64,000 nt of DNA from Balanoglossus misakiensis (lineage: Eukaryota; Animalia; Hemichordata): positions 17,283,028-17,347,027 of the forward strand of contig CM082576.2 in NCBI GenBank assembly GCA_040954595.2, read 5' to 3'. The position numbers and the translations under genes were made by a program. Within the stretch, counting starts at the first letter, position 1. Each line of letters opens with the position of its first letter. Below are positions 1-64,000 of the stretch, in pieces. Below the pieces are notes generated by a model. The model searched no databases and was not told where the DNA came from. It saw nothing but the letters and a program-made list of their open reading frames with translations.

Positions 1-368
1 GACGCGCTGCCAGGCAAAGCGACTGTACGTTTCTGCACACATATATTTGATATGAATATTCATGAGCGGCGTTAATTTGCATGTAGAACATCTAGAAGCG
101 CACAAAGCTCGCGATAACGCCCAAAAATGCGTATTCTGTACCTGGTATGTACGCGTATAGAACTCATGTTGACGCGACGCTAATTTGATTGACAGACATA
201 CGAGGTTCGAATGTTCTCCGCTACTTACCAAAATCTGGTAAAACCACTTGAGGGCGTTTACAGAATCGGCAAGACTGTGTGATTAGCGTCGCGTCCAAAG
301 GACGTTCGCAACGCGGACGCGCATTTCTTTTTCAGTATCACACAGTCTTTGAGCAAGACTAAGTACGA

Positions 369-462
369 CCCTGTATGGACCCGGGCTCAGTGAGTGACTT
401 TATTGGACCCACCTGTGGCTTGTCTTATACACATCACACACTGAGCCCAAGTCCATACAGGG
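369..462. repeat. Near-perfect palindrome, probably the end of a non-autonomous transposon
   Basis: CCTGTATGGACCCGGGCTCAGTG (369-391) is inverse to CACTGAGCCCAAGTCCATACAGG (439-461) with 2 mismatches. Confidence 0.55.
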
Positions 463-543
463 CAGTATTTCTTTTAATAACCCTATAGTATCATCCTCCA
501 CCTATAAGATACTGTGTAATAATTTGTAACTTCTCGATTATAG

Positions 544-3500
544 GTTGTCATTCTTATGAAGTATTGTCCACCGCCTGTAAAATACTGTGGCACAGCTTTA
601 GATGCGGAGCAGTTGGAACTTCTGAAGAATGTAATGAGTAAAAGATACAATGTAACAACACAGGAGTTGAACCTCAGCAATCTATACAATGATGAAGGTT
701 AGTCACACATGTGACAGTTTATTCTTATGCCTACTTCGAAAAAAACCCACAAGTAATCATATCACTACGTGTACACATACAGCAGAACCTTGATAAGACT
801 CTGTTAGTCCCGAATTGATACCATTATTTTGTATGGCCTTACAAACTGTGCCGGTGACCCCATTCAAACCCTATACATGTACATGTATTATAAATATATT
901 TTATGTTCACAGATCTACAGAGTCAGGGTATCAGGGTTTCTGTCAACAAACAGAATCATATGGACTATGTTATAAAAATCATTGAAGAAAATGTGCCCCA
1001 GGTAAGATGACCTAATTAACCCTAATGCTACTGGGTGTCATACCTGTTTAGAGTGTCAAGTCCCTTAAAATACATATTTGCCACTTTTTCTTCTAAAACG
1101 TATTTTGACTGTCTTGACATGGCTCTCATACGTATTTTGACACACTTGGCAGTTTGAACCCCCCCCCCCTAAAATGTACCAAATCGCAGTGGTTTGCACT
1201 GGTTTGGTTTGAGGGTCTTGTATAAGCCCTACTGATTAACACGCACTTGGCAGTCTAACAGGCCTGGGAGCCAGGATTCTAGGCACCCTGGAAATCAAAC
1301 CAGTTTCAACTGACTTGGCAGAGTTAGGGTTAAAGGGAAAAAGCCACTAAGTTTTCGACAGGGTTAGATCCCAAAGTGGTATACATCCGAACCTGTTTGA
1401 TTCTTTATTAGGGTAATTAAAAATTGGTTATATACCAAAGTTTTGAGCACATATATTAAAAAAATCAGTAAAAAAAGCAATCTGGTGTAGGCTAGTGAAT
1501 ATGTGCAGTAAATTACAATAAATCCAGTAAATGTTGAAACCTGAACGCGTTTGTTTGTTTGTTTATAAACATTACAATTCATCCACAATTCCCTGAAATT
1601 AGATCATTCTTAGAATGAACGAAGCAGCCAACCGTAGCGTAGATGGGGCCATGACAGCAATTGAAGATTCTAGTAGGTCGTGGCGACTGCAGTTGGGTAT
1701 GCTCTGGTATGGGACGACATATTCTCATCAAGGAGGACACCCACACGGCGCGACGACCCCTTCCCTTTAAATTGGCCACTGCTAACTTTATCACTGTAAT
1801 TGTTCTCTGCAGATTCACTCTCTGGACCTAAGTAACAATCGAATGTATTCCTTGGATAGCCTGCAATGTCTTGTTACAAAAGCACCAAACCTAAAGATAC
1901 TTCGCCTTGGAAGGAATACGGTAGGTACATTACTTTCTTCCATTATCAAGCCTTAGAGTGCCATAGAAGTCTGTGGAACGTGAATCCTATGACCCTGAGT
2001 ATGTAGGTTCCTTGGGGTGATCGAAGTAGAGATTGTTCAAATTGGGGTGAAATGTGCATATTTGTAGATTTGGGGCAATTTTTGCCAGTTTTGGTTTTAA
2101 AAATTCTCCTAATCACTTCTTTGATTGCTTTGAAATTTGGTCTGTAGATCCCTGGGTGTGAACTAAATTGAGACGTTCAAATTATTTTTAGAATCAGCAA
2201 TATTGTTTTTTAGAGGCAATTGCCAGTTTTGGTCAAAAATCTTTCCATTATCAACCCGTTAGAGTAATCTTTCCAATTTTTGGGCATCATTATTTCTACC
2301 AAATTCAGCTACGAAATGACAAGGAACTTGAGAAGATAAAGAGATTAAAGTTGGATGAAATTGTGCTCGATGGAAACCCACTCTGTGATAATTTTAGTGA
2401 ACAAAGTTCATACATCAGGTAACACAGTCTTCGGTTGTTGTCGGAAACAATCCCTTTTGTTGTATAAGTATGAGACATGAAATGGAGATATGAAATGGCA
2501 ATGTGTACTGGTATTTGGAACAGAGATACTGACTTCATACTTGCCTCTCATTATTTAAAAATTTGTTTTACATCGTGGAGAATTCTGTAATCATTAAATC
2601 TATTCTCTTGGATCCCACCTTTCTTCTAGAAAACAATTGATTTTCAGTGTGAAGTGAAAATAAAATAAAATACATTTAATTAAGGTTGCACAATATTTAG
2701 TGTGTAGTTATAAAAGTAAAAAAAAAAATCTAAATTCAACTGAAAGAAATGTGACAGAAAATTAAAATGCAAAAAACTTTCACAATATTTGTATGTATGT
2801 ATAAAAGTAAAAAAAAATCTAAATTCACCTGAAAGAAATGTGACAGAAAATGAAAATGCAAAAAACACTTTCTGGAAACAGTGCTCTGAACAGTCACAGG
2901 AATATAAAGCTGCCACTGGTTACAATAGCCACCTTCAATGTTACCAAAGAGACCAAAGTTCACCACAGAAGACCACGATATACCAGGAGGCTACCGGACA
3001 TATGTGAATGAGTCCCTGCACATTTATGTGCAGATGGTAGACTGAACTGTTGTACTGCCCTCTCTAGTTGATTTCCTGGAGACAGTGCCAATGACGGGTA
3101 AGGTTACTCGAGTGGGTAACACCTAAGGCAGGCGCTGTCTTGGTCAGGATTCACTTGTTACAAAGAAGGGCACAGTCAGTCATACATACCACAACTCTAC
3201 CTGCAGTAATGCTTCACAAAGATTGCATGGTATTTTGCAAACGTATTTGCACCAATGCAGACTGCGACAAGCTGAAAGTATTGGCGAAGGCAACCAACAT
3301 ATGTGGTGGAAAATAACGTGTAACTTGGCAGCAAAAAAATCCAACAACATAAAAATACAACAAGAGCACTGTGACTAGCTGGCAGTTCATTATCTGGTAT
3401 CTTTCTATCTATATCTTTCAAAGCAAGAGCAAAAAAAATCAAAGTAAGAAAAAAAAAAACAGCTAAAAATCCGACTTTTATAAAAATCTAAATGTGTACA

Positions 3501-6500
3501 TGAAGGAGAGGGCCAAGGGAAAAGGTTTCATTTACAAGAATGCATCCACTTCCCAAAAATGATAAGTATGAAGCAGATTTGTGTTTGTCTGTACAGACAC
3601 TAAAAGGACAGTATTTGAAAAGAGTACACATTTTCAAATTATGCAAGCAGGTTGTTGATGTTGTTGTTTTGGTCAGTGTTAGTAGCTGACTCTGACTCTG
3701 AATTTGATGTGTTGGAACAATCTGATGGCTATACCCATACAGGACTGTTTAACTTTCTCTAATATTATGCTGAGTGGTTGTAAGTACATCCCACTAAGGT
3801 AAGATTTTATGTTTTACAAATGTGAGGAAGTATTTCAACTGGATTTAGTAAAACATTTATGACAACAAAGCATTTTCAGTCTCCAGAAATGTGAAGCCAC
3901 CCTACCATATAACTTGTATGTCCTACACGTACTTTTTTGTACAACTTGGTATTTTGTGTCACTGGCGCCAAATTTTTATGTCTGCAGGGCCATTAGGAAG
4001 CATTTCCCAAAGCTAGTGAAACTGGTAAGTTAGAAAATTTTTTTTTTTTGCCATTTCACTGAGATAATCCTATTCTAATACATTTGCTACTAGTTTAGCA
4101 AAATCTTTTTTTTTTTTCGCCAAAGGACATTAAGGTTGGATTTCTAACCATTTTGTCATATGATGAGGTTTGTTTCTATCATGAAATTTTCCATTAAAAC
4201 TCGCACACATAACCTAATATTAGACAGATTTCTGACTGTTTATTTCTGTCTGTGTCATCATTACCCCCCCCCCCCCTCCCATTAAAAAACACCAACAGCA
4301 AAATGGGTGATCAGATTTGAACCAAATTTTGTGGCCATTTATTGATGTGAGATGGCAATACGTGTACCTGATTGGATTTTGATGAGCGCTCCTTTCATAT
4401 CGAAGTTATCAAAGATTATTTTTTTTAAATAGTGGTTGCCATTAGAGAGTGACTTTTTCACTAATTTTTCTTTTGTGCAATGCATATGTCACTTCAGTGA
4501 GTGTAATGTTATTTTGTTGCTTGTATTTTTTCCATAGGATGGACATGAGTTGCCACCTTCGATAGGCTTTGACTTGGACGTTCCAGACACATTGCCAGAA
4601 ATCCGAGGAAGTTATTTTGTCAATGATAACGTGAAGACCTTGATCTTGAACTTTTTGGAACAGTAAGTATTCAATCAGACTAATATGACTTCTATTGTCT
4701 ACAGCATGCTTCAGTTATTCAACAAATCAAAAAGCCTACAAGTTTACTAACAAAGTGCTAAACATCGCAGCACTGGGTAGTTATGTATGCAAGCTAATAA
4801 TATTAATAATATTGAGTCTTACATAGCACACATATCCAAAATATGCTCAAGGCTCTTTACAACAATTTCAAGCTCATTTAAATACAAGCTGCCCAGGGTT
4901 CAAGGTATACCCCACATTTCTGATGCTAGGAATGACAATAAAATACATGTACAGTGATTTATTGAAATTATCGTTAAATGGGGAATTTGTGAACTTGTAA
5001 TTTATGAGTGTTATAAATGCCGGAGAAGAAAGCACAGCATTTCTGAGCAAACTTTCATGATTGTTCTGTTTATAGATATTACAGTTGCTATGACTCTGGC
5101 AATCGGCAGAAACTCATAGATGCATATCATGAAAAGGTGAGTATTGATGAAATATATCACACCCGAAAGGATGATCAAGATTGCCATTTGTTCATTGATT
5201 TTCGTTAGTTTTGGCTGTTGCCAAAGAAGTATGAGAAGAATTTCCTGATAACCAGTGTCTGTATGCCAGAGTATCTTTAAATTTAAAACGGACAAAGTCT
5301 CTCTCGTTGCCATTTCCCATTAATTATGTTTGATACAAGACACTGTTTATGTTATTCTACATGTGGATATATAGTGAATCAACGTTCGACCACACACAAC
5401 TTCCAACCCGTTTGTAGGATATGAAAGTAAAAATCTCAGGAACTACTGGTCCCATTACTTTAAAAGTAGCCATGTGGTTATTGTACTCGATCAAGAAAGG
5501 GGAGGTTCTTGCAATTCTAAAACTTCTGCATGTGAGGGACACCAATTAAAGGGACATTAGCTGTATCTTTTGGCTATAATTTTAGTGTTTTTGTTTTGTG
5601 TACCAAATGCAATTTCTTGTTCTACTCCAAACAGCAGTGTGATTTAACCAGCAATCTGCTTGTCAAAATAGCCTGTACGTGTGTAACAACCACTGTTAGT
5701 GTTGACAAATGAATTCTAATCTGGACTTGAATACAAATTTTGCACAATAACAATGCTGACTCTATACTTATAGGTTGTGTTGATAAGCTGGATACTGGGC
5801 ATTTCATTGTGTTTCGGGGATTTGAACAAGAAACTGCAATAGATATCAAAACGAAAAACTGAAAACAGCGAAAAGTTACAGCTAATAAAGCTTTAAGCAT
5901 CTCTTGGAAATTATCTGTGGTCAAATATGGATGTACAGCTGAATTGTAGTCTCTGACTTTGATCTTGTGTCATTTTCTGTAGGCATGTTTCTCCCTGACA
6001 ATACCTCCAGCTCCATCCAAAGATATCCATAGGCCGAAAACACACTCTCTAAGTGGATATGTGCCCTACAACCGTTCTCTCAATAAGATCTTTGATGCAG
6101 GTAAGGTTACATCTCCACTTTCATTTGATTTATAAATGGATAGAGTGACATGTTTTCTTTGAATCCTGCAAAATACAAAATAGATTACCAGAGGGGCGTG
6201 GAATGTGTGTTTTTATTGTCAGTTTTTTAGTCCCCATGGATAATGTCCTGGACATTTATCCGTTCCACCTGCAGCCATTTCTCAGACTTACTTGACCCGA
6301 TTTCATTGAAACTTGTCACATAAAATGTACGTACACATACTGTTTTATTTTATGATAAATCTGATATGCTCGTCGGACAGCCAGTTTAGCTTGTGTGTTT
6401 AAACACAGGTGATCTAATGTTTTACTCATGTATGTCTGTCTGTTAATTAACACAAATGATCTCAAGAATGGCTGAACAGATTCAAGTCAAATTTTGTATT

Positions 6501-9500
6501 ATTATCGTTCATAATTGACGCCGCACAACCTCCTATCTTCAGCATGAATTTGTGTGGCTCCATATAGGACACTTAGATGATGACGTAAGGAAAAAATCTA
6601 ATCACAACGTTCTGGTGTAGTTACAAAAGTGATATATAGATGAAAATAATATTTTTGTTATCTTGTGCAGAGCAAAAGTTCCGACTGTTGAAGCAGAACA
6701 GATTAAGTGTGGTTGCTTGTCTTGATGAACTCCCAGATACACAGCATGACCTTGCATCATTTGTTATAGATGTTAGTATGTTCACCGTAAGTATTCTCAT
6801 CATTCAGCTTTATTTTTAATAATATAAGAATTAGCTAGCCTTATCTGAGATGGTACGGCATTCCAATTTGGTTTAAGAGATTCTGTCCCCTCCATACAAA
6901 AAATGTGAAATTTTTAGTCCATGTCCCTGGTATCTTTTCATATATGGATAGATGCTTGGTTTCCATCACCTTTGAGTGTTGGCAGTTTCTTCGGCTTGTT
7001 TCTACACCAAGTCCACCGAACCCGAGCTGTCTTAAATTCCAGATCTCAAAATTCATTCCGGAAGGCAGACTTGGTGAATTGTGATATCTTTTCTTCCCAA
7101 AGAGGACAAATCACAGTCTTTCAATGACTGTTTCAAATCACCAGCTTTCCATATTAATTCAAAATTTTATAGATATCTAACTTTAGGATTGGCTGCCAGT
7201 GACAGTCCACAGACGTATGATTTGACAGCTGTTGCATCCCCAAAAACAAATTTTGCATGTCTCGTGATAAACAAGGACTTGTCAGCCATAGGCATCAGGC
7301 TTCTTATTTACAGAATTTCTGGTAGCAGATCACTGCTACCATTGCCACCGATTATTTTAATCCATGTGTAACGCATTAATCTGTGATCATGTCGAAAAAA
7401 TAATGAAAACAAATATACAAGTACATGTATACAGTTATTACAACTTTGGGATCATCATTTATTTTCACAGGGCACTCTCTTAAGCTTCTGTGTGTCTGGC
7501 ATTTTCAAAGAAAGTAAGTAGTTAAAGTTTTAATAGTTACAGCTTTACTTTCTCCAAGTAATTCTCAGTTGAACCACAGGGAACTCAGGCTCATAGTTGT
7601 GGTAAAATGAATAAAAACATAGTTTTATTATTATATTATGAATAAAAAATGGAAAAAATATTAAAAATTATTATTATTATTATTATTATTATTAGTATAT
7701 TTGTAGTAGTTCTTGTTATCTATCATGTGTTAAAATCCAACATACCTATGCATTCTGTCTTCTCCCGGCCCCTAACACGTACTGTACTGGCCGACCTATA
7801 TACTCTACCCTAAAAAAAGACAAGGGATGCAACTTGTCTCATACCCAACTGATTTTCACTCGCCAAAAAAACACCAAGTCTGCGTGGGACGAGTCTGATG
7901 ACCTATATCTGAGCCGACGAATTTGATACACGCTACGCGATTGGTTGATTTCAAATTTTGACTCACGGGCAGACGAGCTGGAGGTTTCACTAAGAGATTG
8001 TTGCAAGCAATGCCAAAATACATCGCGAAAAACTGGATTTTCCAGCTTTATCTACGATATGAGGTACAGTACGGATCAGGATTGTCGAGTATGACTACTG
8101 TAAGTTGGCCCATGTCGAAATTTAGCGATTCCGATGTTGACTTGGTGTGTTTTTTGGCGAGTGAAAATCAGTTGGGTATGAGACAAGTTGCATCCCTTGT
8201 CTTTTTCTTAGGGTAGAGTATATAGGTCGGCCAGTACAGTACGTGTTAGGGAGAAGACAGAATGCATAGGTATGTTGGATTTTAACACATGATAGATAAC
8301 AAGAACTACTACAAATATACTAATAATAATAATAATAATAATTAATAATAATAATAATTTTTAATATTTTTTTCCATTTTTTATTCATAATAATAATAAT
8401 AAAACTATGTTTTTATTCATTTTACCACAACTATGAGCCTGAGTGCCCTGTGGTTGAACAAGAACATAAAGCATTTTTAAAAATGTGAAAGAAAATACAA
8501 TGCCAATCATCTTGTTTTCTCTCTCCTGACTTTAGTGAACTCTAAAGATCCGCACAACGCATCAATCCGATCGTTCTCAAGGACATTCCTAACAGTACCA
8601 GCTGGCTCTGGGTAAGACATGAATGACTTTTGTCATTAACACTTCATCTGATAGTTTAGGAATCCTTTTGGTCAAAGTTCTATCAATAACTCCAATCCTA
8701 CACTCCCTCTTAGGAGATTAGTGAGTTCTACTAAAATTCACGCTAAACATTTGATTGATTCAAAGTGTTTTTAGATAGAAAAGCCCATTAAAACTTATTT
8801 CTATGTTCTATTTTAAGTTTTCTCCAAAATGAGAAAAATACACACATCGAAATCACATTGATGAGTGTACCGGTATCCATGGCATGCTCTTGTTTGGCAT
8901 AGTGCACACACATGTACATTGGAACATTGATACATATTGTCTGACTCTGCCCTGAACTTTTGTATGTAGTGTGGATAATTATTTTGAGTCACCAGTGAGT
9001 TTGTTGAGTCAATGGCTTGTCATATGGGCTTAGTGGCCGGGCACACTGTATCTGACTATAAAATTTCAGCATTGTAGTTTGGCATTAATGGATAAACTGT
9101 GAACCAGGAAAATGAAGTAAAGTTTATGAAGAATGTGATTGGTGGTTTTATTTGTTATTCCAAATACAACCCAATATATGAATGAGCAGTGCTCATTACA
9201 ATATATGAATGAGCAGTGCTTTATTTGAATTTTAGATATTGCATAATAAATTGCTTTGGATAAAATATAAATTGATTGTTGGAAAACTGAAATGTTTTAT
9301 TTACATTATTTCAGACTTTCTATAATCAATGACCAGCTCAGCATTGGACGACCATCACTAAGTCAACTCAAGGTAAAATTTTATTTTATTTTGTCTGTAG
9401 TCTAGCAAGTTTACAAACATTTGATGCAAGGTGTTTGAAATTCTATTTAAAATTAGCTTAAGCTTTCATCTGAACACAGAATTCAGATGCACATTTTAAG

Positions 9501-11986
9501 AAATATTGCTGGCAAAGTTGTCTAGTTTACACTTTACAGTGATGACTGCCTGTTGCTGTGTGTTTTTAAGGTCAGGTTTGTATAAGTAATAAATGGCCAA
9601 TAAAAGATGACACTACAGCATTTTCCTGTCAAAATATGACAGATAAAATACCTTTTCTTATGAAAAGCAAAATATACACTTGTCTATATGTGTCATGTTT
9701 AATATAATGCGCCCTAAGGTGGTGATCTGTAGTACATGTGTTTGCACAAGGGAGGAAGGTCGATAGAGTGTTATGGTGTGAGGTCGTTTGGTTTAGGTGC
9801 CATGTCCTGTTGACCTATTTGAACTGCTAATTATCTGTACAGTTGTTCTAATTATACTTTGTGAGGAGGAGTTAATCCGATGATTGATAGCTTCTTCAAG
9901 AGTAGTGGGATGTGTCTAACCACAGGAATTTATTCAGGGAAAGTGGAGAAATACTTATATGATAGAAACCGAATAAGTTAGTTGTCTGTCAACTCTTCTG
10001 TGTTTATCTTACCGATACGATTGTAACCTGAACACTACGACTTCTCTGCTCGTACACAGTATAAACAATGGCACAGTATAATGATATGCATGATAAAATA
10101 TGCCCTCTTTTGGTGAACTCTTTCTACATTCTACCTTGTCTTGCACTCGATACCGTACTTCCACAAAACATTGTATGTCTTCGAGTATTCATGAAATATA
10201 CTCATTTTTTTTCCAATGTGAGAATTTTGTGAGGATTAATTATATTCATGGGCCTACATTTTTGGTAAGAGACTATTCAGGTATCTACTCAAGTCTTACT
10301 TCAATATCAAATACTTCCTTTCTGTAATATCCCTGTTATTATTTGTGTGTGTTTAGGGAGCCTTTGCAACACCTGCACCAACTCCATCAACAAGTCCAGT
10401 GCCACCAGAAGTACAAGCAGCCACCTCCTCACCTCATCAAATTCAACAGATGCATTCAGTAACACAGTCACTACCACCCACGATCAAAACTGAAACTCCA
10501 GAATTGACTCCTGAACAGCAGCAGATGGTGCAAAGTTTTTCCAAACAGTCTGGTATGAATCTGAAGTGGTCGTACAAGTAAGTTTCTCATTTGTGAGCTT
10601 GCATTTACCGTATAATGATGTTTCTCTTTCTGAATTGGCATTTGCCGTATAATGATGACAACAGTAACATGCTGTTACTGCAGTAGCACTAAACTGAACT
10701 GCAATGGACAAGGCAAACACTGTACACTGAAATACCCCACTATAGCTTTCACCCAAAACTGACATCACAACACAGTGCTTATAATGAGCAGACCCACAGT
10801 GTCCCACAAACCCTGATTCTGCAGCGAGGAGGTGTCATCCGCGATGATTTCTTTTCCCTTTCTTCAAAAAAATCCATTTATCAGAAACCACTTGTCTCTT
10901 CTTTGTAGTTTGATCTCAGGGCTTAAGGGATGCCGGTATAGTGTGCCAACATTATGGCTAAAATATCAATATTGTATTGGGGGATGTTTGCCATTTTACA
11001 GTCAAAAGAGTCTAATTGATTAATATGAGTCCATTCATAACCATTATACATGCTAGTCACTTTTGGATCTAACTGTTCCTGTGAAATGGGAGCTCAGTAG
11101 CCTTGACTCTGTTTTTATCTGTACAAGCTATCCAACTAAATATGCTTAGTATTTTAGCAATGTGTCTAACAGTGAATTCTTTCACAGAAAATATTTGTAC
11201 ATCTATTGGTTTTTGACCAAGTTGACATTGTTAAAATATAAGTGACCTTCCCCTGCATGAAGAAAAAAATCTCTCCTCCCCAGGTGTCATTTTCCATATT
11301 TTAGAATATTTTCATTTTCCTGTTTGTAAAATATACTGTATATCGATGAATTTTCAATGCAATATAGAGTGAAACTGGGTGTTCCCCATCCACCTATTTT
11401 TTTAAAAAGATGGTATAAAATCTTATGGACAGTGCTGAGTCAGCACTTTTCTTGCATTCACTCCAACTCTATATTGCTGGAGCTGGGTGTGAACTGGTCA
11501 AAAACTTGACCTGTCCTTGGGATGTTTATTGCTTGCAAATTGCATTCATATTTCACACTTATGTTACAAAGCTGATCAAAGGAGAGTGTCCTCCTAATGC
11601 TAACTGTTACACATATAATTATCCTTGTATTTTTAAGGTGTCTCGCAGAAAATGGTTGGAATTATGAAAATTCTGCAAGAATATTTACGGCTTTACAGGT
11701 GGGTAGCTTCAGTTCCCAAGGATTTGATTTGCAGAACGTGTGCATTGGGTCTGTCATGGTTTATACAGTCATAGTCTCTGACAAATTGGTACATTTATGC
11801 ACGTCAATAATTTGATGCAAGGCAGGAACAACAGGAGCTGAATATCAACACTTGAGTGAGTGTGTGTGTGTGTATGTCATTGAGCCACTTCTTGAAAGTA
11901 TATATTATTATTATTATTATCATTGTTTGTTTTGTTTCTCATTACAGGCAAAGGGTAGTATACCCCCGGAAGCTTTTGTGAAGTGA
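544..11986 (+). CDS. NXF1: Nuclear RNA export factor 1 (TAP), 5'-partial; RRM end, LRR, NTF2-like and UBA domains; 15 exons in window
   Basis: GT-AG exons join in frame: 544-697 (..[22 protein letters not shown]), 913-1001 (..IIEENVPQ), 1813-1920 ([22 protein letters not shown]), 2309-2418 (..[10 protein letters not shown]), 3988-4024 ([12 protein letters not shown]), 4538-4662 ([12 protein letters not shown]), 5076-5136 ([18 protein letters not shown]), 5983-6100, 6671-6786 (..[17 protein letters not shown]), 7471-7513, 8536-8611 ([11 protein letters not shown]), 9315-9372, 10357-10577 (..[15 protein letters not shown]), 11638-11698 (CLAENGWNY), 11948-11986 ([12 protein letters not shown]). 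Motifs and intron positions resemble vertebrate NXF1. Confidence 0.96.
1020..1329. mobile_element. piggyBac-like MITE
   Basis: TTAA|CCCTAA ... TTAGGG|TTAA: short TIR with CCC/GGG termini and TTAA on both sides. Confidence 0.55.
1334..1766. mobile_element. Kolobok-like non-autonomous element
   Basis: TTAA|AGGGAA ... TTCCCT|TTAA. Its right part recurs inverted at ~35758-35975; the ORF-track peptides at 1579-1818 and 35528-35944 share the same sequence. Confidence 0.6.
2709..2866 (+). repeat. A-rich direct duplication (~68 bp x2) in the NXF1 cassette intron
   Basis: TATAAAAGTAAAAAAAAA..TCTAAATTCA.CTGAAAGAAATGTGACAGAAAAT..AAATGCAAAAAAC at ~2709 and ~2800. Confidence 0.85.
3074..3149 (+). promoter_or_regulatory. 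CTE-like RNA hairpin (candidate NXF1-binding site) in the NXF1 cassette intron
   Basis: GCCAATGACGGGTAAG (3087-3102) and ACCTAAGGCAGGC (3121-3133) match the two strands of the type-D retroviral CTE core as I recall it (GCCAATGACGGGTAA / ACCTAAGACAGGC). Closing stem AGACAGTGCC (3080-3089) pairs with GGCGCTGTCT (3131-3140); apical stem GTTAC/GTAAC. Confidence 0.88.
5550..5893. mobile_element. Kolobok-like MITE (related copy at ~15912-16172)
   Basis: TTAAAGGGACATTAGCTGTA...TACAGCTAATAAAGCTTTAA; a related sequence starts at 15908 (TTAAAGGGACATCAGCTGTAAC). Confidence 0.6.
7575..8452. mobile_element. Foldback element with ~310-bp TIRs and a 7-bp TSD (P/Galileo-like, non-autonomous)
   Basis: Arms 7575-~7880 and ~8139-8452 are near-perfect inverted copies; CACAGGG...CCCTGTG termini; GTTGAAC duplicated at 7568-7574 and 8453-8459. 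Confidence 0.85.
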
Positions 11987-14439
11987 AAGTGTTTCATGAT
12001 CTACGTTGCTTAGCAACACAGCAAACTTCAGTTAGAGCTGTAATTAAAATATGGACATTTATCTTGCTTCAAAAGTGTCATGTTTAATACGTTATTAATT
12101 GTGTAGACATTCTTCAAATTGAAGGGAGGAATGTTTCTGCAGGTTTATGTTGTTCTGACAGAGAAAGTTGGGCGTTGTCCATTTTTTATAGATTTTTTAA
12201 TATTATATACCTTTTTATTTTTCAATGGCAATATGTTCGTTTGTGCGTTTCATTGGATTGTTGCTGTCAACAACTTGTCACATCATCAACAACCGCTGTC
12301 ATTAACAGTGTATGGCTTCAATAACTTCAGCCGAACTGGCAAAGCTTCATCAATACAGTGTGACATGCAACGTCCAATAACGACATCAGTGTGCCCTCTA
12401 ACAAACATGATTTATAAAAGCTGTGTGTCAATACGAGGATGTCGAAAAATTTCTCTGAGTCAGCCCAATACCTTTGCATGTAGTGTGGAGAATTTACTTG
12501 AGTCACCAGTGAGTTTGTTGAGTCAGTGGCACATCATATGAGATTAGAGGGCACTCTGACTAGCATATGTTTACGGGTTTTTCCTTTAAGAATAAAGAAA
12601 ACCAATTTTTTAAATCCAAATGTTCAATTTTTCATGGTCTGAAAGGTGACCACTCATCAATTCGTAAATAGAAACAGGAAATATTTTATGTGCTCTAGAA
12701 ATATTAACTTCTGCGTACAAGGGAATGTATAACTACTTCCCATCATCAAGAGGCATTTTCTCATTTTTTGACTCCATTGTCTTTGAAGTTTTAAATCAAA
12801 AGTTGACAACCAGAAGGTTACATTTTCATATAATCATACTTAGCACATGTGCAGCCATTGATCATCAACATTTGATTTCCTCTGATGAAACCAAATGCCC
12901 TAGAGTTTCATATCAGTACAAGGTCCATCGGGCTATTATTCTAAGGCAGGTTTGACAAACTTGGTGTACATGTACTTTGTTGATTTGTTCTGTATTGATT
13001 TGTGTTTCTTTTCATTTAGCCATATAAATAAAAATGTTATATTTGAATGTGGCTGGGTTCGATTGCATTTCCCCCCTGATCCTATTAATTGATGTGAACC
13101 AACGACAAAGTCTTTATCTATTTACGGATGCTGAAATATTCCAAATTTATCGGTGGAAATTCTCATCCATAGTGACCTCTGCTGCTACCAACCAGGTCTA
13201 CATTTTCTGCTGATGTTAATTTATGGAAAGTAATGAAATAAATTTGGCGATAAATCCTGGTCGTACATTGGCCAATTTGAAGGAGACAAGTCTTCATTTA
13301 CAAAGTTGCTGCTCATGGGGCTTTAATTAAAGGGGGCAGTTATTTGCATGCTATGCCCAGTAAACTTTCAATAGAGTGCCAGATGTGACTTGAATGTCCT
13401 CACGTGATACATTTCCTGGGACACCCAAGTCTCGATATTTAGGGATTAACCCCCTTTAAAATGATCATTTTGCCACGTTGATCTGTTGAGACATAAGTTG
13501 TTTGGACAAACATACAAATGTAGGCCGACGTTATACATCAATGAAATTTGTCACTGTTAAGTACAGGTCAAACTGATCGCTGAAAGTACACCAATAATAG
13601 CACCTCACTGCAGGGATGCTGAATTTTCTCGGAAGGATCACTGATCATTTCTCAGGTCCAGACAATTTTATGGTGCCCTCTATACTACCGCTTTTGGTTG
13701 CAATCCCCATAAGATGTCATTGACAGCAATTTTTCTTTTGGTCATAACTCAATTAATTCGCTGTCCGCTGAAACCAAAACTAATCAGCTCTTGCCATTCC
13801 AAAGCAGAACATGTGTATCAAGCTTGATAGAAATCTGATCAGCCGTTTATGAGGTATAGAAACAGAGACAGAGACGCACAGAATGCTATAACATAACCTT
13901 GCGTGGTGCGATCACGCAAGGTAAGTACCTGAAACTTGAGTCCAATTCAGTTGACAATGACTTGTTACTTTTTATTGAGAAACTGATTCAGAAATACATA
14001 CTCTGTGTTCAAAATACTTCCTAGTAGTTTAGGATGCAAGCTATCCCAGATTGACTTCAAATGTTTCTATGAAAACATAAAATGTACACACTGAATTTGA
14101 AGAAATTATTTGAAGAATGCAACACGTTTTCTTGGCTTCCATGGTTTTTTTTTAACAGGGTCAAAGAAACTGACAGAATTTAAACTAAGTCAAAAATGAT
14201 GTTTGATCAAAATGTCATACATGGTAAAAAAACAGCCTTTCTTGCATATCCAAAATAGAACCAAAACAGTCAGTTTCCTTTCAGCCTTTGGCCAGGCCTC
14301 TGGAAACCGACTGTTTTGGGGCGACATGCAGTCCCTCAGGGAAACATATGCTGGATAACCTCATAGCCTTTCAATGTGTATACTGTTGCCTCATGCTATG
14401 CAATATTGTGTATATGGCAAAAGAAGTCGCTGTTCAACA

Positions 14440-17400
14440 TCATACAGGATCAATGAATGGGATTTCAATGGTTGTCAAGGGAACACCTCCACCAATCATA
14501 GACGCAGTGCCACTGTAGCTAGAATCTTCTATCATTGTAGCCACAGCATCGCCAACAGCTTCAGGTCTGAAAAAAGAATTGGTGTCAATATTTTAACAAA
14601 CCATTTGCACATCACTCATTTTGTCATTGTCCAAGATGATGTTTTTCCAAATAATACCATCCTCTCACATGAACCGATTTTGCGCGATGTGGGAATGAAA
14701 ACGGATTTATAATAAAAATATTTTTAGCTCTGCTGTCAGAAACGCAGAGCTTATCAGATAAGATGATTGTCGATGGGTGTTTGTCAAAACTTTTCTTCTT
14801 CTCTGTGAGACCACTGGTCTGATTGCTTTCAAATTTGGTCTGCAGGTAATTTGTGGGGGTGACCTAAGTTAATACACATCGCGCCATTGGATAACAATAA
14901 GCGCGTGTTAGCAAAAGAACGCTTTGTCATCCAATCAGTGCTCGCGTCATATACAGCTTTCGATTCAGTGAGAGTGTGGGATCGATTTGTTCTCACACTC
15001 TGATGCCACACTCACAGGGTGCCAGGAGTGTGAGAAGTGCTTGTCTTGACTTACTCTATAGCAGGTGCCCTTTCCAAGTCTTCTGTGATCTCTTTGACAT
15101 ATCGGTTTGCCTCAGATGGATAAGTTTTGAGAGCAGTTAGTGTGTTGACCATACCTGGACAGATAGCTGCTACTCGTACATTATTTTCAAGCACCCGAGG
15201 TTCATTCTGTAAGAGTATACACATTGATTTGTCAGACACATTTGTGTTAGATTAAAGGAGAGGACATCTCAGCCCCTTCGTGACAATAATGAGAATTCTA
15301 CTACAAATTCTTTGCAGACTCAATGTTATTTAAAACGTATTCTGAATGTTTCATTACAAATGGCTTTTCAAAATACAATATATTTTGATTTTGGCAAATG
15401 CAAGTACATGGGTTATTCATTCTTGCAGGACATTGAATATAATTCTTCAAGGGAAATTTTCAATCCCTGGTTCTTGAATAAGGTCCTGCTGACACTGAAT
15501 GTTTACATTATGGAAACCCCTAATATTTTCCATTGAAACATTTCGTTTTAGATACAGCTGTTAAAGTTGTTACACATTTAGCTGAGATTTTTCCAATTAA
15601 TTTTTTTGTGTGGATTTCAAGAGAGCTTTCTTTTATTCAGTGAACCAGTCGTACACAAACTGTACATTGTTCAGAATACATTGTAATTTGCTGCAGATCT
15701 TTTCTGTGCATACTTACTGCTACACTTCTTGTATAGCCAACGACACCATGTTTTGTGGCTGCATAGACAGGAAGTAAACTATTGGGAAAGATACCTGCAT
15801 ATTAAAAATAACGAATGTGTTATGACATTATGATTGACACAGCCACACTAGTCCACATCGGCCAATGTCTTATGCACATTGAAGACAAAATTGACTTAAT
15901 GAATATATTAAAGGGACATCAGCTGTAACTTTTGGCTTTATTTTCAGTATTTGTGTTCTGTGTACCATATGCAATTTCTTGTTCTACTCCAAACATCATG
16001 CTGTTATACCCAGTACTCCACTTGTCAACATAGCCTGTATGTGTGTAATTGTTATTGTTGACAAATGAATTCTAGTCCGGACTTGAATTCAAAATTTGCA
16101 CAAAAACAATACTGAATGTATACATATAGGCTGTGTCACTTAAGATAGTGAAAAGTTACAACTAATGGAGCTTTAATTTCAGCTCTGAGATGAGGCCAAT
16201 CTGTTGAGTATGTTACACTCTTCAATAGACAATCCAGACGAGCGTAGTTGTATATATATATGGTTCCTTTGGTTTATTGAAGTACTCTAACTTCCAAGGA
16301 GTTTAAGACTCTAACACAACGAGTTTACTGTCAGTTCATGCACACAGAGGCACTAGACCACACATCTGACATTAGCCAAGCCGCACACTGCACTCAAGTT
16401 TTCCATGTGCTTCTCAAACTAACCGGCATGCTACAATTATAATAATTGTCGCCACCTCTTTGCCAAATACAGATAGTGGTATACCTCCTCTAACTACATA
16501 TAAGGATTCTTGCTCATTACAAATCAATTAATTTAGCTTAAGATCAAACAGATAGTCAATGATGGACATTTCCTTAAACCCTGCAAAATTCCAGACTTGC
16601 CCAAATTCCAGTGTTTCCCAATGGAGCAAGTTTGTTTTGGTCACTCATAAAACTCTGTCAAACTTTGAGACTATGCTCTGTGTGTGATCAGATGGAAGTC
16701 ATTAAGTCAAGTCATTCTCAAGGCTTTACGACTATAATGTCAACATTTAGGTTACCAAGTAGATTTCGTTGGTGTGGGGCAGGACTTTACTGAAATTGAA
16801 TTTTGTGTATCAATTGTATACCCTACACTCTCCCCCTGTAAAATAAATGTCGTCCCAGACATTTCCCTATCAGAAGCTAAAAAAATCAATTCATGCATTC
16901 TAAAAAAAAACACATTCTAGTACTAATCAAAACATGCAAGTAATATATCAAAACACGCAAGTTTATATTCAGTTCTGAGTTCAGTGTTCATTGTTCATTC
17001 TTAACAGTTCATTGTCTATTTTCTCTGCAGATTAACACATTACTCCACGCTGTTGTTGCATATACTGTTGATTATTCCAAAACGTTGCTGGCAGTGGGTA
17101 CATCACAGGTTGCAGTGGTACATATGGTGTATTCCACAATGGTACTGGATGAGTAGGTGTTTGCAGTATTGGAGCTACCATTGCTGCGTTGATTACTGGG
17201 TTGATGCGTTGATACTCTGACTGTCCTGGTAAAGTGTATGTCAGGGTTGCTGGTGGATGTCTGTCCCTGGTAGGATACCTTCGTGGTTGTGCTTCCATCT
17301 CTGCGTTGTCAGGCAATCCCTCAGGTGGTTGTAGCTGTTCAGTAATTTCCACATTTTCTTCTGCAGATATGTCATCAGCCGCTTCTGCAGATGTGTCATC

Positions 17401-20400
17401 AGCCGCTTCTGCAGATGTGTCATCAGCCGCAGCCACATCATTTTCAGGTACTATATCCCCTGGTACAGGTGTGGTGGTCGACACATCTTCTGCTGTCTCA
17501 CTATTGGTGTCATGAATCAGTTCAGTATCAGGAATCAGTTCAGAAACTGGTGTAATGTCAGTTTCTGGTGATGATGGTGTATTTCTTGCTTCAAACTGTT
17601 CCGCCAGTGGGTTCAAGGAACTTTTCTCAGCACCCACTTGTTGATTGTGTCTCCGCTGGTGCTGCCTGTCTTCAGTCCATTGTCTCTGGATGATTGGTCT
17701 ATAGAAATAACCATCTTCATCATCACTTGACGACTCATCATCTTGTAGGTCAGGGTCACAGTCAGGTTCAGTCAGTGGTGTTTTATTTCTCTTCCTAGTA
17801 TTTCTTGATGTAGTGACTGGAGTAATTGCTGGTGTTGATTCCGCCTCCATTGGTAGGTCATCACAAGGCAGTAAGAGATTTCGGTGTAGTACACGTTTTC
17901 GCCCCTCACCTCGTTCTGGCTTGATTTCATACACTGGACTGTCTTCGCCCTTCCTACGTGTTACAACATGGATTTTCTGTTCCCAATAGGACCGTAGTTT
18001 ACCTGGTCCACCACGTTCTGTCAAGTTTCTGACCAATACTCTGTCCCCTGGTAGAAGTACAGTACTGCGTTGTTTCTGGTCATAATACACCTTCCCTCTT
18101 GCAGCTGACTTTTTAGCACTTTCCGCTACCAGGTCATATGCCTCCTTCATTCCCTTGTGCCACTTGTCCACATAGTTTTGATAACTGCATGGCTGTGACT
18201 TTGGATGTAGGTCGAACAGGATGTCAATTGGCAGTCTCGGTGTCCTCCCAAACAGTAGATAGAATGGTGAGTAACCAGTGGCTTCATTCCGGGTACAGTT
18301 GAAAGCATGTACTACTTTGTTGACATGGTCTTTCCAGTTAGATTTTTCTTTTTCCGGAAGTGTTCTCAGCATGGCTAGAAGCGTCCTGTTCATTCGCTCA
18401 CAAGATCCATTGCCCTGGGGGTGGTACGGTGTTGTCCTTGATGCGTTGATACCACCTAGCTGCTGTAGACGCCTGAACATGTGATTTTCAAACTCTCCTC
18501 CCTGATCATGGTGGATTCTGGCTGGAAACCCAAAGCGTGGTATGAAGTCATTGAAGATCTTGTCAGCCACTGTTTTTCCAGACTTATTTCTGGTAGGATA
18601 GGCTTGTGCAAATCGGGTGAAATGGTCGATGATTACTAGGATGTACTCATAACCACCACTACTTTTCTCCAGATGAAGGAAGTCGATTGATACCAATTCA
18701 AAGGGTGATGTAGTGACTATGTTGGTGAGTGGAGCCCTGGTGTTGAAGTTGGGTCGCTTTTGTTTGATGCACACGCACTGTTTGGTGATGTACTGTTCGA
18801 TGTCACGTTGCATATGAGGCCAGTAGAACCGATCTCTTGCTAGGGTGACTACCCTTTCTACTCCAAGATGACCCATTTCTTCATGAAGTTCTTTGTAGAC
18901 TAGTTGTCTGTACTTCATTGGCAGGATCAGCTGGGATCTTGTTGTTGTCTTTCTCCGCAACACCCCATCTTCGCCAATTACCAGATAATGCCACTCACGC
19001 ATTAACACTGTGGTTTCATGTGGTTCACCACGTCTTTCTTCACGGGTTGGACGGCGTCCACGGTTACGATATGCCATCAGTCGGCTTATAGCAGGATCCT
19101 CTTGTTGGGCTTTTCTTATTTCTTCAGTGCTGAAGGACTGGACTGGCTGTACTGCTGGACTGAAAATGCCTATGTTTTCATCCAAGACAGTTGGATTTGT
19201 TGTCACTGCTGTCAGCCATGTTGCTTTACCAACCTCCATTGCATTTGCTGAGTTGACCGTTGCTTCAATTACATCCTTTGAATATTCTTCACTGCATTCA
19301 TCCATGAATTTCTCTACATCAAGTGGTAGCCTAGATAGTACATCAGCATCAATGTTGATTTTTCCGGGTCGATACTTGATGGTGAAGTTGAAATCAGCTA
19401 GTTCTGCAACCCATCGATGTCCCGTGGCATTCAGCTTTGCTGTTGTAAGAACATATGTCAGGGGGTTGTTGTCAGTATAAACGGTGAAAGACGGTACATA
19501 GGACAGGTAATCTCGAAACTTCTCTGTTACAGCCCACTTCAGTGCTAAGAACTCCAATTTGCCAGAATGAAGGTGGTAGTTCTTCTCAGCCGGTGTCAGA
19601 GTTCTTGATCCATAACCAATAACCCTCAGTTTATCATCTTGATATTGATAAAGGACTGCTCCCAGGCCGTCATGTGAGGCATCTGTATGGAGTATAAGTG
19701 GTTGACTGTAGTCTGGATAAGCCATTACTGGTGCCTTTATGAGATGTTCAATCAATTGGTCGACAATCACCTGGTGGTCATCTGTCCATGTAATTGGTTG
19801 ACGTGAATGTACTTGTCCTGTCATAGTCTTCTGCTTCTTTACTGATTTCGATTTCTTCTTCGCTGTATTTTCAATACTGGCCGTGGATGATGTCATTAAG
19901 TCATACAGTGGTCTTGCAATTCTTGAGAAATCCTTGATGTATTGTCGGTAGTAACCAAGGAAACCTAACAACTTCCGGAGTTCACCGACATTGGTTGGCT
20001 TCCTCTCTTTCAAGGCAACTACTGCAGCTGTGTCAGCTGGATCCACCCTGTACCCATCTGCTGAGACTATTTTTCCCAAATAGCGCACTTTTCTCTTGAA
20101 TAGGTCACATTTCTTGGGTTTTAGCTTGATGCCATGCTGCTGCAGTCGTTTTAGTACTTTCCTGATGTTTTCAACATGCTCTTCAAATGTCTTGCTGTAT
20201 ATAAGGATGTCATCCAGGTATGGTATGCAAATTACATAACTCAGTCCATCCAGGCATTCTTCCATGTGTCGTTGGAATGCAGGTGGGGCATTAGCCAGGC
20301 CAAACGGGATCCTCACCCATTCGTACAGTCCCCATGGTGTGACAAATGCAGTCAGTGGTTTACTTTCTTCCGACATAAACCCTTGGTGGTATGCTTTGCC

Positions 20401-23400
20401 TTGATCCAGTACAGAAAACCAAGTATTTCCTCCCAGCCCATCAAGAATATCTTGGATACGTGGTATGGGTTGTCGGTCTGGCTTGGTCTTCTTATTAAGT
20501 TCTCTGTAGTCTATACAAAGTCTTAGACTTCCATCTTTCTTTCTGACACATACCACTGGCGATGAATATGATGACTTTGACTTGGTTATCCAGCCTTGGT
20601 CAATCAAATCCTCCAGATATTCCTTTACTTCCTGGTAAAGTGGGCGGGGTATTGATCTGTAACTTCTCTGCACTGGCTCCTGATCTGTTAGATCAATCCG
20701 CAACTTCAAGTCGTCAATACACCCAATATCGGTATCAGTCTTGGCAAAAGCTCCGGCTTCATCTCTCAGCATTTGTCGAACTACCTTTTGCTGTGACTCA
20801 GTCAAGCTGCTCAGATCAACAGGTGGTTCCCACGTTTCTTCAGGTGCTGGCATTTTATTTTCATCCCCCCGGGGCTTTGAAGTCATTTCTGAATGAAGAC
20901 TGTTCACCTCAGCTTGTTTCTCCACTTCACGGACTTCCAGTGGGGTGAATGACCGGACCATTTGAATTGTCCCTAACACTGTCCTATTTCTGAGGACAAG
21001 GTCATGTTTTGTTGTGTTGTGTACAGGAATGGTGACACGATGTGATGATCCTCTGGAAAGCTTGGTGAATTGTTCTAACACCTCCAATCCATCAGGCCAG
21101 GTATGTTCCACATTCGGTTCAAATACCACTGGTCTTTCTTCTGTGATTGGTCCCGTATGCACTGAACACTTCACCTCAACCGTCCCTCCAGCCGGAATTC
21201 TAACACCACTTCGTCCAACCTTCACCAGATAATGATGATCATCTTCACTGTTGTCCTGAATTAAATTCACGACTGCTTTTACATCCTTCTCTGGAATAGT
21301 AGGCAGTGCTGCCGTAATGACATTAATGAGCGCAGTATTTGGAATTTGTCCAGGTACCCCAGTGCTGTAATCTCTACAAACTTCTTCAATTACATTATAA
21401 CTAATAATTGGGTAGTCAGTCTCTGTTGGTTGTCCCCGGCTTACCAACACTGGTACTTTCAACTGTCTTTGATTTTCACCATCGCTGATCAGCTGGAAGT
21501 CAACTTCTACCCATCCGCTATATGGAATATCAGTTCCATTCATTGCTGTTAAGTTCAACTTTGTACTCATTCCCAAAAGTTCTTCAATTGGTCTGAGTGG
21601 TACATCTGAGAGATTTTTCAGCTTCCATCCATGTGTGATAACAGAGACTTGTGACCCGGTATCCCACAATGCCTGGTACTTCTCCCCTTCGATGTTACAC
21701 CAAACCAAACATTTCTTTCCAACCAATTTCATCAGCTTCTCTTGTCTAGCTGGCGTCAGATGACATGGGAATGACATCTTCACACTGCTCCGCTGACTGT
21801 CTTTCCTGTCCTCCTGGGCCTCCACCTGTTGTATCATATTACAGTATACCCGGTGCTTTTCCCAGTGGGCTTTCTGACAATCCTTCGAACAGTATGTACC
21901 AGCGTGACATGCAGAACATTGTTGAAAACTGGTAACATCATCTTTCTGGCAATGGTTACAATGGTGGGACTCTATGGTATCTTGGCTGGTTATTCCCTGT
22001 CCCCTGGGGCCAGCCTTTTCCCGTTTCCCGACTGCTTCTGACTGGTTTGTTTACAACCTCTCTTGAAGTGTTCGGTACTCCCACACCTAAAACAATGCTT
22101 ACAGTCTGGTTTTCCGTCTCGGCGACAGCTAGTACAGCCATAATTGGTTCTCTTCCCTTGGTTACCTCTATTTGAGTTGACAGCAGGGTCGTTGACCTTT
22201 GGAGTTGACACTGCTTCCAAATACAGATAGTGGTATACCTCCTCTAACTACATATAAGGATTCTTGCTCATTACAAATCAATTAATTTAGCTTAAGATCA
22301 AACAGATAGTCAATGATGGACATTTCCTTAAACCCTGCAAAATTCCAGACTTGCCCAAATTCCAGTGTTTCCCAATGGAGCAAGTTTGTTTTGGTCACTC
22401 ATAAAACTCTGTCAAACTTTGAGACTATGCTCTGTGTGTGATCAGATGGAAGTCATTAAGTCAAGTCATTCTCAAGGCTTTACGACTATAATGTCAACAT
22501 TTACGTTACCAAGTAGATTTCGTTGGTGTGGGGCAGGACTTTACTGAAATTGAATTTTGTGTATCAATTGTATACCCTACAAGTACGTGTAGTAGCAGAT
22601 ACTATCTAAGACGATCATCAAACTGGTAACAGATACTGTTTAAGACAGATGCAGATACCCTGGACGTACCATTTGCGACAGTCGCTGAAATTGACTTGTC
22701 ACAAAAGTGTGAGTCTGGTGCAGATAGCCTTCTGAGGCAATTTTACATACCCCAGTATCAAATGAGCCATCCTATTAGAACTGATAACATATCTATCTAT
22801 TCATCCATCCATCCATCCATCAAACAAGAAAGAAATGTAATGTCGGAGACCTTAAATGAAAGCAATGTACTCTTTTCAGAGAACTGAAACTATCATGTAA
22901 TATAGCACATTCAAGTGATCAGTGTGGACATACCTGCAAACGAGGATGTATTTATAACTACGCCACCATTTCCACCATTTTTGGTTCCAATAAATTCCAC
23001 TCCAAGTAGGGTACTATTGATAACACCTGTCTAGGAGCAAAAACAACAGAAATCCTGTCACTTAAAATTGTGCAAGGTCGCCCCAAGTTTATTATCAAAC
23101 TCAAAAGAATATTGTGAAGTTTTCTTGATAAAAAAAATAGGTATGAGAAAAAGTTTAGACCTCATTTTTAAAGCACATATGGTACTACTTTCTCACACTG
23201 ATGCACTACAGCTGGACTGCCCTTATCACAATTCATGAGAAATCATATACATGTACATGTACCTGTAGATAGGAATACTCAGCCGATTTTACTCGCACAT
23301 TTATTACGTATTAAAGTAATAATGAGTTGTAGACACTTACCAAATTAACAGTGATCATTTCTTCATACTGTCTTTCATTGACAATTCCAGCATTGTTACT

Positions 23401-23488
23401 AACAATGTCTATCTGCCCAAAGGTTTCTTTTGTCTTCTTAAATGCATCTATAAAAAGAAATTTCATTCATTCATTATCTATCTATCTA

Positions 23489-23521
<33 letters not shown>

Positions 23522-26500
23522 CTGTCTGTCTGTCTGTCTGTCCATCTATGTCAGTCTCTCTCTGTCATATATTCATGAGCCGGTCACACGTACACGTCTG
23601 TTCCATCGCTCCTTAAAATAACTCCTGATCATCCGGGAAATACCCCCCCCCCCCCCGAACGAACCTCTTCGAAGACCAGATCCTTAATTTTTAATGGTAA
23701 GAAGATATATCTGAAAAGTTTGGTGTAAAATGGCTTCCAATCAAAAGAAAGGATCCGATCAAGTTCTACTGGGTATAACATCATCGATTGATTTGAAGGG
23801 GACGACCAGCAACTGTCAATGGCAGGTGAACGGCCGACAGTGTTGGCTGGTACCCTGCCTCGGTGACGCATTGGCCGTGATGGGCATTCCTCATGAAATA
23901 ATCAGAAAACAAATGATAAAATATAGCTGCAAGCAGCAATAGAGGGCCCAAGCCAACATAGCACATAGCAACATAGCAATAAGCATATCTGCTCTGGATG
24001 CCAAGATCTGGTAAAGTAGGTCAAAGGTCACCTGAGGTCATGCAAAATTTGGGCAAGACATTTTGACCCTATACTGGTCAATGTTCAACAACAACCAAAC
24101 CTATAGCCCTATTGGTTAGCCTGGAATTAGGTATGCACATAATTAATGAGGTAGGCAGGTGTCACAGGTGACCCCCAATTTTGGCTTTTCAATTTTAATC
24201 CCAACCCTCCAAACGCCAAGTCTGTACCTGCTCTGGATGCCAAGATCTGGTAAAGTAGGTCAAAGGTCACCTGAGGTCATGCAACATTTGGGCATGAAAT
24301 TTTGACCCTATACTTGTCCATGTTCAACAAAAACCAAACCTATAGCCCTATTGGTTAGCCTGGAATTAGGCATGCACATAATTAATGAGATATACAGGTG
24401 TCACAGGTGACCCCCATTTTGGCTTTTCCATTTTAGTCCCAACCCTCCAAATGCCAAGTCTGTACCTGCTCTGGATGCCGAGATATAGGAAAGTAGGTCA
24501 AAGGTCACCTGAGGTCACCCAAAATTTGGGCAAGAAATTTTGACCCTATACTGGTCCATGTCCCACAAGAACGAAACCTCTAGCCCTCTTAGTTAGCCCA
24601 GAATTAGGTATGCACATAATTAATGAGTTAAGCAGGTGTTACAGGTGAGCCTAAAATTTTGCCTTTTATTTTGGTGCCATTGTGCTCACTGACCAATAGA
24701 TAGTCACTGTACAAGACTATTGCACAGACCAGAATTCCACATAAGACATGGACATAGCTTAACCATAGAGGTATAAGTAAAGGTATAAATTTAATAAAAA
24801 AATTATTATAAAAAAATCGGTCGATTTTTCATATTATTTTTTTCCGCTTAAAATTATTGACAAATGCTAGGCTAGCTGCACACCAAAGTTGGAGATGATC
24901 GGCCTAACAGATTTTGAGATATGTATGCATATTTATCCAAAATAATATGTTGTCATAGCTTAACTATGTAAAGTATAGGCACATGGCTTGGGCAAAAAAT
25001 ATGAAAAATAATACTTAAAAATCTTCTTCTCAAAATTGACATGGCCTATGGCCTTGACATTTGGCATGTAGAACCCTGGCTATGTGGTCCACAAAGCATC
25101 TGAACAGAATTTTGATATCTCCATTCATATGCAAATTAGGCCGATTTGAAAATTTTGCCCATATATGGTCATCAGGTCACATGACTTATTAAACATTCAC
25201 AAGGGTACTGCACCAGCTCTCATTGGCCTGCACCATTGTGCTAAGTTTGAAATGGGTAGGTTCAGCCGTTCTCCAGATCTACTTGACAAAAAAAACGGCA
25301 CAAGAAGAAAAAGAAGAAATATAGCTGCAAGCAGCAATAGCGGGCCCAAGCCAACATAGCACATAGCAACATAGCAATAAGCATATCTGCTCTGGATGCC
25401 AAGATATGGTAAAGTAGGTCAAAGGTCACCTGAGTTCATGCAGAATTTGGGCAAGAAATTTTGACCCTATACTGGTCCATGTTCAACAAAAACCAAACTT
25501 ATAACCCTATTGGTTAGCCTGGAATTAGGTATGCACATAATTAATGAGTTAGGCAGGTGTCACAGGTGACCCCCAGTGTTGCCTTTTCAATTTTAGTCGC
25601 AACCCTCCAAACGCCAAGTCTGTACCTGCTCTGGATGCCAAGATATGGTAAAGTAGGTCAAAGGTCACCTGAGGTCATACAAAATTTGGGCAAGAAATTT
25701 TGACCCTATACTGGTCCATGTTCAACAAAAACCAAACCTATAGCCCTATTGGTTAGCCTGGAATTAGGTTTGCACATAATTAATGAGTTAAGCAGGTGTT
25801 ACAGGTGAGCCTAAAATTTTGCCTTCTATTTTGGTGCCATTGTGCTCACTGACCAATAGATAGTCACTGTACAAGACTATTGCACAGACCAGAATTCCAC
25901 AATAAGACATGGACATAGCTTAACCATAGAGGTATAAGTAAAGGTATAAATTTAATAAAAAAATTGATATAAAAAAATCGGTCGATTTTTCATATTATTT
26001 TTTTCCGCTTAAAATTATTGACAAATGCTAGGCTAGCTGCACACCAAAGTTGGAGATGATCGGCCTAACAGATTTTGAGATATGTATGCATATTTATCCA
26101 AAATAATATGTTGTCATAGCTTTACTATGTAAAGTATAGGCACATGGCTTGGGCGAAAAATATGAAAAATAATACTTAAAAATCTTCTTCTCAAAATTGA
26201 CATGGCCTATGGCCTTGACATTTGGCATGTAGAACCCTGGCTATGTGGTCCACAAAGCATCTGAACAGAATTTTGATATCTCCATTCATATGCAAATTAG
26301 GTCGATTTGAAAATTTTGCCCATATATGGTCATCAGGTCACATGACTTATTAAACATTCACAAGGGTACTGCACTAGCTCTCATTGGCCTGCACCATTGT
26401 GCCAAGTTTGAAATTGGTAGGTTTAGCAGTTTTCCAGATCTACCTCGCCAAAGAAAACGACAGAAGAAGAAAAAGAAGTAGAAGAAAAACCCCAGTAAAA

Positions 26501-29500
26501 ACAATAGGGCCCAAGCCTGCTGGGCTTGGGCCCTAAATATAGCTGCAAGCAGCGATGACGGGCCCAAGCTTAAGCCGAAGGTCAGAGGTCATAAGTGGTC
26601 ACCCACAATTTGGGCAAGAAATTTTGACCCCATACTGGTCCGTGTCCCACAAGAACAAAATCTCTAGCCCTATTGGTTCGCCTACAATTATGTATGTGCA
26701 TAATTAATGAGGTAAAGTGTAAGGCTCCATCAGGAGTTCCATCCCTCCAAATGCCAAGGCTGTAGCTGCTGTGCATGCCGAGATATGATAAAGTAGGTCA
26801 AAGGTCACCTGAGGTCACCCAAAATTTAAGCAAGAAATTTTGACCCCATACTGGTCCATGTTCAGCAAAAATTAAACCTCTAGCCCTATTGGTTAGCCTG
26901 GAATTAGGTATGCACATAATTAATGAGATAAGCAGGTGTCACAGGTGACCCCCAATTTTGGCTTTTAAATTTTAGTCCCAACCCTCCAAACGCCAAGTCT
27001 GTACCTGCTCTGGATGCGGAGATATAGGAAAGTAGGTCAAAGGTCACCTGAGGTCACCCAAAATTTGGGCAAGAAATTTTGACCCCATACTGGTCCATGT
27101 TCAACAAAAACCAAACCTATAACCCTATTGGTTGGCCAGGAATTAGGTATGCACATAATTAATGAGATAAGCAGGTGTCACAGGTGACCCCCAATTTTGG
27201 CTTTTAAATTTTAGTCCCAACCCTCCAAACGCCAAGTCTGTACCTTCTCTGGATGCCGAGATATATGAAAATAGGTCAAAGGTCACCTGAGGTCACCCAA
27301 AATTTGGGCAATTTTTTTTACCCTATACTGGTCCATGTCCCACAAGCACAAAACCTCTAGCCCTATTAGTTAGCCCAGAATTAGGTATGCACATAATTAA
27401 TGAGTTAAGCAGGTGTTACAGGTGAGCCCAAAATTTTGCCTTTTATTTTGGTCCCATTTTGCTCACGGGCCAATAGAGAGTCACAGTACAGGACCATTGC
27501 ACAGATGTGGACATAGCATCATAGCTTAACTATAGAAAGTATAGGCCTATGGCTGGGTCCAAAAAATATGAAATATAATATTTAAAAATCTTCTTCTCAA
27601 AATTGACTTGGCCCAGAGCCTTGAAATTTAGCATGTAGGACACTGACCATATGGTCCGCAAAATGATTGCACAGAATTTTGATATCGTCATTCATATGCA
27701 AATTAGGCCCATTTGAAAACTTTGCCCATATATGGTCATCAGGTCATGTGACTAATTACACATTCACGAGGGTACTGCACGAGCTCTCATAGACCTGCAC
27801 CATTGTGCCAAGTTTGAGATTTGTAGGTTCAGCCGTTTTCAAGATCTACCTGAGCAAAAAAACTACACAAGAAAAAAAAAAAAAAAAAAAAAAAGATGAA
27901 AAACCCCAGTAATACCAATAGGGCACAAGCCTGCTTGGCTTGTGCCCTAAAAACTCCAGTAAAAACAATAGGGCCCAAGCCTGCTGGGCTTGGGCCCTAA
28001 ATACATACTTTATTACAACAAGTGGTAAAATAAGAAGTAAACAGAGTGTAAGTAGCCAAGGTTGTCAATTTACGAAGTCAACATCCTAATACATCTTGGT
28101 TAGTCAAATTGGCCTTGGAGAATGTCGAACAAAAGATAAAGTTTTGCAGGTAAAGTCACGTGAACGTGCGCGTGATCTTCCGACGTTTGGACGGGTTTAT
28201 TTTCGATAAAGTATTACGCCCCTAGTCCTTGGGTGAAATGACGAATGAAAAAAACAATACCAGTACCCTATTGTGTTGTAGAGGAAACTTTTTTTAACGT
28301 GAACCAGTATCCCTGCCGTAGCGCACATTTTCACAACCTGTGGGTTTTAGGATTGATTGCATGATTGCCGGTAATTTGAGAAACTGTCAGAACGGTATAC
28401 GTATAGCCTAAATTGTCAAGAACGTTAGGCAAACATGTCCACGACGATTGTTTTTTCTCTTATAAAGACTGTACACATGGGATTGTCTTTCTCGCATGTT
28501 TATATAGATAATACTGTCCTTCGGTCTATTTTGTAGAGATAGTTGTGTCCTTGGCTATATTTTACACATTTAGTGTCGTCTGGTTTTAGGTCATATATAA
28601 GCTTAGCGCCCCGCGATGCATATACGCGGAATACAAGAGGAAGACACTCGTCAGCCTGCATGTGCGATTCTGACAGTACATGCAGTTGAAAATTAAAGTT
28701 GTTTATAGTACTATGCGGTGCAAACAGGGCGAATCCCGTTGCTAATTCACGCAGTCTCGCTTTCTTTTATTTTGTACGTGCTAAAAGTCCGTGCTCTTTC
28801 TTGAGTGGAATTAAGAGACAGTGTATTCCGTATTGCGGGAATGGGTGGTATCGATGCTGATTTGTTGATTAAATATGGCCTTTGTGTGAATGAAAAACAT
28901 CTTCCGAATTTTGGAATGCGTGTGTCGTAAGTGAATTTCGTTTGAAGACTTCTCCCTTTTCTGTAAAGTCAATCGCAGTGTAACAACCCCCGTGCGACTG
29001 TGCTTTAGACTAAAATAGTTTACACTTGACATCGGTAGAACACAAATAAGATATAAAATGGTCTCGTTTGACGTTCAATGTCAGCATTGTCACTGTAGGT
29101 ATTTGTCAATTGATAACCACGATGTTTCTTCGTGTCAACTCCATTCAGGTAAACCGAAGGAATATGATCAATCCGATTTCTTCTGGAAATTATACACTCT
29201 CAAGGTTTTTGATGTTTGAAAATTATATCGTGAACATCTCCATAATTAGCCTACTACATATGTATTATAACTAACTTCTGGGTTCACCTGTATGGTTTTC
29301 AAAATTACCACCGATATTTCACCCCACATTAGAGTTAATCAGTCTACAACTCAGATTATCAACACTGAATAGCATTGGGGACACACCGCTTCACAACATA
29401 ACGGTAAAATTCCCTGTGGCCAATGCAGTGTGTCCGCGATGTAATCAACGTATCATGATTTATCGAGGCCGGTGTTCTAGCGCAGTCTTATCCGCCGCAG

Positions 29501-32500
29501 CGGCCGGAAAATCAAGAATGACGGGTATCTGATCGATCCTAGCCCGGAGACGCGGGCTTTACACGGGCTTTGGTCTAGGGGAAAAGGAACGCCCGGGGAC
29601 AGTCTGTACGCACCGAATTCTGTGCGCAGAACGACACGGGTGGTAAATCTTGTGTGTAAGCTAATTGGTCACTCAATGTAACAATGTGTAAACCAGATGA
29701 CATCATCGCATTCTAAATAAGGAAATAGAGGTGGAGTCACCAAGTATGTTATCATACCCAAGCTATGTTAATTATATCATCCAACCACTGGCGCCCGTCA
29801 ACATTTGATAGATCACTCGTTATCCATTCGTTACTAAGCGACCCTGATCGTTGCCAGGGCTACTATCTTTCCGCTCAGCAGGAAGTTAGTCCACTGTCCC
29901 CGGGCGTTGTATTCTAGATTCTAGATCAACGCCCGCGTCTCCGGGCTAGATCGATCCTTGTCTACCTAATCATCGAAGTTTGGCAACTTGTAAGATCGTC
30001 CGGCCGCCGGGTCTACTCGATGTGATGTCGATCGACGCAATATTTGTTAAGGCCTACTGGTTGCGAATCGCGCATGGGAGGGCTCTATTTGTTCATGATC
30101 ATATCCCGAAAACGAAAAATTAAACCATGGTCAATGCGAATACGAAAGTTACTAAAAAATACAACACGGTTACTTAAATAGCTGAAGATAAAAGACAACT
30201 CACGAAAACGAAAAAATGAAAAGAAAACACGAAATTAGGGCCACCATGGCCCTAGTATAACTTTAAGCTTACGTAAACAACAAACGAACATACTTTATTG
30301 ACATATATGAAAGATAAACAAAAAAATGAATTTTCGATAAGAGTACGTCAGACGGGACGAATTAACAGAAAAGAGTGATTTGTAAGACTGACGGGAAATG
30401 CACAGAAATTCCTCGTCTGTTCTGGAATAATTCGCGAAGGCTTGATCCCAGTTTAGAAGCAAAACCGGACCAATGGAATATTATGCCTGATCGGATGCTG
30501 GAAATATTCTATATAGCGATACCGATGTCGATTAGTCGGTATCGTGAGTTTTTAGCGTTGTGCCGTAGTCCACCGAATAAAATTCATATAGGGACCTACT
30601 GCTTTTTAATGATCGAAATTCCACAAACCTTGGAAATGAAGATAAATCAAAGAAAAGAACATTTTACAGCCGAAGAAGTCGGAAAATGGCCTTAAAAGCT
30701 TAAACGGGCAAAAGATGCTGGTATGAGCAGAATCCCAAAATGACACTACATGTACATACTATTTCAGAGTTACATCATTTATTTCAACAATGTTTTGATT
30801 CGGATACGCAGTAAGTACGTTAAGTTTATTGTTGAGCCACGGCTGATATCATAGTCGAAGTGATGTCTATCAGAAGACATAACAACTGAGGATTTCGATA
30901 GGTGGATCAATGAGACTGAGAACTTATTGATAAATTATCCGGATATTAGGCCGAGTTAGTGTAGAACTCACCTTCGAGCTGAGACTTCTTGCCGACATTA
31001 CATTCAATGAATATGACTTTACCAGCGCCGTATTTCTTGTTCAGTTCTTCAACTGTAGGCTCGCCTTTACCGACGTCAACATCAACTATTGAAACACCCT
31101 AATTAAAGGTATAGAATAATTTCGGTCAGACACGTCCACACAAAAGATTGTGGCTTCACAGGTTTCTTACATCAAGAAAGTTCGTAATTGAAGATTTTCG
31201 GCAGTAAGCTTATACACACTACATTGCAATAAACAATATTTGAATAAGTCGCGGGTATAATGAAATAAACTGAACAACAGAAATCATGATAAACAAATAA
31301 AGTATTGCTGTATATAATATATAACGGAAAATTTTCGCGACAGTAAATTTTCGTGATATCAAAAGAGGCAACTGTTAAGCGACGATTAATTTTCGCGTTC
31401 TCGTATTTCACTGCATCGTTGTCTCCGAAAAACATTTTTACGCGACTTTTTATTTTCGCGCGTGTTTTTTGGCTCTCGCGTAGTTCGCGAAAATTTCCCG
31501 TTTTACAGTAGGCTATAGGCAAGAATGATGACAGGGTCATAGTTCAGTTTCACCAAAGCTTCATCTGTCGACGTCATAACTGTAATTGTAGACGAATGTG
31601 GTGATGACCTCATGGCATTTACAATAGCCTGCCTACTTCTTCCACCGAGTCGACATAAAATCTGGGTCAAAGCAGTCGTATAGTACGCGCCGCACACAAT
31701 GAACACATTGGTTCTCATAAAAGCATTCTCTGTTCTTATGCATTCTTCCATGGGGGCACTAATTCATTGTCCGTATGATATATCGTCAGGGTAGGTAAAA
31801 TTTGGTGCACCTTGTGTACAAAGGTAAAAAAAATCTTGTCAGAAATGACCTCTTAGTCTTTACTGGGTTTCTCATTTCAACTAACACAGTTCACCAAAGT
31901 TGCGAAGCTCAGTTATTCGTAATAAATTATGTATCTTATGATGTTGAACATATAAACTAAAACACAATGTTTTGAAAATAGTTTAAATGGGTGCCCACGG
32001 GTCAAATGAAATTTCAAATATATTTTAAAATATGATAAATACATAAATAAGTATTGCCCTGTGCATGGAATAATAAAAGGGTCTTATTTCAGTTGCACCA
32101 AAACTTTATCGGTCATAAATCTTATTGTCGAAGAATGTGACCCTATGGCAATTACAACTTCACAGCCTTTCTGCCGACATTGGCAGGCACAGAAAGTGGG
32201 TCAAAGCAGACACACACAATATCACATTGATTCTCATAAGGCATTCTCTGTTCGTATGCATTCTTTCACGGTCCATATATCATCAACAGGTAAATGTTGG
32301 TGCACTTTGGCCCACTAAAGGCGCCACGTCACCAACCTCCGAGGGTGCTACTCAGAAGAATTCAAGTTAAAACTGTCTCAGAGCCGAGCCCTATGTCAAT
32401 AATACTTTGTTTAAAAATAGCACATTCACGCCAGTTGACGAAAGAATGTGACACTCTCGCCAGCAATCACTAAAATGCGCGAATTTGGGAATATACACTT

Positions 32501-34387
32501 AACAGACAACAGTTGATTCTATTGCACGGGCATATGTCTGGTTTACTGAGTATGACCTTCATCGAGGTCATACATACCGGTATATCCGAAACCTTCGAGA
32601 AATACGCCGGTATAGATTTTATCTGTACTAGAATCAAACGGCCGACAGTAGTGGGCTGTTTTAGTGAATAAGCGATGTACGTCAACTGTGTACTTTGGCC
32701 CAATGCAAATACAAGGATTTCTGCAGCCATCCTCGAGGAAACTGAGTTGCACCGGTTTTCCGCACAACCGTCTTCCCAGATTCCAGAATGCCTTTTCACC
32801 GAGTATTCCGTGAAACTGTTTCTATTTTTATGTATCTTGTTGAAGTTCATCGTATTTACCATAAAGCATAAAGGACGTCCTTGAAATGCTGTATGTCATA
32901 TGCTCTCTAAATTGGGTTAAATTGCTTTTAGGCCTATATCCACACCCATAACTGCCACTGGGTTACGTGCAGCAAAGTTGATGATGTCGTTTGGAAGTTA
33001 TGGTCGTTGATTTTCATGATTTGATCGTAATTGTCTTGATTATTAAATTAATTAATTAATCAAAATCTATCTGTATGTCAGAAAGAGAATACCAGTGACA
33101 CTTAACAAATTTAGCTGCATGTTTAAATTTTAAAATTTAGTTCTTTCATCTTTATTGTGTGTTTTCCCGAAACAAAGGTCTAATTTAATTGCCTTCGTAT
33201 CCCCGGGGACGTATCGTAGTGACCTTGTGACCATTAAAACGACCATCGTTTCCAATATAGCTGCAACATTTAGTACAATTGTATCTACTCGACTAGAGGA
33301 CAACACAACACAACAATCTAATAGACGGTCACCCAATAGGTCGAGTGACACTACAATGCAATACGGAACATCGTATCCGTTTCATATTTGTCCTTGTATG
33401 AACCTTCGCGTGTGCATATACCGGTACATACACACAGATGACAAGTAGACACGGCCTCGTGATGTGGTGTGGTCAGGCTGACTAGTCCCGATAGGACAGC
33501 GTCAACTACCAACAATAGTAGAGCCGTACAAATTTTAAAAGTCAACTTGGTGGAAAAGTTTATTCTTTGGCATTTTCTATACTTGGTTAAATCAATATCA
33601 TGTTTGAACAGATAATATGTGGCCAGACACAGGCAATCCAGTTTTGGCCTGACTAGCTGAGCCCTTTGTAATAACAGGTCTGTTAATTCCGGCGCCGGGA
33701 ACACACGCATAAAGTTGGTATATGCCTCTGAAGGCTAATATAGAAGGGGTCAAAGTTAACTCTTTTATTTTTATTTTTCGCAAATCTACCGAATTCATCT
33801 CTTTGATTCTCTTATTGCTTTATTTCAATAATTTTCACAAAGATAACGAAATCTGTCAAGTACTCTCAAAACATGGAAAAAAATTGGATTGAAATCTCTC
33901 CACGTCCGCTGGGTTCTTGGCCGCCATAACAGAGGTCAATGAGTGCTGAAATTTCCCAGCATGCTTTGCGGTGTTTTGATAATGGGAATCGCGCTCAGTC
34001 CGAAGACTGTCACTTCATGGAGCCTGTGGCCCGACAAGGTGAACAATGTCCAAAACTGCAGCTCTAAATCAGCCTATTCACAAACCAAGGTCAGTTCAGT
34101 GTCTAACACTGAATGTCATTCAGTAGAAACTAGTCATATACAACTAGCTATACTAAACTAGTTGTGCTTCACTTTGCTACATTTTATAATGTACCTGAAA
34201 GGGTAGTGAAAGGCCAGTATTAAAATGTTGGGGGTGACCAGTGCCCCGATACATGATCTTATTTTAGAAGGAAGTACCTACAATTTACCTTTGCGCCTTT
34301 TTGCAACAGTTTTTCGACAACTGCAAGTCCAATACTTTGCGCGGCAGCAGCCCCAGTGACCAGTGCGACTTTCCCCTTAATGTCCAT
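14440..34387 (-). CDS. 15-hydroxyprostaglandin dehydrogenase-like short-chain dehydrogenase/reductase, 7 exons, 261 aa
   Basis: Exons 34387-34289 ([23 protein letters not shown]), 31098-30972, 23447-23341 (..[10 protein letters not shown]), 23030-22934 (..[11 protein letters not shown]), 15794-15718 (..[16 protein letters not shown]), 15206-15055 (..[13 protein letters not shown]), 14566-14440 (..IDPV*). Total 786 nt in frame; NNAG and YxxxK motifs; HPGD-type exon layout. Confidence 0.92.
17032..22029 (-). CDS. pol: Gypsy Pol polyprotein: MYND finger, protease, RT, RNase H, integrase; predicted -1 frameshift from gag
   Basis: 1601-aa ORF with LWDTGSQVS (protease), YLDD (RT), TDAS..YTDNNPL (RNase H), H..H..C..C and IDFL..HDQG..E (integrase). 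The frame stays open upstream of ATG 21837 as far as the slippery site. Confidence 0.95.
21990..22216 (-). pseudogene. gag: C-terminal remnant of gag with a CCHC zinc knuckle
   Basis: [14 protein letters not shown] (CX2CX4HX4C); fused directly to the truncated 5' LTR. Confidence 0.88.
23476..23541 (+). repeat. (TCTA)n/(TCTG)n microsatellite
   Basis: Direct reading. Confidence 0.95.
23921..28000. mobile_element. Tandem array of three Helentron/HINE-like non-autonomous elements with ~240-bp internal tandem repeats
   Basis: Units start ATATAGCTGCAAGCAGC..GGGCCCAAGC at 23921, 25319 and 26537. Internal repeat TGCTCTGGATGCC..GGTCAAAGGTCACCTGAGGTCA occurs about 3, 2 and 4 times. Terminal palindrome AGGGCCCAAGCCTGCTGGGCTTGGGCCCT at ~26506-26534 and ~27970-27998, with a variant at ~27920-27948. 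Confidence 0.75.
29540..29948. mobile_element. MITE with 18-bp TIR and 9-bp TSD (AcademH- or Mutator-like)
   Basis: TAGCCCGGAGACGCGGGC ... GCCCGCGTCTCCGGGCTA, flanked by GATCGATCC at 29531-29539 and 29949-29957. Confidence 0.88.
31324..31508. mobile_element. Small Tc1/mariner-like MITE
   Basis: ACGGAAAATTTTCGCGA ... TCGCGAAAATTTCCCGTTTTACAG|TA. Confidence 0.55.
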
Positions 34388-36528
34388 GGTTTCTTGCGGC
34401 AGATGTTTGATGGCAACTCTCTAAAAGGTGTTGGAGATCGAGATCTGGAACTTGTCAACCACAACGTGTAAGCTGATACTTGTACTTTGATCGATAGACA
34501 AGTATGGCACACTGATAAGGTCCGGCGCCCTCAACAGCGCCAGGGTCATTTAAGGTGACACACACAAGAGTGACCTTATTACTCATGTGAACGTGAGCGA
34601 AATTTTGTGAGATCTATAAATGGTGTAGATCAGACAAAAAGCGATTTGAATGATGATTGCTTAAATCGTTTATACATGTAAACTTATGTTGGATACGGAT
34701 ATTTTATGTCACTATATTTCAATGGAATCGAACTTGCATACAAAACAAAGTACTTAACAAACATGCTGTTGTGTTATCAATTTCACTTTAGAGTATACTT
34801 CTATGACAATTTTATGAATTTGAAGTGCCACTCTGGCACACCTAGTACCTGCAATGAGCACCGCTAAAATATGTTAACAATAGGCCTAAAGCTGGTCACT
34901 TGGCTCAAAATAACTTCAATCCTCACTATTTAGACCCAGACCAATATTGACTCTAGTCTAGCACATGCAGATCCCAAATTTGTCCAACCCACTCTGTCCC
35001 ATAATAACTGAAAACTCCCCTATGCTGCTCACTCATTGACGCACCTGTCAGATGGAATCAACAATACATATGTACTACTATACTGGGACTGTGGTCAAGT
35101 TCAGGCCTTGTGGTCACATCTGTCTCTGCTGGCTCCAAATTACACAGAAGCACTGACATGGGGATGTTTTGTGACAGCTGGGTGAGACAAAATAACCCAG
35201 CCACTCTGTTAATATTAAAGTTTACTTTTAATGAATATAAAACCTTTATACCTGGTCATCATTGCTGGGGTACAATCAGGCATTTTGACCAGCTGTAGTT
35301 AATATTTACATCATAAAACTTGCTCTGATGAAAAGGTTTCTCAAATAAAACAGTTTATAATACAAGCTTGAAGTTCTTCTGGATAAAAAGACGTAAACAG
35401 CACAAGTCAGTTAAGTTTATGGCGGGATTTCAACAAATCACTCCATCATCCAACTAGAAAAGTAACAAAGTATGTAAAGGACTCGCTAAGCTCTTTTGGG
35501 ACAAAGTATTAACCCAGAAAAAAAATTGTGTTTAAACAAATGATTCACAAATCAACAGATCAAATGATTCACTGCTCACAAACATTACCTTTTAATCTCT
35601 CGAACCAGGTGTATCAACATATAAATCTTAGGTTTATACAAATCACAATGCAAACCCACACAAAAGCCAAAAATCTGAAGATTGTCATCTCTGGTTTTGA
35701 AGCCACCATCCTTTCAGAAAAAACTGTAATGATGATTTCTCTTGTAGCTGCTGACTTTAAGGGAAGCGGCCGTCGTGCCGCATGGGTGTCCCCCCTGATG
35801 AGAATATGTTCTCCCATACCAGCGCAAACCCCACTGCAGTCGCCACGACCTACTAGGATCTTCAATTGCTGTCATGGCCCCATCTACGCTACGGTTGGCT
35901 GCTTCGTCCATTCTAAAAATCTAATTTCAGGGATTAGTGGGTGAATTCTAATGTTTATCAACAAACAAACTCGGCATGACGACCCCTTCATTTTAAAAAT
36001 GTCAAAGCGGAGAGTGCAAATCTCATTTGTTCATTGGAATGTGCACTTGGCAGGAAAGCAACTTGCTACATGGCTACCAAGATTCGTGTGTAGGATGTTG
36101 TCTGGTATACTTAGAAGACCAGTGGTAATGGTTGTAAAACCACGTTACAACAGAGCCTATTTACAGTAACTTTACTTTGGAATTTTGACATTGCAAAGCA
36201 CTATTGAACACTATTCACTATTGCTGTGGAGTTTGGCGCTATATAAATCGCTTTGATTGATTGAGTGATGTCTCATTGTCCTGTACACAGCAGATAAAAA
36301 TATAGTATTTGGTAAAATGAGTTTTAAAGTTTTAATTTTGGTACCTTGTGAAGTTTTAAAAGGCATTTTGAAAACAAAAATAAGCAGAATTGAGGGTTTC
36401 CCCATAAAAGTATTCATAAAACACTCTTTTTTGGTTTTAACAGCGAACCTCAGAAAGAAAGAAAACTTCACCAAGAAACAAGGTCACAAATACTGCACTA
36501 TTATATACTGCAATATCGACAGAGTCGG

Positions 36529-39500
36529 CTACTCAAAAGACAGCATACAAAACACTGATGTGTACGCGTGCATCAGTTCAAACTTGGGATCCATGTTGCC
36601 CACGCAATGGCCACACTTCAAACGTTCGCATCCAATTTCACCATTCCCAAAGAATCCAAAAAGTGGCGTCTTGGGAAAGACACTCTTGAATGCCATGCTC
36701 TCCACATTATGTTCATTGTAGTAGTAATGTCCTCGTCCAATGCAGGCAAACATGAAGGCGATGCTCTTGTTCTCGTTGAGGCCCACTCGTTTCAGTTTTT
36801 GAATCTCTGTCTTGGCGTGATCTGGTTTGCTTACTTTGGAATCCAGAAGGATAGATGCAGCTTTCACATTTGGACCCGAGAATCCGATACCCAAAATTCC
36901 CGTCTTCCTCTCTTCCCTACAAATGCAACAAAAAGATTGTATTGTTAGCAGCTTCAAAAATTTTAATGTAATCAGTTAAAATAATGTCTGATTACTTGCT
37001 CTAAACATGAATTTTTTTTTAAAAAGGTCCCCAGTGGTGCAACAACTTGAAATGGAACTCTTCCTTAAATATCAGAACTTGATTGACACAATTACTTCAT
37101 TCTTTTAACGTTGGGTTGGAACAAATAATATCCTTGCGTGAAAGTACAGTAACTTTGAAGTAGTTCACCACTTGGAGTTTGGTTTTTACCAATACTTTTG
37201 TGATATGGACAATAAGAACTTTGGGGGCCTGCACTCTGGTCAATCACTCAGTATATTGCTACAGCTGTACAGTCTATGCTTCATGCACTCATCACTCCCG
37301 GAGTGTGGATATGAAATATGAGGTATGACACAACCACAAAGCAACCTTTAAACCTTTAGGTCTTAAACTCATGACCCTTACCACCATTCTATATTTGATT
37401 GGCCGATTCACACTCTCTTTGGGGGAAGACACTAACTGAACCACAGAAGAGGGGGGGGGGGGGGAGGGGTTTGAGGTCAAACACTGCACGTGTTAATTAC
37501 ATTGCCCGTTAGTCCCAAGGAGACTAACTACATTTTTGTCGCAGATGTCAGGGCTCAAAATTAACATTTTACCTTGGTAGTCAGAGACTACCACATACCA
37601 CATTATGTAAATTGGTAGTCAGCCATGCAATCTTGGGTAGTCACAATTTTTTTTGTACAGACATTGTACATGTAGTAAAATATTTTTTGAAATCAAAGGA
37701 GTTAAGTGTATTTTTTTCAGCAGCATGTGTACGCCTGTCAGTAATAGTGTTGACACATGTCAGTGCAATTTTCTGCCTATTCAATAGCACAGCTGAAATG
37801 GCTGCACCTACTGGTAGTCAGTGGTGACTACCAGTTACACACTGTAGTAGTCACTAAGTAGCAACTGGTAGTCAGTTGGCAAGTGACTACTGCAATTTCA
37901 AGCCCTGGATGTCACAGTTGAATGGATTAGTCACAACAGAATACCATTATCGACTGTGTATGGTAAACCTACCTTTCCAGAGTCCTGGGGGTCACAAGGT
38001 CATTAGCATATCCTCCCGCAATGACCACTGCCTGGTTCTTTCTCCTGAAGGCATCGTCCAGATAGTTAACAACCTGTCCCATTGCTTGGAAAGCATATCT
38101 GTTGAAACCTATGAGTAGGATGCATTTCATGTCAGCATCTTCTGGAATTCCCATGGTGCTTAAAATGTTCTCCCGATGACAGCCTTGCACAAACTGCTTC
38201 TGTGAAATCTTCAGGGTATGGACGTTGACACCGTCCAACTTTGGCAGCAGAATGCAGACACAGCTTTCCTTTTGGTTTTCTGATTCCGATGTGTGTGACA
38301 GGTCTGGAGAAGTGCCTAGATTACAAAACAGATGATTGCTGGTCAGTTCTCATTACCAACATGATGAAATGATCAACAAAGACTTGCAGCTGTGAAATCA
38401 AACTAGATGTGCAAGGGGAAAATCTCTGTATAAAGTTCAAATAAAATCAGTTATGACCTTTTAGATAAAATACAAAGTACAAGATTCTATATTATTATTT
38501 TCACTATGATTTTGACACATTACAAATGTATATGGACCTTGCCCCCCAACCCCCCCCCCCCCCCAACCATCAGACAGGCATTAAATACAATATAATGGGT
38601 TCTGTCATGATTTATACATAAGGTCACTTAGATAACCCCTGTGCACCTGCATACCAAACTTAAAGGCAATTGTGCATGCAGACTCCGAGAAGATTTTTGA
38701 CCAAAACAGACAATTTCGCCCTAAAATACAATATTGCAGATTGTTATCAAAATTTGAACATCTCATTTAAATTACACTCCGGGATCTGCAGACCAAATTT
38801 CAAAGTCATTGGCCAAGTGGTTTCAGAGATTTTTTTTACCAAAGTTCTTTCAGAGAAAAAAAGACAAGTGTTGACAGACGCAATTCAATGACAGACACTC
38901 ACCCTACCTGATAAGCTCCACGTCCCTGGCAGTGGAGCTAACAACAAAATTTCAAAAGTTCCTGTTTTTGCCTAAAGTAACCTTTTAAAGGGACCAAGTC
39001 TCTCTCTCGCTGCCCCTTTTTCATTAATCATGTTTGATACAAGACATTGTTTATGTTATTCTACATGTGGATATATAGTGAATCAACGTTCGACCACATA
39101 TAACTTCCATCCCACTTGTTGACACGAGAGTGAAAAACTCACCAAAATGAATAATCGGTGTTTATCATTTATTCATTTTGGCGAGATTTTTACTCTCATA
39201 CCCTACAAACGGGTTGGAAGTTGTGTGTGGTCGAACGTTGATTCACTATGTATCCACATGTAGAATAACATAAAGTGTCTTGTATCAAACATAATTAATA
39301 AAGAATGGGCAACAAGAGAGAGGGAGACTTTGTCCCTTTAAGCATACTTACAAACAACTCCGGGTGTGTTGAAACCAATCAGATGGCAATCTGCTGGTAA
39401 AGACTGGTGCAAATTGGATTCGATGCTATTGCCGGCTGAAGCACCATTTTCAGGAAATAAGGAATCTGCATCAGGCTCCATGAATATCAAGGCTAATCTT

Positions 39501-42500
39501 GGAATACTGCAACAGTTCTAAAAGCAAAGAATAAAAGTGTACTCTTAGTGAGCATGCATCCATCCAAAGTTGTTGATTGCATAGGCATCACACACAATGT
39601 TAGCATTTAGAACGCAAGTTTCTCTAGCTGCCTAAGTTTAAACACTTGACAGCCACAAAAATCATTTGCCTACTATATGACTACAATCTGTGTTATTATT
39701 TAATGTTTATTCCATGTCATATGGGAAACAGGAGAGTAATAACAGTCAGTGGATTTTCATTTGCAGTTTTATCTATGACGGGTCAATCACACAATTCATC
39801 TAGACAGATGGGGGGGGGGGGGGGGGGGGGGGAATCACCCCTAGTTTGGCGCCTCCCAGCAATTGTCACTGGAGATATACCATTTCCCTTGCTAGAGTTG
39901 AATCCCCCTCCTGCCCCCCCCCCCCCATATACTCATAATCATATAGAAAGTTCCATCACCCAATATTTATTTCTCTTTGATGTTTTTAATAAAGAATTTT
40001 TAAAGTTGTTGCCCTATGCATCACACCAACAACCCATCAGGAGTTGTTCCTGATTTCCAGTTCAATACTTTCTTATCACACAGCCAAAGTTTGCACCAAA
40101 AATCATGTCCAATGTCACCATTTCATAGCCCACAAAAATGAGCTCTGGCAAACTGTCTATGCCTTCACCAACCTACTTGAAGAGGATCATACCTGTAGGC
40201 ACAGGTCTAACTCTTTAGCAAATGATGATCTGCTCCATGTATCATCTATGTCTTCCTCCTCCTCATCATCATCAGAGTCTGTATCCACATTGTTATCCTC
40301 CTCATTTCTGGTCTGAATTGCAGGATCATAGACAGCCCATGACACACTTTGCCGGCGTCTTAAAATCTTTGTGGCAACTGTGCACCAACATCTGCACACC
40401 CTGCAAAATTAGAAGATGCATCATTAATTATTGCCTTGTATTGCAGTACTAAAAATAGGGTCAAACTGTGAATTTTATGGCTGCTTCAGACAGATTTTGC
40501 ATTTTCTTGTAGGTTACAGCATAGCTATTGGTTAATGACTGGATATCAAAAGACTGGTGGTATGGCTTACAAGTTACACTTACTACGGACAAAAACAAAC
40601 AAGCAAATAAACAAACAAACAAACAAACAAACAATACATGTAAAATACCAAACATCAATTTACAATCATTGCCTGTTAGCAGTTCCCAGGTATTGTCTAT
40701 AACATTGTTCAAATTCTTCAATCCAACTGAAATTTAGGGCAACATTTGCGGAACAGATTTGAGCCTGTATCCACACTTACTGGCACCTAAAAATTGTTTC
40801 AACTCACATTTTGTCTCCATTGACTATACTCCAATTACCCACAAACCACCATATTATAGGCTGCCTGATTGCATATGATCTCGACCCTTTTTTGTCCATT
40901 TTGTTTGATATAAAAAGTTGCCTTTTTGACTTCTTGAAATATGGGTAAATACTGGTCACCTGTAAACAAGCTCCACTTTCCTTGTGGAAAGACTAAATGA
41001 AACATTCAATAAAAGATTTTGAGGCAAGCATACTGTTACCTAATGGGATCTTGATTAACGGGACCTTTCATATAAGATAGAGCTAACAGCGTTTACCTGT
41101 TCTGACCATGTGTTTGTGCTATTGAAGTTGGCATTTTGTCTAGAGGTCACTAAGAAAATTATTTCTTTACATAGTTAATGCTTTACAGTTTTGAAGTTAC
41201 ATGTATCATTATTTTGTACCCTGAGAGACTTCCATGTAGTCTATTATCACAGAAAGGTAAAAAAGAGTGACGTTGTCCCTTTAATTTATAAAGCATAGGG
41301 AAGTGAGTCAGGCAGTGCATCCCTGGAGTCTATCATGCCTATTATGCCATGGTGCCTTGTTTGACAAAGTAAACAAGAACCGTTGTTTCTGTCTTGGTGA
41401 TTTGCATTTTACTTCCACATTCTTGCATTGTTGAAATTGTGTTTTCATTAATGTGCTCAATCATGCCTCATCTGGGAATTTTTTTTACAACGCACAATCC
41501 CTTTATCCTGTTATTCCATGTGTGTCCATGCACATGTACATTGTACAACTGTACATGGTTTTGAGCCAGCAAAATCAGACATAACAGTCATGCAGTTGAA
41601 ATATACTCTAACTCCCCCCCCCCCCCTGTGGGCAAGTAGATTTGTGTATTGGGTAAGTACCAAAACTGAGGCTAGTATCCATAAAATTTAATTTCACACT
41701 GCATTGAAGGCACTTTTTCTGTTCTGCATTATTTGTGAGTAATTTAATACAACCAAAAATACTCTGACCGTCTTCCTGGATGCCAGGGTTGACGTGTGAA
41801 GGTCCAACCAGAGACGTTCAATCAATGGGGTAAAAACATCTATTTTGGGTTTACAATTTCATGACAATGTTAATGTTGAACATGCAGAAAGGGGGAGGGT
41901 ACCTAAAATGTATGAGGATATCGAGGGGGAAGATCTGGCAATATTCATTATCATACATATTTATTCAAAGTTGTTTTCTGATTACTATTTTATTAATAAT
42001 AACATAGGGAGGCAGAATTTTTTCTGAGTTCATTATGAGTTCATATACATACATTTACATAGAAACAAAGGTTTTACTTGTTAGATTTTACAATCGTTTC
42101 ATCATTTACGAGACAATTCTTAAAAATGTGATTTTGTATTCAGGAAATATCACCTGACTGTAAAATCAGTTCTGGAAAAAATTACCCTCCTCTAAAATAG
42201 GTTTGTAAAAAGTCGGAACCACCCCTGATTCCCCCGGCCCACCCAACCTGTAAATACTGAAGGCTCACTTAGACGGCAAAACACAAACAGTACACACAAA
42301 CAACACGCATCGCAGCTGTACCGTGGGGGGGGGGGGTGATTACTCTCACGGACAGCCTGCAGCCCCCCACCCCCCCCCCCCCCCAACGGAGATGCGTACC
42401 ACAGCTATTAAAGCACAGAGCTGGAGGCCCATACGTGACTGTGGCTATTAATACGGTCGTTTGTGTGAAATTTATTGACATAACATTTCGGAAAACAGGA

Positions 42501-43058
42501 AAATCAATTTTTGCAACTTGTTCGATGGCATTCACGCATGCATGCTGCACTACAGGCTAAGACTACACGTACGAATGCACCACAGTCGCGAGTGGACTGT
42601 TCGTATATACATGTACACGGTGGAATGCACGACCAAAACAATGTCATTGTGTGTACATGTGACATGTGTTTCCTACACTGTACACACACCCCTCCCATCC
42701 GCTCCCGGCCCATTGCGGTACCGTCAGATCTCACTGGTAATTGATATCATCCGAATGTGCGATATTCGGACCAGTCGTTTGAGCCAGCTATCCACACCAG
42801 CAACAACTTCGCACAGAATACGCACGGTACATGGCAAGACAAAGTCCATACAAATGTCGACAGCCTGCACTGTCTGTACAACTGCAAGTGTCATGGCTGC
42901 AGTCTGCAGACTGGCGCAGTTCCTTACCGTGCACAGGTGTTCAGCGTCTTCGCGGGTAGAAATGACAGGACATTTTCAACAACTTCGTGCATTGACATAA
43001 GAACCCAACCAGCTCGACTCATTGATAATTCGTTAGCGCTGCATTCCGCGTCCGTCAT
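36529..43058 (-). CDS. FBXO22: F-box only protein 22-like (F-box plus FIST-C), 5 exons
   Basis: Exons 43058 (or 43106)-42928 (..EVVENVLSFLPAKTLNTCAR), 40400-40193 (VCRCW..), 39517-39352, 38315-37973 (..VVIAGG), 36916-36529 (..AFMFACIGRG..FKSVFPKTPLFGFFGNGEIG..LMHAYTSVFCMLSFE*). Splice phases are consistent; the start codon is uncertain. Confidence 0.9.
37549..37907. mobile_element. hAT-like MITE with a 5-bp TSD
   Basis: CAGGGCTCAAAATT ... AATTTCAAGCCCTG, flanked by GATGT on both sides; internal GGTAGTC/GACTACC repeats. Confidence 0.75.
38989..39336. mobile_element. Kolobok-like MITE with long TIRs (partial copy at ~5285-5440)
   Basis: TTAAAGGGACCAAGTCTC...GAGACTTTGTCCCTTTAA; arms share TGTTTGATACAAGACA..CTACATGTGGATA..GTGAATCAACGTTCGACCACA in inverted orientation. 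Confidence 0.8.
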
Positions 43059-44551
43059 GATGTTCAGAGAGACGTTTTTCCTGTTGCATATTATCCCAGG
43101 ATGCATAGGGTCACTTCCGGTTGGCCCACACGTATTTGTGTAGCTATAGTGCGGAGCACAAATGCACTTGAAAAAAATCCGTTGGTTAAGCTTTTTCATC
43201 TGTTATTTGTAAACAGAATATTGTGGAAAAGTTCTAGCCTTTCAGTGTATTGATAACTTTATGCACATTGATAATATTCATTTAACATAATCCAAAGGAA
43301 TTTATAGCCCTATTAATCTTGATAGGCCTATACAACGTGTGATTTTTTTCTTTAACTCGTTTTGAACAACAGAAACTGTTAATCATTACCACTCCATTTT
43401 TACAATTTAAATTCAGGCCTTTCTGTTGGAGTACAGACCATGACACTCGATTAAACCCAGTGAACATTTCGGGAAAAAATGATGCCATCATCGTAAAGCC
43501 TTTAAAGACCGACTTTCCTTCGACATGTATATTTAGGCTTAGCCCAGTTAGTTTTGGAAGCAAAGCAGACACAATACGGATAGGTAGGCCTATACTAGGC
43601 TAATTTAGGCTAAGCCTATGATGTTCCAAATCACCCGGTCCGCAATATCAAAAATTATGGCCTACGTTGATTTCTGACCATGTATCAACAGGCGTTTAAC
43701 CAATAAAATTTCCAAGCCACCTCGGCCTACCTCCCCCATTTTTACATTTCTCCAAACCCTGTCATGTGAATAAACCATGAACCCGACTTAATATCGATTC
43801 ATTGGGAAAAAGTACGAGTGAAAGCACAAACGTTCATTTAGAAATTGCCAAAGATTTTGTCACTTGAAATTTCCCAATGATAGTCATATTTCTAGCTTTT
43901 CACATATTTAAGATTTTTAAGGGTCTCGATTGTTGTCTATACATTTTTGTCCTGTGCTATAGTTTCATTATATGAAAAATGAATCCCCGAACGCCCTGTC
44001 TTGTCGATGTCTCCATTTCCCACAGCTTCTGTCTTATCTTTGTCAATTTTCATACCAGAGAATCTGGTGTTAACATTAATATAATAATTCTTACAAAGTT
44101 TTCATTTGGTAAAACATGTCACATCATATCAAACCATCATATTGTGAAATAATTTTGATTGCAATTGATTATGATAATTTTGCCATTTACTTTTCTGCAC
44201 AACCGACAAAATTAGTGACGGATAGGCCTAAATATTGCTCCGCTTTGCTCTATATGTCACATTTCGAATAGAAAATTCTGCCACCCCGTTTTTAAATTGC
44301 TGCTATAACAACTCCACCTCTTAATCAGTGGCTACTATCTCTGGGTTCTTCGTCTGACAGTTTTGAGAAAGAGCGACATGGACGTCGTTATTATTTCTTT
44401 TATGAAGTAGACTTTTATTATATTGAAATTGGCCTAAGTAGGAGGAGGTGTTTGCTTTATGATGGTTGCCAGTCCTTGTTTTTGATCACCTTGGTTTAGT
44501 CGTGATCTTGATAGAGATAATGTCTTCTTTGATTTTCCTTTGTCTTTCTAC

Positions 44552-45380
44552 AATTTACGTGTTGCTGTTTTAGGCGAATGTGGAAGATTTACAATTCACT
44601 TGTATACGGCCAAAAAATGTGTCAAATATTGGTGTAAACTTTTAAAAATGTCAAAAAATCCGTATCCAAAGATGTGCTACGAAATGCTTTATCATATTGA
44701 TAAATCTGGTGTCAGGTCGAAACCCACGTGGATACACCACATTAAAAATTTACTTTACCTCTGTAATTTGCAAGATGTATGGAAACGACAAGATGTTCCT
44801 GATGTGAACAGTTTTATTTGTACTTTTAAGAGCTATTTACATAATAATTGGTATAGCGAAATTTCTACTCTTGACAAACTTTCCTGTTATCGAGAACTGA
44901 AATGTTCTCTTACACCAGAAAAGTATCTCTCTGTTGTAAAAATCAATGTCCATATATCTATGTTAGCACGCTTGAGATGTTCTTCCCATTATTTGCGCAT
45001 TGAATCACACAGAAAACTGAATTTGATGTAAATGAAAGAGTATGTTTGATGTGTAACAAAAATGAAGTTGAAAAAGAATGTCATCTTGTTTTATTCTGTA
45101 ATTTTTTTTGAAACCCTGAGGATGAAGTATATTCCCCGTTATTATTTTAATCCACCAACGGAAAGAAAGTTTATTTGTTTAATGACAACTGAGGATCCAG
45201 ATACACTACAACGTCTAGCAGCTTTCACTTTCCATGCTATGAAAGTGAGAAAGGAAATACATGATATGGACTTATTTTGAGTGTTTGTAAATATTATTTT
45301 CCTGTCATTTTTTTCTGTACTTGTTTGACTAAAATATGAAGTATGTTGGGCCGATGGCCTAGAAATACTGAATAAAGACT
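44552..45380 (+). mobile_element. 5'-truncated non-LTR retrotransposon (CR1/L2-group-like), ORF2 C-terminus, frameshifted
   Basis: LGECGR..KYWCKLL..EKYL..LARLRCSSHYLRIE, then in another frame ERVCLMCNKNEVEKECHLVLFC (C-terminal CCHC-type motif); AATAAA near 45371. Confidence 0.8.
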
Positions 45381-46310
45381 GTTGGCCTGAGACATCGACA
45401 GTGGGTTGTTAATACCGCCCTCAACGGGGGACTTGCGTTCTGAAATGACCAAGGTATAACGTGTACATAAGCATAGCTGATAACTACAGGAACTTCATAT
45501 AGAGTTCGGTAGTTTTTAAACCTACAGACATTCAAAGATCAAACAATACAATTACAATTATACGTATAACACTAGCAGCAGAAGCACACTTATGGCAGCA
45601 TAACACCAAAAAATAATTTGAGCACCTAATGATAACAGATTGCTAACTTTTGGTGTTTTTATTCTTCGTGTATTCCTACAGAACTCTTCTACAGCAAGGA
45701 TTACGTACGGCTTATAAAGAAACTTTGTTACCAACAGATGACAGGTACCTAACGTTAATCTGATCTTTCGTGTATTTTTCGACCAAACTTATGAGATAAG
45801 CAATGCATCATTAACACATTAACATAATTTGTGTAGTCGAGTAAAATTGGCTCCCTGTCTAGCAAAAGGGCTTTCAACATAAAACTGCATCAGCCAATTT
45901 TTCGTCCGCCTTTGATGATTTGTTTTCTTTTTTTTCAATTTCAACCAGGAATGTGGGACAGTGTGCACGCTACCTGCTCAAATGAAATGATAAACAATTG
46001 GTTGTCCGAAGGTCCAACGACTGATCTCAAAATTGTGATGATGTCATATGTAGGTCCCTTGATCTGTTGCACAGTACCTGCTTGTAACCGTACTTATTAT
46101 TATTCTCGCAAAGATAATAAGTTATATTATAGATTAAGCATGCCAAAATGTCGAAGTTACTGATAAGCGGTTCCAAAGAACGAAAAACAAAAACAATAGG
46201 ATGTGGCATTGTGTACTGAAAATTAATATACACAATTTCTTTAAATGATTGACCGGTAATATACCGGTAACTACAATGTCCTCACATTGCTATCTCTGAA
46301 AAATGTTGCA

Positions 46311-49300
46311 TTAATAGGGTGAATTGGTATCTGTTGCAGTTTCCCTTGTAGGACTTGACGACCCATCAGCGACTCGTTCGGAGAACCCGCCAAGTTGTTG
46401 TGGTGGGTGTAGAGCTGCCGACAGTTCAATGTGACGCAGCAGAGTGTCAGTGCCGCGAGCCTTTGCGTGAAATCCTTTGTCTTTGCTCAGTGTAATGGCC
46501 TTTTCAGCGTAGTCCCTGGCGTCCTGGTAGGATCCTTTCCGATAAACACACTTGGATTTACATTCCAGGCGGTAACATTCGGTGTAGTGTGACAGGTTGT
46601 TCCTCTGGTCTCTGTCTATCTTCGAGAGATATTTCTCGGCCAGTTTCAGACACTTCTTCGAATTGGCAGGACTCATCTCCCTACACCTTCCAGCGAGAGC
46701 ATCGCAGTCTAATGCAATGCTCACAATTTTCATGATAGAAATCTGTCTCAAATACGTCGTCGTTTCTGGTTCAATCATCATGAGGTCGATCGCTCTCTCA
46801 GTGGTCTTTATCAAATCCTGAAAGTTGATGTAGTTTTGTTTAGAGGGACATATCGTAGATTCAGTTTGCACATTTCAAAAGAAACTCTCGATTCTATTTT
46901 ATCAGCAAATGATAAACTACATGTTTTTTTTTGTGTTGGGCTTTCAATATTGGCCTACCTTTGAACTCGAGCTACGTCATGTCTCTATTAAAGCCTCTAG
47001 AGCTGCCACTTTTTGCATTATTTTCATGATTTTATTTTCCAACTTAAAATCGTCCAACTAAATAAGCTTACTGATAGGTATACACAAACACCTTATCGAT
47101 GTCCGATTGCGATTGCGGCTGCATGTTGCAATTTGAACATGCTGTGTATTAAAACGGTGCCGCACCGATATAATCAGCCTCCATACAAACAGTACGCAGC
47201 TATTGTAGTGTGCCTCGCCAAGAGATGACAAAGTGATTCAAATGCAAGCAATATGGCTCAATGGTGAGGATTTTAGAGGATAGGGTATTTTACTATGTTA
47301 AAATGTGTGAAATTTGGCAGCTATAGGGGCTTTAACATTCCAAATGTTAAAATTGCTCAACGGGATGTACATGTATAAAACTAGTGTGCGTTTCAACTTC
47401 CCATGCAGAGTTTGATTCTTCGCTCGATATAGTTCTATACTGTTGATCCAGGATCCATTTTACAAGGCTCGCTATTTCTACCATTGTGAAGCAACAAACA
47501 TATACAGATTACACATTGCTCACATCGAAAGAGGATGGTTTGTCCTGTCCACTCAGTAGTATGTAGCTGACACACACTAGGTTATAGAGGCATTCACCTT
47601 TGAATGTACAGGGTGCAACGCTCTCCAAAATCTGAGAATTTAAATTAAAGTTATCAGTTCAGAAATACCTAGTATGTATGTATGTATGTATGTATGTATG
47701 TATGTATGTATGTATGTATGTATGTATGTATGTATGTATGTATGTATGTATGTATGTATGTATGTATGTATGTATGTATGTATGTATGTATGTATGTTAT
47801 GTATGTTATGTATGTATGTATGTGCGTGTGCATGTGTCTGTCTGTCTGTGTGTGTCTGTCTGTCTGTATGTAGGGATGTGTGTAGGGATGTATGTAGGGA
47901 TTGTATTGGCGTGATGAAGTAAAACATACTTCTATTGGATTTCTACAAAATGAGTGGGTTGGACGGCATTGCATTTCATGTATAATTCCTATAATGTACA
48001 CTTTCCCTCATTAGAGTTACATGTCATGTAATTTTATGTAAGGTAAGAATATTCCCTACCTGCAGAGCTTCCTGTAGCTGCTTTTGTGCATTTTCCAGTT
48101 TCTTTTCCTTTATGGATATGTTGCCTTCAAGGATCAGTATCTTTGCACGAAGAAGTTCTTTATTTTCAGCAGATTGGAGAAGAGCCTTACAAGTAGACAC
48201 GATCTCTGATATGTTCTGTTTCTCTGTGTTTTGATGTACTAGTAAATTATTTCCTATACAATTCTAGATATAGATGTGGAAAATGTCTGCGTTAAAGGGG
48301 AAATCCGGCCTAGCTGATTTCTACATAATTTGGTAGCTTTGAGGTCACTCTTTCAGAATAAAACATATTCGCCTTGTATAAAGTGGCACGATTTTTTACA
48401 AAATCGAGGGAAAGTTGGCAGAATTTCCAATATGGCGTTTAGTGTAATTTGAATCATGGGTAAAAAGCGCCAGGACCAACTTCCGCCCACCTTGGTGTGG
48501 GTGATACCATTTTCCAATTGGTGTCACTGGGCGACAGACTAGGTGTTTCTGTATAGCTATTGTTTGTACTTTGCGTCAGTTGATAAACAATCAGGAGCAA
48601 AGTCGAAAATTTGTCATCTGTTGAAAGTATTCATGAGCTATAACCCATGAAAAATATGAAAATACGCGTAGCCTGTCACGCAGTGACACCAATTGGAAAA
48701 TGGTATCACCCACACAAAGGTGGGCGGAAGTTGGCCCTGGCGCTTTTTTCCCATGATTCAAATTACAGTAAACGCCATATTGGAAATTCTGCCAACTTTC
48801 CCTCGATTTTGTAAAAAAAAAATCGCGCGACTTATACATGGCGAATATGTCTTATTCTGAAAGAGTGACCTCAAAGCTACCAAATTATGTAGAAATCAGC
48901 TAGACCGGATTTGATATTATACTTTGAGAATTAACGAAATATTTCCACCCTGGGTGTGTTTCACTTTGTAATTGGATCACGGTTTCCAAATTAGGACATC
49001 CCATGGGAAGTTACAATATTTGTACCCAAATGTCTTACAATAAGTGAAATCTAATTCGATTTACATTCACTTAAAGAACCCTCGAACGCTTTTGTTCAAT
49101 TCACTCTATGTTCAAAGTAAATGTAGGCCTACGTACGTATATCTCTAGAATTATCCTCAGATCGGAACTTTGTACTTCTTTATCAAACCGTTCATATGCC
49201 AAGACCATTTTATCCCATTGACCTGTTGAATAAATAATTTATGCGTAAGAGAAATTCAGTGTTTGGTTTGAAGGCACCGCCGCTTATAATAGAGACAGGA

Positions 49301-51760
49301 AAAAACACACCAGTGAAATGAGAGACATGACCGACACATGACCAACATTATAGAGGTGATCAATGCAAAAATTGTGACGTCAATGGCGCTAAAAACTCGC
49401 GTCTTTTCTATTTCGTGTGGTTTTGTATTCTATATAATACAAAGAAAACCAGGAAACATTTACATTTTGATTGATTTCGAAACTTATCAACTTTTGCTGA
49501 GCATTTTAAATCCTTCAGTATCAGCTTGCTTGGATATCGCAGGAACCCAAACAATAACCGTATAAGCTTGTGGGAGGAAAGATCAAGGTGATCTAATTTA
49601 TATACTTAGTAATTGTTGAATCAATATTTTGTATCGATCTGAAAAACTTCCTGTAAGACAAACGGATAACACAATAATTGGAAATGTTACCTTCTTGTTG
49701 TAACTTCAACAGAGTGGAAACGATTTCATAGTATTGCTGACTTCTTAATATTTCTGGAAGGTGTTTGAGAAGAGAACATTGAAAATTGTCAAAACGGCGA
49801 AGTTTAGGTGCATTCAACAATTAATTTGCGTATAAATTGCGTATAAATTTCAATTGATGGCAGAACAATACTGCATTCAAGGAAGGTCACGAATTTACCT
49901 GTTTTTGTTGTGGGTGGAACTGGAAGGGTATAAACATGGACCCTATTTCTTCTTTTAGATGTTTTCTGTGACTTTTTGTCGTGTTTATACCTTCGATTGC
50001 CCTGTGACGGTCCTGAGGAAACGTTATAAACAGAGAAGGCAAAATAACAAGGCGTTTTCAGCAAAATGTTGCGAAAATGACAGCCGAGATTTGAGGAAAC
50101 GTGCATACCTGCTTCTTGGTCGTCTGATGGGCAACAAAGTCGGAAATTTTCTTTCGGTTCAACATTTTCCTGGTGATTTAATTGTGAGATGTCTGCAGAG
50201 TTTTGTGGATGTCCTTCCTGGCTGGAAGAACTGGATTACAGCGAGAAAAGATTGTGAGCTTGCAAGCAAACAAAGGCTAAAATTCGTCTGCATTCATTTC
50301 GCAATTCTGACTGACTCTCTAAACCACGATGGATTTGAATCTCTCACAGTCTATGATCTGTGAAAAGTTCAGCATTGTTATTTTCGCCAAATGAATTTTG
50401 TATGCACTTGAATACATTTTTCAACAATAACAATAGCTGTTGCACAAAAACCGACAATACCCGAGCATAACATTCTAGCATACGCAGCAGTAGCAGTTTT
50501 TACATACCTACTAATGAAGACTGCCTGCTTCCTCGTTGAGGGCTGTTATTGGTTCTTCTTCCTCGGGAAGGTCTGTTACAACTGGGTTTTATTACAAATC
50601 GCCCATTTGACCCGACTATTACGTTTGACTCGGGCGCGATTACTGTAAAGACGAAATGAAAATAATACATAACAGAGTCTACAGGATTGTTTGTGTGTTG
50701 CATGTGCAGTACGCATGCCATTTGCGCTGCATCAAATAACCAGGGCACTTTATTGATCTGCTATGTCAGACAAGTAATTAATGTTTGTTTTGCGTGCAGT
50801 ACACACCGGAACTTCAGCAAATATGTAGACCGGGCTAATTTTAGCCATGATCAAAATAAATCACCGCGCATGTGTTAGCTAGGCTAAAACACCGTAACTG
50901 TACTGTAAATTGCACAGACAATATACGCTCAGGTGGAATGTTAGGGTACGTTTACATGCAATAGCAAAATAAATCACATGCAATTCCAACAGACACGCGT
51001 TTGGAATGCTGCAAGAGCTCAACCAATACACCATTTGAATTGCTTATTCTCATGTGTATTGCTCTAGGCAACTTTAGACCATTCTCTCTTCAAATTAAGA
51101 ATAACAACTGGTGGTCACCGATCAACCTTGATTGACAGCGCAAAATTTTCTTAAAATTTACAATTACAAATGGCCACCAATCTCTCTTTTAAACCATACA
51201 TAAAAATTTGTGATTTTTGAAGAAAAAAAATATGGTGAATACTGCTTTCTCATTTGTTTTGAAAAAAGACTCCTCGCACATTTTAGTATTAAGAATTGTT
51301 AAGTTTTGGGGAAAGTCCGTATTTGTCCTGTAATTGTCATTTGAGCAGTATCATGCACGCTAACCTGCCTCTGTTGCTTAAAAATAAATTATTATCAAGC
51401 CATAAGGGGTGATATGAAATTGCCGACAGTGACAGACCACGACTTCAACACCCAAAGAGTGATTTTACGCGTTACATACGGGCTTGGCACAAATACATAT
51501 GTTACGTACGATACATTGTTTTTACAATGTTGTCTAGTATACGTACATTGTACCACATATCTGTTCGTTAAAGTAATAGTTAGCCTACATGATCATACAT
51601 TCGTACTGTAAACGTAGAAAATTACTGCCAGGGACAAAATGAAACCAACTGATGCAACAGAAAGGTTGTGTTAAAATAAACTCAGTGTCTTACCTATTAC
51701 ATGTTCAATGTGCAGGTTTGACGTTTTCCTTGACTTCAGGTTGCCCCTTCCGGACCGCAT
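46311..51760 (-). CDS. Uncharacterised multi-exon gene with a TPR-like helical C-terminus; possibly degenerate
   Basis: Putative exons (approximate): 51760-51694, 50642-50510, ~50217-50109, ~50012-49898, ~49811-49691, ~49222-49137, ~48253-48060, ~47631-47524, 46817-46311 (..KCLKLAEKYL..YRKGSYQDARDYAEKAITLSKDKGF). Good donors, but no AG acceptor near 49812 and the exon 2/3 phase is ambiguous. Confidence 0.55.
47672..47822 (+). repeat. (TATG)n microsatellite
   Basis: About 31 perfect units, then degenerate. Confidence 0.97.
48296..48912. mobile_element. Foldback/Kolobok-like MITE with ~240-bp arms; right terminus truncated
   Basis: TTAAAGGGGAAATCCGGCCTAGCTGATTTCTACATAATTTGGTAGC... is inverse to ...GCTACCAAATTATGTAGAAATCAGCTAGACCGGATTT. 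Confidence 0.85.
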
Positions 51761-54040
51761 GTTATCTAAATTTTCTAGTCGGCGTCTCTGGCGCTCGATT
51801 ATGCGCAGCAATCGCCTTCTTCTCCGATTTTGCTCAGACCCTTGGCCTCAAACGAAAACACCATGAAGTACGCCTAACGCACGATAGGTTCCAAAAACAG
51901 CAAGCGTAATACCTACTGAAATTTAGTATCCCTCGGGTGGCTCTGAATTATCTTCGTGCTATTTTGAAGAAAAACACAATCGATCCAGAAACATTCTACT
52001 GATATGAAGGCCTGAAATTCTAATCTGAAGACCAAAATCGTTCAGAAATATAGCTAATTCCGAACAGGCCGTTTCTGATCTGAACCTATTGCGTAGTTTG
52101 TTATTATCCACCTACGTAAAGCAACTCACGTGACGGGATGTAGAAACCTGGGCCGAAGCCCAGAGACCGAAGGTGAAAGGTTAGAAATAAATCACAAGGC
52201 GCTTTTCTACCGCCTTAATGCATAGCCAACTGCCCTATATATAATCATTTAGGATTAGTTGCCCACGTCCAGATGATACTGAACACAACAACAACAGACC
52301 TCTGGAAATATCCAATATTTTATTCCTCGTTGCGACATCTAACATTACAACTCGCTATACATACAAGTCTTTTATTCTCTCTCTCTCTCTCTCTCCTGTG
52401 AAATAAAAACAGTCTGAATTGTCCATTCATCATCTGCTGTGCTTTCACTCCAAGTAACAACCAGATCTAACGTCCAAACTGAAAGGAAGAGAAAAAAAGT
52501 CTACGAAGATTTTCCACCTAGAGTGACACTTGAATGCGTGTAGAAATGGACGGAGCTAAACTAATGAGGCAGTTACAGCAAAGGAAATTCTCACAAGCCA
52601 AAAAATCGCCTATTAATCAATTTATCCGCTGAAAGCACTGAATACTGTTGAGATGCCAGTAGATAGAAGACGTGTAGCCGTCTGTCTTCCCGGTCTTATT
52701 GAATCTGTGGACGCTACCCGAAACCACAAGCTCAGTCGCAAATTCGAAACTCACCTCACTACCAAAAACACGCTCAAGGCAATTGCACGCAAAAAAGTAT
52801 TGAAATTATTTATTAAGACAAAAAAAACACCGAAAACGCAAAAAGTATTGAGATTTAAAAATCACCAAGCGACTAGTTGGCTAGTCTAGGAGGTCGTCTA
52901 AGCTACTGATTTATCGTTTTTAGCTACCTTACAATCAATAAAATATCAACAAAGCATCTTTACAGGCGCCTGTCTGCGGGCTAGCTGATCGACTGACCCT
53001 ATCTTATTATTTATGCGGGAGAGAACGGTTTTGTCTTGTTATATCCTACAAAATGTGATCATGGAATGAAAGTATTTCAGTGGAGAAATAGATAATTTGT
53101 GTGTGGCCGATCGACCGTCCCTAGCTATCTTAGTGGAGAGAACGGGTTTGTTTCTGTATGTTGCGCAAAACACAGTGTTCGAAAAAACGCCTGTCCGACA
53201 GTCGGAGACTGATTGCTAAAAGTTACCAGTCCGGCGGACAGGTTGAATTTAGCGTAGAGTTGACTTGTTTGCGGTATCAGAGACGTACGTGACCCCATCG
53301 TGACCCTGTCTGTCCGGGATAGCACCACCAACGATATCTTTTAGACCATCCTCTGTTTATTAGGCCCCTAATTGCAATTAATTACCGTCCCTATCGTATA
53401 TTTGAGAGAAAGGGTTTGTCTTGCTATGTTATGCAAAACACTTGAATGATGAATTTAAAAACAGAAAGAAATTGACGTTTATGACATCATTCAGACTAGA
53501 CGTAACCGACCCCAAAAGGTCCCAATGGTATATTAACATCATACTGTCCACCAAATTGGACTTAAAAAGCCAAAAATTGAAAGCTATTAACCCAAAGAAA
53601 GCTTTAGCCTACTAACACACACGCAGCACGAGATCGAACGGTTTGTCTTGCTATGTTCTGCAAAATAAAATTTAAAAACTTGAATGATTATGGAATTAAG
53701 GTAATTAGAGAAATCATGAATTTAAAGAAAGAAAGAAAAAATGTGAAGATTATTTAGGCCTAATAGGAAAGTTTAAAAACAACAAAATGAAGACTGTTTG
53801 AATTTCTGCGACAATAAACTCAACGTAAGCCAACACTACTCACTCCGAGCCCGACCTGGTAATTTGTATCGACCGACTATAGCTTAGGCCTATACGGGAG
53901 AGAACGGTTTATGAACTTATGTTCTACAAAAATGATCATGAAATTAAAGAATTTGGAAAAAAAAATAAAAATGGACGTTTACGACGACAAAAAAGAAGCC
54001 TATTTAATGCAAAAGTTACGAAAAAAGAAAAAATGAATTC

Positions 54041-54160
54041 AAGCCTACGGCACGTGGTATTCCCAGGCGGTCACCCATCCAAGTACTAACCACGCCCAAC
54101 GCAGCTTAACTTCGGTGATCGGACGAGAACCGGTGTATTCGACGTGGTATGGCCGTAGGC
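54041..54160 (-). rRNA. 5S ribosomal RNA
   Basis: GCCTACGGCCATACCACGTCGAATACACCGGTTCTCGTCCGATCACCGAAGTTAAGC..TTAGTACTTGGATGGGTGACCGCCTGGGAATACC..GTAGGCTT, 120 nt, followed by a T-run terminator. Confidence 0.97.
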
Positions 54161-55352
54161 AAACACTGCTTGAATTTCTGCGATTATTAAGCCAACGGAA
54201 GCTTCACTAACACATAGGCGTACACACAGAGCACGCGGCACGATAATTTGTGTGCGTGGCCAGCTGATTGACCGACCCTATCTTATAATTTATATGGGAG
54301 AGAGCGGTTTTGTCTTGTTATATCCTACAAAAAGTGACCATATTAAAGTGGAGAAATAATGACCTGATAATTTGTGTGGCCGATCGACCGTCCCTATCTA
54401 AGGCCTATATTGGTATGTTATGCAAGACACACTATTCGAAATAACGCCTGTCCGACAGTCCGAGACTGGTTGTTTTTCCATCAGACTGATAGTAAAAAAG
54501 TTACCAGTCCGGCGGACAGGTTGAATTTAGCGTGGAGTTGACTTGTTTGCGGTATCATAGACGTACGTGACCCCATCGTGACCCTGGCTGTCCGGGATAG
54601 CACCACCAACGATATCTTTTAGACCATCCTCTGTTTATTAGGCCCCTAATTGCAATTAATTACCGTCCCTATGAATATTGGAGAGAAAGGGTTTGTCTTG
54701 GTATGTTATGCAAAACACTTGAATGATGAATTTTTTTTTTTAAATGACGTTTATGACATACAGATGTAACCGACCCCATAAGGTCCCAATGGTATATTAA
54801 CATCATACACCAAATTGGACTTAAAAACCAAAAATTGAAAGCCGCTGGAGTTTCTGCGACTATTTACCCAAACGAAGCTTTAGCCTAGTACTAACACACG
54901 CAAACAGCACGAGAGCGAACGGTTTTGTTTTGCTATGTTCTGCAAAAAAAAAAAAACTTGAATGATCGTGGAATTGAGGTAGTTATAGAAATCATGAATT
55001 TAAAGAAAGAAAGAAGTTGATGTATATGACGACAAATAATAAATAGACTATTTAGGCCTAATAGGAAAGTTTAAAAACAATGTAATGAAGACTGCTTGAA
55101 TTTCTGCGACAATGAACTCAACGTAAGCTGGACACTACTCACTCCGAGCCCGACCTGGTAATGTGTATGTTGTCCATCGAGCGATTATAGCTTAGGCCTA
55201 TACGGGAGAGAACGGTTTATGAAGTTATGTTCAACAAAAATATATGATCATGGAATTAAAGAATTTGGAGAAAAAAATTAATTCAAAATGGACGTTTACG
55301 ACGACAAAAAGGAAGACTGTTTAATGCAAAAGTTAAGAAAAAGGAAAAATGC

Positions 55353-55472
55353 AAGCCTACGGCACGTGGTATTCCCAGGCGGTCACCCATCCAAGTACTA
55401 ACCACGCCCAACGCAGCTTAACTTCGGTGATCGGACGAGAACCGGTGTATTCTACGTGGTATGGCCGTAGGC
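55353..55472 (-). rRNA. 5S ribosomal RNA (second copy, one difference)
   Basis: Same sequence except ACGTAGAAT vs ACGTCGAAT; TTTTT follows GCA downstream. Confidence 0.97.
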
Positions 55473-55654
55473 ACATACTACTGGAATTTCTACGATTATA
55501 TAGCTAATGGAAGCTTCACAGAGCACTCGGCACGATAATTTGTGTGAGGGGCCACAGGCGCCTGTAAAGATGCTTTGTTGATATTTTATTGATTGTAAGG
55601 TAGCTAAAAACGATAAATCAGTTGCTTTAGACGACCTCCCGATTTCACATTCTT

Positions 55655-55765
55655 AGGTGGCGGAATACCACTGACTGTAGCTTGATATACTGTACATAAC
55701 ATATAGAAGAAACATTTCTTCTATATGTTATATATCAGGCTATGGTCAGTGGTATTCCGCCACCT
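55655..55765. repeat. Palindrome/small MITE just upstream of RRP15
   Basis: AGGTGGCGGAATACCACTGAC ... GTCAGTGGTATTCCGCCACCT, with inner TAACATATAGAAGAAA/TTTCTTCTATATGTTA. Confidence 0.8.
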
Positions 55766-55924
55766 GTGGCTCATGCTATGGCCTATACCCCACTGTACAT
55801 ATGTGCCAACAAGAATTTCAACTCCTGTGGTGCAGCCCTCCCTAGGCCCTACACCCAAGCATCGAAAAAATTATCCGTGCACGAGCCTGAAATCACGTGA
55901 TTAATGAATAACACGCCGATCATC

Positions 55925-58900
55925 ATGGCCGCCGCCAGCTGCAAGCGAAAACGGAAGTCTAAAATCGAGAAGTCATCACAGATTTATTCGTCGCATGGTT
56001 CCGGCAGTGATGCTGACGCTGAAGAAGGTACTGTTCTCACATGTTTACCTTTGTTAAGTTTTCAAATAAGACTTTTGCCGTCCACACACAGACATAGTAC
56101 ACAATGTACCAGGTAAAGTCGTCGCTTCACAATGTATCACATGGCGGCTGCAGTTCAGTGGTTTTGCCGGATCTGGTTCTCTTAGTGGACACGACTATAC
56201 CCCATGGCAACGATACCATGGCAATGAGGGTGAGTTAGGGTTAGGGTTAGGAGGGTTAGGGGTGGCAATGTGAGGGTGAATTTAACCCTAACCCTAACCC
56301 TCCTAACCCTAACCCTAAAAAACCATATTATCGCCCGTGGAGTATAGTCGTGTCCACTAAGAGAACCAGATCCGTTTTGCCCAGCTGCAATGATTGTGGC
56401 GGGTGCTGCTAGGTTGACTGGTTTTCGCAGCCCTACCACCCACTACAAGGCCCTCTGTGTAAATGCCCTATCAACTTTCTGCAGCGGATCTGTTGTCAGC
56501 TTAGACACGGGCCGTTTAACACTAACACCCGGTAAAATTTAAAAACCACGCGGTTGCATCCCCCAAATAAACACCTCCGGGAGCACACAGACCTGTACGT
56601 AGCTGCAATGATTGTAGCGGGTGCTGCTAGGTGCATAACCGCTACAAGGCCTTGTGTGTAATTTTCCAATCAACTTTCTGTCGTCAGCTCAGTTATGGGG
56701 TTTAACTCTTACCTCCGATAACATTTGAAAACCGAACGGGTGCACCCCCCCCCCCCAAAAAAAAATAGCTAGATATGTATAAAGGGGGGGGGGGGGGGGT
56801 AGCAGAAATGGCCAAGTTTGGGCATATGATTGTAAAACTTATGTAAAGTATTTATTACCTTCAATTTGTAATTACCTTCAATTATTGCTATTTTTATGTT
56901 TGTATGATGAATAAAATATTTTGTTTACAGATGTTGAGTTACTGTACATTTATAGGACAATTTTGGGGGAAATTTGGGCGTCGGAGATGTTTTTTGGGGG
57001 GGATGCACCCGTTCAGTTTTCAAATGTTATCAGAGGTAAGAGTTAAACCCCGTAACTGAGCTGACGACAGAAAGTTGATTGGAAAATTACACACAAGGCC
57101 TTGTAGCGGTTATGCTGCACACCAGTCAACCAAGCAGCACCGGCCGCTACAATCATTGCAGCTAACCTGTACGTTGCTGCAGACTGTTTTGCAGTCCGCG
57201 ACTACCCTTGACGATTTTTTTATCGTCCAAAACAAAAATTGTCAAGGGGAGTAGTGGAGCTACAAAACTGCAGCAATGGTAGCTCCATGCTCTACCTTAC
57301 TGCCGTCCACTGACACTAACACTCATGTTTCACTTGCTTTATCGCATTTTCCTTGCTCCCTAGTATGGGTACGTACCTTGAGCCAAGTTTTTCTGTGTTA
57401 GGGGGCTGCGCCTAAAGTGCCGAAATGACTGGGTGTGGACATTGGGGGCTGAAATGACTAGGGCCGAAAGGGTTTAGTGCAGAAACGACTTGTTACCGTT
57501 TAAATCAATGTAATCAAAGTGACAGGGCATGTTCAGTGCAATGCGGCCAGGGCTGTGTTTGTTTTGGGGCTGTGTTCTCTCGTTGTCATACTGGTTGACT
57601 GTCTTTCACTTGGCTTGTTGAGTCCAACTGTCCTCTTCATACTTGGAAGTTGTCACATCGACAACCACTGTCAAAGTATGATATTATGTCTTTTGATTTT
57701 CATGCCGTTTTTCTTTTCTCTGACATTATGGTGGAATATGGTTTGAGTGAAAGCAACGCGGACATGTGATCTGAATGCCATGTTTGCTACAGAGGCTGGA
57801 AAGGTCTCATGAGATTATGTCATCATCGTAAACCACCTCCTCTTTACAGCAACAGTTTTAGCTTTGCCAGGAGAGGCAGTGGTTGATATCCCATGTTTTT
57901 GATTATTCATTCATTGGCCAGTTCCAGCACTGGCGAAACAGAGCCAATCAGAATGTGTGTCTCATAAATGTATTCACACGTAAATTAAAGCCACAGTATT
58001 TCTCGTAGGGGCAAAATTTTGTTTGAAACGGCATCTATAATTTCTAAAAGTAGATGATAATTGATACTGAATCGAACAGTCATCATCCCCAGCTCTGCTG
58101 ATAAACTCATACAATTTACAATATAACGAGTGAAGAATGACTTTCTGTCCGGACAGAAAGTCACGTGAGTCAGGCTAATGTTGACACACGTGACTAGTGC
58201 GCATGCGCACTCAAATGTGAATCTATGCGGAAGAGGTTTGGTCGCCCCAAATCAAGCGACTCAGCGAAGAAATGCGCACTAATTCGGCGAAATTTTGGGA
58301 AGATAACTTTATGGGAGAAATCAGTCGATGGAACCAGATCAAATCCGAAAATGGTCTGACCATCAAAATGTCAAAGTGGCACGTTTGCTGATCGACATGT
58401 ACAACATTTCCGTTGTAAACAAACCCGCGCATCATTTCAAGTGTTACGGGCAATATTTTCGGCTTGCATGTAGCTACAGTTGCCCAAACCTTTCTTCTAT
58501 CTTCATTATGTAGTATTCCATGATGGATGTACTGGAAAAACGGGCTTTTTTCGATGATGAAAAATGGATGCACACGAGAAATACTGGGGCTTTAAGCCAC
58601 TGTAAACCATCACTTTGCCAAAGCCGATTACCAAATATCACAAGAGCGACGTATTTCATAAAGATAGCACGCGTAGGTGCATTTAATTAAATACAGCGAT
58701 GAGTTTACTTATGTTAGTTGTTACGAACCAAAAACTCGCAACACAAACACCCAGACAGCAACAACAATGATACACAGTACACACAAAGTTATATGTTTCA
58801 CTGCGAATCTATTTGTCACAGGAAGAAAATTAATATCATAGTACAAGCACTGAAACTTAAATGTTACTAGGGTTCTTACTGAAATATTGTAATGTCCTCA

Positions 58901-60573
58901 AGAAACTTGTATCAGTTCCGTGGTAATATTACACACGTGGTGAGCGGACGCGATAATTCAGTGTTCCGTGAGTTCTCCGCACCGACCCGACGATGGTTCA
59001 CGCTGGCGTGCTGCTTTCTCACACAGTTCTTTCCTGAAGTTCTCTCAGAAGAAATGAACGGGTTCACTTCACTTACAGTTGCTGGCGTAGACATGCATTT
59101 TAAGTCCGAGAGCAACGCTGAATTTAAACCAACAGGACATACCGACGTGCTGAACTTCAACACCGAGCTCCCACGGGGATTACAAGATTCCAGTCCCAAA
59201 TCGCTCATGGCCGAGTACAACTTGTCTGATTTCTGGTCGGCTCATGCCACTAACTTGACTGCCGTTGCCGAGAGTCAAAAATCAGAAAATCAAAAACCCT
59301 TACGTAATATTCAAAATACCCAGGTGTAAGGCTACTACAGCTAACACTATGTTAATGACGTACACCCTTATTGTTCATCCACCACTGATATTTAAATTCT
59401 ATGCATTTGTAGTACAATCGTAACACCTTATCAATTCATTGATGATTTGAAGATTTCCATTTTTTATCAAACCAGGTACATGTACTTCTGAGCATGTTGA
59501 GTTAATGTTTGGTTGACAGTGTTTCCTTTTTTTTTGCCAGCAGAGAATATTGAAGAGATAGACAGTGAAACCAATCAAATGGATTTGTCAAACCCGGAGT
59601 CAGAAGACAGATTGAGTCTTAAAGAAGGTACACATGTGGATGAAAGTGAAGAAACAAAGAAATCGGGATGGGCTGATGCTGTATCAAAAATCCTCGCAAA
59701 ACCAACGGGAAAAAAGATTCTCATAAAAGCTAGCAAACGTCAAGATAAAGATGAGGAAGAAAAGGCAACAGCAATTGAGAAGGTTTGTGGTTTTATATTA
59801 AGTCCTTTACACCAATGGTCAAATAGACTAATGCGCTCGCCGCTGTGTGGCATATGCCTTAGACAACTGTTATTTGAAATTGCTGCATCCCATTCACATT
59901 GATGTGTGGTATGATGAATATAATTACAGTCGTTCCCATCTGGCTTCGAACGTTCATGTTGATCTAAATGTTATCACACTTGTGTAATTGGTTTGTGAAG
60001 TTGATTCCAACTTTGCTACAGTTGTTGTACAGTTTATATGCTTTGCGGCAAACACAAACAGGATTAATGGTTTCTTACCCGGTAGGATGCTTCGCCAGTT
60101 TGTTTAAAGTGTAAGACGATCCTCTTACGACACCCGTAATACCCCACTGTTAGTATTGTTATCAATCTCGATATAACCTCTTTGAATTTACCGCAACATC
60201 AGCAACTGGGCGCCGAAACTGAAGTAAGATAAGGAACAACTTGGCAAACCAAATGTGCAAGTATGGTAACATTTAGATCAACATTATCGTTCGAATCCAG
60301 ATGGGAACGATTGTAACCAAGTGCAACAAATACTCTATCTCCCATTTGCTTAATATGCATGTAGCAGTGAGAGCTTATGGCAGTTTAATGGGGGGAATGT
60401 TCATAGTTATTGTAGAACATCGGTGAAATATCCAAAATTATGTAGACAATCACGCTTTTTATGTTTATTTCAACATAGAGGAAGCAGAAAAGAGATTGGG
60501 ATGAAATGTCCAGAGTGAAACCAAAAGTTACCGAAAGAGAGTTTGAAAAGTCCTTGCAGAGAACTGCAACAAG
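55925..60573 (+). CDS. RRP15: RRP15-like ribosome biogenesis protein, first 3 exons (3'-partial)
   Basis: Exons 55925-56027 (MAAASCKRKRK..), 59541-59782 (..SGWADAVSKIL..), 60479-60573 (RKQKRDWDEMSRVKP..EKSLQRTATR); phases 1 and 0 are consistent. The expected GVVQLFNAV exon was not found in the window. Confidence 0.85.
56168..56374. mobile_element. MITE with ~35-bp TIR, 6-bp TSD and internal inverted TTAGGG arrays
   Basis: CGGATCTGGTTCTCTTAGTGGACACGACTATAC ... GTATAGTCGTGTCCACTAAGAGAACCAGATCCG; TTTTGC at 56162-56167 and 56375-56380. Confidence 0.9.
56382..57163. repeat. Foldback repeat with a tandemly duplicated left arm
   Basis: 56600-56760 is inverse to ~56995-57163; a diverged direct copy of the arm lies at 56382-56580. 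Confidence 0.75.
59927..60313. mobile_element. Tc1/mariner/pogo-like MITE with ~75-bp TIR
   Basis: TA|CAGTCGTTCCCATCTGGCTTCGAACG ... CGTTCGAATCCAGATGGGAACGATTG|TA. Confidence 0.8.
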
Positions 60574-60859
60574 GTTAGTGTTATGACGTGTTTGACAAAA
60601 AATGTTCTGCAATAGACTCTCTGACAGCTCACGGTTCGCTACAAAGCTCTTCACTTACACGCCCTCAACTATTTAGCAAAGGAGAAGACCAACGTACTGT
60701 TGTGTAGCAAACCTCACATGCAATCAGACTATAAGCCTACATAGACGGCGAGAGGGGCTGTGAGGGAGTCTAGTTCTGCAAATGCTATTTTGTCATATTT
60801 ATCTCCAAGGGTTCAGTCTGCCAATAGCAGTCATTTTAATCCCTGTAGACTTATACCTC

Positions 60860-62601
60860 AGGTAGTTTTGGGGTTTTTGCTGGACTTCATGATTTCGATG
60901 AGTTCGTCGTCACTGTAGTCCTCTTCGGCGATGTGGCTGTCACTCTTCACCCATTCATCTGCGTCGCTAACTTCGATGTTCAGGTCACAGAAGACGTCGG
61001 TATTAAGTGGGGTGGAGCTGTCAGGTGCGGCTTTGGGGCTGCTATTTTCACTGCGATCACCAATTTTGAAACCTCTGTACCAACGCTTCGCAATTGACTG
61101 TGATGAAACTGGATGATTCCTTGATCTAACGGTTGACTTTTCGTATTAGTGTTCGGTGGTAGAAACATGCAGACGATGCCGCCGTCTGCCGACTGCAACA
61201 TTGCGCCGTGGTTGTGGGACCCCGCGTTTGTCGATGATGAGAACAGCTTTCGGGGGGAGGCTGCGACTGACGAGATGCGCACGAACTTGCGGGATGAAAC
61301 TATCGTTGAAGCCACTGTTGAAAATCTCGGGACACATCCAGGCTTTTCATTGACTCCTGTAAATGACTGGCAAAGTCTCTAAATTTAAGTTCTTGAAACA
61401 GCGTGGCTTGGCATAATGTCCGATGACAACCGGTTTCAACTTGTGCTCTCCAGTAGCATTCACACAAGGAAACACTGTGATGCGATCTTTCCGCTTCTTG
61501 TGACCTGATGAGCGATCTTCACACTCATGAGCTAGAGTTTTGTCCGGCAGAGACCGCCAAAACAATCCAGTCTCGTCTGCATTATAAATCAGCTCTGGAG
61601 TCAGCTGCTTCTCTTCAATGACCAGTTGAAGTTTCTCGATAAACTCGTTGATTGTCGAATCACCAACAGAAAGCTGCTCCCCCTGGACTGAAAGTTGGCG
61701 AATCCCGTGGGACTGAAAGTTGGCGAATCCCGTGTCGTTCCTTTAACCGTTTCAACCACCCCGATGAAGGCCTCCACTCTTCTTCTGATGACCCCTGACC
61801 CTCATGTAACTTCTGATAGAGGAGTGCCGCTTTCTTCTCTATCAGCATGGGGCCAGAGATGGGTGCACTCTTTGCTTTGCTCGCTGCTGCATGAACCAGA
61901 GATACATTGTAGACTGCACCGTCGAGCTTCTCGTCTTTAGCTGTCTTCATCGTCTTTCCATTCTGCGTGGCTTTGACAGAATCAGATCGGTCGATAAACT
62001 TTTCCAGTGATGAACAGCTATTCTTTATGTCAGTGATCGTAGATCGACAGACACTGAACAAAACCTATACAGTGAAGCTTAGGAATAGCTTTCCAACTGC
62101 ACCAACACTGGGTCAACTCTGTTTAAACACTGGGTCAACTCTGGGTTAGCACCCTATTGGCGCTCTAATTAGCACCTATTGGGCTTGTGTTTAACTGGGG
62201 TGTGCCAAAACAATAGGGTGCGCCAAGATTTCACACTGAACAATGCCAAGTGCCAGGGCCAACAGATTCACACCTTTGTAACACTTGGAACACATTGGCT
62301 AACACTGTGTGCCAAAACAATAGGGTGCGCCAAGGTTTAACACCTTTGTAGCACATGCTAACACTGAACAATGCCAAGTGCCAAGGCCAACAGATTCACA
62401 CCTTTGTAACACTTGTAACCCATGGGCTAACACTGTGCTGACCCATTATAAACACCATGTCAGCAAGTTGGTAGCAAATTGGAAAGCTATTCCTAAGCTG
62501 TACTGTAACTTGCCTGCCTTCTCGCCACGGTCGAGACACCTGATGATCTCCTGCTCCTGCTCGATAGTAAGGACCTTGCGTTTTCTCTTGATCGGAGGCA
62601 T
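60860..62601 (-). pseudogene. Tigger/pogo (CENP-B/Jerky-like) transposase, frameshifted and interrupted
   Basis: MPPIKRKRKVLTIEQ (HTH), PISGPMLIEK, SSGWLKRLKERHGIRQL, YNADETGLFW..LPDKTL, KDRITV..NATGEHKLKP..PRCFK, FLPPNT..QPLDQGII in shifting frames; ~25-bp duplication near 61686-61733. Confidence 0.9.
62070..62505. mobile_element. TA-targeting MITE nested in the Tigger transposase
   Basis: TA|CAGTGAAGCTTAGGAATAGCTTTCCAA ... TTGGAAAGCTATTCCTAAGCTGTACTG|TA; splits the HTH coding region; internal tandem duplications. Confidence 0.8.
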
Positions 62602-64000
62602 TGTAGATGTGCTGTGATCGTTGGCATAAGATGGAATGATAACGTGGCTTTGCCATTGGACATTTATTTGTTTTACCATGCGAACATAATTTGCGAGTGT
62701 GGATGAAATTTTTTTCTCTTTTATCATGCCGTTAAGTTAAGTGGGGGTAAGCATTTCTAGCCCACCTTACCGAAAAGACGTCGGTTAGCGGAAAAGGCGC
62801 GTTGAACTTCTGTTGTTTTTACCGCCCTTCAATTGACCAAATAATTAAGTGTGAATGATAGAAGTTAATGTGTAAACAGTGTTAAAACTTTAGCGGCAAT
62901 CAAGTTACTTTGTCGGCGATTATTTTTAATTGTGGATTCAAGAATATGTACTTGCCACGGCAGTGATTGACATCAGAACAAAGAATGGGGACTTTTGATG
63001 GGACCATGAAAATTTGTTCGGATAAACCGAATTTCGAATAATGGCTTCCGGATAATCAGCGTCCGACTGTATCAGGTATGGTGCCTTATCAGCCTCATGG
63101 AGTTTCGTCTGCATAGTCTTTGTCTGGATCATGTTGCTGAAGTTGGCCGTCATCTGGAAATTTGAATGCCAATGTAAATGCCGTCTTAGCGCGTCTGACG
63201 TCATTTGATATCCATAATGTATGAGATGAAGCCGAATACATTATGGAGCACAATGTGTGCTTGAGTCCATTATGGGTCTTTGGGGCGTTCATTATTCTCA
63301 TTATTTTATAGTTTTGTCAATGCCAGTGAATTTGCAGACTTCAAAAAGTATAGGTGCGAACAATTCAGACTCGGACACGGAGATCGAGAACAGAGCAATG
63401 GCGTACGCGTAAACAAAAGGTCACCTGATCCCGGTGTGTCAGTGTACTGTACATTTCTAGTATCATATTCAAACATCAAGAAATAAATAATGAAGGTTTT
63501 TTAATGCATGTGAAAATTCACTTAAGTGTTCTGCTGAAATATATCTGAAATAGTTTTGATTTTTGTGAAATATTGCATTCGTTTGTGTTCTCAGGAAAAT
63601 TCACGTATACGGGCGCTCTGAAGGTTGCATGCAATACATAAACAAACTCACCCTCGATCGACCCTCCGTATCGCGTGGACAACATGACAGTGACACGGCA
63701 TAATTTTTTACGTATAGCTTCGTTGACATGACTACTTGGTACATGGTACACGGTATTTATGGTGAATCCAGCATCATGGAGAGGTTTGCTTTACGTGCGT
63801 GAGCGAGCCATGTTGACGACGCAGTAGGAAGAAAAAAATAAACAAATCGCCAGTCGAGGTCAGGTTTGGAAATTAATAAATATCGCCGTATTTATTATGT
63901 ATACGTTTGCATTTCTTTTTTAGCCCTTAAAATGTTCGCATTGTTTGAAAACCTCCTTTATTCTGTCAGAAATTGTACACGCCCAGCGCGTCGCACGTCC

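Follow-up and report, generated by a model that had tools for sequence, protein, structure and literature searches.

A CTE-type hairpin in an NXF1 intron of an acorn worm closely matches the core of a retroviral CTE

The 64,000-nt stretch of DNA analysed here (the window) carries, within an intron of its NXF1 gene, a single-loop hairpin that is nearly identical to the loop region of a natural retroviral CTE, in a host that its genes place among the enteropneust hemichordates. By analogy with vertebrates, the element is probably the cellular CTE of NXF1 intron 10, serving NXF1 self-export. Under this mechanism intron 2419-3987 would be retained in the NXF1 transcript, the RRM-LRR domains of NXF1, together with NXT1, would bind the 6x6 internal loop, and the bound intron-retaining RNA would leave the nucleus; the exported RNA would then either be degraded or yield, on translation, a short NXF1 that stops at the LRR, giving the export factor NXF1 feedback control over its own gene. 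Such function is described for zebrafish and human, where NXF1 and NXT1 bind the loop, the intron-retaining mRNA is exported and short NXF1 is made (PMC4338338, PMC5170612). The cellular CTE is reported from mammals, zebrafish and coelacanth, and not from birds, reptiles, C. elegans or Drosophila (PMC4338338).

The gene and the exons around the intron are as follows.

544..11986, + strand: NXF1 gene, 15 exons in the window; LRR, NTF2-like and UBA domains; 471 codons in one frame
2309..2418, + strand: 110-nt exon, closing the leucine-rich repeat domain of NXF1
2419..3987, + strand: CTE intron, GT-AG, 1569 nt; orthologous to human NXF1 intron 10
3988..4024, + strand: 37-nt exon, directly after the CTE intron

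All 15 exons are AG/GT-flanked and, when joined, form the single open frame of 471 codons. The initial annotation had named the gene NXF1 and placed an intron at 2419-3987 between the 110-nt and 37-nt exons, and both points were upheld: Pfam LRR_NXF1-5, NXF_NTF2 and TAP_C were matched on separate single exons, solved human NXF1 was the top match of the 110-nt exon (E 4e-9), the NXF1 tree agreed, and the intron coordinates were exact. A homology search with one 41-residue exon gave 0 matches among 5 candidates. No NXF1 5' exons were found within the 64-kb window, and they probably lie upstream of it. The "cassette" wording for the 110-nt and 37-nt exons reportedly comes from Mamon et al. 2013.

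The CTE intron is the longest among the 14 NXF1 introns in view, and contains a ~92-nt tandem duplication (2686-2866; 90% identical). The human alignment of the 110-nt exon stops at chain position 244 of a chain spanning residues 96-555, i.e., at residue ~338, an estimate allowing for a single additional N-terminal residue in the solved chain. In human short NXF1, intron 10 codes for 18 of the 356 residues (PMC5170612), and since 356 minus 18 is also 338, intron 2419-3987 sits at the human intron 10 position, as expected from the orthology to the CTE-bearing vertebrate nxf1 intron that had been proposed. If the intron were retained, the junction codon would be followed at once by a stop (AGG TAA); however, all window NXF1 introns reach a stop within 38 codons if retained, so that an early stop alone is weak evidence. 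The intron's own donor, CAG/GTAACA, is off-consensus.

Within this intron, the element consists of the following parts.

3074..3149, + strand: extended basal pairing round the CTE core, by computed fold; limits as in the initial annotation
3080..3140, + strand: CTE core hairpin with a single loop, 61 bases, by fold and sequence match
3080-3089/3131-3140, + strand: outer stem, 10 bp with one U-G, by computed fold
3090..3095, + strand: 5' strand of the internal loop, AAUGAC, identical to the viral CTE
3096-3099/3121-3124, + strand: inner helix GGGU/ACCU, 4 bp, by computed fold
3125..3130, + strand: 3' strand of the internal loop, AAGGCA, a single base off the NXF1-binding motif AAGACA
3095..3104, + strand: donor-like site CGG/GTAAG with its GT at 3098, inside the CTE element

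Above the inner helix stand an AAG bulge, a 7-bp apical stem and a 4-nt loop. The MFE and centroid folds of the hairpin coincide (z -4.4; 0 of 200 shuffles as stable), and all 14 outer and inner pairs flanking the loop have probabilities of 0.91-1.0 in both 240- and 400-nt context. Thus a single 6x6 internal loop between two helices is predicted by MFE, centroid and pair probabilities alike, and the fold first described (10-bp stem, AAUGAC/AAGGCA loop, GGGU/ACCU helix, apical stem) was recovered in full. The element lies 672 nt into the 1569-nt intron, closer to the 5' splice site than to the 3' one. Stable folding does not by itself mark out a CTE: among 249 90-nt windows of the other 13 NXF1 introns, ten had z <= -2.5 and four had z <= -3.6, the window over the CTE scoring -3.6 in the same scan. 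Rfam, searched over the element, gave no match even at E 10. A second hairpin in the CTE intron (3768-3850, + strand; z -4.7 on + and -1.2 on -) buries a consensus donor, AAG/GTAAGA at 3799/3800; it was set aside as a notable element because four of the 249 other-intron windows score similarly and the sequenced part of the intron in the second NXF1 gene described below (L014) holds no counterpart.

Sequence comparison ties the hairpin to retroviruses. A pattern of 23 core bases plus a variable gap, derived from the window and allowing only A or G at the position of the AAGGCA change, retrieved two viral and 15 metagenome loci (17 in all), whereas 596 billion bases of prokaryotic genome sequence contained no match. 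In one locus, L016, two copies of the CTE core stand just downstream of an env gene and fold into a rod with two AAUGAC/AAGACA loops; the locus is called retroviral on account of this gene and the two-loop fold rather than its record title. A two-loop rod is what is described for the type-D retroviral CTE (PMC4330390). The two loops of the viral CTE appeared only when the whole element was folded, the separate halves giving no signal. Over the strands of the outer loop of L016, the window agrees at 30 of 31 bases (16/16 on the 5' strand, 14/15 on the 3' strand); the 23 pattern bases match by construction, and the bases outside the pattern match at eight of eight. The match to the MPMV CTE core stated in the initial annotation, with its A>G exception, therefore holds against a natural retroviral CTE. 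A chance match can be ruled out: two 23-nt retroviral core blocks with <=1 mismatch are expected 9e-8 times in the CTE intron, and the prokaryote genomes yielded none. The next-best match to the retroviral core elsewhere in the window has six mismatches. A covariance model found the window CTE at 35.5 bits (E 1.7e-6; next best 12.5 bits), a result that is partly circular because both training rows had been found with the window-derived pattern.

The sole mismatch, AAGACA>AAGGCA, lies in the NXF1-binding loop, AAGACA being the NXF1-binding motif (PMC4174252). The window thus keeps five of the six motif bases, while L014 and another locus, L006, keep AAGACA. Across the 17 loci AAGACA occurs in 21 of 25 loop-like matches, and AAGGCA in three loci (L007, L008 and L013). 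Across most of 36 mammals PMC4338338 reports no inner-loop changes. The unusual G in the window loop thus counts against the export reading.

The 6x6 loop of the type-D retroviral CTE (MPMV, SRV-1; L016 as example) is closed by GCC/GGC and GGGU/ACCU, as in the window. However, the window element is not a type-D retroviral CTE: the latter is a two-fold symmetric rod with two loops at the 3' genome end, whereas the former has one loop in a host intron. The window element likely acts in the manner of a single half of the viral CTE.

The host is not a vertebrate. Among 31 matches, the FBXO22 exon was 80% identical to Ptychodera flava, 68% to Glandiceps and 67% to Saccoglossus; identity to vertebrates did not exceed 48%. 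A tree of 22 rows grouped the window NXF1 with Glandiceps (support 100/99), and constraining it with six jawed vertebrates was rejected (p-AU 2e-6). FBXO22 identities and the NXF1 tree, which was built without lamprey or hagfish NXF1, together rule out a vertebrate host, and the initial guess of a non-vertebrate was correct: these genes identify the host as an enteropneust hemichordate. The FBXO22 exons occupy 36532-43202 on the - strand, with a FIST_C domain in the exon scanned. Elsewhere in the window, an unbroken frame of 1672 codons at 17035-22050 (- strand) resembles the pol of LTR retrotransposons (RT, RNase H, integrase) and carries a MYND zinc finger at its N-terminal end; the stretches near 16578 and 22332 are alike, which suggests LTRs. 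Fragmented frames at 61350-62736 (- strand) resemble what we take to be a Tigger/pogo-type transposase.

A second animal NXF1 gene carries the element in the same place. L014, a metagenome contig, holds six exons of a divergent NXF1 and is the sole NXF1 gene among the 15 metagenome loci. Its last three exons (89, 108 and 110 nt) have the window lengths, retention again gives Arg-stop (AGG TAA), and a CTE core, with AAGACA, lies 906 nt into the intron after the 110-nt exon. Comparing the window intron with the 17 loci by blastn, the CTE was the best match, and for L014 it was the sole match listed (E 0.001). No 37-nt exon was found in L014, a contig that covers only the first ~1.9 kb of the intron. 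The single 154-nt exon at 544-697 of the window corresponds to two L014 exons (78 + 70 nt), the L014 intron between them being absent from the window gene. Thus conservation in another animal's NXF1 intron, which the initial annotation had called for, was found.

As to the source of L014, its protein (186 residues) is closest to an unnamed protein, then to Lingula, Mytilus, Owenia and Haliotis. Of the named rows, a short signature of L014 recurs in nine of the 11 lophotrochozoans and in none of the others. In a 28-row tree (42 relative rows minus 14), L014 fell on the lophotrochozoan side with weak support (70/92), and its grouping with vertebrates (p 0.004) or with deuterostomes (p 0.018) was rejected. 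The groups tested were named after the first tree had been seen, the group label of the unnamed neighbour was assigned by the analyst, and the tree was built without sponge, bryozoan, phoronid or flatworm NXF1; for these reasons L014 is placed as a spiralian, i.e., protostome, animal only as likely.

Among the window, L014 and L006, the four pairs adjoining the loop are identical, while the outer and apical stems differ yet still pair; eight of 24 consensus pairs are changed on both sides. The alignment is ambiguous, and covariation over three rows is only suggestive of kept pairing. Over ten rows, covariation of the core pairs did not exceed that of shuffles (97 and 125 of 500 were as high); the core pairs are invariant partly because the loci were chosen by that very pattern.

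The remaining loci are diverse. No NXF1 exons were found in L006, L007, L008 or L013 (896 six-frame pieces). Ten of the 15 metagenome loci are linked into a single family, and both members scanned have retroviral pol/integrase frames; the ten (L001-L005, L009-L012 and L015) look like endogenous retroviruses, with tandem CTE-like cores and loop variants. L008 (2256-2371) and L013 (955-1070) carry a 116-nt element, the two copies being 86% alike, with AAGGCA and a longer apical arm. The L008 copy adjoins spectrin-repeat exons, and the L013 copy lies downstream of a stretch that we take to resemble the end of LINE-1 ORF1; the element is possibly a non-LTR retrotransposon with a CTE. L006 (570-615, - strand) has a well-formed single CTE in AT-rich DNA, with no NXF1 exons in 2.4 kb, and may be a third animal NXF1 intron. 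L007 (2555-2593, - strand) matches the pattern with no supporting outer stem, and this match may be due to chance.

Three other explanations compete with this one. The element could be a CTE homologue that acts mainly on splicing or decay, its donor binding U1 or defining a poison exon, with NXF1 binding tuning intron removal more than export. CGG/GTAAG lies inside the invariant block while the intron's own donor is off-consensus; a pyrimidine-rich acceptor ends at 3067 (AG 3066-3067) ahead of the donor at 3098, and the resulting 30-nt exon would bring an in-frame stop after one codon. PMC4338338 itself points to conservation of the 5' splice site and proposes that U1 binds there, but the same study found nothing to show its use in NXF1 genes; moreover, the acceptor is not evidently conserved in L014, and conservation covers both loop strands rather than the donor alone. 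We regard a mainly splicing or decay role as unlikely, though it is the strongest of the three competitors. Slightly less likely still is a decaying relic, i.e., a genuine homologue of the CTE in which, along this lineage, the loop change abolished NXF1 binding. This reading draws on the position of the sole difference from the viral core, in the named NXF1-binding motif; against it, apart from that change the core is intact, with near-perfect stems, in an intron otherwise devoid of similarity to L014, and AAGGCA also occurs in L007, L008 and L013 (loci of unassigned function, found with a pattern allowing only A or G there).

An independent gain, by arrival of a mobile element in the intron or by convergence since NXF1 selects the sequence, appears very improbable. 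CTEs do move, as 12 of the 15 metagenome loci look mobile (ten of retroviral type, with L008 and L013 as a further family). However, vertebrates (PMC4338338), the hemichordate and L014 have the element in the same intron, for which several separate insertions would be far less parsimonious, and the window has a single copy, around which neither repeats nor retroelement remains were found. An inherited cellular CTE serving NXF1 self-export is the reading we prefer.

The vertebrate intron 10 CTE agrees with the window element in gene, intron position, single internal loop and location nearer the 5' splice site, and likewise has an embedded donor-like site near the loop and an early stop on retention (PMC4338338; PMC5170612). 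The two, compared through the description of the vertebrate CTE, differ in that the window host is a non-vertebrate and its loop reads AAGGCA; furthermore, human short NXF1 gains 18 intron-coded residues, whereas the short protein predicted from the window gains none past the junction codon. For flies, PMC8151460 notes an intron-containing sbr transcript and leaves undecided whether this is specifically targeted; PMC4338338 found no CTE-like sequence in Drosophila or C. elegans, whereas the window intron has the CTE itself. Among 146 aligned NXF1-like representatives, 24 end within <=30 residues of the end of the 110-nt exon, those named including a chimaera and two insects (P0155, P0167). These short endings fit a wide retention of the intron and could also be truncated gene calls. 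Since insects show short NXF1 while no CTE was found in Drosophila, retention may not need a CTE, a point against the export reading.

No description of an invertebrate CTE, of which the initial annotation had known none, was found in the literature searched, in which subscription papers were largely out of reach, so that a prior mention is possible. The words "invertebrate" and "lamprey" do not occur in the available text of PMC4338338, and PMC5095910 and PMC11459146 mention, in the text available, only the vertebrate element. The window adds a non-vertebrate member to a known kind of element; the deepest cellular CTE published, in the literature searched, is that of bony fish (PMC4338338, in its available text). 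From the acorn worm copy and that of the likely protostome L014, it follows that the CTE device likely predates vertebrates: as far as the sequences tell, the hemichordate copy makes the cellular CTE no younger than the deuterostome ancestor, and L014 probably pushes it back as far as the ancestor of bilaterians. The absence of the CTE in flies and nematodes is then probably a loss. If of bilaterian age, the CTE is one of few non-coding elements alignable over that distance; a survey of such deeply conserved DNA does not mention NXF1 in its main text and one supplement (PMC10735318). The idea that the cellular CTE was a source of the viral one gains from an older host element, but it was already in print (PMC4338338, Discussion), where a host-gene origin of the viral CTE is argued, and the hemichordate copy itself is not a likely donor to mammalian retroviruses. 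The finding thus strengthens the published case for retroviral capture of a host element.

Taken as a whole, it seems reasonably probable that the CTE is a Precambrian RNA element, NXF1 self-export a feedback loop ancestral to bilaterians, and AAGGCA a functional loop variant occurring in nature. Natural variants are thereby supplied for mapping NXF1-RNA recognition, and invertebrate embryos are opened for tests of the retained-intron transcript and the short NXF1.
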